From: Nitrososphaeria archaeon
GTDB taxonomy: Archaea; Thermoproteota; Nitrososphaeria; Geothermarchaeales; JDFR-13
Assembly: GCA_027078545.1 (NCBI GenBank)
Contig: JALWXN010000004.1
Location: 320,001 to 384,000 of the forward strand
Length of the DNA: 64,000 bases
Direction: 5' to 3'
Shown: positions 1 through 64,000 of the stretch, piece after piece
How positions within the stretch are numbered: the stretch's first letter is position 1
Layout: each line of letters opens with the position of its first letter
Position numbers and translations under genes: made by a program
The notes under the pieces: model-generated
The model's input: only the letters and a program-made list of their open reading frames with translations
Databases searched by the model: none
What the model was told of the DNA's origin: nothing

Positions 1-789
1 AGGGGTGTGAAGACTGTTCATTATGGTGTGGCTGCTGACCCGGTGGCTGGTTACTATAGATACCTGCTCGAGTCTCTTGGCGTTGATAGGCCTCCGTCGC
101 TACACATCGAGTTTGAGTTCCCGGTATCAGCTGGTCTAGGCTCATCTGCATCCCTAGCCGCCCTGATCTACATACTCCTGTATCGATGGCTATACATGAG
201 GGATCCACCTAGGGAGGAGATCTATAGATATGCCTCGGAGTTCGAGAGGATGATGCATGGTAACCCGTCTGGTATAGACCTGGCGACTGTGGTGGAGGGC
301 GGGGTCATTCTTTATAGGAGGGATGCTGGGGTGTTGGATAGGATTGTTCCCGGTGAGATGGAGGGCTATGGAATCCTCATAGCCGATACTGGTGTGAGGC
401 GTTCTACGGGCGAGCTTGTCAGTAGGGTTACCCAGAACCTCGGTGGTCTCCCAAGTGATATTAGGAAAGGCCTGGTCGATACTGTTGACAGTCTCGTGAT
501 GGAGGCTTGGGGAGCACTTGGTGAGGGGAGGTGGAGGGATCTAGTCGGGTATATCCGTGCAAACCACTATCTCCTCAGGTATGTAGGGGTCTATATCGAC
601 GCTGCTGATGAGGCGGTTAACAGGCTGGGTATGGAGGGTGTATATGGGGGAAAGGTGACCGGGGCTGGTGGTGGAGGCTGTATCTATGTCTTTGGGGATG
701 GTAGGGAGCTGGATATAGCTAGGAGGGTTCTGGAGGGGTTCGGATTTAAGACCTATAGGCCGAATATATATCCATACAGCCTCTACTAG
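1..789 (+). CDS. mvk: Mevalonate kinase (5' end outside window)
   Basis: GHMP motifs PVSAGLGSSA, HGNPSGID and KVTGAGGGG; next to fni and a prenyl synthase; N-terminal motif I absent, so the gene begins before the window. Confidence 0.9.
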   Translation, partial: RGVKTVHYGVAADPVAGYYRYLLESLGVDRPPSLHIEFEFPVSAGLGSSASLAALIYILLYRWLYMRDPPREEIYRYASEFERMMHGNPSGIDLATVVEGGVILYRRDAGVLDRIVPGEMEGYGILIADTGVRRSTGELVSRVTQNLGGLPSDIRKGLVDTVDSLVMEAWGALGEGRWRDLVGYIRANHYLLRYVGVYIDAADEAVNRLGMEGVYGGKVTGAGGGGCIYVFGDGRELDIARRVLEGFGFKTYRPNIYPYSLY

Positions 790-812
790 CCGTATAGGTG
801 GGTTGTTGGGAG

Positions 813-1907
813 ATGCCCTTTGAGGATGATATAGACCTGGATAGTAGGAAGATGGAGCATATCGATATAGTCCTCCATGAGGATCCGAGCTATAGGAAGA
901 CCACCTGGTTCGAATATGTACATCTCATCCATATAAGTCTGCCCGAGGCCTCTCTAGACGATGTGGATACGTCTGTCGAGCTGTTTGGGAGGCGGTTTAG
1001 CTATCCGATACTTATCGATAGCATGACTGGGGGCTCCTCTGGGACTGAGAAGATTAATAGGCTTCTCGCCGAGCTTGCACATGAGTATAATGTCCCGGTC
1101 TCATGTGGTAGTCAGAAGGCTATTCTGAAGGATCCTGAGACCCTTAAGACGTATAGGGTTATGAGGGATGTTGGGAGTGATGTGTTCATAATCGGGAATA
1201 TTGGTGGCCAGGACCTACGTGCTGATCCCAGGGGTGTTGCTGAGCAGCTTATATCGTCTATTGAGGCGGATGCACTTGCTATCCATCTAAACCCCCTCCA
1301 GGAGCTTATACAGCCAGGTGGTGAGAGGGACTTCAACAATGTTATGGAGGCTATCCAGGAGGCTGCGTCGTCGCTGGATGTCCCTGTGATTGTTAAGGAG
1401 ACTGGGGCGGGTATTGCTCGGGAGGTGGCCATGGTTCTTGAGAGCCTTGGTGTGGATGCTATCAATGTATCTGGTAGTGGGGGGACGAGCTGGTCAGCTG
1501 TGGAGACTATTAGGAATGAGAGGAGGGGGGATGTGGAGATGGCTAGGATAGGCCGGCTCTTCTGGGACTGGGGAATACCCACAGCGGCCTCCCTCCTAGA
1601 GGTGGTTACCGCTGTGAATATCCCGGTTATTGCCTCTGGTGGGATTAGGAATGGTATAGACATTGTGAAGTCTCTTGTGCTTGGGGCGTCGATGGCTGGC
1701 CTGGCGAGCCCCTTCCTGAAACATATGGATAATGGCTATGAGGGTCTGAAGAGCTTCATGGAGAGCCTGATACTCGAGGTAAAGATGGCTATGCTACTTA
1801 CCGGGTGTGACGATGTAGATACTCTTAAGCGTATCCCCCGTGTGATAACCGGGCCCCTACGTGAGTGGTATCTACAGAGGTGTGTAGCCCGTGGAGACCT
1901 CGAGTAG
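813..1907 (+). CDS. fni: Type 2 (FMN) isopentenyl-diphosphate isomerase
   Basis: RKxEH, MTGG, HLNPLQE, VKETG, GGTSW, SGGIRNG motifs; ATG 813 preferred over GTG 798. Confidence 0.95.
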   Translation: MPFEDDIDLDSRKMEHIDIVLHEDPSYRKTTWFEYVHLIHISLPEASLDDVDTSVELFGRRFSYPILIDSMTGGSSGTEKINRLLAELAHEYNVPVSCGSQKAILKDPETLKTYRVMRDVGSDVFIIGNIGGQDLRADPRGVAEQLISSIEADALAIHLNPLQELIQPGGERDFNNVMEAIQEAASSLDVPVIVKETGAGIAREVAMVLESLGVDAINVSGSGGTSWSAVETIRNERRGDVEMARIGRLFWDWGIPTAASLLEVVTAVNIPVIASGGIRNGIDIVKSLVLGASMAGLASPFLKHMDNGYEGLKSFMESLILEVKMAMLLTGCDDVDTLKRIPRVITGPLREWYLQRCVARGDLE

Positions 1908-2880
1908 GGAGTGGTTCCAACAGAAGTATTCCGAGTATAAGGCGGCTGTGGACAGGTATATAGAGGAGGTGTCTGCCAGGGACGGCCTCCCAGAGGATCT
2001 GAGGTCCTCCTCCTTCCACCTAATCCTATCTGGTGGTAAGCGTATCAGGCCTGTCCTCCTCCTCTCCACCCTTGAGCTGCTTAGTGGTGGGTATGAGGAG
2101 GGCTTACCCGCAGCTGCCTCCGTCGAGCTCCTCCACAACTTCACCCTCATCCATGACGATATCATGGATAGGGATGACTATAGGAGGGGTGTCAAGACGA
2201 CCCATGTACTCTTTGGTGAGTCCCTGGCAATATTGGCTGGTGACTATCTCTTCAGCCTCGTCTTCAGCGAGGTCTCTAGGAACTATGAGGGTGAGACGGC
2301 TAGGATGCTTGTCAAGGTGCTCTCAGAGGCCTCGGAGAAGGTATGTATCGGGCAGACCATGGATATAATGCCGGAGAAGTATGTGAAGAGTGTGGAGGAC
2401 TACTTCGAGATGGTGTATTACAAGACGGGGGCATTGATAGAGGCTTCGATGGTCTCTGGAGCCATAGTGGCTGGTGGCCGTGAGGAGTGGCTCCGGGACT
2501 TTAGGGAGGTGGGGAGGAGGATCGGTATAGCCTTCCAGATCGCTGATGACCTCCTCGGCCTTATAGGCGATCCTAGCAAGACTGGTAAGCCTGTTGGGAA
2601 TGATATTAGGAATGGGAAGAGGACCCTCCCAATACTATATGCCCTTGAGAGGATGGGGAGGGATGAGCTCGACCTATTCAATAGATACTTTGGTAGGGAG
2701 GCTGAGGACTATATTGAGGCTGTGGAGCTGATCAGGAGTAAGGGTGGGATAGAGTATGCCCGCCGGACCATGTATGAATATGCGGGTGAGGCCCTCTCTA
2801 TCCTTGATAAGTATCCCGACTCCTCAGCCAAGAGGTTCCTCTCAGAGCTGATTAGATACATTGTTGATAGGGATAGGTAG
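1891..2880 (+). CDS. idsA: Geranylgeranyl diphosphate synthase / polyprenyl synthase
   Basis: GGKRIRP, FTLIHDDIMD, RRG and FQIADD motifs. Confidence 0.92.
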   Translation: METSSREWFQQKYSEYKAAVDRYIEEVSARDGLPEDLRSSSFHLILSGGKRIRPVLLLSTLELLSGGYEEGLPAAASVELLHNFTLIHDDIMDRDDYRRGVKTTHVLFGESLAILAGDYLFSLVFSEVSRNYEGETARMLVKVLSEASEKVCIGQTMDIMPEKYVKSVEDYFEMVYYKTGALIEASMVSGAIVAGGREEWLRDFREVGRRIGIAFQIADDLLGLIGDPSKTGKPVGNDIRNGKRTLPILYALERMGRDELDLFNRYFGREAEDYIEAVELIRSKGGIEYARRTMYEYAGEALSILDKYPDSSAKRFLSELIRYIVDRDR

Positions 2881-2889
2881 GGGGGAGGG

Positions 2890-4590
2890 ATGGCGGAGAT
2901 AGATCGTGACCTCATCCTGAGGTATGCCGCTAGGAATAGGGTGAAGTTTGGGAAGGCCTCTCCTAAACCGGTACTGGGTAAGGTGATGGCGGAGCATCCA
3001 GAGTATAGAGCCATTGTGAAGGAGGTTATCAAGGAGGTTGAGAAGGCTGTTGAGCAGGTCAATAATATGCCTATGGAGGAGGTCCTGAAGCTAGCCCCTC
3101 CGGAGGAGGTGGAGGGGAGGAAGGAGGCCGCAATACCTAGGCTACCCCCATTGGAGGGTGCTAGAGAGGGGGGTGTGGTCACGAGGTTCGCCCCGAACCC
3201 AGACTTCGTCCTCCACCTGGGCTCGCTGAGACCCCTCATACTCTCCTATGAATATGCTAGGATGTATCGTGGCAGGTTCTACGTCAGGTTTGAGGACACG
3301 GATCCCAAGACGAAGCCTCCAAGGGAGGAGTTCTACAGGGGGATTATGGAGGATATTGAGTGGCTCGGTATTAAGCCTGATGCCTATGTCTATCAGAGTG
3401 ACCGTCTAGAGCTATACTACTCCGTTGCTAAGGCCCTCCTAGCTAGGGGGGAGGCCTATGTATGCCTATGTGGGAGGGATGAGTTTAAGAGGTATGTATC
3501 TGAGTCTAGGCCCTGCCCCCATAGGGACACGTCTCCCGAGGATAATCTCGAGCTATTCGAGAAGATGTTGGCCGGCTTCTTTGGGGAGGGTGAGGCGGTG
3601 CTTAGGATAAAGACTGACCTGGAGCATCCTAACCAGTCTGTCAGGGACTGGGCGGCTATGCGTATAATAGATACGTCTAGATATCCACATCCACGTAAGG
3701 GTAGTAGGTATCTCGTCTGGCCCCTATACAACTTCTCCTGCGCCATCGATGACCACTACATGGGGATTACCCATGTCCTGAGGGGTGCGGAGCATAGGGT
3801 GAATGAGGAGAAGCAGAGGTATGTCTTCGAGGCGATGGGCTGGGAGCCCCCGATATATGTCCATCACGGTAGGGTGGCTATACCGGAGGGGATACTTAGC
3901 AAGTCTAAGATCCTCAGGGGTATTGAGGAGGGGGTCTACACGGGTATCGATGATCCTAGGCTGGCTACTATAGCCGCCTTTAGGAGGAGGGGGTTTAGGC
4001 CGGAGGCCCTCTACAACACCATATTGAAGACGGGGCTCTCATCCTCGATAACCACTATCGACATGTCTATGCTGTATAGTGAGAATAGGCGGTTGATAGA
4101 CCCGGTGTCCAACAGGTACTATGCTGTTAGGATGCCCCTCGAGGTGGAGGCTGAGATTACTGTGGATGAGGCGGTTGTCTCTCTTAGGAGGCATCCAGAC
4201 CATCCTGAGAGGGGGTCTCGAGACTATGTCTTTAGACGGGGGGTCCACAGGCTATATCTAGACTCTGGGGATAGGGATCGGCTGGTATCAGGTATGGTCA
4301 GGCTTATAGGGCTGGGGAACTTCAGGGTTGTGGATGGGAGTAGGCTGGTCATGGTATCCACATCTGTGGAGGAGGCTAAGCGTCTGGGGATACCCTTTAT
4401 ACACTGGGTACCTGTGGATCAGTCGGTAGAGGCTAGGCTCATCTATCCCGAGGGGGTTGTGGAGGGCTATGCCGAGCGATACGTGCTTGACGAGGAGGTT
4501 GGCTCCACGATACAGTTTGAGAGGCTTGGATACTTCAAGATAGAGTCTATGGATGGAGAGGCTGTAACAGTTATATTCACCCATCCATAG
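2890..4590 (+). CDS. gltX: Glutamyl-tRNA synthetase (archaeal type)
   Basis: TRFAPNP, HLGS (HIGH-like), RFEDTDP, LSKS, QFERLGY. Confidence 0.96.
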   Translation: MAEIDRDLILRYAARNRVKFGKASPKPVLGKVMAEHPEYRAIVKEVIKEVEKAVEQVNNMPMEEVLKLAPPEEVEGRKEAAIPRLPPLEGAREGGVVTRFAPNPDFVLHLGSLRPLILSYEYARMYRGRFYVRFEDTDPKTKPPREEFYRGIMEDIEWLGIKPDAYVYQSDRLELYYSVAKALLARGEAYVCLCGRDEFKRYVSESRPCPHRDTSPEDNLELFEKMLAGFFGEGEAVLRIKTDLEHPNQSVRDWAAMRIIDTSRYPHPRKGSRYLVWPLYNFSCAIDDHYMGITHVLRGAEHRVNEEKQRYVFEAMGWEPPIYVHHGRVAIPEGILSKSKILRGIEEGVYTGIDDPRLATIAAFRRRGFRPEALYNTILKTGLSSSITTIDMSMLYSENRRLIDPVSNRYYAVRMPLEVEAEITVDEAVVSLRRHPDHPERGSRDYVFRRGVHRLYLDSGDRDRLVSGMVRLIGLGNFRVVDGSRLVMVSTSVEEAKRLGIPFIHWVPVDQSVEARLIYPEGVVEGYAERYVLDEEVGSTIQFERLGYFKIESMDGEAVTVIFTHP

Positions 4591-4648
4591 TAAACTGGTT
4601 TTTAAGGCGGGCTATGGATAAGGTTAATAAGGTGTGGGGGTGAGGCAG

Positions 4649-5029
4649 ATGGCCACGCTACCATTCGAGACGTTCGAGCTTCCAAAGGAGTATCTAGACG
4701 CTGCCTATGAAGCCCTTGAGAAGGCTTTGGAGGTCAAGGGTCTGAAGAGGGGTACGAACGAGACTACCAAGGCTGTTGAGAGGGGCCTCGCCAAGCTGGT
4801 CTACATAGCCCTTGATGTCGACCCGCCCGAGATAGTTGCTCATCTACCGCTGCTATGTAAGGAGAGGAAGGTGCCATACATCTTCGTACCTAGCAAGGCC
4901 GAGCTTGGTAAGAGGGCCGGCCTAGACGTTGCTGCGGCCTCTGTAGCCATTATCGACCCTGGTGAGGGGGCCGACCTGGTCAACGAGATTATAGACTATC
5001 TGAAGAAGAAGGGTTATTTCCAGGGCTGA
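4649..5029 (+). CDS. rpl7ae: 50S ribosomal protein L7Ae
   Basis: [14 protein letters not shown] and [15 protein letters not shown] signatures. Confidence 0.97.
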
Positions 5030-5032
5030 TGA

Positions 5033-5260
5033 GTGATGTCTGAGGAGAAGTATAAGATGCGGGAGGACATCACCCCGGCAGAGGTTATACAGATCGTGGG
5101 CCGGACAGGTATGGCTGGTGAGGTGACACAGGTAAGGGTGAAGATCCTGGCTGGGAAGGATAAGGGTAGGGTGATTACTAGGAATGTCCTCGGCCCAGTG
5201 AGGGAAGGCATGATCATAATGCTTAGGGAGACTGAGAGGGAGGCTAGGAAGCTTAAGTAG
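5033..5260 (+). CDS. rps28e: 30S ribosomal protein S28e
   Basis: [14 protein letters not shown]...[10 protein letters not shown]...LRETEREAR. Confidence 0.97.
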
Positions 5261-5277
5261 TGTAGGGGGTGTCTCCC

Positions 5278-5475
5278 ATGCCCAGCACACATACCTGCAG
5301 CTTCTGTGGAGCCGAGATCCCGCCTGGTAGGGGAGTGATGTATGTACGTAATAATGGCGTGATCCTCTGGTTCTGTAGCAGGAGATGCAGGGTGAGTATG
5401 CTGGAGTTTGGGCGTGACCCTAGGAAGTTTAAGTGGACAGCCAAGTATGTGAAGGGAGGTATTAGGAGGAGATGA
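5278..5475 (+). CDS. rpl24e: 50S ribosomal protein L24e
   Basis: CSFCG..I.PG.G, FCSRRC, PRKFKWT. Confidence 0.96.
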
Positions 5476-5885
5476 GTGAGAGGACACTGGTCTTCCTGAA
5501 GCCGATAGCCGTTGAGAGGGGCCTGGTGGGGGAGATAATATCTAGGTTTGAGAGGAAGGGCCTGAAGATACTGGCCCTCAAGAGCATCGTTGTGACTAGG
5601 GAGTTGGCGGAGGAGTTCTACTCTGTTCATAGGGGTAAACACTTCTTCGAGGAGCTCGTCTCCAGCCTGGATGGTAGGATGATCGTGGCGATGATTCTTG
5701 AGGGGAGGTCTGCTGTGAAGGTGGTTAGGAAGCTTATAGGGGCTACCGACCCTGTGGAGGCGGAGCCCGGGACTATCAGGGGGGACTATGCCCTCGACAT
5801 TACGGAGAATATGGTGCATGCCTCCGACTCCCCCGAGAGCTTCATCCGTGAGGCTAGGATACTATTCCCGGAGCTCAACCTCTAG
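5472..5885 (+). CDS. ndk: Nucleoside diphosphate kinase
   Basis: [24 protein letters not shown]. Confidence 0.96.
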
Positions 5886-5981
5886 CCCTGGGTAGGGACT
5901 AATATATCCTATCCATATACCCCTTTTATCGGGTCCTCTCCTGGAGGGGCCGGCTACACATACTGGGCTAGGGTGCTAGAG

Positions 5982-8213
5982 ATGCCTGGTGAGAAGGTTA
6001 TTAGGCAGCCTATAATAACTGTCCTAGGCCATGTCGATAGCGGTAAGTGTGTGGGTGGGGATCACTATGTCGATCTAGAGAGGTATGTGACTGTTGAGGA
6101 TCTCTACTATGGGGGTGGGTATGTAGAGTCTCTCGACGTCTCTATCCCGGGCTTTGTGAGGAATAGGGTGGGTAGGGTTGTTAGGGAGGAGGTTGATAAA
6201 TGGGTATACGTCTCCCTCGATTCTGACAGCTATGTAGAGTCCTCCTTTGAGCATAGGTTTCTAGTCCGTCTAGGGCCTGGACTGTATAGGTATACCCCTG
6301 CCCATAGGCTGAGGCCTGGCGACGAGGTTGTGGGTCGTCTGGGTGATCCCGGCCCCGACGGCCTCTCTACCGTTAGGGTTCGACGGGTTGTTAGGCACTA
6401 TACCCCCCGTATCCTCTATGATCTGGAGAGCCCTGGGTATAGAAACTTCGTCGTGAATGGTGTCGTCGCCCATAACACGAGCCTCCTCGATAAGATTAGG
6501 GGGACAGCTGTACAGCTTAGGGAGGCCGGTGGGATAACCCAGCATATTGGGGCCAGTATGTTCCCGCCTGAGACGCTGCGGGAGATATGTGGCCCCCTAC
6601 TCGAGAAGTTCGGCTTCGAGATTATTGTCCCAGGTATACTGGTTATCGACACGCCTGGCCACGAGGTCTTCTCAAACCTTAGGCGGAGGGGGGGCTCCGC
6701 CTCGGACATAGCGATCCTCGTAGTGGATATCACGAAGGGTTTCCAGCCCCAGACCCATGAGAGCCTACAGATACTTATGCAGAGGAGGGTCCCCTTCCTA
6801 GTCGCTGCTAATAAGGTTGACCTTATACATGGCTGGAGGCCCTCCGGAACCCTATCGATCATCGAGGCATTGAAGAGGCAGAGTAGTGAGACGCTTATCC
6901 ATCTGGAGGAGAGGATAGGCTATATAATCTCCGCCCTCAACACCTACCGCTTCGATGCGGATCGCTTCGACCGTGTGAGGGACTTCAGGAGGACCGTTGC
7001 TATAGTACCTGTATCGGCCAAGACTGGGGAGGGTATACAGGAGCTGTTAACGATCCTCATCGGCCTAGTACAGAAGTTCCTGATCAATAGGCTTGAGGTC
7101 GATATTAATAAGCCGGGCTCCGGCACGATCCTGGAGGTCAGCTCTGAGCATGGACTGGGCAAGGTCGTGAAGGCCATACATATTGACGGTACCGTCAGGG
7201 TGGGTGATACATTCATAGCCGTCGGTAGGAACGGGGTTGTGGAGAGGCGTATAAGATCCATATTGATGCCCGCCCCCCTCGATGAGCTCAGGGATCCGAG
7301 GAAGCGGTTTAGGCAGGTTGAGACGAGCTATCCGGCTGCGGGTATAATCATCGTTGCCCCCGACCTGGACGAGGTGTATGCTGGTTCGCCCTTCTATAGT
7401 GTCCGGCCTGGTATGGACGCCTCGATCCCAGACCTTGCGAGGGAGTTGGAGGAGGAGGTAGCCAGTATAAAGATTGATACGGATAAGGTTGGCGTCGTGG
7501 CAAAGGCAGATACCCTGGGTACTTTGGAGGCCATGATAGCCCAGATGAATAGGAAGGGGATCCCGATCAGGAAGGCCGATGTGGGGGATGTCTCGAAGAA
7601 GGATGTTATCGAGGCGGGTATAGTGAAGGAGAAGGATGTTATCAGGGGTGCCGTACTAGCCTTCAACGTCGATGTCCTCCCCGATGCGGAGGAGCTTGCC
7701 AGGAGTAAGAAGATACCGATCTTCCGGGGAGAGATACTCTACAGGCTCATCGACGACTACCTGGCATGGGTGGAGGACTATATCAGGAGGAAGAGGGAGC
7801 GCCTATTCCAGAGCCTCGTCAAGCCTGGTAAGATACAGGTGCTCGAGGGGTATGTGTTCAGGAGGAGTAAGCCGGCCATAGTTGGTGTGCGTGTAGAGGC
7901 GGGTGAGATCAGGCCTAGGTATAGGCTTGTAAGGGGTGATGGAGAGGTTGTCGGGACTATACATCAGATCCAGGATCGTGGGAAGCCGATTGATAGGGCT
8001 ACCCGTGGGATGGAGGTGGCGATAAGTATTAGGGAGGCCGAGGTGGGTGACGACTTTGAGGAGGGTGACTACCTCTATGTCTATGTACCCGAGGAGGATG
8101 CCAAGACGCTTATGAAGGAGTTCCTGGCTGATCTTCCAAGTGATTATAGGGAGACTCTGGAGGAGTTCCTAGAGATTATTAGGAGTAGAAACCCCCTCTT
8201 TGCACGTGGCTAG
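5982..8213 (+). CDS. infB: Translation initiation factor aIF5B/IF-2, interrupted by an intein
   Basis: GHVDSGK|T P-loop split by an insertion; EAGGITQHIGA, DTPGHE, NKVD motifs. Confidence 0.96.
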   Translation: MPGEKVIRQPIITVLGHVDSGKCVGGDHYVDLERYVTVEDLYYGGGYVESLDVSIPGFVRNRVGRVVREEVDKWVYVSLDSDSYVESSFEHRFLVRLGPGLYRYTPAHRLRPGDEVVGRLGDPGPDGLSTVRVRRVVRHYTPRILYDLESPGYRNFVVNGVVAHNTSLLDKIRGTAVQLREAGGITQHIGASMFPPETLREICGPLLEKFGFEIIVPGILVIDTPGHEVFSNLRRRGGSASDIAILVVDITKGFQPQTHESLQILMQRRVPFLVAANKVDLIHGWRPSGTLSIIEALKRQSSETLIHLEERIGYIISALNTYRFDADRFDRVRDFRRTVAIVPVSAKTGEGIQELLTILIGLVQKFLINRLEVDINKPGSGTILEVSSEHGLGKVVKAIHIDGTVRVGDTFIAVGRNGVVERRIRSILMPAPLDELRDPRKRFRQVETSYPAAGIIIVAPDLDEVYAGSPFYSVRPGMDASIPDLARELEEEVASIKIDTDKVGVVAKADTLGTLEAMIAQMNRKGIPIRKADVGDVSKKDVIEAGIVKEKDVIRGAVLAFNVDVLPDAEELARSKKIPIFRGEILYRLIDDYLAWVEDYIRRKRERLFQSLVKPGKIQVLEGYVFRRSKPAIVGVRVEAGEIRPRYRLVRGDGEVVGTIHQIQDRGKPIDRATRGMEVAISIREAEVGDDFEEGDYLYVYVPEEDAKTLMKEFLADLPSDYRETLEEFLEIIRSRNPLFARG
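6048..6476 (+). mobile_element. Mini-intein (143 aa) in aIF5B P-loop
   Basis: Begins with Cys after GK and ends HN before Thr; block B S..H.F, block F YDLE...NFVVNG; too short for a homing endonuclease. Confidence 0.92.
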
Positions 8214-8277
8214 GGACTAGGCCTTATAATACATACTGCTCCATATAGATAGTTGATTCCCGGGGGTGTAGGTATAG

Positions 8278-8637
8278 ATGGTCAAGTTCAAGCTGGTCAT
8301 ATCCAACCCTAAGGATGGGACCGCAAAGTCGGTGGAGGTGGATGACCCGGTTAGTAGTAACTTGATTGGGAAGAAGATTGGTGACGTGATTGATGGTAGC
8401 CTCATAGGGATGGAGGGTGTTAAGCTCAAGATCACTGGGGGTTCTGACAGGTCCGGCTTCCCCATGAGGCCTGATATCCAGGGCGGTGTCAAGAAGTATA
8501 TCTTGACGGGGCCCGGTATTGGGCTGAGGACGATTAAGGGGAAGACTAAGAAGGGTTATAGGCGTAGGATCCTCGTGAGGGGGAACACAATCACGCCTGA
8601 CATCTATGAGATTAATATGGTGATTGTGGAGGAGTAG
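8278..8637 (+). CDS. rps6e: 30S ribosomal protein S6e
   Basis: FKLVISNP, LIGKKIGD, ITGGSDRSGFPM, VRGN. Confidence 0.96.
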   Translation: MVKFKLVISNPKDGTAKSVEVDDPVSSNLIGKKIGDVIDGSLIGMEGVKLKITGGSDRSGFPMRPDIQGGVKKYILTGPGIGLRTIKGKTKKGYRRRILVRGNTITPDIYEINMVIVEE

Positions 8638-8639
8638 AG

Positions 8640-9890
8640 ATGGCGACCGAGGAGGTGTATAGGGAGGTAGAGATTCCTAGGCAGCCGGAGCTTAACATAG
8701 GCTCCGCGGGGCATGTTGACCATGGTAAGACGACGATTATCCAGGCCTTGACGGGCCGGTGGACGGCTACGCATAGTGAGGAGCTTAGGAGGGGTATCAC
8801 GATCAAGATCGGCTATGCCGATATGCCTATCTATAGGTTTAGGAGGGGTGGGGAGGAGCTCTACTGGTCTAGGCCTAGGTATGACGGTTTGGAGGGTGAG
8901 CTGGTAAGGGTTGTGAGCTTCGTAGACTGCCCCGGGCATGAGAGTCTCATGGCAAATATGCTCTCCGGGGCTGCTGTGATGGATGGGGCTATGCTCGTCA
9001 TAGCTGCTAACGAGCCTGTGCCTAGGCCCCAGACTAAGGAGCATGCAGTTGCCCTCGATATACTCGGGGTTAGGAATGTGGTCGTTGTCCAGAACAAGAT
9101 TGATCTGGTCTCGAAGGAGGAGGCCCTGAAGAACTATGAGGCTATACGTGAGTTCCTATCGACGACATCCTTCAGCGACGCCCCCATAATACCTGTCTCG
9201 GCTATCCATAGGGTCAACCTCACCTATCTTGTTGAGGCCCTCTACAAGTATATCCCCCCTAAGGAGCGCGACCCCTCCAAGCCCCTCATGATGTTCATAA
9301 TAAGGTCTTTCGACGTGAATAAGCCTGGAACCCCATATAAGGATGTGGTGGGCGGCGTCCTGGGCGGGTCTATCCTCGAGGGTAGGATCAGGGTGGGTGA
9401 TGAGATAGAGATCCTCCCGGGCTATCTATACAAGGCTGATGGTGGGATTAGGCATGAGCCGCTCTATGCCGAGGTGACATCCCTGAGTAGTGGGAGGCTA
9501 TCCCTTGAGGAGGCTCATCCCGGTGGTCTCGTGGGTGTACAGACCGACCTGGATCCCAGCCTGACCAAGTCGGACGGTATGGTGGGTAATGTGGCTGGTA
9601 AGCCTGGGACGCTCCCGGAGGTCCTCTATGAGCTCTCCCTAGAGGTGGAGCTCTTCCAGTACGTGATTGGTACTGAGGAGAGTGTGGAGGTTAGGCCTAT
9701 ATCTAGGGGTGAGCCTCTACGCCTGAACGTTGGGCCGGCTACTACCCTGGGTGTCGTGACGAGTATATCGGGTGATACTATCCATCTGAGGCTCTCTAGG
9801 CCGGTCGTGGCTAGGGAGGGTTGGAGGGCGGCTATTGCGGCTAGGTATGATAATAAGTGGCGCCTGGTGGGTGTAGGCACCGTTGTATAG
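8640..9890 (+). CDS. eif2g: Translation initiation factor 2 gamma subunit
   Basis: GHVDHGKT, HSEELRRGITIKIGYA, DCPGHE, RSFDVNKPG, WRLVG. Confidence 0.97.
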   Translation: MATEEVYREVEIPRQPELNIGSAGHVDHGKTTIIQALTGRWTATHSEELRRGITIKIGYADMPIYRFRRGGEELYWSRPRYDGLEGELVRVVSFVDCPGHESLMANMLSGAAVMDGAMLVIAANEPVPRPQTKEHAVALDILGVRNVVVVQNKIDLVSKEEALKNYEAIREFLSTTSFSDAPIIPVSAIHRVNLTYLVEALYKYIPPKERDPSKPLMMFIIRSFDVNKPGTPYKDVVGGVLGGSILEGRIRVGDEIEILPGYLYKADGGIRHEPLYAEVTSLSSGRLSLEEAHPGGLVGVQTDLDPSLTKSDGMVGNVAGKPGTLPEVLYELSLEVELFQYVIGTEESVEVRPISRGEPLRLNVGPATTLGVVTSISGDTIHLRLSRPVVAREGWRAAIAARYDNKWRLVGVGTVV

Positions 9891-10257
9891 GTCTACCCTC
9901 GAGGTGGTGTGTGACACTAGCTTCCTCCTCGAGTCTATTAGGAGGAGGCTCCTCACAGACCTCCTGGAGCGGTATAGGCCTGTGAAGATATATTTACCTA
10001 GGCAGGTCTATGACGAGCTTCTCAGGCTGTCGAGTAGGAACCCCCTGGCAAGGGCTGCCCTCGAGGTGGTTAGGGGGATGCCAGACGTTTTTGAGGTGGT
10101 GGAGGTCGATGAACCCAATGCTGATGAGGCTGTTCTTAGGCTTGCCTGTGATGGGGGGTATGTCGTGGCCACGACGGATTCCCGGGTTAGGAGGGAGGCC
10201 CGTAGACTGGGCTGTAGGACACTGTTTATAAGGGGTTCCTGGCTCCACCTTGAATAG
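9883..10257 (+). CDS. PIN-domain protein (Fcf1/Utp24-like)
   Basis: VCDTSFL, V.DEL, AD, VATTD acidic tetrad; usual position after aIF2-gamma. Confidence 0.85.
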   Translation: MYRSTLEVVCDTSFLLESIRRRLLTDLLERYRPVKIYLPRQVYDELLRLSSRNPLARAALEVVRGMPDVFEVVEVDEPNADEAVLRLACDGGYVVATTDSRVRREARRLGCRTLFIRGSWLHLE

Positions 10258-10307
10258 ATATATATTTGGTGCCCAACAGTCTATAATTTGATTTTGGTGG
10301 TCGGGGG

Positions 10308-10907
10308 ATGTTCTATAAGACCAAGGTCCAGGACATTGTAAACATTAAGCCGAGTATGTTCAAGATGGATCTCCAGGAGGCTGCTTGGAGGCAGCTCCTG
10401 GAGAAGTATGTGGGGGTGCCTGTGGATAAGCTTGGATACGTGATTATGGTTAGTAAGCCTAAGGTCGACCCCCTGGGCAAGGTTGTCTCTGAGGATGGTT
10501 CGTCAAACCATAAGGCTGAGTTCTATGTATACTCCTTCCTCCCTAGGAGGGGGGAGATTGTCGAGGGTGTGGTGGTGGAGATACAGGACTTCGGGATATT
10601 TGTAAGGATAGGTAATGTCGACGCCTTCGTCCACAAGTCGTGGATAATGGGTGATGATAGGGTTGTTATAAACAAGTTTGAGAAGGTTGTGATTGGGGAG
10701 AAGACCAGGAAGACCCTTAGGGTCGGTGATGTTGTTAGGGGTAGGGTGGCCGACGTGGCTATCCCGAGGAAGAATATGTTGATGAAGATTGCTCTTAACC
10801 TGAAGGATAGGTATCTGGGTAAGCTTGAATGGATATATGAGGAGTTGGGTGAGAAGCCTAAGGGTGGTGTGGATGAGGCGGGAGAGAAAGAGGTTCAAGG
10901 CGTGTAG
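10308..10907 (+). CDS. rpo7: RNA polymerase subunit Rpo7 (RpoE')
   Basis: S1 domain GEIVEG.V..I.DFGIFV.IG, C-terminal LGKLEW. Confidence 0.93.
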   Translation: MFYKTKVQDIVNIKPSMFKMDLQEAAWRQLLEKYVGVPVDKLGYVIMVSKPKVDPLGKVVSEDGSSNHKAEFYVYSFLPRRGEIVEGVVVEIQDFGIFVRIGNVDAFVHKSWIMGDDRVVINKFEKVVIGEKTRKTLRVGDVVRGRVADVAIPRKNMLMKIALNLKDRYLGKLEWIYEELGEKPKGGVDEAGEKEVQGV

Positions 10908-11076
10908 GAAGTGTAAGGCCCTTAACAGCCATGACGCTCAGCAGTGCTGGAACTGTGGAGGAAATATATTCACCATCCATTGGGACGGCTTCGTCATGAT
11001 CCTCTCTGAGGAGTCGGCGGTTATGGAGGTACTGGGAGTGGATAAAGTGGGCTACTATGCGATTAAGATTATTTAG
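10873..11076 (+). CDS. spt4: Transcription elongation factor Spt4 (RpoE'')
   Basis: ACRKC...CWNCG zinc ribbon, W.G, YAIK; follows rpo7. Confidence 0.92.
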   Translation: MRRERKRFKACRKCKALNSHDAQQCWNCGGNIFTIHWDGFVMILSEESAVMEVLGVDKVGYYAIKII

Positions 11077-11596
11077 GGGGGCTAGATATGTATCCCCCAC
11101 GCCTAGGGCGAGGGAGTATCTCTCCAGGCCCCTAGGGAGGCTATACAGACCGGAGGAGCTGGAGGATCTGAAAGAGCTGGTAACAGGACTGGCTAGGGAT
11201 GGCACCCCAGTGGCTAGTGTGGGTGACCGTGTAACCCATACCCTCCTGGAGTGGGGCGTCGTACCAGATATAGCAGTGGTGGACTGTCTCGAGAGGAGGA
11301 GCCCGGTCAACCTCGTGGATCATAGGCTGTTCAGGCTCGTAGTCCTGGCTGAGAATCTACGTGGACGGGTGAACACGGCTATCCTCGACCTACTGGGCGA
11401 TGTCTGGCCTGAGAGGCCTGTCTTGATAAGGATTAGTGGGGAGGAGGACTTGGTGGGGGTTCCAGTCATCCTATTTATGCCTGAGTCGGGACATGTTTTA
11501 TACGGTCAGCCCCTGGAGGGGGTTGTCGACGTGGTTGTCTCGGCCCCCCTCAAGGAGGAGCTCCGTAGAATAGTCTTGGGTGAGGAGGGTGTTTGA
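11057..11596 (+). CDS. GTP-dependent dephospho-CoA kinase (DUF359 family)
   Basis: SVGD.VT, GEEDL, YGQP.EG motifs; conserved position after spt4. Confidence 0.88.
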   Translation: MRLRLFRGARYVSPTPRAREYLSRPLGRLYRPEELEDLKELVTGLARDGTPVASVGDRVTHTLLEWGVVPDIAVVDCLERRSPVNLVDHRLFRLVVLAENLRGRVNTAILDLLGDVWPERPVLIRISGEEDLVGVPVILFMPESGHVLYGQPLEGVVDVVVSAPLKEELRRIVLGEEGV

Positions 11597-12302
11597 GGCT
11601 CTGGGTAGTAGGGTAGTGATCAGCTATGACTCGGTTCTACAGGCTGGTATAAAACGTATATTGACCAAGGCGATGGTCTCTAAGGGTTTTGAGAAGGTCT
11701 TCGAGCTGGCTAAGATACTGGAGGAGATCGCTAATGACTCTGGCCTCAAGTATTACCCCCCGGTTATCGTACTGCCTGAGGCCCGTATCGTTGAGCATAG
11801 GGAGGAGGCCATCGCCATCCTATATGCGAATGTGACCTATAAGGTGTGGGGGGATAGGCTACAGCCGGTCATCGAGACCTATCTACCCCTACTCCTCTAT
11901 GGTAAGGCCCAGGTTCTTAGGGCCATATTTGTCCATGAGTTTCTCCACTATGTCTACCTCGCGATTAAGTATCTGAGGGAGGAGCATCTGGTTACCCTGG
12001 ATATATATACCTCGAGCCTCTCTGGCAAGGTCTTTATAGACGAGGTGTATCAGGTGAGGCCTGAGATGGTCTTCTCCTCTCCTAAGTATGTCAGGCTGAT
12101 GAATGACTATGACAAGATAGTTAATAGGTCGAGGATCGCCTACTCGATTAGGAGGAACTGGATAGAGAAGGGTAAGCCTACCAAGACGCTTGGGCCTAGG
12201 GATATGAGGGTGAATCTAAGTATGGAGGACTGGGCCTCGATATATTTCCCTGAGACCGTCTTGGCAAGGGTTAGGGAGTATATAGATGAGTATGTCGGGT
12301 GA
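11580..12302 (+). CDS. Conserved hypothetical protein with HEXXH motif (putative Zn peptidase)
   Basis: AIFVHEFLH; overlaps both neighbours (translational coupling); native composition. Confidence 0.7.
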   Translation: MRRVFEALGSRVVISYDSVLQAGIKRILTKAMVSKGFEKVFELAKILEEIANDSGLKYYPPVIVLPEARIVEHREEAIAILYANVTYKVWGDRLQPVIETYLPLLLYGKAQVLRAIFVHEFLHYVYLAIKYLREEHLVTLDIYTSSLSGKVFIDEVYQVRPEMVFSSPKYVRLMNDYDKIVNRSRIAYSIRRNWIEKGKPTKTLGPRDMRVNLSMEDWASIYFPETVLARVREYIDEYVG

Positions 12303-13884
12303 CCCCACCCTAGAGGAGCTTTGGTCAATAGTTGGTCGTAAGCCCTATGCGGTTGTCCAGTATGGGAGTAGGGTGGCTGGCTACGCCACGGAGACTAGTG
12401 ATTACGACTATATCTATGTTGTAGATGGATATAGGGATGGGATTAGGTATATCTATAGGGATGTTAGGGGGCTCAACACCTCTATCCTCGTTGTTGATAA
12501 GCAGTTCTTCGAGGAGGATGTCCTCCTGGCTAAGCATGGGGAGTTCGTGGCTGGCAGGCTCTATGGGGTCTATAGGCCTATACATAACCCAGGCTATATA
12601 CGTAGGATGGAGGTCCTGCTTAAGAGGAGGGCGGTCCTGGAGGAGCTTAGCCTCCTTAAGATGCGTTATGGAGGCTTCCTGGCCTATATGGAGATACCGC
12701 TTAAATACTTCCTCCTGGCCAGGCTCTGGAAGAGGATAATGGCGTATCCCCCGGTCAGGTATAGCTACTACAAGATGTTCTATGGGCCTAGGGGGAGTGA
12801 GAATACCGAGGCTAGTCTCAGGGGGTTTGAGGAGGCCTGTATAGAGTTTGCTGACGAGGGCTTCTTTAGATACAGCTCAGGAATAGTCTCTGAAGTGGAT
12901 TATGAGAGGATACCATCCAACTTCCTAGACGTTGTTAGGCTCGGTCTACGCGGCGTCTCGATGTACTATACCCATGGCCGCTCCGCCTCTGTGGGTGTCG
13001 AGGTATTCCTTGAGGAGGTTAGGAGTAAGATTAGGCGGGGCGGGGAGAGTATGCGTATACCCAGGGAGCTGGAGAATCCCGACATCCTCCTCCGTCTAAG
13101 GGGATGCTTCTTCACGGTGGAGGATATAGACCTTGAGACCCTCGTCAAGGTCCTATATGGGTCTGACGCAGAGGTTGTGGGGCAGGAGCATGGGGGCCTC
13201 CTGAGCAGCCTTGACATAGTGGAGGTTGCTCGTGGCTCTGAGCGTTTCAAGGTCGTTGTTAAGAGGTTCCCCCTCTACAGCACATTGCTGAAGTGGATCT
13301 GGATCTATACATGGCTTCTGGGCTACAAGTCCTTTGAGGTGGAGCCCGGTGCAAGGATGTTCCGTGAGTTCCACGGCCTAAACATACTTAGGAGGCTGGG
13401 GATAAGGGTTCCCCGGGTATACGCCGTCCTATGGTCGGAGAAGATGTTGGTGGAGGAGTTTATCGAGGGTGAGAGGCTGGACAGGACTGGTGACTATAGG
13501 TTCTTCTCGGAGCTTGGGCGTATACTGGCGAGGATACATTCCAGGCTGGGCGTGTCGGTTGGAGATACGAAGCCCCAGAACATGATAGTGAGTGGTGATG
13601 ATCTCTACATAATCGATCTCGAGCAGTTCGCCACCGATGATAGGATGGAGTGGGACCTGGGGGAGGCGATCCTATACAGCTTTATACTTGGTAGGCGTAG
13701 GGGTGAGGAGGAGCGGATAATGGGGGCGATCCTGAGGGGATATCTGGAGGAGTGTGGAGAATGTATGGATAATGTGAAGAATATCCTTAACCCCAGGATC
13801 CTACTCGCCTTCCTACCAATCGTCCCGGTTACGGTCTTCCTAAAGCTTAGGAGGGTTATACATAGCCTCGTGACTAGGACTTGA
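12286..13884 (+). CDS. Pol-beta-type nucleotidyltransferase fused to a protein-kinase-like (Bud32/Kdo/APH) domain
   Basis: N-term [13 protein letters not shown] (GS..DxD); C-term VVVKRF, EEFIEG, H..G...[12 protein letters not shown]. Confidence 0.8.
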
Positions 13885-14065
13885 ACTCTGTATAGCCACA
13901 CTTTCCACAGCTATATCTGTCGGGGTGCTCAGCCATGAACACGCCTCTCCCGCAGCGGGGGCAGAAGCGGCGGAGCCTCTTCAATGTACCGTCGCTGACT
14001 GTGTAGAAGCTCCAGACCTTTGGGCTGGGCCTCTTCCTCCTAGGCTTGGGATTCTTCTTCGCCAA
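13874..14065 (-). CDS. rps27ae: 30S ribosomal protein S27ae
   Basis: [20 protein letters not shown]. Confidence 0.96.
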
Positions 14066-14351
14066 GGCTGATCACCTTCCCCCTCTTGGTAGGCTCTATC
14101 GTAGACCAATCAATCCCGCCTGGATAGTAATAAATCAGGGCCTCCGACCTATTCGTCCCTGTATAGGTCTTTATCCAGGCTATAAATGTCTTCTCTGGCT
14201 CGAGGCCCAGCCTCTCGACTAGGAACTTGGCTATCTCCTTCCTACCTGGTGTAGCCTCGCCTGTATGTTCTATCCGGAGGAGTATCTCACGCCTATCGAT
14301 GAATGGGTTATCCCTCTCTATAGCCACCTCAATATTCATTTCAAAAATCAT
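14040..14351 (-). CDS. rps24e: 30S ribosomal protein S24e
   Basis: [17 protein letters not shown]; directly upstream of rps27ae. Confidence 0.9.
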
Positions 14352-14437
14352 GTGTATCCAGCGCTACCTATATAAAATATCCTGGGTGGTGTGACTGTCG
14401 GGTGACACAGAGGGGTAATACAAATTGTACCTAACCC

Positions 14438-14488
14438 TTAAATACTCCGGGAGTCGAATTTACGAGTACAACTATCTTGAAGGGGTGA
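14438..14488 (+). promoter_or_regulatory. TATA box (TTAAATA, 14438-14444) and Shine-Dalgarno (GGGGTGA, 14482-14488) of the surface protein gene
   Basis: Consensus-like archaeal elements at plausible spacing from ATG 14498. Confidence 0.55.
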
Positions 14489-14497
14489 TCATGCCCA

Positions 14498-17400
14498 ATG
14501 AATAGGCTGATAATACTGGCTGTCTTCACAGCCATACTCCTGCTCGGAGCACCGTTCTACAGCGCAGTCAACGTCTCAGCAGCGTCTAACCCCAATCCTG
14601 ATAAGGCAAAGGCGTGGTTCTACCCTGCAGCGGATCCAGTACCTTTAAATCTAGGTGACCCAGCGTCACAGATCAATCTATGGATCATGGAGACTAAGCC
14701 TGACAATAGTACGCTGGGAGGTCAGGGCGACTATATAAATAGGATAGAAGTGCTGCAGCCATTGGACACACCTTATACACTAGCAGGTGCAGAGATATAT
14801 GGATTCGACAACGAGACCAATACCTGGACACCAGTGTCAGGAGCTGGTGCGAATCTATGGCAGGTGACCACTATACTATCACTAGGGAATGTGCAGGGAT
14901 TCAGGTTCGATCTCCTAGGTTCACCTGGCTATCCATTTAACGGTTCACTAGACAACAGCACAATCGATGTATCATTTTACCCAGATCCGATATATGTGTT
15001 CGACGTGATTGTAGTGTCGATCCAGGTCCAGGGATATAACGATCCAGCGGCAGCATTAGCGGGTACTGTTGAGGAATGGATAGTAACGGTAAAATGGAAC
15101 TTCGGCGATTCAGCAGTTATCAGGGTTGATCACATAGTTGATAACAGCCCTGCTCAGGTACAGTTGACACCATACACCCAGAACCTCCTGAGCGCCGCCT
15201 GTATATCGACGCTGCAGTTCACCTTTAACGTATCAATAACCGACAATGTAGCGCAAGAGGGTATAAACGAGGCCTTCTACGGTTCCTATGCGTTGAATGG
15301 ATCACAGCTAAGATGGAACTTCCCCGCAGGCCCGATCACACTAGAGGACTTCACCGACCCCGTCAACTGGACTAGGGAGAACAGACCAATACTTTTCTGG
15401 GAGATAAACGCGTCATTGAAGAATGGCTATGACGCAACAACATGGCCTAACGGCCCATTCGACTTCGAGCCTAATAAGCCTCTTGGAGCAGGGACTGATC
15501 GGCGTGGAGCCAACCACTTCGTTACAGGGGACCAGCCAACTGACGTGACGTCACCGATCAATGAGTCAACTGAAGGGGAGGTAGGATATATCTGGGCGAT
15601 CTTGGTGGTGTACATCGAGGCATATACCTTCACTTATGGGCAGGTGAATTATACATGGATGAACAGGACTTACTATAAAGGATCAGGAATATTCGAGGCC
15701 AACATTAACCTAAACTTTGCATTCAAGGCTTCTGGTCCTGGTGGAGCACCAGCGACATTTGGAGGTCTATTTGGCCTGAACGCTGAGCTGATCTATGCGG
15801 ATCTTACATTCATACTGGCGGTCTACGATGGTACCCTAGACTATCATAGGGACTGGCCAATGTCTGATGGTGCGATTGGACTTCCTAATGACTATAATGA
15901 TACGGTATCCGCCCCGATAAGCCTGCTATCCCGTGATTGGTACAACTTCCGGCTAGAGATGTGGACAGCGAAGCTAGATGTGGAGAAGAATCCGATACAG
16001 GTCTGGCTAAACAATAATGCGATATCATCCAGCCCACTCCACACGATTGAGCCAGCACCAATACCTCCAGCACCTGCGCATAAGAATTACAGAACAGCAT
16101 TCTTTAATCTTACATGGATCTGGGATCCAGCGTATGGACCTGACCCAACGTTCCAGCTATGGAACGTCACTATACAGAGATGGGACGGCAGTAACTGGGT
16201 GACCGTGATAAGCCAGGTGGACACATTTGGACCAGCATCAGGACCGTTCACATTCCTCTTCGACATCATGAACTTTGGTACTGGTAACTACAGCATACAC
16301 ATCTTAATGCTCGACTGTGGCGGATGGGACTATGCGTATGACAATATTAAGTCTGCGTTCTTCCTCTCACCACAACATCAGAGATGGGAGTTCAACGTGA
16401 CATACTTCATGGTCGTATTCATTAACAACAATCCATATAGCCTATGGCGTCTAGGACCAGGTGCTTGGGAGGAGTTCTATCAGGACGAGTCCTTCCAGAT
16501 CAGTATCATGACCTTCGGCAATAAGAAGGATGGCTCACCACTAGACTGGACACAGTACGATGTCAATGCAACCATATCCCTGCAGATAGGTGCACCACCG
16601 GCAGTCGGTTCAACACCAGTATATACAATCAACATGGACAACCCAGTGGCTACGACACCGACCTACGCATGGTGGAACTTCACGGTGAATGCTACTGCTG
16701 ACCTAGGACAGGTGATAGGGATCTACAACGTGACAGCCTCATGGATGAATGTATCCACCACACCAACAAGTGTGGTAGACGACAACTTCAGTATACCGCC
16801 GCCACCACCGAATGAGGAGTCCACATTCATAATCAAGGCCAGGATCTTCCTACACTTCTGGGTATACGACGACATGTACTCCACTGGTGAGACAGCAACG
16901 TTCTTCGCTCACGTAGCGAACATTAACTGGCCAGCACCAGGCAGTGATGTGCCTGGCGCCCTAGTGGCATATGACGTCTATAGGGACGACAATGGTGTGC
17001 CGATGGCTACAGGCTTCGGCGTGACTAACAGCAGGGGCTTCGTGGTGCCATCGCTATACGGTGAGATAGTATTTGGTACCGAGATAGGTGATGACTGGGC
17101 TCCAGGCCTATACAACGTGAACGCCACTGCGTACTACACCCACTCACCAGGCTTCTGGTATGACCCGTTTATAGCTGGCTGGGTTAGAGTAAACGCAACA
17201 TCCATTGCAAGTGCGACTGACCAGTTCGAGGTATGGGTATTCAGAGATGAGAATATCACCGAGGGCTTCGACGACATATTCGCGGCATTGACAGGCCTCT
17301 CTGACGACATCGCCACACTGGCTGGGTCAGTCAACGACGTGCTAGACGTACTCAACAACGACGTGCTACCAGCGCTCAACGACATAATGGATCAGCTAGG

Positions 17401-17989
17401 CGGCCTATCCGACACCATCGCTGACCTCAACAATGCAGTGGCTGACCTACAGGACGCTGTGGCTAGCCTACAGGACACGGTCTCAGCACTCTCAGACATA
17501 CAGAACACCCTTGACGACCTGGTCGGCCAGGTAGGCGACATATCCAATGCTGTGGGTGACATACAGGACAGCCTAACAGATATACAGGGTATGCTAGGTG
17601 AGATATCCGACGCTGTTGGCGGTGTCTCTGACCAGCTAACAGCACTAGCTGGTGACGTGGCAGCACTCGCAGATGCTGTGGCCGATGTACAGGGTGCACT
17701 CGACGACCTAAGCGGAGCAGTTGACGGCATAGCTGGCGCCATTGACGACCTAAGCGGCGCTATCGACGACCTATCCGGCGCTATTGACAGCCTAGCAGGC
17801 GACGTGGCCGATGTCAGCAGCAAGGTTGACGACGTCAACAACAAGCTCAGTGATGTGGAGGCCAACCTTGGCGACAAGGTTGACAAGGCATTCGGCGACC
17901 TCAACAGCATGGCAATGATAACGATGGTACTGATCATCATAGCACTGGCAGTCTCAGCACTCACAGCCTTCAAGGTCTTTAAGTCCTAG
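14498..17989 (+). CDS. Large secreted, membrane-anchored surface protein (S-layer/stalk-like)
   Basis: N-terminal signal peptide; more than 20 N-x-S/T sequons; beta-rich Ig/MG2-like segments (Y.TGET); about 210-aa heptad coiled coil; C-terminal TM plus KVFKS. Confidence 0.8.
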   Translation: MNRLIILAVFTAILLLGAPFYSAVNVSAASNPNPDKAKAWFYPAADPVPLNLGDPASQINLWIMETKPDNSTLGGQGDYINRIEVLQPLDTPYTLAGAEIYGFDNETNTWTPVSGAGANLWQVTTILSLGNVQGFRFDLLGSPGYPFNGSLDNSTIDVSFYPDPIYVFDVIVVSIQVQGYNDPAAALAGTVEEWIVTVKWNFGDSAVIRVDHIVDNSPAQVQLTPYTQNLLSAACISTLQFTFNVSITDNVAQEGINEAFYGSYALNGSQLRWNFPAGPITLEDFTDPVNWTRENRPILFWEINASLKNGYDATTWPNGPFDFEPNKPLGAGTDRRGANHFVTGDQPTDVTSPINESTEGEVGYIWAILVVYIEAYTFTYGQVNYTWMNRTYYKGSGIFEANINLNFAFKASGPGGAPATFGGLFGLNAELIYADLTFILAVYDGTLDYHRDWPMSDGAIGLPNDYNDTVSAPISLLSRDWYNFRLEMWTAKLDVEKNPIQVWLNNNAISSSPLHTIEPAPIPPAPAHKNYRTAFFNLTWIWDPAYGPDPTFQLWNVTIQRWDGSNWVTVISQVDTFGPASGPFTFLFDIMNFGTGNYSIHILMLDCGGWDYAYDNIKSAFFLSPQHQRWEFNVTYFMVVFINNNPYSLWRLGPGAWEEFYQDESFQISIMTFGNKKDGSPLDWTQYDVNATISLQIGAPPAVGSTPVYTINMDNPVATTPTYAWWNFTVNATADLGQVIGIYNVTASWMNVSTTPTSVVDDNFSIPPPPPNEESTFIIKARIFLHFWVYDDMYSTGETATFFAHVANINWPAPGSDVPGALVAYDVYRDDNGVPMATGFGVTNSRGFVVPSLYGEIVFGTEIGDDWAPGLYNVNATAYYTHSPGFWYDPFIAGWVRVNATSIASATDQFEVWVFRDENITEGFDDIFAALTGLSDDIATLAGSVNDVLDVLNNDVLPALNDIMDQLGGLSDTIADLNNAVADLQDAVASLQDTVSALSDIQNTLDDLVGQVGDISNAVGDIQDSLTDIQGMLGEISDAVGGVSDQLTALAGDVAALADAVADVQGALDDLSGAVDGIAGAIDDLSGAIDDLSGAIDSLAGDVADVSSKVDDVNNKLSDVEANLGDKVDKAFGDLNSMAMITMVLIIIALAVSALTAFKVFKS
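17702..17790 (+). repeat. Imperfect 21-bp tandem repeats encoding (I/V)DDLSGA heptads
   Basis: gacgacctaagcgg.gc.at. units repeated in frame inside the coiled coil. Confidence 0.75.
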
Positions 17990-18004
17990 ATATCCCACCC
18001 ACCC

Positions 18005-18017
18005 TCTTTTTCTCTTT
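18005..18017 (+). terminator. Oligo-T terminator after the surface protein gene
   Basis: TCTTTTTCTCTTT about 15 nt after the stop. Confidence 0.55.
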
Positions 18018-18131
18018 ATATAAAATCCTCATATCGAAAAGCTTGTTCCCTAGATTGGATCTTCCTGTCTCATTAGGTATGGTGCCTAGGCACACCCCTT
18101 TTATTATCCTCCTGTTAGGATTCATGTTTAT

Positions 18132-18362
18132 ATGACTCCGAGGACTGCATACACGATAGTTGCGTTGATAGGCTTCATTATCGGGGTTGCGATATATCTA
18201 TTTGCTGCACTGGCAATCCCATACATTATTGAGGTGTTGCCACAGTTGGCGGAGATCTTCAGTAGGTATCATCACATCATCGGTGCTCTTCTCTCAGGGT
18301 TTGTCGGGAGTCTCGTGGCTGTATTGCTAGCCTATGTATGGGCTAGTAGGTCTGAGTTTTAG
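18132..18362 (+). CDS. Small two-TM membrane protein
   Basis: Two hydrophobic segments; fills an intergenic gap; TTTTATTA about 30 nt upstream. Confidence 0.7.
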   Translation: MTPRTAYTIVALIGFIIGVAIYLFAALAIPYIIEVLPQLAEIFSRYHHIIGALLSGFVGSLVAVLLAYVWASRSEF

Positions 18363-19639
18363 CCCCTCCTATAGTATCTCGATACCTTTATTACACCCTC
18401 CACATTATCCCTGGTCACCAGTCTCAGTGCGGTTCTATACCCATTCATCCTTAGCTCGTGGTCTATGCATACTAGGTATGGGTGTGGATAGTTGCTAAGC
18501 CTCTTAATAGTCCTGTCCAGCCCCTTCCTCGCCTCCCCATCCTCCCTTATCGTCAACTGTATGTGTACCATTCCTCCATAGGTGTCGGGCGTGATGTCTA
18601 GTGTTATGTTTGGGAGGAGGCTCTCCAACAAAGCCTTATAAAGCTTAAGCTTCTCCATGAGGGTGAGCCTGTCATAGTCTGTGAAGATCTGTTTGAGGAC
18701 CTTTGTTGTGGAGTCGTATACCAGCTTGTCGCCATCGCTATAACTTTCTAGGGCCGTCTCCGTCATGGTCTCCAACATCCTGTTAAGTGTCGCTAGTTTT
18801 CTGAGGGGTGTGAGTGGAGCCTCCAAGGGTATCTTGTTCGTTGCGTCGTAGAGGTCTATATAGTGCTTCAGTGGTGAGGAGTAGGTCCTGAAATTCTTTA
18901 TCAGTGTCTCTATGGTCTCGGCCACCCTCTGGTTTGTGAAGTGCAACGCCCTATCCTCGTCTAGGACTATCCCTTCCCGCTGGTCTGAGACCACATAGGT
19001 CTTTGTTATGGGGTCTGAGTCTGTTATGGAGAGGTCTGTATAGTAGTCTAGTTTTGCGTGTTGGAATAGGCCTCCCTCTATCATCCAGCTGACGAGCTGG
19101 ATCTTCACATCCTTTTTACTCACCTTCTTAATAACATCCTTCATCTCCCCGCCGCTGAAGAGGTCTATGTGGTGTGGTGATACTAGGAGGATGAGCTCCC
19201 TCTTACTGTTGGAGATTATTTCTCGGAGCAGCTCCTTCCTATCCTCGTTACCCACCTCCCATAGACTTATCTCCTTCTTCTCCCGTTTGAGGGAGGCCTC
19301 TGTATATCTCTTGTGGAGCTCCTGTATGGCTAGCTCCTGCCTCTGTATCCGGTTCTTACTCTCCTCTATCCTCTTGTAGAAGAGTTTTAGTGGGTCCTCC
19401 GCCCTCCACCTCCTCGGGTTCCCCTGTATCATCTTCGCGAATCCCTTATCCACCAGTGACTTCAGTATCCGGTATGTCTTCTCCCTCGCCACTCCTGATT
19501 CGCGTGCCACGTCGCTGGCCTTCGCCTCCCCAAGGGTTACCAGTGCGAGGTATACCTTCGCCTCATTCTTGGATAGCTGTAGCTCCTGGAGACGGGCGAC
19601 AATCTCCTCTTTTGATGTGGCGTCTCTAGCGTCTTCCAA
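18359..19639 (-). CDS. TrmB-family transcriptional regulator with extra C-terminal domain
   Basis: L.LS.NEAKVYLAL, A.DVA.ESGV.R.K.Y.IL.SL..KG wHTH, then effector domain; TTG 19639 has a strong SD (ORF track start 19669). Confidence 0.85.
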   Translation of the reverse strand: MEDARDATSKEEIVARLQELQLSKNEAKVYLALVTLGEAKASDVARESGVAREKTYRILKSLVDKGFAKMIQGNPRRWRAEDPLKLFYKRIEESKNRIQRQELAIQELHKRYTEASLKREKKEISLWEVGNEDRKELLREIISNSKRELILLVSPHHIDLFSGGEMKDVIKKVSKKDVKIQLVSWMIEGGLFQHAKLDYYTDLSITDSDPITKTYVVSDQREGIVLDEDRALHFTNQRVAETIETLIKNFRTYSSPLKHYIDLYDATNKIPLEAPLTPLRKLATLNRMLETMTETALESYSDGDKLVYDSTTKVLKQIFTDYDRLTLMEKLKLYKALLESLLPNITLDITPDTYGGMVHIQLTIREDGEARKGLDRTIKRLSNYPHPYLVCIDHELRMNGYRTALRLVTRDNVEGVIKVSRYYRRG

Positions 19640-19782
19640 GCCTCCTCCCCCCTCCAAAGGATATTTCAAGGGTGTGTGACTAAGATGCTTGTGTAACGGG
19701 ACACTGATGAAATAGGCACATGGCCTTAATAAATCGGCTCCACCCCCATCTAGTAGAATCTATTATCGCCGAGGTGTCCGGG

Positions 19783-20448
19783 ATGGTCGACTTTAGGGAT
19801 CTCTGGACCGGGAAGAAGGAGGGATTCGCCGACAGTATGAAGCGTGGACTGAAGCCGCAGCGCAACATCAGGCCGAAGATCGACAGCGCTATCAAGCTCC
19901 TCAACAAGCAGATCAATAAGCTCGACGCCTCCATAAGGAATCTGAAGCAGAAGGACCAGATCTACTTCGCGAAGGTTGTCCAGGCTATCAAGGATCACGA
20001 CAAGACTATGGCCACCCTTTATGCTAATGAGCTGGTCGAGATTAGGAAGGCTATTAGGACTCTTAAGCAGGCTAAGTATGCCCTGCAGAGCGTGGTTGTG
20101 AGGCTGCAGACTGTGCAGAACATAAGCGACGCGGCTGCCGAGGTACTGCCCGCTATGCAGGTGCTTAAGAATGTTAGGAGCATGATCTCCGTGATCATAC
20201 CCACTGTCGATGAGGGCTTCGCCCAGATCAACGATGTCTTTGAGAACCTGATATGGGAGGCTAGCCAGAGCAGCGACACAACAACATCTATAGCCACGGC
20301 TAGTGACGAGGCTCTGAAGATCATCCACGAGGCTGAGAAGAAGGCTAAGGAGGAGATGAGGCGGGAGCTGCCCGGTATACCTGAGGCTGTTGCCGAGTCT
20401 GAGGAGGGCTACGGCGAGAGTGGTGAGTATGGCGGCTTCCGCTTCTAG
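19783..20448 (+). CDS. cdvB: ESCRT-III/Snf7 protein, CdvB paralogue lacking the wH domain
   Basis: Helical core with A.LYANELVEIRK and L..V..RL.T; SD GAGGTG before ATG 19783. Confidence 0.9.
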   Translation: MVDFRDLWTGKKEGFADSMKRGLKPQRNIRPKIDSAIKLLNKQINKLDASIRNLKQKDQIYFAKVVQAIKDHDKTMATLYANELVEIRKAIRTLKQAKYALQSVVVRLQTVQNISDAAAEVLPAMQVLKNVRSMISVIIPTVDEGFAQINDVFENLIWEASQSSDTTTSIATASDEALKIIHEAEKKAKEEMRRELPGIPEAVAESEEGYGESGEYGGFRF

Positions 20449-21109
20449 ACCCCACCCCTCATCTTTTTACCACTTGATTGGTAGGAATGTTGTTGAGAGG
20501 TATGGACGTTTCAGGGGGCGTGTAGTCTCCTATAAGGTCACCTCGGATGGTGAGCTGGATAAGGTCTTCATCTCGAACGACGGCTTCATAATGTATAAGA
20601 CCCCGTCCTCCCTCATCCTGGATGGGAAGGTCGTGATGATCGTCCCCCCGCCCATTAAGAGGGCGAGGGAGGTCTTGGATGAGCTTGAATACATATATCT
20701 CCAGATGAAGACCCTCAACAACATCTTCTCCATAGACTCCCGCTGGGGGTATGTGGAGAAGTATTACCGCATGTTCAGGACCCGGTTCGAGTCACTCCTG
20801 AAGGAGGTTAACCGGGTCCTGAGGAGCCTGGAGAATAGGAGGCGTAGGCTCAACGAGTTGATAGCCGAGTATAAGGAGGGGCTCTTCACCCTCCAGCTCG
20901 CCCAGGAGTCTGGGCGGGTGGATCCAAACATCTATAAGGCATGCTACGCGGAGGTCTCTGAGGAGATCCTCCGCCTAAGCAATGAGCTTGAGGAGGTTGA
21001 GAACATCATATCCGACATCTCAACCTCCCAGAACCAGATACTCGAGATCATGAACTCGATTGAGGAGAGGTTGAAGGAGGTGGAGGGTTATGAAGTTGAG
21101 GAGGTTTAG
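20429..21109 (+). CDS. cdvA: Cell division protein CdvA
   Basis: PRC-barrel-like LIGRNV.E.YGR..G.VV followed by a long coiled coil; sits inside the cdv operon. Confidence 0.82.
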   Translation: MAASASRPHPSSFYHLIGRNVVERYGRFRGRVVSYKVTSDGELDKVFISNDGFIMYKTPSSLILDGKVVMIVPPPIKRAREVLDELEYIYLQMKTLNNIFSIDSRWGYVEKYYRMFRTRFESLLKEVNRVLRSLENRRRRLNELIAEYKEGLFTLQLAQESGRVDPNIYKACYAEVSEEILRLSNELEEVENIISDISTSQNQILEIMNSIEERLKEVEGYEVEEV

Positions 21110-21974
21110 GTTTGGGGAGATTATCCAGGTTTATGATCAGATGGGTAGGCAGCTATACGTCTACAGGGGACGCCTATCGATGGAGCTGGCCAAGGTGAAT
21201 AATAGGCTGGAGAAGCTGCAGGAGTACATGGATCTCTATAAGGAGCGTGGAGACCTTGAGATGGCGGCTATCTATGCTAGGGAGTATAAGGCCCTCTACG
21301 TTGTGAGGGAGATTCTCTGGCACATGATCCTACGCCTAGACGGTGTGATGGCTAGGATCGACACGGTTAAGAAGCTGGCCTCCGGCTTCGACGGTATGGG
21401 CGACACATTGAAGGCTGTGAGTGACGTGATTAAGGTTGCCGGCCCAGCTGTCTCGGGCTTCGAGGAGCTGGCCAGGAATCTATACACCGGCTATACTGAG
21501 CTGGTGGTAGATGCATCTGTCCCCGTGACTAACATGTATGTAGCCCCTGTGGAGGATGCTAAGGAGATCCTACGCAACATAGAGAAGGATGTTGTGAAGG
21601 AGTTGGCTAAGAAGTTCCCAAAGATCCCCAGGGATATAGAGGTGAGTCCAGAGGCGATACCAAAGCTTGTGAATAGGCTCTACGAGGCCATAGCCACGGA
21701 TGGCGGTGTGGCCGAGGTCATGGTGAAGCCGAGGGATGAGGAGGTTGTGGGTATTGTCAGGGTCTCCCTGAATAGGGAGGAGCTCTACAGGGTCTCTATG
21801 CACAGGCTGGAGAGGCTTGAGAGGGCGGTCCTCAACTACCTCCTGAAGAACTATAGGGGTGGGGAGGTTTCACTCAACCTCTTCAGGTTTGCCAGGGCCT
21901 ATAGGACCACGCCTATGAAGGTTCTTGACGCGCTATACTCCCTGAGTGAGATAGGGTTGATTAGGTTTGGGTAG
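21090..21974 (+). CDS. cdvB: ESCRT-III CdvB with C-terminal winged-helix
   Basis: A.IYAREY, L..V..RI.T core; C-term V.NYL....GE.....FA..Y......V..AL..L...GLI. Confidence 0.85.
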   Translation: MKLRRFRFGEIIQVYDQMGRQLYVYRGRLSMELAKVNNRLEKLQEYMDLYKERGDLEMAAIYAREYKALYVVREILWHMILRLDGVMARIDTVKKLASGFDGMGDTLKAVSDVIKVAGPAVSGFEELARNLYTGYTELVVDASVPVTNMYVAPVEDAKEILRNIEKDVVKELAKKFPKIPRDIEVSPEAIPKLVNRLYEAIATDGGVAEVMVKPRDEEVVGIVRVSLNREELYRVSMHRLERLERAVLNYLLKNYRGGEVSLNLFRFARAYRTTPMKVLDALYSLSEIGLIRFG

Positions 21975-21985
21975 TGTGGTGTGGC

Positions 21986-23164
21986 ATGAGGAGCCTGAGA
22001 GACCCTGAAGAGATACGGTTGATGCGGGATCAGGCGGCCCAGTACGCCAATATGGCGGTCCAGGCCGATAAGAGGGGGGTGACCTCCCTCGCCATCAGCT
22101 ACTATAACAAGGCGATCGACCTCCTCACGGAGCTCATCAATATCGAGGAGTCGCCGGAGATACGTAGGATGTATAGGAAGGCCCTTCGCCAGTATAGGGA
22201 TAGGGTTAACTATTTGAGGGGGGTCTCCTCAGGCTCCGTTAGGAATGTCTCGAGCCTCGGTGTGAGGGAGGGCGGCCCCTCTGGCCAGGAGCATGGGAAG
22301 GAGGATGTATTAGTCCCCTTCAAGTCCAGCATTACGTGGGATGAGATTATTGGTCTTGAGGAGGCTAAGAAGACTATTCGCCAGTCCATCGTATACCCTG
22401 TGAAGAGGCCCGACCTCTTCCCCCTAGGCTTCCCTAGGGCTATACTCCTCTACGGCCCGCCTGGATGTGGTAAGACCAGTATAGCGGCGGCCCTCTCCAA
22501 CGAGATCGAGGCTGAGTTCTATCCAGTCGACGCGACGATGATCATGTCTAAGTGGCTGGGTGAGAGTGAGAAGAGGGTTGCCAAGATATTCAACTATCTC
22601 AGGGAGAGGGCCCGTGAGAGGCCCGTCATCCTCTATATTGATGAGGTGGACTCGATACTCAGTGTTAGGAATAGTGAGGTGGGTGGTGAGCTCAGGGTTA
22701 GGAACCAGTTCCTCAGCGAGATGGATGGCCTTAAGACTAAGGAGATGTCTGACCTCCCACTCTTCATAGTGGCGAGTACCAATAGGCCTTGGGACCTGGA
22801 CATGGGTTTTATCAGGCGTTTCCAGAAGAGGATCTATATTCCTCCTCCTGATAAGAGGACTAGGAAGCAGCTCTTCCAATACTTCCTATCGAAGGTCTCC
22901 CACTCCGACGATATAGACCTAGACTTCCTCGCAGACTATACCCGTGACTATACCCCGAGCGATATTAGGGATGTTGTCCAGACTGCTGTCATCGAGGTTG
23001 TCTCCGAGCTCTTCGAGAGTGGCCGTGCCTCAGACCCGAATGCCAAGCCGAGGCCCCTGACGATGGATGATCTTAAGCATGCCTTGAAGAGGGTGAAGCC
23101 CAGTATATCCAGGACCCTGCTCAACGCCTATGAGCAGTGGACGAGTAGGTTCAAGAGTATATAG
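21986..23164 (+). CDS. cdvC: Vps4-like AAA ATPase CdvC
   Basis: N-terminal MIT domain, GPPGCGKT, MSKWLGESEK, IDEVD, TNRPWDLD, RRFQKR. Confidence 0.95.
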   Translation: MRSLRDPEEIRLMRDQAAQYANMAVQADKRGVTSLAISYYNKAIDLLTELINIEESPEIRRMYRKALRQYRDRVNYLRGVSSGSVRNVSSLGVREGGPSGQEHGKEDVLVPFKSSITWDEIIGLEEAKKTIRQSIVYPVKRPDLFPLGFPRAILLYGPPGCGKTSIAAALSNEIEAEFYPVDATMIMSKWLGESEKRVAKIFNYLRERARERPVILYIDEVDSILSVRNSEVGGELRVRNQFLSEMDGLKTKEMSDLPLFIVASTNRPWDLDMGFIRRFQKRIYIPPPDKRTRKQLFQYFLSKVSHSDDIDLDFLADYTRDYTPSDIRDVVQTAVIEVVSELFESGRASDPNAKPRPLTMDDLKHALKRVKPSISRTLLNAYEQWTSRFKSI

Positions 23165-23166
23165 GG

Positions 23167-24441
23167 CTAGGGGGTAACCGTCTCCGGGTCCCTCGGGTAG
23201 AGGACGACCTCCCTGATGTTCTCCGCCCCCGTTATCAGCTGTACCAATCTGTCGAGGCCTAGGCCGAACCCTGCGTGTGGGGGCATCCCGTACTGGTAGT
23301 ACCTTATGTGGTACTCGAAGCTCTCTATGTTGAGGCCCTTGTCCACTATGTTCTTCCTGAGCTCGGTGTATCTATGCTCCCTCGTCCCGCCGGAGGCTAG
23401 CTCTAGGTTGCCGTGCATGAGGTCGAAGGACTGGGTGTAGTCGCCCACCCTGTAGATGTAGAAGGGCTTGGTGTCCCATGGCCAGTCTACTATGAAGTAG
23501 AAGCCCCTATACTTCTCCGCTATTATGTTTAGTGCCTCGCTGTCGAAATCCTCACCCCATTTAAGCTCCTTCCCCCTACTCCTGACGAGCTCGAGTAGGG
23601 TGTCGTACTTCACCCTCTCTATCCTGGCTGGTGGTGCTGGTGGCTCCCTACCTATGATCCTGAAGAGCTCCTCCTCTTCCCTTATCCCCTCCAAGACGTG
23701 TCTGATGAGTCTCTCCAGTATGTCCATCGCCTCGTTATAGTCTATATAGGCTCCCTCGAAGTCTACCGAGGTGAACTCGGTGAGGTGTTTCCTGGTGTGG
23801 CTCTTCTCTGCGCGGTAGAACTGGGCTATCTCGAATACGTAGGTCAGCCCCATAACCGCCTGCTCCTTGTATAGCTGTGGGCTCTGGGCTAGGTATGCCT
23901 GCCTCCCGAAGTAGTCTACCTTGAAGAGCTCCGCCCCACCTTCTGAGGCAGTGGCTATAATCTTGGGTGTGTCTATCTCCACCGCCCCTATGCTGTAGAA
24001 GTAGTCTCGTATAAGTCTCTTAACCTTGGCCCTTATCCTGAAGATCGCGTTTATCCTCTCTATCCGGAGGCTCAGCGGCCTATACTCTATCAGTGTTGGT
24101 AGGCTGGCCGGTGTCCTGCCTGTAGGGTCTATGGGTAGTGGGTGGTTGGCCTGGGAGACTAGGAAGTATTTGGAGGGTATCACCTCGTACGTGTCTTTAT
24201 ACCTGTTCACCCTCCCGACAACGCTTATCACGCTCTGCCTCTGGGTGGCTAGGGCCCTGTTATAGATGCTCGGGTTCCCATCCTTCTTTATCGTTAGCTG
24301 CACCCTACCCCATCCATCCCTAAGTGTTATGAACATTATGTTTCCGAGGATACGCTTATCCTCCACCCATCCATAGAGCTTGACCTCTCTACCCTCATAC
24401 TTGGGGATGTCGACCGTCCTAATCTTCTCTGGCTGTGTCAT
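23167..24441 (-). CDS. aspS: Aspartyl-tRNA synthetase (archaeal type)
   Basis: OB fold GWV...LRDG, LAQSPQLYK, RAEKSHTRKHL.EF, YGMPPHAGFGLG.DR. Confidence 0.93.
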   Translation of the reverse strand: MTQPEKIRTVDIPKYEGREVKLYGWVEDKRILGNIMFITLRDGWGRVQLTIKKDGNPSIYNRALATQRQSVISVVGRVNRYKDTYEVIPSKYFLVSQANHPLPIDPTGRTPASLPTLIEYRPLSLRIERINAIFRIRAKVKRLIRDYFYSIGAVEIDTPKIIATASEGGAELFKVDYFGRQAYLAQSPQLYKEQAVMGLTYVFEIAQFYRAEKSHTRKHLTEFTSVDFEGAYIDYNEAMDILERLIRHVLEGIREEEELFRIIGREPPAPPARIERVKYDTLLELVRSRGKELKWGEDFDSEALNIIAEKYRGFYFIVDWPWDTKPFYIYRVGDYTQSFDLMHGNLELASGGTREHRYTELRKNIVDKGLNIESFEYHIRYYQYGMPPHAGFGLGLDRLVQLITGAENIREVVLYPRDPETVTP

Positions 24442-24557
24442 ACCAATCCTATTGTTGGGTATTGGTTATATTGGTTTTGGTCCCCCCTTATATAGCCGGT
24501 GAAGAGTATCTGTTAATTCAACGTGGCCCCGGTGAATGGGTCTGTGGGGTGTATATA

Positions 24558-25685
24558 ATGTTCCTGTTGGAGCATGAGGGGAAGGAGATACTGAGGAGGT
24601 ATGGGGTTAGGACTCCTAGGGGTGTAGTGGTTACTAGGGATGATCTTGATAGGCTTGATAGCATGGTGGAGGAGTATCCCGTCATCGTGAAGGCCCAGTT
24701 CCTATTCGGTGGTAGGGGGAAGGCTGGGGCTGTGAAGAAGGCTGACAACCCCAAGGAGCTCCGAGAGGTTGTTGAGAAGCTCTTCCAGCTCGAGGTGAGG
24801 GGGGCTACGCCTGAGCGCCTATTGATCGAGGAGTTCGTCCCCCATGAGGAGGAATACTACATAAGTATCATGGCCTCTAAGTCGGATAAGTCCCTCCTCC
24901 TCCTAGCCTCTAGGTATGGAGGTGTAGATGTGGAGGAGCTGGCCCGTATGGGGAGGCATATACTAAGGATCTCCCTATCCCCTGACGAGGCCCCCATGGA
25001 TAACGTGTATAGGGCGGTGGCAAAGACCTTCTTCGGCTCCGTCGACAGGGATCTCGTATCCAAGGTTGCCGGGCTTGTTAAGCCACTCTTCGACGCTGTC
25101 CTGGGTGAGGATCTCCTACTCGTGGAGATAAATCCCCTCGTATTCCTGGGCGACGGCTTCATGGCCCTGGACGCGAAGGTAATCATTGATGACAACGCTG
25201 GTTTCAGGAGGGATGTAACGGGCTTCTACGAGTATAACAGGTCGATGACGGAGGGTGAGAGGATAGCCCGTGAGACGGGCTTCGCATATGTGCCGTTGAA
25301 GGGTGATATAGCCGTTATAGGTAATGGCGCGGGCCTAGTCATGGCCACTCTGGACCTGGTGAAGTATTATGGTGGTGAGCCGGCCTGCTTCCTAGACGTT
25401 GGTGGAGGGGCCTCTGCCGATAGGATTGCGAAGGCCCTGGAGGTTGTGTATAGGGAGGTCTCCCCCAAGAGGATATTCATCAACATATTTGCTGGCATAA
25501 CGAGGTGTGACGAGGTGGCTAAGGGTATTGTGGAGGCTGTGGATAGGGTTGGCATACCCCCGGAGATGTTCGTCATCAGGCTTGTGGGGACGTTGGAGGA
25601 TGTCGGCAGGGAGATCCTGGAGTCCCGTGGGTTCCGCGTCTATAAGGATATGGATGAGGCGGCTAAGGAGGTGGTGAAGATATGA
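24558..25685 (+). CDS. sucC: Succinyl-CoA synthetase beta subunit
   Basis: L.EHEGK, GGRGKAG, EINPL, GNGAGL.MAT.D, GITRCD; true start at ATG 24558. Confidence 0.93.
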   Translation: MFLLEHEGKEILRRYGVRTPRGVVVTRDDLDRLDSMVEEYPVIVKAQFLFGGRGKAGAVKKADNPKELREVVEKLFQLEVRGATPERLLIEEFVPHEEEYYISIMASKSDKSLLLLASRYGGVDVEELARMGRHILRISLSPDEAPMDNVYRAVAKTFFGSVDRDLVSKVAGLVKPLFDAVLGEDLLLVEINPLVFLGDGFMALDAKVIIDDNAGFRRDVTGFYEYNRSMTEGERIARETGFAYVPLKGDIAVIGNGAGLVMATLDLVKYYGGEPACFLDVGGGASADRIAKALEVVYREVSPKRIFINIFAGITRCDEVAKGIVEAVDRVGIPPEMFVIRLVGTLEDVGREILESRGFRVYKDMDEAAKEVVKI

Positions 25686-26566
25686 TCCTGCCAGGCATAA
25701 TAGATAGGGAGGTTAGGCTCCTGGTACAGGGGATCACTGGGAGGCAGGGACGGTTCCACACTGAGCAGATGCTTAAGTACGGCACGAAGGTAGTGGCTGG
25801 CGTTACTCCTGGAAAGGGTGGCCAGGAGGTGCATGGCGTACCTGTATATGACACTGTGGAGGAGGCTGTTAGGGAGGCTGATCCAACAGCATCGATCATA
25901 TTTGTACCGGCCCCATATGCCCTCGACGCAGCTGCCGAGTCTATCCTGAATGGCCTGAGCCCAGTAGTCGTGATAACGGAGGGTATCCCGGCGCTGGACA
26001 CTCTAAGGATGGTCTCCATGGCTAGTAGGAGGGGGGTGAGGATCATAGGGCCTAACACGCCGGGGGTCATCATCCCGGGCTATACAAAGATCGGTATCAT
26101 GCCTAACCAGTACTTCTCGGAGGGCCGCGTAGCGATAGTCTCGAGGAGTGGGACGCTTACATATGAGATTTCTAAGCAGCTCCTTGATAGGGGGCTGGGC
26201 CAGAGGATAGTCGTGGGTGTGGGTGGTGACTACGTGATTGGGACGAGCTTCGTCGATGTGTTGAGGGCTCTCAAGGATGATGAGAGGACTGATGCTGTGG
26301 TCATAATCGGTGAGATCGGTGGTGATGATGAGGAGAGGGCTGCCCGATACATTAGGGAGAGCGGCTTCGACAAGCCTGTCGTCGCCTATATAGCTGGTAG
26401 GACCGCCCCTGAGGGTAAGAGGATGGGGCATGCGGGGGCTATAGTCTCTGAGGGCTCTGGCACGGCTGAGTCGAAGATACAGAGTTTTAAGGATGTGGGG
26501 GCATATATAGCGTATAGGCCTTCGGAGGTTGCCCAGATAGTGGCGGAGGTGCTAGGTGTTGAGTGA
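25682..26566 (+). CDS. sucD: Succinyl-CoA synthetase alpha subunit
   Basis: [30 protein letters not shown]. Confidence 0.95.
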
Positions 26567-26729
26567 GGACGTCGCCATAGATAAGAGGGCCTTGGCCCAG
26601 AGGTATAGGCTATACTACAAGATATGCCGTAACTGTGGCGCTAGGAACCCGCCGAGCGCGGTGAAATGTAGGAAGTGTAAGAGTAAGAATCTGAGATGGA
26701 AGAAGAGGATGAAGGGTATGAAGAAGTAG
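26559..26729 (+). CDS. rpl40e: 50S ribosomal protein L40e (56 aa, not in ORF track)
   Basis: Manual translation: [56 protein letters not shown]; TTG start with GGAGGTG SD. Confidence 0.93.
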   Translation: MSEDVAIDKRALAQRYRLYYKICRNCGARNPPSAVKCRKCKSKNLRWKKRMKGMKK

Positions 26730-26731
26730 CT

Positions 26732-26807
26732 TGGTGGGCCCGCCCGGACTCGAACCGGGGACCTCCGGCGTGTGAGGCCGGCGTCATAGCCTCTAGACCA
26801 CGGGCCC
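26732..26807 (-). tRNA. tRNA-Val(CAC), CCA encoded
   Basis: GGGCCCG acceptor stem, CCGGC-CT-CAC-AC-GCCGG arm, GTTCGAGTC T loop, ACCA end. Confidence 0.96.
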
Positions 26808-26868
26808 ACTCGACACTATATATTTTTCTATCCCGGGGGATGATTTAAGCCTTTACAGTGGATTGGGG

Positions 26869-27426
26869 ATGAGGCTGGGTATTACTGGCACGCCTGGCAC
26901 TGGTAAGACAACGATATCGAGGCTGCTTGGCGAGGCATTGGGGCTCCCAGTCATCCATCTAGACGACGTCATTATTAGGGAGGGGCTTGTAGAGGGGTTT
27001 GACGAGAGGCGTGGGAGCCTCGTAGCTGATGTGGAGCGGGTTACAGAGGCCGCCCCTAGACTAGTCAGTGTCGACGGTGTGTATGAGGGCCTATCAATAA
27101 TCTATATAGAGGATCCAAGCGTCTTCGACTGGATTGTTGTCCTTAGGTGTAGCCCCTACGTCTTGGAGGAGCGGCTTAGGGCGAAGGGCTTCCCCGAGGA
27201 GAAGGTTAGGGAGAACGTTGAGGCTGAGATCCTGGATATAGTCTATTCCGAGGCACTCAGGATATATGGTGGGAAGGTTCTCCAGGTAGATAATACCGGG
27301 GATCCCCGTGAGACTGTGGAGCGGATCATGGATAAGCTGGGTAGGGGTGACGCTAGGTGCGACTCTGTGGACTGGCTGGGCCTGATATATGAGAGGGGTG
27401 ATTTCCAACGCTTCTTCCGTGGCTAG
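26869..27426 (+). CDS. AK6/Fap7-type adenylate kinase
   Basis: ITGTPGTGKTT, VLRC.P..L..RL..KG....KV.EN.EAE. Confidence 0.9.
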   Translation: MRLGITGTPGTGKTTISRLLGEALGLPVIHLDDVIIREGLVEGFDERRGSLVADVERVTEAAPRLVSVDGVYEGLSIIYIEDPSVFDWIVVLRCSPYVLEERLRAKGFPEEKVRENVEAEILDIVYSEALRIYGGKVLQVDNTGDPRETVERIMDKLGRGDARCDSVDWLGLIYERGDFQRFFRG

Positions 27427-28919
27427 GCGTTGGGCTCTATCCTGACAGGGAATGGTAGTGGGTTCCTACTATCCTTTACCAGTGCCTCCCCAACGCCTAG
27501 CTGCTTCACATACTCTATCTGCTCCTCATTCATAGAGACGATGTTCCTGATGTATGTCAGGTCCTCCCACCCTGTTAGGCGGTGGATTATGACTAGCCCT
27601 GCGTTCTTCAGTGGGGCCTTCGCTATCTGGGAGGGGAACTGGGTTATAATTGCTATGGCCTCCCCGAACTTACGTATCTCATCCATGATCTTCTCCGCCA
27701 CTGTTGGTGGGTCGTACTCTCTACGGGCTGGTATTAGGTAGCGGGCCTCCTCGAGTACTGTTACGTGGCTTAGGCTCTTCATACCGCTGAGCCTCTGGTG
27801 GTTAAAGAGCCTCTTGAGTAGTATGTATCCGAATATCTTCCTGAGGTTAACCTCGTGTATATGTCCAAGCTCTATCACGGTGTTCCTCTGGACTATATCC
27901 TCTATCCTTATGGTCTCCCCCTGGCCGAATATCTTGGCTCCTTGGCCCGCCACTAGTTGTTTCAGCCTCCTGAGTAGGGCTGCCTTGGTCTCGTGCTCGC
28001 TATAGGATTTTATGGGGAACTGTTCTATGATGCTTATCAATGCCCTTATGTTGGGCTCCTTCTCGCCTACTAGGTGGTATCTCGAGTATGTCGCCTCTAG
28101 TGCGGTCTTGAAGAAGTATTGCTGTGGATGGGTGAATCCGTAGACCTCGCTGAATATGTCGGTGATTATGGATGCGCTGTCCTCTATGTCCCCCTCATCC
28201 TTTATGGGGTTGAGCACCGCCTCCCCTAGTCCAGGCCTTATGACTAGGTCTAAGTTCTTGAGCTTCGATGCATACTCGTTGTGGTAGTCTAGGACTAGGT
28301 ATGGGGTGTCCCTTGGGAGCTGGTTGAGTATGGTGGCTATCGTGGTGGTCTTGCCCATCCCTGTGGAGCCTATGCATGCTATGTGGCTGGATAGCTGGTC
28401 TATGGGTATTACGTAGTCCTCACCCGTGTCTACCAGTCTGCCCAGCCTTATAGTAGCCTTACCAGGCCTGCTCTGGACGGGTAGTTTGAATAGTCCCCTA
28501 GGCTTGACCAGCTGTAGGTCTCCCCCGGACTCGAACCTTATGTAGTGCTCCCCCCTACCACCATTCCTCAGTCTCCACCTGTATATCGTCGATATCTCTC
28601 CATCACCTACTAGCTCCACCTCGTAGTCTGGGAATGCTGTTAGGACTATATTCCTTATTGCCTGTGCCTTTGAGAGGGCGGCCTCCCTAGAATCTCCCCT
28701 GGTGACTATGTATAGGCCTTCGTGCCTCCCGTCGACGTAGTGTATTATCTGTACTGGTATGTGGAGGTTCTTGAAGGCCTTGATCATGTTCCTATAGGCT
28801 GTGACGTGTTGATAGGCCTTCACCCTCCCCTCATCTATCTCTGGGCTGCTCCCCAGTATCTTCACCCCGGCCATATACTCCCTCTTCGACCCGTTTAGCC
28901 TAGGGATTAGCCTCTTCAT
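27423..28919 (-). CDS. HerA/FtsK/VirB4-superfamily ATPase
   Basis: H..C.GSTGMGKT, LDYHNEY, VLEEA, EIRKFG, TQ.P; non-HAS N-terminus. Confidence 0.88.
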   Translation of the reverse strand: MKRLIPRLNGSKREYMAGVKILGSSPEIDEGRVKAYQHVTAYRNMIKAFKNLHIPVQIIHYVDGRHEGLYIVTRGDSREAALSKAQAIRNIVLTAFPDYEVELVGDGEISTIYRWRLRNGGRGEHYIRFESGGDLQLVKPRGLFKLPVQSRPGKATIRLGRLVDTGEDYVIPIDQLSSHIACIGSTGMGKTTTIATILNQLPRDTPYLVLDYHNEYASKLKNLDLVIRPGLGEAVLNPIKDEGDIEDSASIITDIFSEVYGFTHPQQYFFKTALEATYSRYHLVGEKEPNIRALISIIEQFPIKSYSEHETKAALLRRLKQLVAGQGAKIFGQGETIRIEDIVQRNTVIELGHIHEVNLRKIFGYILLKRLFNHQRLSGMKSLSHVTVLEEARYLIPARREYDPPTVAEKIMDEIRKFGEAIAIITQFPSQIAKAPLKNAGLVIIHRLTGWEDLTYIRNIVSMNEEQIEYVKQLGVGEALVKDSRNPLPFPVRIEPNA

Positions 28920-28933
28920 CTATCCTGTCCCCT

Positions 28934-29113
28934 CTATAGGAATGGGAATAGTGTGTCCCACCACCACTGTACCGCGTCGAAGAAGGTCTGGATAGCCTCC
29001 TGGATCTTCTCGTAGATCATGTTGGCTGCCCCCATAGCTATCCCGATCCCTAGCAGGGCCACTATGATTAGTAGGCCCTCCTCGATGATCTGGGCTCCAC
29101 GCCTCCTCCTCAT
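28934..29113 (-). CDS. Small Flp-like class III pilin (59 aa, not in ORF track)
   Basis: Manual translation: MRRRRG|AQIIEEGLLIIVALLGIGIAMGAANMIYEKIQEAIQTFFDAVQWWWDTLFPFL. Confidence 0.8.
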   Translation of the reverse strand: MRRRRGAQIIEEGLLIIVALLGIGIAMGAANMIYEKIQEAIQTFFDAVQWWWDTLFPFL

Positions 29114-29186
29114 GGTGCATCCCCATCCATTAGGGGTTGTGGCAGTGTTAAAGGTGGTGGAGAGGGTTGTGAAACTATTCCCACCA

Positions 29187-29693
29187 CTATCCCAGTAGTG
29201 GTCTTGTGAATCCGGTTCCCAGGATGGTTGCGAATATGTATATCACTATGTTCCTGAGTAGACCTCTCCTGTCTGGGCCGTGGAAGATCCATGTGATTAG
29301 TGCTGTCTGTAGTAGGCCGAAGAGCCTGTATATCAGTGTGTCTCCCCCTCCAAATGTTATTAAAAGGTTCTCGGTTATCGTTATCCCGCTGATAACTTCT
29401 AGGACGGGTATCGTCGCCCCGAGTGTGAAGGCCGCTGTGGCTGATAGTATAGATAGCCTCCTCATTATCTGCCGCTCCTTGTTCCTCAGCCTCCCTAGGA
29501 ACTTCTCCTGGAGTATAACCGTCTTTGTGTAGCCGCGTATAACCTCGGTCCTCCTAGATATTGCCTCTAGGTCTGTCTCCACCTCCCTATTCCTGATGTA
29601 GTTTCTCAGCCTCTCTAGCTCCCCCTCCTCGTAGAGTGCTCTGGCCACTGATCTTCCTTTGAGTATCTTGTCGAGTATCTCTATCAGCCCCAT
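29187..29693 (-). CDS. Membrane protein, probable minimal TadB/TadC-like platform
   Basis: Short helical cytoplasmic part then about 3 TMs; downstream of the secretion ATPase. Confidence 0.55.
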   Translation of the reverse strand: MGLIEILDKILKGRSVARALYEEGELERLRNYIRNREVETDLEAISRRTEVIRGYTKTVILQEKFLGRLRNKERQIMRRLSILSATAAFTLGATIPVLEVISGITITENLLITFGGGDTLIYRLFGLLQTALITWIFHGPDRRGLLRNIVIYIFATILGTGFTRPLLG

Positions 29694-30161
29694 CTACCTC
29701 GCCACCCTTGTAAGTATCCTTGTTAGTAGGGCCTGGAGTATGGGTATTGGTAAGAGTATCCAGGGGCCTAGTGGGATCGTGGCTATCAGTGCGAGGAGGG
29801 GTGGGAAGACTGTTACTGCGCTTATGAGTGCTGCCTTGACGTCCAGGTTCTCCACCTCCCTCTCCAGCCTGTCTATCTCTAGCTCAATGTCTGATGCCGC
29901 TGTCTCGACCACTATCTCAGGGTCTTCAGCAACTTCTACCCCACCTACTCTGTCTATATCCTCGAACAAGAGGTTCTTCTCCAGGTCTCCACTGGATATT
30001 AGGGCTGCTCTTAGCGGGCTACCCGAGACTATGTATTCGGATAGCTCCATGAACCTGGTGGCTATACCCGAGCCACTTAGGGCTTCCCACACCCCCCTCC
30101 CCATAGCCAGTGCCGCGGCTATGTGGCTTAGTATTAGGAGGGTTATTAGTACTGCCTCCAC
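29694..30161 (-). CDS. Membrane protein, probable minimal TadC/T2SSF-like platform
   Basis: G....EAL and SGSPL.AAL repeats, acidic helix, then TM hairpin (F.PLL); overlaps the ATPase stop. Confidence 0.6.
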   Translation of the reverse strand: MEAVLITLLILSHIAAALAMGRGVWEALSGSGIATRFMELSEYIVSGSPLRAALISSGDLEKNLLFEDIDRVGGVEVAEDPEIVVETAASDIELEIDRLEREVENLDVKAALISAVTVFPPLLALIATIPLGPWILLPIPILQALLTRILTRVAR

Positions 30162-31342
30162 GCTACTAATCCCTCCTCCAACTCTTCTGAGAGGTATATG
30201 TCTCTAAGGTATCTCCTCCCCGTGTGGAGGTCCCTTGCAGTTATTAGTACCAGGCCTACCTGTTTCAATGCTGCTTCGTATCCCTCTCCGAAGCCTCTTC
30301 CCAGCCTCATTATGAGGCTCTCTATATCGCTGGCGTGGATGGTGGCCATGACCCTTATACCCATGAGCAGGGTCTCGAGCATGTGCTGGATATCGTTGTT
30401 GGTTATGACCTCTCCATATACTACGTAGTCGGGGCTCCTCCTCAGGTTGAATAGGGTCTGTATCCCCCTCTTCTCAGACTCCACTATTCCCGACTGTCTA
30501 TAGTAGATGTGGTGGTAGCCGTGTGGCCTTAGGTCCTCCGTCTCCCTAGCCTCCTCTAGTATGAGTATCCTTAGGTGTCCAGGCATCTCCTTCAGTATGG
30601 CGTTTAGGAGGGTTGTCTTACCGCTGTTGGGCTCACCCATGATGAGTATCGATGGATACCTCCTCAGCTGCTCCAGTATGGTGATCCTCTGCTCATCGTC
30701 CATGAAGCCCCTCTCCACGAGGCCCTCCAGGGTGTTCCCACTCCCCATGTGCCTCCTTATGACGGCGTAGGTCTCTCCATGGGTTAGTGGGAATGTGTCT
30801 AGGACTATTCTGAACCTATCCCTGACTGTTGATATGTCGGCCTCTATCGAGCCTCCCCTCCTTGATACCCCCTCTGCAACTATCAGCTCGAGGATGCGTC
30901 TCAGGGCTGTTAGGCCGTCCTCCCCGATATACATGTTTGTCTTGTAGCTGGTCCCGTCCATCCTCCTAACCCTGATCTCGTTATCGCCCCCGAGAATGTA
31001 GATCTCCTGGTTCTCGGGGTCTGTCATCAGTATGTGGAGGGGTAGGAGGCCTATCGAGTCCCAGAAGGCTATCTCCCCTATCTCCTCATTCGCATCCTCT
31101 GAACCGCTCAGCCTCTCCAGTGCTTCGTGGATATTCCTCCTGAGGATCTCCTCCAGGGTTGGGTATCTACTTAGCCCACTGAATACTGGTAGCTCCCTCG
31201 ATAGTTCCTGTATATGTGTAGACGCCTCGAGGATCTCTGGTGTAAAGCCGTAGTACAGTGTTCCGCCCCTCCTCGTGAGGGCTATGTACCTGGTTATCCT
31301 AGCCTCCCACTCCTCCAGGATAGGTATGGAGCCAAGCCTCAT
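30146..31342 (-). CDS. TadA/CpaF/VirB11-like secretion ATPase
   Basis: DP..QEI.I, IRRH, GEPNSGKTT, LEEARE Asp box, LRRSPDYVVYGEV, TIHA. Confidence 0.88.
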   Translation of the reverse strand: MRLGSIPILEEWEARITRYIALTRRGGTLYYGFTPEILEASTHIQELSRELPVFSGLSRYPTLEEILRRNIHEALERLSGSEDANEEIGEIAFWDSIGLLPLHILMTDPENQEIYILGGDNEIRVRRMDGTSYKTNMYIGEDGLTALRRILELIVAEGVSRRGGSIEADISTVRDRFRIVLDTFPLTHGETYAVIRRHMGSGNTLEGLVERGFMDDEQRITILEQLRRYPSILIMGEPNSGKTTLLNAILKEMPGHLRILILEEARETEDLRPHGYHHIYYRQSGIVESEKRGIQTLFNLRRSPDYVVYGEVITNNDIQHMLETLLMGIRVMATIHASDIESLIMRLGRGFGEGYEAALKQVGLVLITARDLHTGRRYLRDIYLSEELEEGLVAWRQY

Positions 31343-31365
31343 CCCGAGTAGGGATTGGCCCGGAG

Positions 31366-31408
31366 GAGTGGTAATAAATTATTTTCACTCATCACATCCC
31401 AGTTATAA
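31366..31408. promoter_or_regulatory. Divergent promoter with 25-bp imperfect palindrome and two TATA boxes
   Basis: GAGTGGTAATAAATTATTTTCACTC (31366-31390); TTTATTA on minus about 30 nt before ATG 31342; TTATAA 31403-31408 before ATG 31434. Confidence 0.6.
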
Positions 31409-31433
31409 GCTGCTGGAGAGCGGTATTAACGGG

Positions 31434-31559
31434 ATGAATAGGGTTCTGAGGCTGTTTGGAGACACTGCTCTGAAGGCTCTTATGCTTGGACTGGCTATAC
31501 TCGGCTTTCTCCACTTGGTGGGGGTGGTTAGGGATTGGATAGGTATGCTGCGACCCTGA
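31434..31559 (+). CDS. Small single-TM protein (41 aa)
   Basis: MNRVLRLFGDTALKALMLGLAILGFLHLVGVVRDWIGMLRP; TATA upstream. Confidence 0.55.
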   Translation: MNRVLRLFGDTALKALMLGLAILGFLHLVGVVRDWIGMLRP

Positions 31560-31717
31560 TACTCGAGGTTGTATTGCTGGTTGTTCTCTCGGGGATCGCT
31601 CTGTTGATCGGTGGTCGTTTACTGGAGATTCTAGGCGTGGCTGTCTGTAGGCCTGAGGAGGTGGTTGTGGATAGGGGTCTATACCATGTCGTGTATAGGG
31701 TGGGTGTGAGGTGCTAG
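31535..31717 (+). CDS. Small single-TM protein, minor-pilin-like
   Basis: N-terminal hydrophobic helix with an early Glu; two Cys in the short C-terminal part; overlaps neighbours. Confidence 0.55.
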   Translation: MDRYAATLILEVVLLVVLSGIALLIGGRLLEILGVAVCRPEEVVVDRGLYHVVYRVGVRC

Positions 31718-31830
31718 ACGACTTTATAGATACCCTGTTGAGCCTGGCCCTAGCCAGTGTATTTCTCCTGGTCCTCTCCCTAGTTGCCCTTGTCCTCCTC
31801 CTATTCCTGGGGGTGTTGCTTGGTGCTTAG
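31711..31830 (+). CDS. Very hydrophobic 39-aa peptide (not in ORF track)
   Basis: MLDDFIDTLLSLALASVFLLVLSLVALVLLLFLGVLLGA; overlaps upstream and downstream ORFs in operon fashion. Confidence 0.5.
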   Translation: MLDDFIDTLLSLALASVFLLVLSLVALVLLLFLGVLLGA

Positions 31831-32089
31831 TAGGGTCTTGGCCCTTGTCGTGGGTGTCTCGGTACTGGTTATGAGTATTGGGAGTATCGTCCTCCTCCTG
31901 GTGGATTATGTCTCCTTCAGGCCTGTCCTCGACCCTTGTGAGGAGTTGTTGGCTGATGTTGGCCTGGGTAGGGTGGGCGTGGATGGTGTGTGGCGTGAGG
32001 ATGGTCTGATATACGTCTCTACTCAGGGCTCGGTGGTGATCGTCTCTCCTGATGGGAGGGTGGTTGGATGCGGAGGAATGGATACCTAG
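31823..32089 (+). CDS. Small N-terminally anchored secreted protein
   Basis: TM followed by a short beta-rich domain with two Cys; GTG 31823 overlaps the previous stop. Confidence 0.6.
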   Translation: MLSRVLALVVGVSVLVMSIGSIVLLLVDYVSFRPVLDPCEELLADVGLGRVGVDGVWREDGLIYVSTQGSVVIVSPDGRVVGCGGMDT

Positions 32090-32397
32090 GTATCTACCTC
32101 GCAGTATTCATCGTTGTGGCTGTGCTCATGGCGGGTACTATCTTCATACTATATAGTGTGGACCCCACTGCTAGGGGGTATGACGAGTATGCCGTCGATG
32201 TTGTTGGGGTCTATGCGGCTATGGAGTGTCTAGGTATTGATGGGTATAGGCCGCCATACGGTGATGCCGAGTCGTATGTCGAGGATGGCATGATAGTTGT
32301 CGAGGTCAGGGTTGGCCAGTATAGATATGTTGGATATGTGGATCTCCATAGCCCGAACTGTAGGCTTCTTAGGAATTACTCTATGGGTTCGGGCTGA
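32068..32397 (+). CDS. Pilin-like protein with possible class III signal
   Basis: MRRNG|YLGIYLAVFIVVAVLMAG; two Cys; beta-rich C-terminus. Confidence 0.6.
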   Translation: MRRNGYLGIYLAVFIVVAVLMAGTIFILYSVDPTARGYDEYAVDVVGVYAAMECLGIDGYRPPYGDAESYVEDGMIVVEVRVGQYRYVGYVDLHSPNCRLLRNYSMGSG

Positions 32398-32801
32398 TCT
32401 GTAGCTGTGGAGTCTTCAGTCTGCTCCTCCTGTATTATCCCGGTCTTGATGGCTAGGTATCTCTCTAGGGGGTCTAGGATCTCCTCGTTATCCTCGTACT
32501 CCGCCTCCTCGTCCTGTGACCTCGTGAGTAGTTTATGGACCTTTCTATAGCTTACCCTCTTACCCAGCTCCCTGTCCAGCCTCTCGATGAGCTCCTTCAC
32601 CGAGACTATCTCGCCGTTCTTCTTCAGGACTAGGTAGGTCGCCGCTATCAGGACCTCGTATCTGGTTGGGCTGAGGTCTCTCCTATCCAGCTTCACCACA
32701 TATTCCTTGACCTCCCTACCCCACCTCTCAGATACTCCTAGCGCCTTTAGCAGCCTGATTATGGTGTCAAGCCTATTGTCAACAAGGCTGTTCTCTAGCA
32801 C
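32376..32801 (-). CDS. Truncated TFB-like protein (single cyclin repeat plus acidic tail)
   Basis: I.RL..AL.V.E...DL.....E.LIAA.Y......G...SVKEL....VS pattern resembles a TFIIB repeat; no Zn ribbon; in-frame stop upstream. Confidence 0.55.
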   Translation of the reverse strand: MLENSLVDNRLDTIIRLLKALGVSERWGREVKEYVVKLDRRDLSPTRYEVLIAATYLVLKKNGEIVSVKELIERLDRELGKRVSYRKVHKLLTRSQDEEAEYEDNEEILDPLERYLAIKTGIIQEEQTEDSTATDQPEPIE

Positions 32802-33013
32802 CTCTCCCCACCTGTAGCTTTCATTGTTCCAGTGGATGTCTATGGGTGGAGGGTCTAGTCATGGCTTGGCCTGAATACTTTCATCATGGGGGTGGGATAG
32901 ATTATCCCCTCCCCAGGGATGTGTGAAAGTGTTTATCGGGTCTCTGTGGCACCGACCCGTTTAAAATAGCCATGTATATAATTCTTTTTACATTCCTGTT
33001 AGGGTGTCCTCCT

Positions 33014-33442
33014 ATGATGCCTGCTAGCCCGCTTATGAGGGAGCTGGATAAGTTCCTGAATAAGGAGGTTGTGGTTGAGCTTAGGGATGGGCGTAGGCTG
33101 AATGGTTTGTTGAGGGCGATTGATCCTAATACGCTTAATATGGTTCTTGGGAATGTGCGGATTGGTAGGGATGAGTATAGCCTCGTGATTATCGGTGGGG
33201 CTGATGTTAGGGCTGTCTTCCTGAGGGCTGTGAAGTTCGATCTGGCTGAGCTTGCCAGGCGTATTGAGAGGCTCTTCCCGTCCCCCGGTATGGTGGTGTA
33301 TAGGCCTTCGGAGAGGGCTATACTGGTTATGAATAGGGTGAGGGTTACCCAGGAGGGGGTTGAGGGGGATAGGGGTGTTATTTATGAGAAGGTTAAGCAG
33401 GTCTTCGATGAGTATATGAGGGAGATTAGGGAGGGTGGCTAG
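33014..33442 (+). CDS. SmAP3-type Lsm protein with C-terminal domain
   Basis: Sm fold V.V.L.DG....G.L...D...LN.VL plus V...V.V...GVEG C-terminal domain. Confidence 0.88.
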   Translation: MMPASPLMRELDKFLNKEVVVELRDGRRLNGLLRAIDPNTLNMVLGNVRIGRDEYSLVIIGGADVRAVFLRAVKFDLAELARRIERLFPSPGMVVYRPSERAILVMNRVRVTQEGVEGDRGVIYEKVKQVFDEYMREIREGG

Positions 33443-34128
33443 GTGTAGATGTCCTTCCCACTCCCCCCTACAAACTCCTCAAACTGACGCATCATCTCAT
33501 TGAGCTCGTTGGCTGCCTGTCTAAGGGTGTCTATGGGTATCTCGTATCCGAAGAGCTCGTTTATCGCCTTTACTGCGTATGAGGCTGCTATTGGGTCTAT
33601 CATCCCGTCGTCTGAGTATGCCAGTATGCCTAGGGCGGGTATCTTTAGGAACTCGCTGTAGGCCAGTGTAGAGGCTAGTGGGCCGAAGATCTTTACGTAT
33701 TTTGGTGGGGGCCTAGCCGTTATCTTCCTCCTCCAGTATCTATTGGTGACTATGCGGTACTCGTCCTCCTCCCCCTCTCTAAGGTTCTTTGTCAATCCTC
33801 CTATCACGATTATCTCTTCTACCCCCTTCTTCTTCACGTATCTTAAGAGGTTCTTGATGAGTATGTTGCCCCTTGGTCCGCGGGGTAGGTTCTCCACCTT
33901 GAGTATTAGGTCGTCTCCATGTCTATAGAACTCTATTGGGTAGGATATCCTCCCGTCGATGTAGGATATTACTGGTGGTATGTAGGGGGAGTCTACTATG
34001 CCTACTAGCTCGACTCCTTCTAGGCTGTCTATCATGTGTTTGATTGTGTATAGGCCTGTGCCTCCTATACCCATGAATCCTGCGAACAGTCTCTTTCCCT
34101 TGAAGCTCTTCTTTACATATATCTTCAC
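33439..34128 (-). CDS. PAC2-family proteasome assembly chaperone
   Basis: GF.G.G..G, I..P..PP, IIVIGG, GPLA, DP.AA; start GTG 34128. Confidence 0.85.
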   Translation of the reverse strand: MKIYVKKSFKGKRLFAGFMGIGGTGLYTIKHMIDSLEGVELVGIVDSPYIPPVISYIDGRISYPIEFYRHGDDLILKVENLPRGPRGNILIKNLLRYVKKKGVEEIIVIGGLTKNLREGEEDEYRIVTNRYWRRKITARPPPKYVKIFGPLASTLAYSEFLKIPALGILAYSDDGMIDPIAASYAVKAINELFGYEIPIDTLRQAANELNEMMRQFEEFVGGSGKDIYT

Positions 34129-34222
34129 GGCTGTCCACCACGTATTGATATGTAAATAATTATTGCGGGTGGGGCCATAATAATTTGGTGTGTCCGGCGG
34201 ATGACCGTGTGGTGTGGCTGTT

Positions 34223-35473
34223 ATGTCTGTTAAGATAGCTTTTCTGGGGATGCCTAACAAGGTTGGGAGGTCTGCATATCTGATTAAGGGGTCTAGGAAG
34301 GTTTTGCTTGACTATGGGGTGGATCTTGGTAAGACGCCCCAGTTCCCAGACCCTGTAGATGTTTCTAGCCTTGATCTATTCGTGATTTCCCATTCCCATC
34401 TCGATCATATGGGGGCTGCCCCGATGCTCTATGTCTCGGGGGATGTCCCGGCTATAACTACTCCTCCCTCCATCGAGATCAGTGACCTCTTGATCAGGGA
34501 TTTTATGAAGCTTTCCGGCGAGTATCTACTCTTCGAGTATATCGACTTTATTAGTCTGAGGCGTAACGTCCATCTCCTCGGGTATAGGGAGCCGTTTGTC
34601 TTTGATGGGGTGAGTGTCACTCTCTTTGATGCTGGGCATATCCCTGGTAGTGCCCAGGTACTTGTTGAGATGGATGGTAGGCGTATCCTCTATACTGGGG
34701 ATATAAATACGTATGAGACTATGCTCCAGGGCCCTGCCGATATGGATCTGGGTGTGGAGCTCGACGCCGTGATCATGGAGAGTACCTATGGTAATTCTAG
34801 GCATCCGGATAGGGGTGAGATGGAGCGCCGCTTCGTGGAGCAGGCTATCGAGACTATCGAGTCTGGCGGCACAGTCTTGGTCCCTGCCTTCGCTGTCGCT
34901 AGGAGTCAGGAGATCCTATTGATCCTGGATAAGTATGACTTCCCCTATGAGGTCGTGATGGATGGTATGGCTATTGAGGTGACTAAGATCCTCCTCTCCC
35001 AGCCCGGGTATCTGAAGGATCCTGAGAGGCTTAGGAAGGCTTTCAACGCTGTTAGGAAGATCTATCGTTGGCGTGACAGGAAGAGGGTTGTTAATGAGCG
35101 TTGCCTCATAATTGCTCCTGCGGGTATGCTTGGTGGTGGGGCCGCGGTCTTCTACCTAAACAAGTTGATTGATGATCCTAAGAATAGGATCTTCCTGGTT
35201 GGTTACCAGGCTCCTGGTACGCCTGGTAGGAGCTTGTTGGAGGAGGCTGAGTCTGAGGAGGCTAGGGATAGGGCTGACGTGGTGTATATGAGGTTCTCGG
35301 CCCATGCGGATGTTGATGGCCTGTTTAGGTTTGCCTCTAGTGTTGAGGGTGACCCGACGTTCTATATTGTCCATGGTGATGGGGATGCTCGGATGAATAT
35401 TGGTGAGCTTATCTCTGATAGGCTTGGCTATAGGGTTGTCTATCCTGGGCATAGGGAGGAATATATAGTGTAG
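34223..35473 (+). CDS. Beta-CASP metallo-beta-lactamase ribonuclease (aCPSF2-like)
   Basis: SHSHLDH, AGHIPG, YTGD, MESTYG, FSAHAD, VHGD. Confidence 0.92.
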   Translation: MSVKIAFLGMPNKVGRSAYLIKGSRKVLLDYGVDLGKTPQFPDPVDVSSLDLFVISHSHLDHMGAAPMLYVSGDVPAITTPPSIEISDLLIRDFMKLSGEYLLFEYIDFISLRRNVHLLGYREPFVFDGVSVTLFDAGHIPGSAQVLVEMDGRRILYTGDINTYETMLQGPADMDLGVELDAVIMESTYGNSRHPDRGEMERRFVEQAIETIESGGTVLVPAFAVARSQEILLILDKYDFPYEVVMDGMAIEVTKILLSQPGYLKDPERLRKAFNAVRKIYRWRDRKRVVNERCLIIAPAGMLGGGAAVFYLNKLIDDPKNRIFLVGYQAPGTPGRSLLEEAESEEARDRADVVYMRFSAHADVDGLFRFASSVEGDPTFYIVHGDGDARMNIGELISDRLGYRVVYPGHREEYIV

Positions 35474-35501
35474 CCCCTCCATAACCATTATGTGATGCCT
35501 T

Positions 35502-36074
35502 ATGTATAGGTTCTTCCTCTGGGCTGGTGAGGATGTCTACGAGGCTGTCCGTAGCCTGGAGGGGTCTATCGAGGCTGGTATCAAGATGTTTTTCTGGGAT
35601 GATTACTCCGTCTCCTGGGGTAGGCTCCCGACAGAGATTCTGAGGAGGTCCTTCAATGGTGATAGGAGGCAGGTAAATGTGAAGACGTTTGTGGAGGAGT
35701 TTAGACGTGTATATCAGGCTGAGTCTGGACGGGTGGATATGGTGTTTATCGGGCAGGATCTGTATATCGATGGGATGGAGTATATCTTCAGCGCTACCCA
35801 TATGGTGAGTAAGGTTATCGTTATCTCTGTCTTTAGGCTTGGTAGGGGCTTGTCGCTGTCGGTTGATGAGGAGAGGAACCTCTTTGGTGAGCGTGTGTTT
35901 AAGGAGGTTGTCCATGAGCTTGGGCATCTGATTGGGCTTCAGCACTGTATAAATGATACGTGTGTGATGTCTTTCTCGAGTGATGTCTCCCATCTGGATA
36001 GGAAGTATCCCTTCCTCTGCCGCTCCTGTGTGGAGAAGGCTGAGGCTATGGGGTTTAGGATTGGGCCTGCCTAG
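35502..36074 (+). CDS. amzA: Archaemetzincin Zn metalloprotease
   Basis: HELGHLIGLQHC....CVM.FS.....D.K...LC..C. Confidence 0.9.
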   Translation: MYRFFLWAGEDVYEAVRSLEGSIEAGIKMFFWDDYSVSWGRLPTEILRRSFNGDRRQVNVKTFVEEFRRVYQAESGRVDMVFIGQDLYIDGMEYIFSATHMVSKVIVISVFRLGRGLSLSVDEERNLFGERVFKEVVHELGHLIGLQHCINDTCVMSFSSDVSHLDRKYPFLCRSCVEKAEAMGFRIGPA

Positions 36075-36274
36075 TACTCTACTATCTCTGCGTTGGCGTG
36101 TTTGAGTATCTCCTCTACCTCCTCCTCGCTCTGTAGCTTTATTGTGTATAGCCTCCTGGCCGTCCTGGCCTTCACCTTTATGTATTTGGGTGGCCTCCTC
36201 ACCACGATTATCTTCCTTGCATATTTCATCTTCTCTATGAACTCCTGCTTATCCTTTATCTCGTGGGGCATCAT
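36071..36274 (-). CDS. rpl38e: 50S ribosomal protein L38e
   Basis: MP.EI.D..EF, K.KART.R.LYT. Confidence 0.88.
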   Translation of the reverse strand: MMPHEIKDKQEFIEKMKYARKIIVVRRPPKYIKVKARTARRLYTIKLQSEEEVEEILKHANAEIVEY

Positions 36275-36336
36275 TCTCCACCTCCTGGGGGTCTAAATAT
36301 TCATTATGGGTTGTCTATAAATCTAGTGTGGTCGGT

Positions 36337-36873
36337 ATGCTGAGGGTTGACCGTAGGTTTAACCTCCTGGCTACCTGTCCCAGGAACCGTGAGTTCTTCG
36401 CTATTAGGGGTCTCGAGTCTATCCTTATGGATCTTGGTGATGAGTCTCCCACTGCTTGGAAGTCGGGTATTAGTGGTGTTGTTCTCGGCCTTACCGGTCT
36501 GGATCAGTATGAGGTTCCCTATAGGGTCCGGGAGCTTCTCAGGTGGAATCCCTGGGTTGTGAGGGATATTAAGAGGCTTGTCCCCATCGAGTTTGTCGTG
36601 GATACTGATCTTGGGGAGTTCTCGAGGGTTGCTGGTGAGCTGGCTAGGCGTATACCTGGGGATGCGTCTTATAAGGTTGAGCTTAGGAGGAGGTATACCC
36701 AGCTTGGGAGGATGGAGATTATCGATGCCTTTGCATCTGCTATTCCTAGGAGGGTTAGTCTGGAGGAGCCTGACTATATTGTCTGGGTCGAGGTCTTGGG
36801 GCCTAAGACTGGGGTCTCCCTCGTTAGGCCTGATGGTGTCTTGAATGTTGAGAGGGAGGTTACACGGCTTTAG
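36337..36873 (+). CDS. THUMP-domain RNA-binding protein
   Basis: SYKV.L.RR, V.L..PD....VEVLG..TGVS. Confidence 0.87.
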   Translation: MLRVDRRFNLLATCPRNREFFAIRGLESILMDLGDESPTAWKSGISGVVLGLTGLDQYEVPYRVRELLRWNPWVVRDIKRLVPIEFVVDTDLGEFSRVAGELARRIPGDASYKVELRRRYTQLGRMEIIDAFASAIPRRVSLEEPDYIVWVEVLGPKTGVSLVRPDGVLNVEREVTRL

Positions 36874-37240
36874 AGCGTGTCCTCTCTATCTCGGCCCTGA
36901 ATACTGCTAGTTCGGATACTCCCTCCAATCCCTTCCCTGGCTGTACCGTGTCTACACCCTCCCTTGCGAGTACTATGAGTATCTTGTCCTTGCCCGGCTT
37001 TGGGAGTCTGTGTATCTGGCTCTCCCTGTAGTAGAGTGCTAGGAATCTTAGTGTGTCGTCCCTTATCCACGTATCTCTTAGGTGGCTCGTCGTTAGGTAG
37101 TGGTATGCCACTGCCTTTATGTATTCCTCTGTGGCGAGTCTCTCCCTGGGTATCTCGGCTATCAGTATTGGGTCCCGTATCTTGTCTAGGTCCTTCTCCT
37201 CTATGACGTAGATGTTTATGTCTGTGTATTCTAGCTTCAA
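36860..37240 (-). CDS. Hypothetical protein, possibly Cgi121-like (KEOPS)
   Basis: Weak resemblance (L.FL......QI); overlaps the PRTase stop. Confidence 0.4.
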   Translation of the reverse strand: MKLEYTDINIYVIEEKDLDKIRDPILIAEIPRERLATEEYIKAVAYHYLTTSHLRDTWIRDDTLRFLALYYRESQIHRLPKPGKDKILIVLAREGVDTVQPGKGLEGVSELAVFRAEIERTRSKAV

Positions 37241-37797
37241 GTCTCTCTCCCCATTAGGCTTAGCACGAGCCTGAACTCCTCCCTGTCTCGGAACATCTCT
37301 ATGAGTTTCTCGTCCTCCCCCTTCTTACCTAGCTCTTCTAGGATTTCTTTTATCTCCCAGGGGAAGACTATCCATTTGTCTGTCTCTCGGGAGTAGTAGT
37401 CTATCTCGACTTTTCTCCATGGTTTGACGTATAGTGTGGCTATCTCCACCTTTGCGGCTCCCCTCTCGAGTATCATCTGTCTAAGCTCTTTCAATGTCTC
37501 TCCTGTGTCGGCTACGTCGTCGACTATTAGGATGTTTAGGTTCTCTATGTTTCCTATGGGGGTTAGGTCTATTATGGGTTTGTCTAGTGTCTGTCCTGGT
37601 GCTGTGTAGTAGATGCTCCTGATGACTCTGACGTCTTTTATGCCTAGGAAGTCTGATAGGAGTCGGGTTGGTATGAGTCCTCCCCGTGATACTCCTACTA
37701 TGCAGTCGTGTCGCTCACCTTTCTCTAGGATCTTCTTGGCTACGTCTATGGATAGGCGGTAGATGTCTAGTATGGTGGGTGCTTCGTAGCCCGTCAT
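37237..37797 (-). CDS. Purine phosphoribosyltransferase
   Basis: SRGG, ILIVDDVADTGETL, WIVFPWE. Confidence 0.9.
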   Translation of the reverse strand: MTGYEAPTILDIYRLSIDVAKKILEKGERHDCIVGVSRGGLIPTRLLSDFLGIKDVRVIRSIYYTAPGQTLDKPIIDLTPIGNIENLNILIVDDVADTGETLKELRQMILERGAAKVEIATLYVKPWRKVEIDYYSRETDKWIVFPWEIKEILEELGKKGEDEKLIEMFRDREEFRLVLSLMGRET

Positions 37798-37833
37798 ACT
37801 AGTTATTTCCCCGGCTTCTTTTCATAAAGCCTG

Positions 37834-38103
37834 TTATCCCCCGTTTACTAGGTGTACTACCTTCAGCTTGTCCGCATATTCGGGTTTTATCTCTTCGTCG
37901 CCTCCCAGACGCCTACCATTTACAACCAACACCAACTGCCGCCTCAACTCATCGATCTTCTCTTTGTCTCCTCCTCGTTTCTCGACGTATTTCTTTGCTA
38001 CTTCGGTTAGTATTTTCTCTGGTGTTGGGTTTTGTATGTCTAGTTCTAGTTGTGGGCCTGTTATGTAGCGTATGGGGCCTACGATTTTTAGTCGGATCTT
38101 CAT
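37834..38103 (-). CDS. MoaD/ThiS/SAMP-type ubiquitin-like protein
   Basis: Beta-grasp size, LVVNG, D.L......GG C-terminus. Confidence 0.85.
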   Translation of the reverse strand: MKIRLKIVGPIRYITGPQLELDIQNPTPEKILTEVAKKYVEKRGGDKEKIDELRRQLVLVVNGRRLGGDEEIKPEYADKLKVVHLVNGG

Positions 38104-38134
38104 CGTCTCTATATGGTTTTTTGGTTGTGTGTGG

Positions 38135-38785
38135 TTATATGGGGTTGATAATATTTTTGATGTGTTTCTCTGCTTTTCTGGGTTCGAGTAGTGTGTCTAG
38201 GGGTATGTTTATCTCTGGTGGGTTGATGTTGTGGATGTGTCTGGTGTATTTTGGTGGGTATAGGTAGTTCTTCCTGTGTCTCTGGAGTACTTCTTCCTTG
38301 GTTGGTGGTGGGTATTGTAGGTATGTGTATCCGTTTGGTGCTTGGGGTGTGTGGGTGTAGGCTATTAGTCTGTCTAGGTTGTTCATGTCTATTCTCCGTA
38401 CTGCTTCTGGTGGGTCTTCGGGCTTGATTATTGTTAGTGTTGTCTCTCTTGTCTTGATGATTGGTCTGTTGGTTATTATGGCTTGGGTTGTCTCTACTCC
38501 TCTGGTGTCTATTGATCTGTATATTCTGTACCATGGTGCTATTGTGATGTCTTCGGCTAGGTAGTCTATCTCTATTACTGGTACAGCTTCTGCGCCTATT
38601 GTTCTGAGTATGTGGTATCTGTGGGTTCCGTCTATTATCATTCCTGTCTCCCGGTCTATTAGGATTGGTTTCTTGAGGTGTCTGTCGTGTAGGACTGTTT
38701 TTAGGAGTTTTGTTAGGTGTCTCGGGTTGTGTTCTTCGTGGGGCCTGATTTCTTTTATGTGTCTTATCTCCACTTTTCTGTGCAT
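38135..38785 (-). CDS. ParB/Srx-fold protein, SerK-like serine kinase
   Basis: PHEE, KPILID, IIDGTHR, IDY...I..WY, PPKYTRH...L..LL resemble SerK/SbnI motifs. Confidence 0.72.
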   Translation of the reverse strand: MHRKVEIRHIKEIRPHEEHNPRHLTKLLKTVLHDRHLKKPILIDRETGMIIDGTHRYHILRTIGAEAVPVIEIDYLAEDITIAPWYRIYRSIDTRGVETTQAIITNRPIIKTRETTLTIIKPEDPPEAVRRIDMNNLDRLIAYTHTPQAPNGYTYLQYPPPTKEEVLQRHRKNYLYPPKYTRHIHNINPPEINIPLDTLLEPRKAEKHIKNIINPI

Positions 38786-38831
38786 CGTTGTATAAAAATA
38801 TTCATTGATGTAGTTTTTAAATCCTTTGTGG

Positions 38832-38894
38832 GCGTCGGCGGGGTGCGATGCTCATCATCCCTGGGTGTCAGGGCAGATCAGTCTCGTCATCCGC
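38832..38894 (-). ncRNA. C/D-box sRNA
   Basis: C ATGACGA, 12-nt guide, D' CTGA, C' ATGATGA, 13-nt guide, D CCGA; GCG/CGC terminal stem; intergenic. Confidence 0.8.
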
Positions 38895-38928
38895 AATAAG
38901 TATATTCTGCCTATCCAGGTCTTAATCC

Positions 38929-39708
38929 TTATCCATACTGTATCCTGAATAGCCTCTTGAAGTTCTCCCTGATCATTATGGTGACTTCTATGGGGTCCTC
39001 CTCGTAGAGCTGGGCCAGCTTCTCCACTATGAGCTTTGTATGCATCGGCTCGCCCATCCTGTTCTCTAGGGGGCCGTAGTATCGGACTGGGCCGTCGGAC
39101 TCTGTGAGTACCTGGGTCAGGGGGACTATCTCTGTGAATCTCTGTATCCTCTTAGATGTTAGGAGTGCTGGTGTGAAGCCTACGAAGTATTCCTCCTCCA
39201 CTATCTCCTTTAGGGTCTCCTCGTCGTCGGTGTACCAGTGGAAGTATGCCTCCCTCACGTCGTGCTTCCTGAGGAGTGCTAGGACGTCTTTGGCGGCTCT
39301 CCGGGAGTGTATGTTTAGGGGCTTTAGTAGGTCTTTGGAGAGCTGTATCATTGTCTCGAAGGCCTCCACCTGTTTGTCCCACATCTTCATGCTGTTGTTG
39401 TACTTCCTGTCTAGGCCGACCTCCCCTATGCATATTATTGAGTCGTGGTGCTGGGCTATTAGGTCGACCACCCTCTCCAGGTCGTCGGGGTTGTTTATCG
39501 CTGTGTAGGGGTGTATCCCTATCCCTATGTAGATCTTGTAGTTCTCCCTATACCTCCTTAGGAGCTCTAGGTTCTTGAGGCTTGTCTCGCTGTCCTCCGC
39601 CACGGAGAGTATTAGGTCTACGTCGTTCTCCACCGCCCTCTTCAGGACCTCCTCCCTTACTCCGTCGTACTCCTCTGCGTAGAGGTGGATGTGTGCGTCT
39701 ACATACAT
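38929..39708 (-). CDS. tatD: TatD-family deoxyribonuclease
   Basis: DAHIH, GIHP, IGEVGLD, IHSR, FHWY, ESDGP. Confidence 0.93.
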   Translation of the reverse strand: MYVDAHIHLYAEEYDGVREEVLKRAVENDVDLILSVAEDSETSLKNLELLRRYRENYKIYIGIGIHPYTAINNPDDLERVVDLIAQHHDSIICIGEVGLDRKYNNSMKMWDKQVEAFETMIQLSKDLLKPLNIHSRRAAKDVLALLRKHDVREAYFHWYTDDEETLKEIVEEEYFVGFTPALLTSKRIQRFTEIVPLTQVLTESDGPVRYYGPLENRMGEPMHTKLIVEKLAQLYEEDPIEVTIMIRENFKRLFRIQYG

Positions 39709-39810
39709 CCCGGCGCACCACCTAGATATTCTGGCTTCGCCGAATTAACGGATGGGTATAAACAAATTATTTTCCTGGTTGGTGGATGAATATTTTCTTG
39801 GTGTCCTTCC

Positions 39811-40077
39811 ATGGGTATAGCTAAGTATACTGCTCATCGGGTTATGAAGGCGGCTGCTGGCCGCCGTGTGAGCCTCGAGGCTGCTGACCTGGCTGCTAAG
39901 TACCTGACCTATGTGGCTGGTGAGCTGGCTCTGAAGGCTGCTAGGATCGCTAGGGAGTCGGGGAGGACTGTGATTAAGAAGAGGGATGTGGCTCTCGTCC
40001 TGGAGATCATGGGTATCGATGTGGATCTCCTGGAGAAGGGTATGCTAAGGCCTGGTGGAACCGCCTCTGAGGGGTAG
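39811..40077 (+). CDS. Archaeal histone (variant with C-terminal tail)
   Basis: Colinear with HMf-type fold: R10, R19-V-S, G51-R52, I55-K56, D59, L62. Confidence 0.85.
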   Translation: MGIAKYTAHRVMKAAAGRRVSLEAADLAAKYLTYVAGELALKAARIARESGRTVIKKRDVALVLEIMGIDVDLLEKGMLRPGGTASEG

Positions 40078-40119
40078 GAGAAATATTTAAGCATCCCGGC
40101 ACCATAATTTGAGTTGGAT

Positions 40120-40213
40120 GCCCCGGTGGTGTAGCCCGGTCAAGCATACCGGCCTCTCGAGCGTCTTGACCGGTGCGAGCCGGTGAACCCGGGTTCAAAT
40201 CCCGGCCGGGGCA
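40120..40213 (+). tRNA. tRNA-Glu(CTC) with 18-nt intron (about 40160-40177)
   Basis: GCCCCGG acceptor; CCGGC-CT-CTC-G[intron]A-GCCGG; GTTCAAATC; CCA not encoded; TTTAAG about 30 nt upstream. Confidence 0.92.
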
Positions 40214-40215
40214 CC

Positions 40216-40779
40216 TCATATCTCCTTGAATCTCTGGTCTTTCCAGACGTATCCCCGCTCGTGGTATCCAAGGGCCTCCCAGTACCCGTCTATATATCTG
40301 TCGATGAGCTCTATCTCGACTATCCACTTCGCGCTCTTCCAGCCGTATAGGTGTGGTATGAATATCCTTGCTGGGAAGCCGTGCTCCTCTGGTAGGGGCT
40401 CCCCATTCATCTTCAGGACTATCATGGCGTCCTCGCTGGCTAGGTCCTTGTAGGGAACGACCGTTGTGTATCCGTCTGCTGATTTTATGTATCCCCACTC
40501 CACGTTCTCCCTGGGCCTCGCCATCCCGAGTAGCTTCTTCATGCTTACGCCTTCCCACTCGACGTCCTCTACGGTCCAGCCTGTTACGCAGTGGAAGTCC
40601 CTGGTTATCTTCTTGTCCATCATGTTGATCAGGTCGTTGTAGCTTAGGCTTACTGGGTTCTCGACGAGCCCTGTTATGGATAGTCTCCATGTCTTTATGT
40701 CTATCCTGGGCTGGCCTAGGATCCGGTAGATCACGAAGCTTGGGATGCTCCTCTGCCCGGGTGGGAGTCTGTCGGCCAT
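40216..40779 (-). CDS. Sulfite-oxidase-like molybdopterin oxidoreductase
   Basis: LPPGQ, DFHCVTGW, EHGFPAR, YGWKSAKW, GYWE..GYH. Confidence 0.9.
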   Translation of the reverse strand: MADRLPPGQRSIPSFVIYRILGQPRIDIKTWRLSITGLVENPVSLSYNDLINMMDKKITRDFHCVTGWTVEDVEWEGVSMKKLLGMARPRENVEWGYIKSADGYTTVVPYKDLASEDAMIVLKMNGEPLPEEHGFPARIFIPHLYGWKSAKWIVEIELIDRYIDGYWEALGYHERGYVWKDQRFKEI

Positions 40780-40780
40780 A

Positions 40781-41101
40781 CTAACCACCTATGGTCAAGA
40801 CGGTGAGTATGTGTCTACCCTCCCGGGTGACTACTCTACATCCTATATAGCCCTCCCCCAGTATGTATCTGAATCTATATATCATGTAGTTTGTACCGAT
40901 GTCCTCGTTATCGGTGAAGACTGTCTCAAGTATCTCTATCCCCAGCTCCTCCTCCACTATTCTCCGTAGCCTATTAACGTATACCCATACATCGGTTATG
41001 TCCCGCATAGTCTCGTTGGTCTTGTGGTATGCGACCCTCCTGACCCCCTTCTTGGCTAGGCTGGGGGTATCTAGGAGTATTAGCTGGGTCTCCATGGCCA
41101 T
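40781..41101 (-). CDS. Hypothetical protein
   Basis: Protein-like ORF filling the gap, abutting the oxidoreductase. Confidence 0.6.
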   Translation of the reverse strand: MAMETQLILLDTPSLAKKGVRRVAYHKTNETMRDITDVWVYVNRLRRIVEEELGIEILETVFTDNEDIGTNYMIYRFRYILGEGYIGCRVVTREGRHILTVLTIGG

Positions 41102-41134
41102 ATAATAAGGTGTGGCTCCCGATTATATTGCTAG

Positions 41135-42244
41135 GTGTCCTCGATGAAGACGACGGTATCTGTTATCAAGGCCGATATTGGGAGTATAGCTGGCCATGTA
41201 ACGGTCCCGGATGAGTTGAAGGAGTTTACCTCTAGGAAGATGGCTGAGTATGTGGAGACGGGGCTTATAAATAGTTTCTACGTCACCAATGCTGGTGATG
41301 ATCTCCAGCTGATATTCACCCATAACAGGGGTGTGGATAACCCTGAGATACATGAGATGGCATGGAAGGTCTTCAGCGAGGCTACGGAGAAGGTTTCTAA
41401 GAGGCTCAAGCTCTACGCGGCTGGGCAGGACCTCCTGAAGGACGCTTTTAGCGGGAATATCAAGGGTATGGGGCCTGGCGTGGCTGAGATCGAGTTTGAG
41501 GAGCGGAAGAGCGACCCTATAGCGGTCTTCATGGCTGATAAGACTGAGCCTGGTGCCTGGAACATCTATCTATACAAGATATTTGGGGATCCCTTCAACA
41601 CGGCTGGCCTAGTGATAGATCCGAGGATGCATGATGGCTTCGTCTTCAGGGTCCTAGATGTTGTGGAGGGGTTGGAGGCTGATCTCAGCCTGCCTGAGGA
41701 TACCTATGACCTCCTAGCCATCATCGGTACCCAGAGTAGGTATGTGATCAAGGAGGTTAGGAGGAAGTCTGACGGGGAGATAGCTGCCGCTGCATCCACG
41801 ACTAGGCTCTCCCTGATCGCTGGGCGATACGTGGGTAAGGATGATCCTGTCCTCATTGTCCGTGCCCAGAGCGGGTTCCCAGCGATGGGTGAGATACTGG
41901 AGGCCTTCTCTAAGCCATACCTAGTGGCTGGTTGGATGAGGGGTAGCCACTACGGGCCCCTGATGCCTGTTCCCCTGAGGTATTCCAAGGTGACCCGTTT
42001 CGACGGGCCTCCAAGGGTTATAGGCCTGGGCTTCCAGGTGACTGATGGTAAGCTCATAGGGCCTGTGGACCTGTTCGATGATCCGGCCTTTGACAGGGTA
42101 AGGGAATGGGCCTCCGACGTGACTGAGTATATCAGGCTGCATGGACCCTTCATGCCCCATAGGCTGGGGCCTGAGGAGATGGAGTACACCACTCTTCCAC
42201 AGGTCTTGAAGAAGCTTGAGGGTAGGTGGGAGAAGGCTGAGTAG
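41135..42244 (+). CDS. fbp: Fructose-1,6-bisphosphate aldolase/phosphatase (class V)
   Basis: KADIG..AGH, GDD, YAAGQDLL, DKTEPG, YVGKDDP, GWMRGSH. Confidence 0.97.
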   Translation: MSSMKTTVSVIKADIGSIAGHVTVPDELKEFTSRKMAEYVETGLINSFYVTNAGDDLQLIFTHNRGVDNPEIHEMAWKVFSEATEKVSKRLKLYAAGQDLLKDAFSGNIKGMGPGVAEIEFEERKSDPIAVFMADKTEPGAWNIYLYKIFGDPFNTAGLVIDPRMHDGFVFRVLDVVEGLEADLSLPEDTYDLLAIIGTQSRYVIKEVRRKSDGEIAAAASTTRLSLIAGRYVGKDDPVLIVRAQSGFPAMGEILEAFSKPYLVAGWMRGSHYGPLMPVPLRYSKVTRFDGPPRVIGLGFQVTDGKLIGPVDLFDDPAFDRVREWASDVTEYIRLHGPFMPHRLGPEEMEYTTLPQVLKKLEGRWEKAE

Positions 42245-42253
42245 CCCTACCCA

Positions 42254-43384
42254 CTACCCCAGCCTATACTCCTTTCTCCATACCGTTATCTTCTCGAGGT
42301 ATTCCCAGTCTATCTCCACACCTATACCGGGCTTCTCGGGTGCCCATATCCTGCCCTGGCTATCGACCTCCCACGGCTCCACGACTATGTCCTTCTCATA
42401 GTAGCGGTTACTAGCTGATACGTCTGATGGATACTTAACGTTTGGGAGCGTGGTTAGTGCCACGTTGAATCCCCTGCCGACTCCTGTCTCCAGCATCCCG
42501 CCTATCCAGACTGGGACGCCTCTCTCCATAGCCTCGTCGTGGATCGCTAGGCTCTCGAGTAGGCCGCCCACCCTTCCAGGCTTGATGTTTATCACCTCAG
42601 CCGCCCCTAGATCCATCGCCTCCTGGGCCACGTATCTATTGGTTATGGTCTCGTCTAGGCATATGGGTGTCTCCATGGCCTGGGCCAGCTCTGCATGCCC
42701 CCTTAGGCTCCACCAGGGGTATGGCTGCTCCAGGTAGAGTAGGCCGTACCTATCCAGGCCTGTGAGTAGCTCCTTGTCGCCCGGCATGTAGTCCCCGTTG
42801 GCGTCGGCTGTCAAGGCTATGTCTGGGTATTCCCGTCTTATGGCTCTTAGTATCTCGTGCTCAAGCCCCTTCTCTATCTTGACCTTTATCCTCCTATAGC
42901 CCTGGTCTAGGAAGCTGGCTATCCTCCTTAGGAGCTGGTCTGTGTCGCCCTGTATACCTATGCTTACACCTACCTCTCCATACCTCCTGACACCGCCTAT
43001 ATACCTGTATAGGGGCCTCCCCTCGAGCCTGGCGTTCAGATCCCAGAGCGCCATCTCTATCGAGGCCTTCGCCATGTTATGCCCCTTTATCCAGCCCACC
43101 CTCTCCATGAATGCCTCTGGAGTAGTGACGCTGCTGTCTATGGAGGGTATGATGTATCTATCGAGTACGTAGGCGGCTATGTCTATGGATTCGTAGGAGT
43201 ATCTGGGCTGATATCCAGCTACGCACTCGCCGTAGCCATGCTCCCCACTCCTGGTCTCCACCACGGCTATGTAGGTATACTTCTCCCTCTCCACCCCGAA
43301 GCTGGTCCTGAAGGGGTGTATCAGTGGGAGTCTTATCCCGTAGAGGGTTATCCTCCTAAGCTCCTCACCATGTCGACTCGTCAT
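42254..43384 (-). CDS. OSBS / N-acylamino acid racemase (enolase superfamily)
   Basis: F.TSFG, KVKI, DAN, EQP, CLDE, NIKPGRVGG, GGMLETG. Confidence 0.88.
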   Translation of the reverse strand: MTSRHGEELRRITLYGIRLPLIHPFRTSFGVEREKYTYIAVVETRSGEHGYGECVAGYQPRYSYESIDIAAYVLDRYIIPSIDSSVTTPEAFMERVGWIKGHNMAKASIEMALWDLNARLEGRPLYRYIGGVRRYGEVGVSIGIQGDTDQLLRRIASFLDQGYRRIKVKIEKGLEHEILRAIRREYPDIALTADANGDYMPGDKELLTGLDRYGLLYLEQPYPWWSLRGHAELAQAMETPICLDETITNRYVAQEAMDLGAAEVINIKPGRVGGLLESLAIHDEAMERGVPVWIGGMLETGVGRGFNVALTTLPNVKYPSDVSASNRYYEKDIVVEPWEVDSQGRIWAPEKPGIGVEIDWEYLEKITVWRKEYRLG

Positions 43385-44189
43385 ATGGGTCGAACCCCTG
43401 TGTCAATATATATGCGTAGTGCTCACCCGTCTTTACGAAGTAGCTGGCGACGTAGCCCGTGCTGAAGGCGTCTCTAAACACCTTCCTAAGCGTCAGCTTC
43501 CACCTGATCTTAGCCTGCTGAGTAGCCTCTCCCAGGTTGTCGAAGTCGCGGGGTATCTCGACCGCTAAATACTTGGAGTCGCTGGGCTCCAGTGTCCTGG
43601 GGTAGAGCGTACCATTTATCTCCTCTACCCTGACTAGGTACTCTACATCGTCGAACTCTGATATCCTCCTCTTCCTCGGCCTCTTCTCGATCCATGGCGA
43701 TGCTATGTGCCACTCCGTCATGAACCTGTCGCTGGGGACTCCTCTGTTGAGCTCGTCCTCCATAGTCCCGTAGTGGTTTGGCAGGTATGTCCTGGCTATT
43801 GTCCCTAGCTTATTGATGTTTAGCCATGCGTTCTTCGACCTGGCGGGGTCGAAGGTCCAGATAACGAGGTCATACCCGTTCTCCAGGCTCCACTCCCGCT
43901 GGGCCTGTTTAAGCATGGCCCCTATACCCCTGTCCTGATACTCCGGTAAGACTGCTAGTTGGTGGCTATAGATACAGTACTTCCCGTGGAACCGGCCTAT
44001 GAAGCCGTATACGAAGCCGACCAGCTCCCCATCTACATATGCCCCCTTAACCACTCCGCCGACCTCCTTGATCGCCACTATTATGTGGTGTGGCGTGACC
44101 TCGCTCCCCCAGACCCTCATCTGTATATCGACGAACCTCCGTATCTCGTCGGGATCCACGACGTCCCTAACCACTACATCGCCAGCCAT
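43365..44189 (-). CDS. GNAT acyltransferase (D-amino acid N-succinyltransferase-like)
   Basis: YSHQLAV.P, LK.AQR, WTFDP...NA.LN..KLG, SDR...EW. Confidence 0.82.
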   Translation of the reverse strand: MAGDVVVRDVVDPDEIRRFVDIQMRVWGSEVTPHHIIVAIKEVGGVVKGAYVDGELVGFVYGFIGRFHGKYCIYSHQLAVLPEYQDRGIGAMLKQAQREWSLENGYDLVIWTFDPARSKNAWLNINKLGTIARTYLPNHYGTMEDELNRGVPSDRFMTEWHIASPWIEKRPRKRRISEFDDVEYLVRVEEINGTLYPRTLEPSDSKYLAVEIPRDFDNLGEATQQAKIRWKLTLRKVFRDAFSTGYVASYFVKTGEHYAYILTQGFDPYDESTW

Positions 44190-44233
44190 TATAGGAAATA
44201 ATATTTCACCATCCAGGCGTAATATCTTAGTCC

Positions 44234-44911
44234 ATGGATAGGCGGACATTCATCATAAACTGTAAGAACTATAGGGAGGGGAGTGGTGAGAAGGCGGCAA
44301 GGCTCCTAGAGTATGCCGAGGCGGCTAGCCACAACTTCGGTGTAGAGGTCTTGGTCGCCCCTCCCCTCCTAGACACCTACTACCTAGCCAGGAGGTACTC
44401 GGGCCACATAATATCCCAGGCCGTCGACACGGTTGGCTATGGATCCTCCACGGGGCATATTCCTATGGAGCGCCTACTAGACATGGGGATAGACATTAGC
44501 CTCCTGAACCACTCGGAGAACAGGGTTCCCCACACCATGATCAGGGACCTATACATTGCGGCGGAGTCTAGGGGCTTCAGGCTCGTCATATGTGTAGCCT
44601 CTGTGGAGGAGCTGGAGGAGCTCCTAAGCATGGATGTGACGCCCTACGCCTATGCCTATGAGCCCCCAGAGCTGATAGGGAGTGGGAGGTCAGTATCGAG
44701 GTATGCCGGGGAGGAGCTGCAACGCTTCACGGAGAGGTGTAGGGAGGCCGGTGTAAAGCCGCTGTGCGGCGCGGGGATAACGAATGAGGAGGATGTGGAG
44801 CTGGCTGTGGAGTATGGCTCCGAAGGCATCCTAGTGGCCAGCGGGATAGTCAAGCACCCCAACCCATTGGAGCCGATAAACAGGTTCAGCCACATACTGG
44901 CTAGGGACTAG
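44234..44911 (+). CDS. tpiA: Triosephosphate isomerase (archaeal type)
   Basis: INCKNY, G..TG, LNHSE, YEPPELIG.G, GAGI, ILVAS. Confidence 0.95.
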   Translation: MDRRTFIINCKNYREGSGEKAARLLEYAEAASHNFGVEVLVAPPLLDTYYLARRYSGHIISQAVDTVGYGSSTGHIPMERLLDMGIDISLLNHSENRVPHTMIRDLYIAAESRGFRLVICVASVEELEELLSMDVTPYAYAYEPPELIGSGRSVSRYAGEELQRFTERCREAGVKPLCGAGITNEEDVELAVEYGSEGILVASGIVKHPNPLEPINRFSHILARD

Positions 44912-45653
44912 CCACGAGCCTATAGACATTAGCCTCGTCCAAAGGATTGTTAGCCCGGTAGAAGGATATAGCCCTCACATCACTCCTGGTAGGCCTGACA
45001 CCCCTCAAGACCCTTACGACGGATAGATAGTTCTTACCAAGCCTCCTAGCCAGCCTGGCGGCCTCCACGAGTAGCCTCGTACCTATACGCCTCCTCCAGA
45101 AGGGCCTAGCCACGTGTATACCATAGTCCACATTACTACTCACCGGGTTGTAGTATGCAGAGCCCACGGGATCGCCACCCATTTTAGCTATGAGGACATA
45201 AGACTCCCTGGGAGGCGATACATAGAAGCCCCAGCTACTCCTCTGAACCGCCTCAACCATTCGGAGCGGCTCAGCCTCACCAGGCGGATACACCTCCACA
45301 ACAACCTCCCCATTAGGCTGTAGAAACCCTCCATCCACACTATAGATGAAGACCTTGCTCCACCTGTCATACAACCCAGATGGAAGCACATCCCGAGTAA
45401 CCACCAAGACAGCTACACCCTCCCCAGGACCCCTCCCCACACCCTCCAGACAGTTCTCCACTCCATCGAGACAGAGATAGATATAGGCAGCCCTCCACCT
45501 CCTACCACGGCGCCACCTAACAAAGACTACGGGAGGATCACCACCCACAACCTCCACCGAGGCTACACTCCTAGCCCAGAAAACACCAAGATAACCAATC
45601 GAGCCAAGCCACCCAGAAAAACAATCAACAGACTCGAAGGGATAGACACACAA
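44901..45653 (-). CDS. GNAT-domain protein
   Basis: C-term IHV...FWRRRIG.RLL, A..FY. Confidence 0.7.
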   Translation of the reverse strand: MCVYPFESVDCFSGWLGSIGYLGVFWARSVASVEVVGGDPPVVFVRWRRGRRWRAAYIYLCLDGVENCLEGVGRGPGEGVAVLVVTRDVLPSGLYDRWSKVFIYSVDGGFLQPNGEVVVEVYPPGEAEPLRMVEAVQRSSWGFYVSPPRESYVLIAKMGGDPVGSAYYNPVSSNVDYGIHVARPFWRRRIGTRLLVEAARLARRLGKNYLSVVRVLRGVRPTRSDVRAISFYRANNPLDEANVYRLVASP

Positions 45654-45858
45654 CCAGACCTCCCCCCCTAATTAACATAATACTTGTTGCACCCCCTCAC
45701 ATTTCAGGCTCTATACTTTAGTGTCTCTACATCGAATCAATGCGTCTCAACGGCTTTATTTTTAGACTCTGCCAAGTCCCATTAGAAAGTATCTCGAGAT
45801 ATGGTTATCTCAAGTTTCCCTGTTTTAAAGTCTGATCAATGCATATTATCATGATCAG

Positions 45859-46500
45859 GTGATCCTGCTGCCAAGGAGGTCTAAGTTGCAGGAAGCAATG
45901 GAAAAGTACGGGAACGAGGTCAGAAGTAAGATAATTAGCAATGAGTTTATTGAAGCGGTTGGAATATTTGATCCGATTCCTAAAAGAAAATGTATAAGAG
46001 TAAAATTAGCCAGGCCTCCCATTAATATTAAAAATCGCCAATTTAGGATTATCAAGGTGGAAGACCTGGAGGATTATGAGGTCTTTATTCAAATTCCGGG
46101 GGAGAAATCCGAATATGACTTTTTCGTGTGGAGAGCTGTATATGATGACGGTAATCTTCAGGATCTCAAGATTCCATCCCATGACGACTTAGGTAGAATG
46201 TACTTAAACTTGAAGGCTGAACATGATTTAATAGAGGAATATCTAATTAATGCAACACTAAGGTTCATAAGGGACAGACAACCTATAAAAACCATAATAA
46301 CTAGATATTTTTCTGAGCTTAACCAACACTTAATCAAGCGTATAAAAGAATTTCTGTTGACATTAAAATGGATAGCGATACAAGAAGATGCTAACTATCC
46401 ACCTCCTAACTTGGGTTCAATATACTCCCTGTCAGTTTATGCTATACTTGAAGTAACTAACGATCTTAAATCCATACGTAGAATAATAAGGTTCCGGTAG
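45859..46500 (+). CDS. Hypothetical protein, candidate restriction endonuclease
   Basis: Low GC; co-oriented directly upstream of a DNA methyltransferase; no family recognised. Confidence 0.5.
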   Translation: MILLPRRSKLQEAMEKYGNEVRSKIISNEFIEAVGIFDPIPKRKCIRVKLARPPINIKNRQFRIIKVEDLEDYEVFIQIPGEKSEYDFFVWRAVYDDGNLQDLKIPSHDDLGRMYLNLKAEHDLIEEYLINATLRFIRDRQPIKTIITRYFSELNQHLIKRIKEFLLTLKWIAIQEDANYPPPNLGSIYSLSVYAILEVTNDLKSIRRIIRFR

Positions 46501-46545
46501 TGATTCACCCATCGTGGCTAAAAGGGTGAAGACCTTAGAGGTAGT

Positions 46546-47568
46546 GTGAATATGATTAAAATGCGCAAGGTGACATACGAGGAATATCTTAACTACCTAG
46601 AAAAGAATAAAGAGATAGAAATTGAAGGTAGTAGGATTAGTCTTGACCCCATAAATGTTAAGCGAATATATCCATCTATGGTTGAGCTCACAGATGTTTC
46701 TACCACAGTTTGGAGTTTTCCCAAAAGGGGTTCATGGGCTACACACAGGGGTGATTATCGTGGAAACTGGCCTCCGCAGATGGCTCGTGCATTAATATTA
46801 GGATATTCAAAACCTGGAGACACAGTCTTGGATCCTATGATAGGCAGTGGAACTACTTGCATCGAAGCGAAACTCCTTGGCAGAAATTGTATAGGCATAG
46901 ATATAAACTATAACTCGGTTATATTGACATTGCACAGGTTATACTGGCTTGAGAGATATTTAGAAAGAGTAGCTAAATCTGGAGATAACCTTTATAGGTG
47001 GCTTCATAAAAGTACTAATACAGAGAATAACGATGAGAACATAAGCATTCAAGACATGCTTAGAGCAAAAGTGGAAATATACCATGGAGACGCGAGATAT
47101 CTCGATAAAATCTCAAGCAACAGTATTGATTTAGTCGCTACACATCCACCCTATTACAACATCATAAAATACGGTGGTAAATCTAGGACTCCCGGAGACT
47201 TATCAATGGCTAGGAGCTTAGAAGAATATCTTGAGATGATCTGGCAAGTTGCTAGGGAAGCCTACAGAGTACTTAAACCAGGCAAGCATATAGGCATATT
47301 AGTTGGAGATACCCGAAGGTATAAGCACTATGTGCCAATAACTCACTATGTCCTAGATATTCTTCTCAAAACTGGATTCATTCTTAAGGAAGAAGTTGTA
47401 AAAATACAGCATAAAATGAAAACTACAAGAGAAAAGTGGAGGAAGTTGAAAAGTAGGGATTTTCTGTTAATCTATCATGAAAAACTTTTTATACTGAGAA
47501 AACCCTACGGTAATGACGACTACCAGAAGTATAAATACAGCTCAAAGCTGGACTTTAATTTGATCTGA
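46546..47568 (+). CDS. N4-C/N6-A DNA methyltransferase
   Basis: Motif I VLDPMIGSGTT precedes motif IV THPPY; HE.L.I.RK. Confidence 0.88.
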   Translation: MNMIKMRKVTYEEYLNYLEKNKEIEIEGSRISLDPINVKRIYPSMVELTDVSTTVWSFPKRGSWATHRGDYRGNWPPQMARALILGYSKPGDTVLDPMIGSGTTCIEAKLLGRNCIGIDINYNSVILTLHRLYWLERYLERVAKSGDNLYRWLHKSTNTENNDENISIQDMLRAKVEIYHGDARYLDKISSNSIDLVATHPPYYNIIKYGGKSRTPGDLSMARSLEEYLEMIWQVAREAYRVLKPGKHIGILVGDTRRYKHYVPITHYVLDILLKTGFILKEEVVKIQHKMKTTREKWRKLKSRDFLLIYHEKLFILRKPYGNDDYQKYKYSSKLDFNLI

Positions 47569-47617
47569 AGTTATGAATTTCTTATAATCAAAAGAATTTT
47601 GTTCTGAAATGATTATG

Positions 47618-47696
47618 TGGCGGGCCCGCCGGGATTTGAACCCGGGTTCTCCGGCTCCGGAGGCCGGCGCCCTGGTCCTGGCTAGGCTACGGGCCC
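47618..47696 (-). tRNA. tRNA-Arg(CCG), CCA encoded
   Basis: CCGGC-CT-CCG-GA-GCCGG arm, GTTCAAATC, GCCA end. Confidence 0.96.
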
Positions 47697-47791
47697 GTGT
47701 TGGGTATATCCTCCTTATATTGGATGTTCTTGTTAATTTGTTATTGTTTATCTCTGTATGCCTGGTTTCTCTGGGTGTGTGGTGAGGCTGG

Positions 47792-49684
47792 ATGGATATT
47801 CTCTTGTTGGGGGATCGGGTTAAGGAGGCTATCTATGAGTTTGTTGGTAGGCGGGATGTTGAGGTTACTCTTGAGGTTCCCCAGAGTCCTGAGTATGGGG
47901 ATCTCTCTACTCCCTATGCTTTTAAGGCTGCCCGTGTCTTGGGGCGTAGGCCTCTGGACCTGGCTAGTGATATTAGGGATCATCTCCTCTCCCTAGGGAT
48001 AGACTATATCGCTGATATCCGTGTGGAGGGTGGGGGCTATATAAATATTCATCTGGATAGGAACAGGTTCTACAGCGACTATTTCCGCCGGCTTGTGGAG
48101 GAGGGTCTCGACCTATTCCGCGGCAGGTTTGGCGAGGGCTATGTTAGGATCGAGTATACCAGTGTGAATCCGAATAAGGCTATCCATATTGGGCATGCCC
48201 GTAACATCCTCCTAGGCGTGGCGCTCCACCGCCTCCTGAGTAGCCTGGGCTATAGGGTCCACCTGATGAACTATATCGACGATACCGGGGTGCAGATGGC
48301 TGACCTGATGCTGGGCTTTATAGAGCTTAACTTCCCCCTGGAGCCTCCCAATGGGATGAAGTTTGACAAGTATTGTGGCGATGTGGTCTATGTGGAGAGT
48401 GTTAGGCGGGTTGAGGAGGAGCGTAGGCTTAGGGATGTGGAGCGTAAGATCCTGAGGGCTTTGGAGGAGGGTGACAACCCGATCTACGAGTATTCCCGTA
48501 GGGTTGCGGAGAGGGTTGTCAGGGCCCAGCTGGAGACCTGCTTCAGGCTCGGGGCTAAGTATGACGTCCTGGCCTGGGAGTCCGACCTGGTTAGGAGTGG
48601 CCTCCATAACCATCTATCCAAGGTGATCGAGGCTAGTAGGAAGATTATCAGGGTTGAGGAGGGACGCTACGCTGGGGCCGTCGTTATCAAGGTCTCGGAG
48701 GGTGATGAGATTGATCCTAAGAGGGATGAGGTGATCGTTAGGAGTGACGGTACACTTACCTATGTAGGTAAGGACCTGGTCTTCGCTATGTGGAAGCTGG
48801 GCCTCCTAGATATGCATGTACCGGTAGACGTCTTCGGGGAGAATCCCGACGGCTCCAAGATATTCACTACCCGTGACTCGGGCCTGGGATATAAGCCTGA
48901 CCCGCCGGACATACTCCTCAACGTGATTGGTAGGGAGCAGACGAAGCCTCAGAACGCTATTAAGGAGGTGTTGAGGGAGGTTTATGGGGAGGAGGTGGGT
49001 GGCAAGTATATCCACTACTCTTATGAGTTGGTGAAGCTGTCTGCCGAGTCGGCTAGGAAGTACTTCGGCGTGGAGAGTGAGAAGTCTGCTGTTAAGATGT
49101 CGGGTAGGAGGGGTCTCTACTTCAATGTGGATGATGTCCTGGCGAAGATGGTGGAGATCGTCTATCGCCACATGGTTGAGAATAAGTCGATAGCCTCTGA
49201 ACAGGAGGCTCGCCAGGTGGCTGAGAAGGTGGCTGTGGCCAGCCTGATGTACCAGCTCATAGCTATTGATAGGGATAAGCCAATCGTCTTCGATATTGAT
49301 AAGAGCCTGGACTTCAAGGGTGAGACTGGGGCCTATATCCTCTATAGCTATGTCCGCGCCAACTCCATACTCTCCAATGCTGGGGAGTCGGGTGACTTCA
49401 ATATTGACTATAGCCTCCTCAACATGTATGACCTAGGCCTATCCAGGTTCATTGTCGTTGCACCCATAGTTATCCACTCCGCGGTTAAGTATCTCGAGCC
49501 CAAGTATATCATGACGTATCTCTATAGGCTGGCTAAGAGCTTCAACGACTTCTATGAGAGGTGTCCAGTGCTTAGTAGTACGGATCCTGTTAGGCGTTAT
49601 AGGTTGGCTATTGTGAGGGCCTATGCATCCACGGTTGAGCTTCTAGCGAGGCTTGTGGGCCTACCACTGGTTAAGAAGATGTAG
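47792..49684 (+). CDS. argS: Arginyl-tRNA synthetase
   Basis: EYTSVNPNKAIHIGH.RN, RSDGT..Y, KMSGRRG, Y..Y.Y.RA.SIL. Confidence 0.96.
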   Translation: MDILLLGDRVKEAIYEFVGRRDVEVTLEVPQSPEYGDLSTPYAFKAARVLGRRPLDLASDIRDHLLSLGIDYIADIRVEGGGYINIHLDRNRFYSDYFRRLVEEGLDLFRGRFGEGYVRIEYTSVNPNKAIHIGHARNILLGVALHRLLSSLGYRVHLMNYIDDTGVQMADLMLGFIELNFPLEPPNGMKFDKYCGDVVYVESVRRVEEERRLRDVERKILRALEEGDNPIYEYSRRVAERVVRAQLETCFRLGAKYDVLAWESDLVRSGLHNHLSKVIEASRKIIRVEEGRYAGAVVIKVSEGDEIDPKRDEVIVRSDGTLTYVGKDLVFAMWKLGLLDMHVPVDVFGENPDGSKIFTTRDSGLGYKPDPPDILLNVIGREQTKPQNAIKEVLREVYGEEVGGKYIHYSYELVKLSAESARKYFGVESEKSAVKMSGRRGLYFNVDDVLAKMVEIVYRHMVENKSIASEQEARQVAEKVAVASLMYQLIAIDRDKPIVFDIDKSLDFKGETGAYILYSYVRANSILSNAGESGDFNIDYSLLNMYDLGLSRFIVVAPIVIHSAVKYLEPKYIMTYLYRLAKSFNDFYERCPVLSSTDPVRRYRLAIVRAYASTVELLARLVGLPLVKKM

Positions 49685-50627
49685 CTAAGTACTCGGCTAC
49701 ATAGATGGCTATCGCCTTGGATAGTGGTGGTGGGACCGATTCTCCGACCTGGTTGTACTGGTCCTCTATGGGGCCTTGGAAGACGTGGGTGTCTGGGTAG
49801 CCCATCAGCCTCGCCTGCTCCCTAACGGTGAGTAGCCTATCCTCATATGGGTGTATGAATCGGCTCTTCCCCATGACTGTGGGTGCCTGTTTCCTTGGGT
49901 GTAGCCTGATATACTGTTTATACTCCCTGTTGGTCCCGCCTCTGAAGAATTCTAGGGCCTCTCCCCACCTCACCCTTGCTATCCTCCCCTGGAACCTCTT
50001 GGGTGGGTTGATATATCTATGGTTGGGTATCTCGTTGGGTAGCCTCGGGTCTGGGAGGCCGTCTAGTGCCTCCTCCACCGTGGGTGCTCCACCTGTCTTC
50101 CTAGGCTTTATCCTTATGTTTGAGATGAAGATCCTCCTCCTGTGGCTCGGGTTGCCGTAGTCGGCTGCGTTTAGCCTGTTGAAGTATATCTCTGGGTAGC
50201 CCACCCTCTCCAGCTCCATCCTTATATACCTCGGTATCTCGCCGTCCATGATGCCTGGGACGTTCTCGATTATGAATATCCTGGGCCCTATATCGCCTAT
50301 CAGCCTGATCGCCTCTAGGGTTAGCCTCCCCCTGGGGTCTGTATATAGCCTGTCTAGGGGGTCCTCCATGATCCTCCTACTCGCCTTTGTGAAGGCCTCG
50401 CATGGTGGGGAGGCTATCACGACATCTATGCTCCCAAGCCCCTCCATCAGCTCTGCTGAGTGGAGCCTCCTAATATCCATGATGTACATCTTCTCGGGGG
50501 AGATGTTCCTCAGATATGTAGCGGCTGCTGCAGGGTCCTTCTCTACAGCCGCCACTATCTCGAAGCCAGCCTCTTTGAAGCCTAGTGCGTAGCCCCCGCC
50601 ACCCGAGAATAGGTCTATCAGCCTCAT
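49671..50627 (-). CDS. C5 cytosine methyltransferase (orphan)
   Basis: DLFSGGGG, SPPC, ENV, R.R, LTVRE.ARL.GYPD, Q.GESVPP; true start at ATG 50627. Confidence 0.9.
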   Translation of the reverse strand: MRLIDLFSGGGGYALGFKEAGFEIVAAVEKDPAAAATYLRNISPEKMYIMDIRRLHSAELMEGLGSIDVVIASPPCEAFTKASRRIMEDPLDRLYTDPRGRLTLEAIRLIGDIGPRIFIIENVPGIMDGEIPRYIRMELERVGYPEIYFNRLNAADYGNPSHRRRIFISNIRIKPRKTGGAPTVEEALDGLPDPRLPNEIPNHRYINPPKRFQGRIARVRWGEALEFFRGGTNREYKQYIRLHPRKQAPTVMGKSRFIHPYEDRLLTVREQARLMGYPDTHVFQGPIEDQYNQVGESVPPPLSKAIAIYVAEYLATSS

Positions 50628-50679
50628 GGCCCCCTGTTTAATTCCTAGGTGTCTCCTAAGTAATATGGGGTGGCCTGGG

Positions 50680-51144
50680 ATGCTGGTGGTGGTTCTCCAC
50701 GATGTATATAGTAGTGTGAAGCTTAGTGAGGCGGTTGATGTTATACTCGAGTTTGGCGAGGTAGACCTATTCGTCGTCTCCAAGGCTGTGTCAGCTGCTG
50801 CACAGTCTGGGGTGCCCGAGGCTGAGAAGCGGATCTTCCAGAGGGGTAGGAGGATGCTCTTCGTCCCTGATCTTAAGGACCTCTTCGAGATCCTCCCGAT
50901 AAGTAGGAGGTATTTCTTCGTCCCCTCCCGACTCTCGGCAGATAGGTTCGACCCGGCTAGGGTCTCTGAGGAGCTTGGCAAGGGCTCTGTGGCCCTCGTG
51001 TTCTCGGGTGGGGAGGCCAGTTTCTCCAAGAAGGAGTTGGAGCTGGGTACTCCTGTCACGCTTGGCTTCGGCTCCGTCATGCCCCCAGCTGTAGAGATGG
51101 GTATTGCCCTCTACAGCCTCTTCCCTAGGAGGGGGGAGGCTTAA
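50680..51144 (+). CDS. DUF2122-like (SPOUT-related) conserved protein
   Basis: LHDV.S, V.KA...AAQSGVP, L.D..E.L, FSG....F.K.EL. Confidence 0.7.
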   Translation: MLVVVLHDVYSSVKLSEAVDVILEFGEVDLFVVSKAVSAAAQSGVPEAEKRIFQRGRRMLFVPDLKDLFEILPISRRYFFVPSRLSADRFDPARVSEELGKGSVALVFSGGEASFSKKELELGTPVTLGFGSVMPPAVEMGIALYSLFPRRGEA

Positions 51145-51171
51145 TATCCCTATTCCTATCCATATCTTCTT

Positions 51172-51238
51172 GGGATGATGATGTCGTTCCAGGATGACCC
51201 CTGTAGGGGGTGATTACCAACCCTGGGGTATCTGACTA
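51172..51238 (+). ncRNA. C/D-box sRNA
   Basis: C ATGATGA 51175-81, 12-nt guide, D' ATGA, CCCC/GGGG hairpin, C' GTGATTA, guide, D CTGA 51232-35. Confidence 0.75.
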
Positions 51239-52327
51239 CAATGCGTTTCTAAGCCTCCTCAGCATCTCCCTCCTTCTCCTGGCCTCCAGCCCACTGTTCT
51301 CCACGGCCTCCCTTATGAAGTCTATGACCCTCCTATAGGTTGGGTAGTCCACGGGGTATGGGACGCCGTCCTTCCCACCCACTGTGAAGGTGTATTTCAC
51401 CGTGTCTCTCCAGCTGGGCCCCTCCCCATATACGAGGCTTGATATGAGTGCTAATGCCCTCACGGTGGCCTTGTTGAAGCCCTTATACCCTATGAGCTCC
51501 TGGTAGTTGGATGGCTTATCCATATAGATCTTCCTAACCTCTCCCCAGTCTATCTTCCGGGGTAGGACTAGCACCTCGCTTGGGACCTTTATCCTCTCCT
51601 CCACGTCTAGCCACTTGTTGAGCCCGGTGTCTGCTCTCTCGATAAGTCTTTGGAGCTCCCTCTTCAGGGCTCCGTCCCTTATTATGTCGAGCATCGTCTT
51701 CTTAGCCTCCTCCGACTCCTTGGCGGTGAGGTTTATGATGCCCTCCTCATACCTCTCAGTCATGATCGCTATGTGGGGCTCCGTCAGGCTTGGGTTAAGC
51801 CCCTCCCTATGGCTCCAGTGATATCTACGGGCATATCCTATGCTGGGGTTCATCCCCTGCTGTATCACGACCCATCTCTCACCGTCTATGTAGAGGAGTG
51901 CGTGGTGGTATATCTCGTAGCCGTCCTGGAGCATGACCGTATCGGTCTTCGCCACGGTCCTACTGATCCTTACCAGGCCTAGCCTCTCCTCCTCGGATAG
52001 GGACTTATCGCCCATCACCTGTTCCGGGACGGATCTACCCTTCCTACCCTTCCCACCAGCCAGTTTAATACCTATCTCGGCCTGGGGGAGGGCCTTCTCG
52101 AGGACACCTGTCAGGACGGTAGTCACTCCTGATGAGTGCCAGTCGAAGCCCAGGGTGGCCCCCAGTGCCTGGAAGAAGAAGGGGTTGGCCAGCCTCTCGA
52201 GGAGCTCCTCCCCACCTATCTCCTCATACATATACCTTAGGAGTGGGGTTGCGAGGCTGACCATATACCTGAACAGCTTCGGAGGCGTATGGCCCCCGTG
52301 TAGGGGTAGGTAGGCTGACCCTGGCAT
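51236..52327 (-). CDS. DUF763-family protein
   Basis: LPLHGG..P, DWHSSG.TT, QQGM, ARRYHW, GGKDG.P.PV. Confidence 0.88.
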   Translation of the reverse strand: MPGSAYLPLHGGHTPPKLFRYMVSLATPLLRYMYEEIGGEELLERLANPFFFQALGATLGFDWHSSGVTTVLTGVLEKALPQAEIGIKLAGGKGRKGRSVPEQVMGDKSLSEEERLGLVRISRTVAKTDTVMLQDGYEIYHHALLYIDGERWVVIQQGMNPSIGYARRYHWSHREGLNPSLTEPHIAIMTERYEEGIINLTAKESEEAKKTMLDIIRDGALKRELQRLIERADTGLNKWLDVEERIKVPSEVLVLPRKIDWGEVRKIYMDKPSNYQELIGYKGFNKATVRALALISSLVYGEGPSWRDTVKYTFTVGGKDGVPYPVDYPTYRRVIDFIREAVENSGLEARRRREMLRRLRNAL

Positions 52328-52397
52328 CCCCAATATATTCACTAACCCCACGCCCCCCTTTTAAGACGAGCCATACCCGGCTTTACGGGTGATACCC

Positions 52398-52802
52398 ATG
52401 GCGTCGAGGCGTGGAATATCCCACTTCCTAGAGGTCGTGATACTCGTGGGCCTCGTGGGTACCCTTGGTATGCTGATCTACAGCGGTGCTCTCGACCTCT
52501 TCGCTGGCTGGGGCGATGTGAAGCAGGTGACTATACAGTCTACATACCTGATCAATGATACGCTGAACATAGTCGTCTCTAACAAGGGCTCGACCACGGT
52601 GGAGATAGACAGTGTTGGTGTATACTTCATAAACGGGACACTACTTGGACAGGCGAGTGGGCCTGGTAAGATAGGCCCTGGGAAGGTCGGTAAGTTCACG
52701 CTCACGGTGCCTCTAGGAGCGTTGCAGGAGGGTGATCTGGTCGACATAGTGATCTCTACTGGCGACGGCTCAGCGTTTAAGTTCAGGGTAGCGGTGCAGT
52801 GA
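52398..52802 (+). CDS. Archaeal type IV pilin
   Basis: Class III signal SRRG|ISHFLEVVIL; Ig-like V.N.G, I.PG, I.T.DG..F. Confidence 0.88.
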   Translation: MASRRGISHFLEVVILVGLVGTLGMLIYSGALDLFAGWGDVKQVTIQSTYLINDTLNIVVSNKGSTTVEIDSVGVYFINGTLLGQASGPGKIGPGKVGKFTLTVPLGALQEGDLVDIVISTGDGSAFKFRVAVQ

Positions 52803-52808
52803 TGTGCC

Positions 52809-53219
52809 ATGGCCTCCAACATGCTGGGTGAATCCATCCTCCTCTTTATATCCGTCTCGCTCCTGGGTATGGGGGTGGTCAGCATATACCAGCCTAGCCT
52901 AAACATACTGGGCCTTGGGGCTGAGGAGGAGGTTAGGGACGGCTATTCATATGGATACCATGTCTCGATACTCTTCCTCCGTGACGGCTATCTATACCTC
53001 CTCAACGATGGACGTGGGATAGGTGAGGTATCCATGATATATGTGGATGGCTCTCCACTAGAGCCTCCCTACGAGGTCTATGTAGGGGGTCAGTGGATAC
53101 TCTCCAGCTCACTGCCTAAGGGGGGTATACTGAGGATACCTGTTACCCAGGCCCCAGGTGAGGTTGTCCTACTTGGTGATGGATACGTGATACGTGCCCG
53201 GGGTGATGTGTATGGCTAG
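52809..53219 (+). CDS. Minor pilin-like protein
   Basis: N-terminal hydrophobic helix, LLNDG...IYVDG; within the pilus operon. Confidence 0.65.
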   Translation: MASNMLGESILLFISVSLLGMGVVSIYQPSLNILGLGAEEEVRDGYSYGYHVSILFLRDGYLYLLNDGRGIGEVSMIYVDGSPLEPPYEVYVGGQWILSSSLPKGGILRIPVTQAPGEVVLLGDGYVIRARGDVYG

Positions 53220-55233
53220 GAGGGGCTTCTCAAACGTCTTGGTGGCTGGTGTGATACTCCTCTTGGCGGCCACTATATTCACGGCCTACATGGTCTATCT
53301 GGACAGTGGGGCATATAGGGTGTCGGAGCTGGGCCGCTCAGTGGAGAGGAGTGTCTATAGGGCTGGGGAGGAGTTGACCGCCTACCTAGATGGTGGGACC
53401 ATTGTTCTGCGCAACAGTGGTGAGACCCCACTCAGGGTTGAGTACCTCGTCGTCCTCAGGAATGGGGAGGTGTCCTTCGAGGAGGTGGGTATTGGGCTGC
53501 CACCGGGTGGTGAGGACTATATACAGGCGCCCATTAGTGGATACCCCCTCTACCTCATAACTGAGAGGGGTAGGGTCTTCCCACTGGGTGGCCAGGACAC
53601 GTCTGGTGGTGGAGGCTCAGGCGGCTTCAACAGCTTCTACACCTCGTGGATAAACGAGACGACCGTGATCATCCATGGGGATCAAGACCCATTCAACCAG
53701 TCTGCATATGATAGGGTTGAGAGGCTTGAGCGTGGCATAGCCCTATTCAGGGGTGACGCGGGCTATGCCGTGATAGACCTGATTGAGAATAGGACTCTCT
53801 ATGAAGGGGTTAGGATGGTCATACCCACTAGGGACGGATTGACACTGGCCACTAGTAGGGGTGTTTTCATCGAGGGTGTATACACCCTGTCTAGTAGGCC
53901 TCCCCTCTATGTTGGCTACGACTACATGGTTCTAGGGGGTGTGAACACGGTCATAGCTGGTGCCAAGATAGGTGTGTTGACCCTCCCATCACCGGGTAGG
54001 CTGATCTTCAATGGGAACAGGACTTACTACATGTGGCTCGAGGGTGAGGTGAATGGGCTTTGGCGCCACGGACTACTCTCTATAGACCCTATGAACATCA
54101 GTCTACGGGAAACATACTATGTAGACCTGCCCATGAAGATACTCTTTGGGGAGGAGTGGTTTAGGCTACACAATTTTAACGGCTACTGGATAGTCGACGA
54201 CGGGTTTAGGCCGGTTAGGATAGTCATCACCGCTAGGGATCCCTCCATAAATGGATGGATGAGTATGGTCGTAACCCTGAGGGAATACCTGCCGGGTGTG
54301 TATATAGCCGATGGGATACGCTACACCGATGACGGGTATGTAGAGGGGATCCAGTATGACCAGGCGTCATCGACGGTGGGTGGTAGTGGCTTCCCCCTAT
54401 TCTTCGCTACAGGCCTACATCAGGGCCAGGATAGGATGGTGTATAACCTGGATGGTGAGGGGAGGATAGGCCTACTCCTACGGTACACCATTGGGGGCTC
54501 GGGACAGGCAACACCTGGTGAGAGCAGCATAGTCCTCCGCCTAGAGTCTCAGCAGGGATATGTAGAGCTACTTTTCAACGCCTCCTGGGACGGTGGCCTC
54601 GAGTGGAGTATAGCCCTGGATACAGGTGGTGGTCTGACCGAGATAAGGAGTGGGGGCGTCGCATCAGGTGGATGGATACTCCTATCCATGTTCCCAGACA
54701 CCTCCCTAGGCATATACACTGCTAATGACCTCGTCGGGCTGTACAGTGTATCACTATCCCCGCCATATCGACTGGTGGTTATGAACAGCTCGGCTGCCAG
54801 CTTCTCGCCATATATTACGGTGGAGGTCTTCATGCTGATGGTTGATCCCGAGTCATGGGTGGTCCATGAAAACTACTATGGATATGCAGTCTCTAACATT
54901 CAGAATAAGCCCACGATCCTACTCCCATACTTCTACGGCGCAGTTGGTATACGCTTCACTGGGGATGTATACTTCTCCAGCTATGGGCCGGTAGCGGTCT
55001 ACAACTACTGGGAGCTCCCCAACGTCTATATGCTTGAACCACCTATACATAGGGTAACCTCCCTCAGGGATGACGATACGGTTGGTGTCTACATCCTAGA
55101 GTCTCCCTATCGTAGGCTCGATGTCTATACTGGGCTGTACATGGACTGGGACGTGATTCCCTACACAGAGTTCTACCTAGTCGTCTCGATACATCCCAAG
55201 GCACTACTCGTTAGGAAGATTCCCTATGCATAG
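53212..55233 (+). CDS. Large pilin/adhesin with class III signal
   Basis: MARRG|FSNVLVAGVILL, pilin domain, Gly linker, long beta-rich C-terminus. Confidence 0.78.
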   Translation: MARRGFSNVLVAGVILLLAATIFTAYMVYLDSGAYRVSELGRSVERSVYRAGEELTAYLDGGTIVLRNSGETPLRVEYLVVLRNGEVSFEEVGIGLPPGGEDYIQAPISGYPLYLITERGRVFPLGGQDTSGGGGSGGFNSFYTSWINETTVIIHGDQDPFNQSAYDRVERLERGIALFRGDAGYAVIDLIENRTLYEGVRMVIPTRDGLTLATSRGVFIEGVYTLSSRPPLYVGYDYMVLGGVNTVIAGAKIGVLTLPSPGRLIFNGNRTYYMWLEGEVNGLWRHGLLSIDPMNISLRETYYVDLPMKILFGEEWFRLHNFNGYWIVDDGFRPVRIVITARDPSINGWMSMVVTLREYLPGVYIADGIRYTDDGYVEGIQYDQASSTVGGSGFPLFFATGLHQGQDRMVYNLDGEGRIGLLLRYTIGGSGQATPGESSIVLRLESQQGYVELLFNASWDGGLEWSIALDTGGGLTEIRSGGVASGGWILLSMFPDTSLGIYTANDLVGLYSVSLSPPYRLVVMNSSAASFSPYITVEVFMLMVDPESWVVHENYYGYAVSNIQNKPTILLPYFYGAVGIRFTGDVYFSSYGPVAVYNYWELPNVYMLEPPIHRVTSLRDDDTVGVYILESPYRRLDVYTGLYMDWDVIPYTEFYLVVSIHPKALLVRKIPYA

Positions 55234-55236
55234 GGG

Positions 55237-56592
55237 GTGGTGGAAGTGATTCTGGATAGGTATAAGGTCGTCGCGAGCTATAGGGTGCCTTCTGGTAGGG
55301 AGTATAGGACGTACTTCATGGTGGAGATACATAGGGAGGGTGATAAGGGGTACTACCTAGTCACCGAGCCCTATGAGGACCGCCTCTTAGCGGAGGCTAT
55401 GGATATACTCTCTGAGCTGGAGAACATGATCGGCTATGACGAGTCCTTCTTCGAGGATCCCATGGAGTACTTGATGGGGCTGTATAACGAGAGCTATGTG
55501 GAGGAGGGTGAGGATGGTGTATATGCCCTATCTCTTAGAGGGGTTGTGGAGCACGTCATCATCAAGGAGGTTCTTGGCTACTCCTACCTGACACCCCTAC
55601 TTGCTGATGAGGATGTGGAGGATGTCGTCCTCTCGGCTCCAGACACACCTATCCAGGTCTGGCATAGGCGGTACCCAGAGCTTGGGTGGATAGAGACGAG
55701 TATAACGCCTGGTGAGGAGGAGGTTAACAGGATGGTTAGGCGCCTGGCATTCAGGGCTGGTAAGACGATCAGTATCCTCCAGCCCGTCATGGAGGGTATC
55801 CTCCCGGAGAGGTATAGGGTGACCGCCACTTGGATGGGTGAGGTCTCCCCTAGGGGGAGTAGCTTCACCATTAGGAAGTTCCGCTGGAGCCCGCTTAGAC
55901 TGTCCGATCTAGTGGCGAGTGGCTTCTTACCGGGCTACCTGGCATCCTTCCTCCTCCAGATGATGCTTGATAAGGCCTTCATAATGATTATAGGCCCCTC
56001 TGGGAGTGGGAAGACCACACTCCTCAACGCTCTCCTCCTAGAGATACCTGGTAATAGGAGGATAGTGACGGTTGAGGAGACTCCTGAGATAAACCTTATG
56101 GATAGGCCTGGGTGGAAGCCACTATCGACGAGGTGGGACGCGGATCCCGAGGCTGAGATGGAGCGTCTGCTGAGGACTGTTCTTAGGGAGAGGGCTGACT
56201 ATATAGCCGTTGGTGAGAGCCGTGGGAGGGAAGTGAGGCTAGTCTTCCAGGCGGCTGCCACTGGCCATGGATGCCTGACCACCTTCCACGCCTCCACCCT
56301 TAGGGAGCTACAGTCCCGCCTAGTATCGAGCCCGATAAAGCTTGACAGGGACGTTGTTGGCCTCCTCGACGTAGTGGTCGTCCTGGAGATTGATGGGGAG
56401 AGTAGGAGGTATGTGAAGGAGGTCTATCTCAGGAGGGGTGAGAGGTGGCTCCTCCTCTACAGTAGGGGCATGCCTAGGAAGAGGTTCTACGAGGCTATAG
56501 CTGAGATGTATCCCAAGGAGCTGGTCTCTAGGGTTGAGACTGGTGAGGAGCTGGTGGTGGGTGTGGATGGCTCTCAGGGAGACGGTAGGTAG
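55237..56592 (+). CDS. Type IV pilus assembly ATPase
   Basis: PLL.D..VED, SFTIRKF, GPSGSGKTT, VEETPE, GESRG.E, TGH...TTFHA. Confidence 0.93.
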   Translation: MVEVILDRYKVVASYRVPSGREYRTYFMVEIHREGDKGYYLVTEPYEDRLLAEAMDILSELENMIGYDESFFEDPMEYLMGLYNESYVEEGEDGVYALSLRGVVEHVIIKEVLGYSYLTPLLADEDVEDVVLSAPDTPIQVWHRRYPELGWIETSITPGEEEVNRMVRRLAFRAGKTISILQPVMEGILPERYRVTATWMGEVSPRGSSFTIRKFRWSPLRLSDLVASGFLPGYLASFLLQMMLDKAFIMIIGPSGSGKTTLLNALLLEIPGNRRIVTVEETPEINLMDRPGWKPLSTRWDADPEAEMERLLRTVLRERADYIAVGESRGREVRLVFQAAATGHGCLTTFHASTLRELQSRLVSSPIKLDRDVVGLLDVVVVLEIDGESRRYVKEVYLRRGERWLLLYSRGMPRKRFYEAIAEMYPKELVSRVETGEELVVGVDGSQGDGR

Positions 56593-58156
56593 GCTATCGA
56601 GGATATTCAGCATTAGCAGGGATGAGAGGCTCTCCCGATACCTAGCCATGGGGGTGGCCAGCAGGAGGGAGATGTACATCCTAGGAATAGTTGTGACACT
56701 CTCATCGATAGCCTCCCTCTTCATAGTGCTGAGGACGCTTGGTGTGGAGCCCCTATACTCTGGGTTGGCCTCGCTCTCCCTGTCGATCCTCCTTCTCCCC
56801 CTCATACCCAGGATGTATAGGTCGGTGGTCAGCGACGTCTATGGTAGGTGGCTGGCTAGGGAGGAGCCGATAACACTCCTGGTATTCACGATATATTCTA
56901 GGAGGCTCTCCCTCGAGAGGATCCTGCAGATGTTTACCGAGGGCTATATAGGTAGGGTGATACCTAGGACCGCTAGGTTCTTCAGATACGTCCTAGCCCG
57001 TAGCTTCGTCTCCCGTGAGACTGTTGACAACGTGTTATCCAGGTCTCTAGACCTGGTTCCCCATGATGGTCTCCGCCGATACATCTTCAACTTTGTCAGG
57101 CTTCGTAGCGTTGGTGGTGATGTGTATAGCTATTCTAGCCAGGCATTGCTAGACCTTTACCAGGAGCTTAGGAGGAGGTGGATAGGTACCTGGTCATCGA
57201 TGGCTGCATACCTCGAGGGTATAATACTGATCTATGGCCTCTTCCCAACGATCCTCTCCAGCCTAGTCTTTGTACTGGGCTATAGGAATACGATTACGGT
57301 CTTCACGGTCATGATGATCTTCTACCCGATATTCACCTTCCTTGTCTACCTACTCTTCGACAGGTATAATGTCCACGACCCGATAGAGACTAGGCATGGC
57401 TTCTCAAGGATCTCCATAGTGATGCTCGCCGGATCCCCAGCAGCTATATATCTGCTCTACAGGTATACTGGTGACATATTCCTCTCCGCCTCACTCGTAC
57501 TGGGCCTATCACTCCTCCCAAGCTTCATCATACAGGCCAGGACGCTCTATAGGGAGGTTGAGGAGGAAGCGGGTCTACTAGCCCTCTCAACCCAGATGGC
57601 CGACCTCATGGAGGGTGGGATGGGTGTTGTAGAGGCTATCAAGAGGATAGACCTGGGAGGTATACCTGAGAGGCTGGCGAGGGAGGTTAGGCGTATGAGG
57701 CATCTGCTTGACAAGGGGCTTGAGCCTAGGGATTATATGGAGGGTGGGAAGGCCTACAGGCTCTTCAGGATAGCCCTCTCAGAGTCGATGGCCTCTGGCG
57801 GTGGGGCCATCGAGCTAGCAACTCTGAGGGAGCTTCTCAAGAGCTTCCTCGACGTGAGCCGTCTGAAGAGGGCTGCCTTCTACATAGCGTTGGCCTCCTC
57901 GATAGCAGTGCTCCTCCTAGGTGGATACTCCCTAAGCATAGTGTTCTCGATCATCACATCTGTGGAGGGGGATCTAGCCCATATCTTCATACCAGGCTCA
58001 GTAGAGACTCTATACACCTATGCAAAGGCATTCCTCCTCATGGGTAGTATCTACATGGGCCTCCTACTAGGGAAGCTGATATTCGGGAGCTTCCGCAACG
58101 TACTGGCACTGACACCACTCCTACTAACATCGGCCGCAGTCTACCTACTAATCTAG
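56567..58156 (+). CDS. TadC/ArlJ-like membrane platform protein
   Basis: Multi-TM protein with two helical cytoplasmic domains; follows the ATPase. Confidence 0.82.
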   Translation: MALRETVGRLSRIFSISRDERLSRYLAMGVASRREMYILGIVVTLSSIASLFIVLRTLGVEPLYSGLASLSLSILLLPLIPRMYRSVVSDVYGRWLAREEPITLLVFTIYSRRLSLERILQMFTEGYIGRVIPRTARFFRYVLARSFVSRETVDNVLSRSLDLVPHDGLRRYIFNFVRLRSVGGDVYSYSSQALLDLYQELRRRWIGTWSSMAAYLEGIILIYGLFPTILSSLVFVLGYRNTITVFTVMMIFYPIFTFLVYLLFDRYNVHDPIETRHGFSRISIVMLAGSPAAIYLLYRYTGDIFLSASLVLGLSLLPSFIIQARTLYREVEEEAGLLALSTQMADLMEGGMGVVEAIKRIDLGGIPERLAREVRRMRHLLDKGLEPRDYMEGGKAYRLFRIALSESMASGGGAIELATLRELLKSFLDVSRLKRAAFYIALASSIAVLLLGGYSLSIVFSIITSVEGDLAHIFIPGSVETLYTYAKAFLLMGSIYMGLLLGKLIFGSFRNVLALTPLLLTSAAVYLLI

Positions 58157-58218
58157 CACACAACACCCTTTTTACCAACCCTAGATATCAAGATACTTAT
58201 CGGTGGGAGACCAGCTAT

Positions 58219-58297
58219 GGGCCCGTAGCCTAGCCAGGACTAGGGCGCCGGCCTGCGGAGCCGGAGACCCCGGGTTCAAATCCCGGCGGGCCCACCA
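58219..58297 (+). tRNA. tRNA-Arg(GCG), CCA encoded
   Basis: CCGGC-CT-GCG-GA-GCCGG arm, GTTCAAATC, ACCA end. Confidence 0.96.
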
Positions 58298-58424
58298 GAA
58301 ATCCAATGGAATATCCTTTGGTAGAACTTGGCAGGTTGGAAGGTAGTTAATATTTCCCGTTACACCAATCAAACCTGATTTTAAAGTGCGGAGGAATGTA
58401 AATTTCTTGGGGGTGCTATGTTGT

Positions 58425-58604
58425 ATGGCCCTTGACGAGGAGGATGTAAGAAGGATAGTAAGAGAGGAGATCAAGAAATTTATGATGGAGGCTCTTGAAC
58501 TCCTCCCATATGTTGACGAAGAAGAGCAGAGGGAGATAGAGAAGATTGCTGGAAAACCATCTGATTATGAAGACGGGGACTTTGTGGAATGGGATGGAGA
58601 ATAA
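58425..58604 (+). CDS. Putative antitoxin
   Basis: Small acidic protein overlapping the RelE-like gene. Confidence 0.7.
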   Translation: MALDEEDVRRIVREEIKKFMMEALELLPYVDEEEQREIEKIAGKPSDYEDGDFVEWDGE

Positions 58605-58876
58605 CTTTTCATCCAAGGGTTGATAAATTTCTTAAGACATTAAAATATGATTATAAAAGGTATGTCCAGGTTAAGCAAGGGTTAAACCTCCTATTGAAAG
58701 CTCTTGAGAGTGGAGTACTCCCTTATTCAGGACTCGATGTTAAAAAACTTAGAGGTGAGTGGGAAGGCTTCTTCCGTTTACGGATTGGTGATATGAGGAT
58801 TCTATTTACTCTCGACTTCCGGAACGAGATAGTTTATGTATATAACATCCACTTCAGAAGTAAGATTTACAAATGA
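58589..58876 (+). CDS. RelE/ParE-family toxin
   Basis: KKLRG...FFRLRIGD.RILF, I..R..IY. Confidence 0.88.
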   Translation: MGWRITFHPRVDKFLKTLKYDYKRYVQVKQGLNLLLKALESGVLPYSGLDVKKLRGEWEGFFRLRIGDMRILFTLDFRNEIVYVYNIHFRSKIYK

Positions 58877-58938
58877 CCTAAGCTTTAGAGCCCCAAATCC
58901 GGATATATTTATTTAAGCAAAATTAACACAATAATTTC

Positions 58939-59586
58939 ATGATGTCTAAAAGGAGGTCTCCAAAGGATGATTCACTTATAGGTAATATTATCAAGCATCG
59001 TGTTAGGAGAGGGCCTATCCTGAAGATAATTAGGGATCAGATCTTTATGGCGGCTACAGAGATCTATAACCCTACTGATTTTGAATCAAAACTCATGAAT
59101 GATATTGAAAATGCTGAGAGATTCGCTATGATTGTATCACCATTTCTGAATCTCAAGAAGGTAAAGAGATTTGTTAGTGAACTTGAGTCTAGGTTATCTA
59201 AAAAATCAGACAGAGAGAGTGACAACAAAGAGAAGTTGAAATATCGTGTTAAAATAATAGTTGTGACCAAAGACCCGGATGAACTTAAATCTATCGGTAT
59301 GGGCAGAGGAAAAAAGAGGGTGGAGTATCATAAAAAGTGTATCGAGGTTCTCGAGAGTGCAGGGATAGATGTTAAAACTTTCCCTAAAGAGAGGAAGCTC
59401 CACTTTAAGGCTGCAATCATAGATGGTAGAATAATTTATGTTGGATCCATAAATTATCTCAGTATAACAACTGAGGAGGTTACTCCTGAGGATTACATGT
59501 TGAGGTTTGAGAGTGAGGCGCTGGTGGCTGAGGTCGTTGATACCGTTTTTGGATGGAATGCATATTCAGATTGGATAAAGCCCTAA
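58939..59586 (+). CDS. Phospholipase D-like (single HKD) nuclease-domain protein
   Basis: IVSPFL, HFKAAIIDG...YVGSIN. Confidence 0.82.
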   Translation: MMSKRRSPKDDSLIGNIIKHRVRRGPILKIIRDQIFMAATEIYNPTDFESKLMNDIENAERFAMIVSPFLNLKKVKRFVSELESRLSKKSDRESDNKEKLKYRVKIIVVTKDPDELKSIGMGRGKKRVEYHKKCIEVLESAGIDVKTFPKERKLHFKAAIIDGRIIYVGSINYLSITTEEVTPEDYMLRFESEALVAEVVDTVFGWNAYSDWIKP

Positions 59587-59600
59587 CTCCTATCATCATT

Positions 59601-61205
59601 TTATAGTTGAGTACCTGTCTGAATCTTCCTCTTTAGGATCTCTCTGACCCTCTCTATGCCTATGTCTTTGATTAGTGGGCCTAGCCTGGGGCCTCTGGGT
59701 AGTCCGAGTATTATCATGTAGAGGTTCTTGAAGAATTCCCGGTATGGTATGTTGTGTCTCCTCGCTGTCTCGAAGAGTAGTCCCTGTATCTCCTCTCCAT
59801 CCATCTCCTCCCTTAGGTTCTCCACTATGTCTCTTATGGCGTTAGCCATTTTCTCGTCGATCTCATGGGTGTCCTCGAGCATTGGTGGGCGTCCATAGTC
59901 CCTGACCCAGTTGAGTGCATATCCTATTAGCCTATCCACCTCCTCGTCATCGGTGGTGTAGCCGTATCTCTCAAGCCTCCTCTTTATGAATTCTTCCGCG
60001 TTTTCTGGTGGGGCTACTACGGCTAGGTTCAGAACTATCTCGTAGGGGACCTTGACTGGTGGTACCTCGCCGAGCTTATAGACATATTCTATGAGGCCCC
60101 TCATCCTCGTCTCCTTCAAGGGGTTCCCCAGCTTTATCCTCCCGTGGTAGACGTTCCTATAGTAGTCCAGCTCCCTCATCATCACTACTACTGTGTCGAC
60201 CTTGATCTTCCTGGTGCTGGTCATCCTCTTGAGTAGGAAGAGTATGAGGCTCTCCGGTGAGCCATACCTGTACCATACCTGTGGTGTGTAGACGTTGCCC
60301 CGGGACTTAGCTATCTTCTTCCCAGCCTCGTCTAGGAATAGCTCGTACCTAGCGTGGTGTGGGGGTGGGTATCCTAGGATCTCCTCCGCTATCCTGTCGT
60401 TCACCCTTACGGAGTCGGCTATGTCCTTGCCGTATGCCTCGAACCTTATCCCCTGCCTCCTCCATCGGGCGGCGAACTCGCTCTTCCATGAGAGCTTCCC
60501 CTCCCCCTTGGTTATGTCTGCCCATCCCTCGTAGCCGCATCCTGGGTAGAACTGGCCCCTAACCTCCCCTCCTTCGCATACGTATCGTACACGCCTCTTC
60601 ACAGGGTCGTAATCCTTCGCTACTGTTGTGTATATCCTGCCGCATCCACGGCATACCGGGTAGTAGGGTAGCCTATGGAGATACTTCTCCTGTCCCGTCT
60701 CCTCATAGATGATCTCGCCTATCCTCCTCCAGTTCCTGAGGATTGTGTCTATCTCCTCCGCCAGCTCCCCCCTCCTATACATCTCCGTCCCTGATCTATG
60801 GATAAACTCTATTCCCGCAGTCTCCAGGGCCTCTATCAGCATGCCTGACATGTGCTCCCCATAGGATCTGTGGCATCCGAAGGGGTCTGGGATCATTGAG
60901 ACTGGCTGGAGTAGGTACTCCTCCATCTCCCTTGGTATGCCCTCAGGGACTTTCCTCAGCCCGTCCATATCGTCTGAGAAGGCTATTAGGTGGCTCTCAT
61001 AGCCCATGTCCCTGAGGGCTAGGGTTACTGCGTATGCCCTCACGGCGTCCGCCATGCTCCCCACGTGGGGGAAGCCAGAGGCCCCTAGTCCACTCTCGGT
61101 GTATATCACGTCTAAGGGCCTACCTAGTCTCTTCTCCCTCTCTATTACCTCGTGGGCTATCTTGTCTATCCAGGTGCCTCTACCTATGATCTTCTCCTGG
61201 CTCAT
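59601..61205 (-). CDS. lysS: Class I lysyl-tRNA synthetase
   Basis: SG.PHVG, D.D.LRKVP, GKL.WK, FEAYGKD, KIAKSRGN, GPRLG. Confidence 0.95.
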   Translation of the reverse strand: MSQEKIIGRGTWIDKIAHEVIEREKRLGRPLDVIYTESGLGASGFPHVGSMADAVRAYAVTLALRDMGYESHLIAFSDDMDGLRKVPEGIPREMEEYLLQPVSMIPDPFGCHRSYGEHMSGMLIEALETAGIEFIHRSGTEMYRRGELAEEIDTILRNWRRIGEIIYEETGQEKYLHRLPYYPVCRGCGRIYTTVAKDYDPVKRRVRYVCEGGEVRGQFYPGCGYEGWADITKGEGKLSWKSEFAARWRRQGIRFEAYGKDIADSVRVNDRIAEEILGYPPPHHARYELFLDEAGKKIAKSRGNVYTPQVWYRYGSPESLILFLLKRMTSTRKIKVDTVVVMMRELDYYRNVYHGRIKLGNPLKETRMRGLIEYVYKLGEVPPVKVPYEIVLNLAVVAPPENAEEFIKRRLERYGYTTDDEEVDRLIGYALNWVRDYGRPPMLEDTHEIDEKMANAIRDIVENLREEMDGEEIQGLLFETARRHNIPYREFFKNLYMIILGLPRGPRLGPLIKDIGIERVREILKRKIQTGTQL

Positions 61206-61241
61206 CAGGATAATTATAGTGCCCGGTATGTTTTAACGGGG

Positions 61242-61862
61242 CTATAGGCCGAGGGCCTCTAGATACTCGAGGCCGGAGTCTAGGGAGGATAGCCTGGCAA
61301 TGGCTCTCTCGCTGGAGTATGAGATTATTATGAATCTTGCCCTTCCATAGGGCTCTGCCTCTCTAAGCTCTCTATAGAGGTCTGGGTGGTACCTCTCAAG
61401 CTCCTCCCCGGACTCTGGGAATACTATCTTGTCTCCCGTCTTCTCCAGGATCAGGGCTGCGTCTCCTCCGTGTCGGATAACGCTGTCCCTCAGCCTTATA
61501 AGCATCTCTCTGTGGAACTCTGTGTTCATGTATGCAGCCCATCCATAGCCCTTTATGCCTCGGGGGACGCTGGCTATCCCGAGCTCTCCGATATGTTTCT
61601 CTAGATACTCCGCTGCTCGCCTGCCATATCTTGTGAGTAGGTGTCCACCCTTGTATGGCTGGAAGAGGCCTAGTGCCACCATCTTCCTCATGAGTGTTCT
61701 TGATGATGCCTCTGTTAGGCTTGCCTCCCTCATGAGGAGGTATCTACTTATCATCCCGCCCCTTCTATGGGCGGTTACCAGGACTATGTATAGGTGTCCA
61801 GGCCTGATGTTAGCCCTTCCCCTAACCCTCTCCAGCTCGCGGGATAGGTGGCTCCACCTCAC
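61242..61862 (-). CDS. wHTH protein (DUF4443-like)
   Basis: SR..L.....L.E.S.RTL...G..LT..G; LRD..IR.G...A.I; GTG overlaps the proS stop. Confidence 0.6.
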   Translation of the reverse strand: MRWSHLSRELERVRGRANIRPGHLYIVLVTAHRRGGMISRYLLMREASLTEASSRTLMRKMVALGLFQPYKGGHLLTRYGRRAAEYLEKHIGELGIASVPRGIKGYGWAAYMNTEFHREMLIRLRDSVIRHGGDAALILEKTGDKIVFPESGEELERYHPDLYRELREAEPYGRARFIIISYSSERAIARLSSLDSGLEYLEALGL

Positions 61863-63328
61863 TAGTAGGCCTTCGCCACTAGGACTCGGCTCCTCGCCTC
61901 GCCACCGCATACTATGCATCTCGCCCCCTCTCCAGGCTTCTCGTCTAGGAACCTACCCCTCACCTCGTAGCCCCCTGTTGTGGTCTTGAGCTCCTCCGCA
62001 CATTCCTCTGAGTCGCAGAAGTCTGTCTTGAAGAGGCTGTAGCTCCCCCTCAGCTCCATCAGCTCGTCTATACTCCCTACCGTGGCTATGTTCTTCTCCA
62101 TCTCCTCCCTAGCCCTCCTCTTAAGTGTCTCTGGGATGTCCTCCATGAGGTATGCTATGTACTCCCTCAGCCTCCCGAGGTCTACAATCTCCCTCTCCCG
62201 CTTATCCCTCCTGAAGACTGACACCTTGTTCTGCTCCACCTCTCTGGGGCCTATCTCGATCCTTATTGGTATGCCTAGGAGGTCGTAGTGGTAGAACTTC
62301 TCCCCAGGCGTCTTCTCGCTGAGGTCTGCATATACCCTGTATCCCGCCCCCTCTAGGAGGCTCCTCACCTCCTCTATGTAGTTCTCGAGCCTCTCCCTGC
62401 TGAAGCCTGTCTTTGGTATGGGTATGATGACTATCTGTATGGGTGCCACTCTTGGTGGTAGGACTAGGCCGTAGTTGTCTCCATGTACCAGTATGAGTGA
62501 GGCTAGTATCCTTGATAGCCCTATGCCGAAGCATGTCTGCTCTCCATAGCTGTAGCTCCCGTCTATGTCGTGGAACTTTATCTCGAAGACACGTGAGAAC
62601 TTCTGGCCCAGGTAGTGTGTAGTCCCTATCTGGAGTACCCTGCCGTCGGGGAGTAGGGTGTCGAATGCATATGTGTGCTCCGCCCCTGGGAACTTGTCGA
62701 AGTCCATCCTCATGACGTGGAGGAAGGGTATGCCTAGGACCTCGTAGGTCACCCTGTGGAAGATGTCCTTGTCCTCGACCGTCTGTCTCAGGGCCTCCTC
62801 AGCCGTCCTGAAGACGTCGTGGGTCTCTATCCATAGGAACTCCCTACCCCTGATCAGCGGCCTCGTGGCCTTGGTCTCGTATCGATATACGGCCACTGTC
62901 TGGTATGCCTTTAGTGGGAGGTCTTTGTAGCTGCTTATCCATAGGCTGTAGAGGGGGTAGATCGCTGTCTCGCTGGTTGGCCTGAGTGCGAGCCTCTCCT
63001 CCAGCTTGGTGAGGCCTGCATGGGTTATCCAGAAGACCTCAGCCTCGAACCCCTTTATATGCTCCGCCTCCTTCCTAAGGTTTGCCTCTGGTATGACGAC
63101 TGGGAATAGTATTGGTCTATGCCCAGTCTTTTCGAGCTCCTCCTCGTATAGCTGGATGATCCTCTTCATTATACTCATTCCGTAGGGCATGTAGACGATG
63201 AAGCCCTTCACTCCATACCTTATATCTACTATCCCGGCCTCCTGGAGGACCCGGCTGTACCACTCACTAGTGTTTGTCTTCTTGTCTGGGAGCTTCTCCT
63301 CTACGGTTTTGGAGGAGTCTCTACTCAT
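61862..63328 (-). CDS. proS: Prolyl-tRNA synthetase (archaeal/eukaryotic type)
   Basis: LRPTSET, YRYET..TRPLIR.REF.W.E.H, C-terminal AKAY. Confidence 0.96.
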   Translation of the reverse strand: MSRDSSKTVEEKLPDKKTNTSEWYSRVLQEAGIVDIRYGVKGFIVYMPYGMSIMKRIIQLYEEELEKTGHRPILFPVVIPEANLRKEAEHIKGFEAEVFWITHAGLTKLEERLALRPTSETAIYPLYSLWISSYKDLPLKAYQTVAVYRYETKATRPLIRGREFLWIETHDVFRTAEEALRQTVEDKDIFHRVTYEVLGIPFLHVMRMDFDKFPGAEHTYAFDTLLPDGRVLQIGTTHYLGQKFSRVFEIKFHDIDGSYSYGEQTCFGIGLSRILASLILVHGDNYGLVLPPRVAPIQIVIIPIPKTGFSRERLENYIEEVRSLLEGAGYRVYADLSEKTPGEKFYHYDLLGIPIRIEIGPREVEQNKVSVFRRDKREREIVDLGRLREYIAYLMEDIPETLKRRAREEMEKNIATVGSIDELMELRGSYSLFKTDFCDSEECAEELKTTTGGYEVRGRFLDEKPGEGARCIVCGGEARSRVLVAKAY

Positions 63329-63377
63329 GTTTACCAAAAATATTTAGATAGGCCGGAGCCACTATATTTTAATATCA

Positions 63378-64000
63378 ATGAGTAGTCCTCCCGATGACCG
63401 TGTCCTCGAGATTCTTAGGAGGATGGAGTATAGTGATTTTGGTGATCGGGGTAGGCTAGCGGTTATAGGTGGTGGCTACCTCAATGTTAATCCGCCCTTG
63501 ATAGCCGCCTCTACCGCCTCCGCCCTGGGTATAGACTCTCTATACCTCCTCATGCCTGAGAGGCTCCTCAGGCTCAGGTGTTTCGGCTCCCTCACCATCA
63601 GCCTGATACCCCTGCCCGATCATAAGGTTACCCATGGTGTTGTGAAGTGGGTTGAGCGGCTCATCGATCGGCGTAGGCTCAGGGCTGATGTAGTCCATGT
63701 CGGGCCGGGCTTCACTGGTCATAGGGGGTATATCGTGGAGCTGGTTAAGCTCCTCGATAGTAGGGGTATGAACCTGGTAATCGACTCTGGCGCTCTCTAC
63801 CCAGAGGTCTTGAGCCTGGACCTTGACTGGTCATCCACGATACTGGCTCCCCATGAGGGTGAGTATAAGATGCTCTTCGAGGGTGATGACCCGCTCTTCA
63901 AGCTGGAGGAGTACAACGTATTCCTGAAGAGGCTAGGCGGGGCCAGGTATATCTCTATGGGTAGGGTGGTGTATGACGTCTCTGATCCATGCTGGCCTAC
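63378..64000 (+). CDS. NAD(P)HX dehydratase-like (YjeF C-terminal/NnrD) protein, runs off window
   Basis: Manual translation: GD.G.L.VIGG, VGPG, VIDSGAL, APHEGEY. Confidence 0.65.
   Translation, partial: MSSPPDDRVLEILRRMEYSDFGDRGRLAVIGGGYLNVNPPLIAASTASALGIDSLYLLMPERLLRLRCFGSLTISLIPLPDHKVTHGVVKWVERLIDRRRLRADVVHVGPGFTGHRGYIVELVKLLDSRGMNLVIDSGALYPEVLSLDLDWSSTILAPHEGEYKMLFEGDDPLFKLEEYNVFLKRLGGARYISMGRVVYDVSDPCWP

Follow-up and report, generated by a model that had tools for sequence, protein, structure and literature searches.

The DNA stretch analysed here (the window, 64,000 nucleotides) comes from a Geothermarchaeota vent archaeon and carries, in one chromosomal locus, genes for a type IV pilus, a HerA-family ATPase and a TFB-like fragment, which raises the question of what these parts do together. 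A preliminary description had proposed that pilus, DNA pump and regulator are combined at this site. The linkage of the genes, the orthology of the ATPase with CedD and a DNA-damage promoter element speak for this proposal, in which DNA transport would be a role suggested by sequence, whereas the picture of a self-contained machine did not hold, since no channel lies within the locus.

Gene content of the locus

All eleven genes (Table 1) are real and under purifying selection, every ORF having a pN/pS of 0.03-0.37 against the sister genome G002 (~92% nucleotide identity). The ORF coordinates and the matches to PF00437 and PF01935 confirmed the minus-strand run of secretion ATPase, two membrane proteins, 59-aa pilin and HerA-family ATPase first described, and the five divergent membrane micro-ORFs recur, in the same order, in genera across the family. 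As had also been stated, the composition is native (GC of 52-54%, equal to the flanks), and no integrase, NurA, Mre11 or Rad50 is encoded within the locus; a nurA-herA-mre11-rad50 operon maps elsewhere in the genome (C4:1082020-1089317), as does a second nurA-herA pair (C4:41016-43404), giving the host two nurA-linked HerA genes besides the locus ATPase. On the grounds of native GC, a fixed chromosomal slot and the absent integrase, a mobile element was rejected.

Table 1. Genes and promoter elements of the locus, in positions of the window.
Feature	Position	Strand	Details
CedD-like HerA/VirB4-superfamily ATPase	27423..28919	-	498 aa; PF01935 56.5 bits; pN/pS 0.04
Short major type IV pilin	28934..29113	-	59 aa; pN/pS 0.03
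Promoter of pilin-ATPase unit	29148..29179	-	DNA-damage element AATAGTTTCAC (29179-29169) and TATA-like TTTAA (29152-29148)
Platform protein 2 (TadC/T2SSF-like), shortened	29187..29693	-	168 aa; pN/pS 0.19
Platform protein 1 (TadB/T2SSF-like), shortened	29694..30161	-	155 aa; pN/pS 0.19
Pilus assembly ATPase, subclade 4D lineage, fast-evolving	30146..31342	-	398 aa; PF00437 57 bits, above the cut-off of 24.9; pN/pS 0.05
Promoter of micro-ORF operon	31381..31408	+	ATTTTC, then TTATAA 16 nt later
Minor-pilin-like micro-ORF 1	31434..31559	+	41 aa; one TM helix; family-conserved; pN/pS 0.08
Minor-pilin-like micro-ORF 2	31535..31717	+	60 aa; conserved; pN/pS 0.24
Minor-pilin-like micro-ORF 3	31711..31830	+	39 aa; conserved; pN/pS 0.37
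Minor-pilin-like micro-ORF 4	31823..32089	+	~88 aa; conserved; pN/pS 0.30
Minor pilin with class III-like leader (basic residues, Gly, hydrophobic helix)	32068..32397	+	109 aa; pN/pS 0.26
TFB paralog remnant, locus-specific; first cyclin repeat only	32376..32801	-	141 aa; pN/pS 0.19
DNA-damage element upstream of TFB remnant	32923..32934	-	ACTTTC (32930-32925)

The pilus had been taken for a Tad/Flp system, a reading that the tree of secretion ATPases does not support: the locus enzyme, on a long branch, is sister (support 100/99) to three Thermoproteales ATPases of archaeal subclade 4D, which were recognised by the published ATPase-membrane-TFIIB-RPB8 layout. In the same tree it stands apart from UpsE, AapE and ArlI, so that a match to a characterised adhesion pilus, which had been set as a possible refutation, was looked for and the ATPase is not of the Aap, Ups or archaellum type. 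Neither platform protein of the locus itself matched PF00482; among 19 homologs of each, the domain was recognised in five for platform protein 2 (best E 9.5e-6) and in three for platform protein 1 (best E 0.004).

The 59-aa protein carries a predicted class III signal peptide of type IV pilins, with a basic leader followed by G|A, Glu at +5 and +6 (both invariant among 29 homologs) and a hydrophobic helix, and it has no globular head. Its family is single-copy in each of 63 genomes (E<1e-8), and stand-alone copies are found in cultured Pyrobaculum and Thermoproteus. Homologs of the 109-aa minor pilin start with RRG or RKA, followed by a hydrophobic helix. An A24 prepilin peptidase (PF01478, E 1e-10) lies inside the fuller loci of relatives and is also encoded in three genomes of the family; a Pfam search of the host genome gave no match and missed a 143-aa remote homolog (C4:1012527-1012958) which a profile of the relatives' peptidases detects at E 4e-12.

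The preliminary description likened the TFB-like gene to the truncated TFB3. That it is a TFB fragment stands, as it aligns with positions 128-196 in the 327-position profile built from full-length relatives (E 9e-8), but the truncation is the reverse of that of TFB3: TFB3 keeps the Zn ribbon and has a shortened C-terminal core, whereas in the remnant the Zn ribbon is gone and a single cyclin repeat is left, G002 having the gene in the same short form. The paralogs of relatives are 270-350 aa long, with a Zn ribbon and two repeats, and the truncation is lineage-specific. TFB3 itself (SiRe_1717, two tags from cedD, SiRe_1715) was not separated by sequence score between the locus TFB family and canonical TFB (28 vs 22 bits).

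Relationship of the ATPase with CedD

The locus ATPase has a ferredoxin-like N-terminal domain (residues 15-118), a Walker A motif at 184, a Walker B motif at 387 and no transmembrane helix. Its best NCBIfam match was CedD (165 bits; HerA 64, CedB 32), below the curated CedD cut-off of 600 bits (NF053655), which is passed only by the Sulfolobaceae-type family. A CedD query of the S. acidocaldarius type returned the locus ATPase as its reciprocal best hit (E 8e-29; next match 6e-8), and the profile of the locus family scored 213 bits with CedD, 107 with HerA and 25 with CedB; the earlier label of CedB-like must therefore give way to CedD as the nearest family, and CedB identity is rejected. In the tree the locus family and CedD form a clade of 43 rows (support 85/94); CedD monophyly is not strongly supported. 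Comparison of the N-terminal domain profile with that of CedD gave a probability of 45 (E 2e-4), and the domain matched VirB4 chain 8rtd_g (E 0.03, TM 0.46), with searches of the isolated fold returning generic ferredoxin-like matches alone (best Z 6.8). The crenarchaeal cedD gene occupies the slot of the locus, beside adenylate kinase and thermosome genes. Considering the reciprocal best hit, the shared chromosomal slot and the moderate tree support, we regard the locus ATPase as a probable CedD ortholog; CedD is essential for DNA import in Sulfolobales (PMC11823120, PMC11868833). Five Thermoproteales genomes yielded no close gene of the CedD clade (best E 3e-18).

Identity of this ATPase with repair HerA, set beforehand as a refuting outcome, was also rejected. 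Monophyly with repair HerA was rejected (p-AU 0.016), the N-terminal domain is not a HAS-barrel, nurA does not adjoin the gene, and the repair operon lies elsewhere.

Conservation of the locus and its promoters

Subclade 4D has been described as an ATPase plus one membrane protein, pilin-less and possibly non-functional (PMC4858521, Makarova et al. 2016; PMC13705601, Sivabalasarma and Albers 2026). The present locus violates the pilin-less part of that definition, having major and minor pilins, and in ~45 sampled Thermoproteota genomes the 4D system is complete, with pilins, a TFB paralog, a CedD-like gene and often a prepilin peptidase. The TFBs of 4D loci scored 63-110 bits on the locus TFB family profile, vs 43-51 on canonical TFB; rpo8 adjoins the locus in several relatives and is absent from that of the window. 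Linkage of the HerA-like ATPase to the pilus genes in relatives, a test set beforehand, was found in many families: the CedD-like gene lies within 6 kb of the pilus genes in 40 of the 45 genomes, and all members of the host family with long enough contigs have the two linked. The gap between the pilin and the start of the ATPase gene was 0-17 nt in 12 of the 13 loci checked, and the two genes stay adjacent in L048 and L056, where the rest of the locus has relocated. Linkage alone is nevertheless weak evidence, because this slot as a whole tends to keep its gene order, being syntenic among relatives, housekeeping genes included. In three families (f32, f41 and f52) the locus keeps the TFB, secretion ATPase, platform and pilin genes; the CedD-like gene is absent from it and was not found elsewhere in these genomes (best E 4e-26), and the minor-pilin block was lost together with it. 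Crenarchaeal genomes carry CedD without a pilus.

In Sulfolobus this chromosomal slot holds tfb3/cedD, and in Thermoproteales the 4D genes. Judged by its genes, the locus is the complete form of subclade 4D, and position and trees suggest that Sulfolobus tfb3 and cedD descend from the same locus; it has the look of an unbroken ancestral version of parts that had been regarded as unrelated or functionless. No description of the full locus was found in a literature search that covered sources other than the supplementary tables of the 2026 survey (PMC13705601).

The Sulfolobus DNA-damage element (ANTTTC) is present at three promoters of the locus. Over its first 10 bases the S. islandicus consensus (PMC6061795) is matched by the pilin promoter element, and motif and spacing are shared by three further species of the host genus; the arrangement at the micro-ORF promoter recurs in L032 and L034, and the element also precedes the TFB gene in L032, L035 and L036 and tfb3 in L094. 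Elsewhere in the host genome ANTTTC precedes radA, mcm, endonuclease V and an orc1/cdc6 gene (C4:283545-284747), the latter outside the Orc1-1/-3 clade, with the motif also upstream of its orthologs and of cdc6-2. Of the 13 genomic occurrences of an extended motif, whose pattern was defined after the sites had been seen, 12 fall outside long ORFs, in the 19% of the DNA left by these; the sites include those before the same four genes and before this locus. As a general feature of pilin promoters the element fails outside the host genus: it was present at 8 of 30 loci overall and clear in that genus only, and it was found at 7 of 15 pilin promoters in loci lacking the CedD-like ATPase and at 3 of 28 controls. 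TFB promoters carried it in 15 of 23 cases, scanned over a longer interval than that used for the controls. The damage element adds independent support, at the level of sequence, to a role in DNA uptake or exchange.

Proposed function and comparison with known systems

We lean, if slightly, towards a system switched on by DNA damage, with cell contact made by the pilus and DNA imported by the CedD-like ATPase through a channel outside the locus. An Orc1-2-type regulator would bind the ANTTTC motifs seen here and induce the TFB paralog and two transcription units, one of pilin and ATPase and one of the minor pilins, in concert with radA, mcm and endonuclease V. From the parts present, the 4D-type ATPase and the two platform proteins would assemble a thin pilus, whose 59-aa major subunit and minor pilins would be processed by the prepilin peptidase encoded elsewhere in the genome; by analogy with Ups, this pilus may bring cells into contact. 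A CedD-like hexamer would then move DNA inward, and RadA could use it for repair. In this reading the locus, chromosomal and vertically inherited, would combine the job of Ups with part of that of Ced of Sulfolobales.

No known channel was found; CedA, CedB, ComEC and TctA all went undetected. CedA gave no match in 41 genomes with NF041796, a model whose reach stops short of a remote homolog at the level of TedA (13% identity), in agreement with the earlier remark that no CedA is recognisable; CedB was not found in 26 genomes, where NF041017 weakly matched CedD-like genes alone, and the three other HerA-family genes of the host did not group with CedB in the tree. ComEC was absent from 26 genomes and TctA from the host genome and the main locus-bearing families; TctA, which does not co-occur with the locus, was rejected as the channel. 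A weak candidate conduit is a co-regulated, co-occurring 99-aa VirB2/CedA1-like membrane protein (C4:106769-107068), for which one of 11 homologs matched PF18895 (T4SS_pilin, E 0.0055) and no PDB match was obtained; DNA might pass through it.

Genes may also be neighbours by inertia. The pilus would then serve adhesion or aggregation, perhaps under stress, and the CedD-like ATPase would work on intermediates of repair or recombination in the cytoplasm, the recruitment of CedD to DNA import being a later event in Sulfolobales. Pilus and CedD each survive without the other, as described above, no channel turned up, the ATPase has no transmembrane helix and the entire slot is syntenic, all of which fits; yet the abutting pilin and ATPase genes share one damage-element promoter and stay paired in relocated loci, loss of the ATPase accompanies loss of the minor-pilin block, and the host already has two nurA-linked HerA genes, so we hold this reading to be unlikely. 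A 4D system decaying or repurposed without a filament, as proposed for Thermoproteales, is very improbable: purifying selection acts on every gene, most of all on the pilin, and pilin, minor pilins and peptidase are conserved across many families, despite the long branch of the secretion ATPase, the shortened platform and TFB genes, the weak T2SSF matches and a peptidase that is merely a remote homolog.

Two further readings keep DNA transport and change its route. In a competence-like uptake of free DNA, which we consider distinctly unlikely, the pilus would bind and retract DNA and the ATPase would draw it in by way of the base of the pilus, dispensing with a separate Ced channel. The short headless pilin and the split platform genes recall the Epd pilus, on which Methanococcus transformation depends (PMC10133366; PMC13705601), and minor pilins and ATPase are lost together, but the ComEC and TctA searches were negative, the platform proteins are small and CedD-dependent transfer in Sulfolobales requires cell contact. 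Export from a donor, with a TdtA-like ATPase pushing chromosomal DNA out as in Thermus transjugation and the pilus holding or serving the recipient, is quite improbable given that in two Sulfolobales species the requirement for CedD was confined to import, even though VirB4 (Z 31.9) and the coupling protein TrwB (Z 23.6) are among the best structural matches of the predicted ATPase model, and a pairing of type IV pilus and HerA-like ATPase is known in Thermus (PMC11868833).

Beyond the favoured import through cell contact, we tentatively propose, as possible rather than probable, that the Thermoproteota ancestor had one damage-induced locus of type IV pilus, CedD translocase and TFB paralog. 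Many uncultured lineages would still use it to acquire DNA in the absence of CedA/CedB, the ATPase perhaps being coupled to the base of the pilus, and tfb3, cedD and the 'non-functional' 4D system would be its fragments. The locus offers an answer to the purpose of subclade 4D and to whether the Orc1-2/TFB3 damage response and CedD-type exchange exist outside Sulfolobales. It leads one to expect DNA exchange after damage in many Thermoproteota that are still uncultured, and it points to a pilin family and a candidate conduit protein.

Compared with the Ced importer of Sulfolobales (PMC11823120, PMC11868833), the locus shares a probable CedD ortholog with the same chromosomal neighbours, a related N-terminal domain and the same promoter element; it differs in having no CedA, CedB or CedA1/A2 that could be recognised, in an ATPase without a membrane anchor and in a cedD-like gene that appears co-transcribed with a type IV pilin. 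With the TFB3 and Orc1-2/DDRE response (PMC6061795, PMC5817253, PMC6101591) it has in common a TFB paralog in the tfb3 slot, the upstream element and a motif-bearing orc1/cdc6 gene. Like the UV-inducible Ups pili, it has type IV pilus genes behind ANTTTC promoters and is likely damage-induced, whereas its assembly ATPase is not UpsE-like, its pilin is headless and the DNA ATPase lies within the same locus. The short headless pilin, two platform genes and, in fuller loci, an own peptidase recall the Epd pilus of methanococci and bacterial Tad-Flp, a likeness of layout alone, as the ATPase tree had no Epd or CpaF sequences, and those loci as published have no HerA-family ATPase. With subclade 4D (PMC4858521, PMC13705601) the locus shares the ATPase clade, the TFIIB paralog family and the position between Sm/rpo8 genes and a thermosome gene, and it departs from the published form in having two platform genes, a major pilin, five minor-pilin-like genes and the CedD-like ATPase.

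The HerA-like ATPase and its relation to CedD

The gene content of the locus is established, its ORFs lying where the preliminary description placed them and its composition being native, as had been stated. Purifying selection acts on all eleven genes (pN/pS 0.03-0.37 against the sister genome G002), and locus DNA is present in hydrothermal vent metagenomes. The same-genus ATPase shares a sequence cluster with an entry labelled Candidatus Geothermarchaeota.

The HerA-like ATPase is probably orthologous to CedD, a protein without which two Sulfolobales species cannot import DNA (PMC11823120, PMC11868833). Its top NCBIfam match was CedD, with 165 bits, far below the curated cut-off of 600 bits, followed by repair HerA (64) and CedB (32); its family profile gave 213 bits for CedD and 107 for HerA vs 25 for CedB, so that a CedB-like identity is not supported. 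Reciprocally, with the CedD of genome G133 as query, the window ATPase ranked first in the host genome (E 8e-29). We take G133 to be Sulfolobus acidocaldarius, an identity backed by genes exceeding the curated CedD, CedB and HerA cut-offs. In the tree, the ATPase clustered with CedD of Sulfolobaceae and with homologs from crenarchaea in a set of 43 rows (support 85/94), and a constrained grouping with repair HerA was rejected (p-AU 0.016). Elsewhere in the host genome lie a nurA-herA-mre11-rad50 operon and, separately, another nurA-herA pair. The predicted model has a ferredoxin-like N-domain, weakly matching that of CedD, and a motor closest to DndH (Z 32.5), VirB4 (Z 31.9) and HerA (Z 28.2).

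In families f34 and f44 (L207, L208, L210, L220), a diverged HerA-family gene follows the pilin; roughly 1.7 kb occupied by other genes separates it from an inverted adenylate kinase gene.

The pilus genes and their chromosomal slot

The secretion ATPase is orthologous to type IV pilus subclade 4D, defined by an ATPase beside a TFIIB paralog and rpo8 (PMC4858521). It formed its own clade, separate from UpsE, AapE and ArlI as well as from the other pilus ATPase encoded in the window, and sister (support 100/99) to Thermoproteales ATPases adjoining a TFIIB paralog and rpo8. Whereas this subclade was published as lacking pilins and possibly non-functional (PMC4858521; PMC13705601), the window locus has pilin genes; the 59-aa gene encodes a class III leader with an invariant Glu at +5. 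Homologs of both membrane proteins matched the T2SSF family weakly. Other genera of the family have the five divergent micro-ORFs (39-109 aa) in an unchanged arrangement; their reading as minor pilins is supported because an A24 prepilin peptidase heads the divergent operon in fuller loci. In Thermoproteales, the major pilin has stand-alone homologs (E 1e-5 to 1e-9; 64-76 aa in L226-L232 and L235), which are candidates for the pilin that subclade 4D seemed to lack.

The TFB paralog of relatives (270-350 aa) has a Zn ribbon and two cyclin repeats; in the window and G002 only the first cyclin repeat remains. This is the reverse of TFB3, which keeps its N-terminus, and the proposed likeness to truncated TFB3 did not hold; position and promoter, but not sequence, tie the gene to TFB3.

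Across 301 sampled Thermoproteota genomes, scores of the secretion ATPase profile were bimodal (61 genomes at E < 1e-100, the next at 1e-75). The ATPase and CedD-like genes lay no more than 6 kb apart in 40 of the 45 genomes also having a CedD-like match among the matches listed, which extends to relatives the linkage first noticed in the window, although kin are not independent and such counts convey how widely the arrangement occurs rather than a statistical coupling. At least ten families share the order Sm, (rpo8), TFB paralog, minor pilins, ATPase, two platform genes, pilin, CedD-like, adenylate kinase, thermosome. The same slot holds reduced forms: Sm, cedD, adenylate kinase, thermosome in Desulfurococcales-type genomes; Sm, rpo8, tfb3, thermosome, cedD in Sulfolobaceae; and Sm, rpo8, TFB, 4D ATPase, membrane gene, thermosome in Thermoproteales. 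G063, G167 and G170 are presumably Pyrobaculum calidifontis, Thermoproteus tenax and Aeropyrum pernix. The coupling is not obligatory, since three families retain the pilus core with neither a minor-pilin block nor a CedD-like gene.

A promoter element common to the locus and repair genes

The pilin promoter carries AATAGTTTCAC 18 nt ahead of a TATA-like box, in agreement with the DNA-damage element that Orc1-2 binds in S. islandicus over that element's initial ten bases (PMC6061795); the core ANTTTC also occurs at the micro-ORF operon and TFB promoters. These sites are retained in three other species of the genus; outside it, conservation of the element ahead of the pilin was not clear. An extended pattern, defined only after the sites were seen, has 13 genomic occurrences, of which 12 fall outside long ORFs (gaps make up 19% of the DNA). 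Among the genes that follow it are radA, mcm, endonuclease V and an orc1/cdc6 outside the Orc1-1/-3 clade, with the motif at all its orthologs. The common element suggests that these genes, with a RadB-like ORF, constitute an Orc1-2-type regulon outside Sulfolobales. Unannotated genes behind the element, with zero NCBIfam matches, are candidate new damage-response genes.

Features of the host contig (C4), the window and compared loci (L)
Feature	Coordinates	Strand	Remarks
radA	C4:70153-71142		damage element
mcm	C4:277963-280062		damage element
orc1/cdc6	C4:283545-284747		damage element
RadB-like ORF	C4:926382-927026		damage element; by eye, no family match
Endonuclease V	C4:972284-972949		damage element
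Unannotated genes (530, 408, 193, 112 aa) and one site without assigned ORF	C4:198215-201037, 1090390-1090971, 75522-75860, 803124		damage element
99-aa membrane hairpin protein	C4:106769-107068 (L295:6769-7068)	minus	damage element upstream
CRISPR-looking arrays	C4 about 497700, 548986-549930, 789967-792958		repeat contains ACTTTC, inflating naive motif counts
Prepilin-peptidase homolog	C4:1012527-1012958		of unusually small size (143 aa) and overlooked by Pfam; ortholog of 145 aa in genome G003
Second type IV pilus locus	window 52389-58156	+	unrelated to first; two pilin-like genes (136-137 aa), adhesin-like protein (679 aa), ATPase (451 aa), fused platform protein (540 aa)
Vps4/CdvC gene	window 20390-23164		upstream genes annotated CdvA-like in a relative; cell-division operon 4 kb from locus
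tRNA-like sequence	window about 26730-26810	minus	between L40e and adenylate kinase genes
DNA-methyltransferase-like ORFs (by eye)	window 46546-47568, about 49671-50640		former in 40% GC patch
Bacterial proteins (1,000-1,100 aa)	L050:8714-12016, L051:272-3289		delta-/zetaproteobacterial MAGs; inside CedD-like tree group

Candidate conduit, proposed mechanism and alternatives

The 99-aa hairpin protein is a candidate CedA1/VirB2-like conduit and turned up in 20 of 41 relatives, nearly all of them locus carriers; one homolog matched T4SS_pilin weakly. As the preliminary description had it, there is no recognisable CedA: searches of the genomes covered recovered neither this nor CedB, ComEC or TctA, and a remote CedA/TedA homolog would escape such searches.

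We propose that DNA damage would induce the locus, that its products would assemble a filament establishing cell contact, and that DNA might be imported through a putative channel; such a damage-induced contact-and-import system has about an even chance of being correct. That pilus and ATPase genes are mere neighbours seems unlikely. Uptake of free DNA is somewhat less probable than mere neighbourhood, and export less probable again. A remnant without a filament, as suggested earlier for 4D, is the least probable, and here pilin genes under purifying selection are present. Contact and import remains our preferred reading.

No description of a locus with a complete 4D pilus and CedD was found in the literature searched. 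The locus joins a complete 4D pilus to CedD, and so combines kinds already known.
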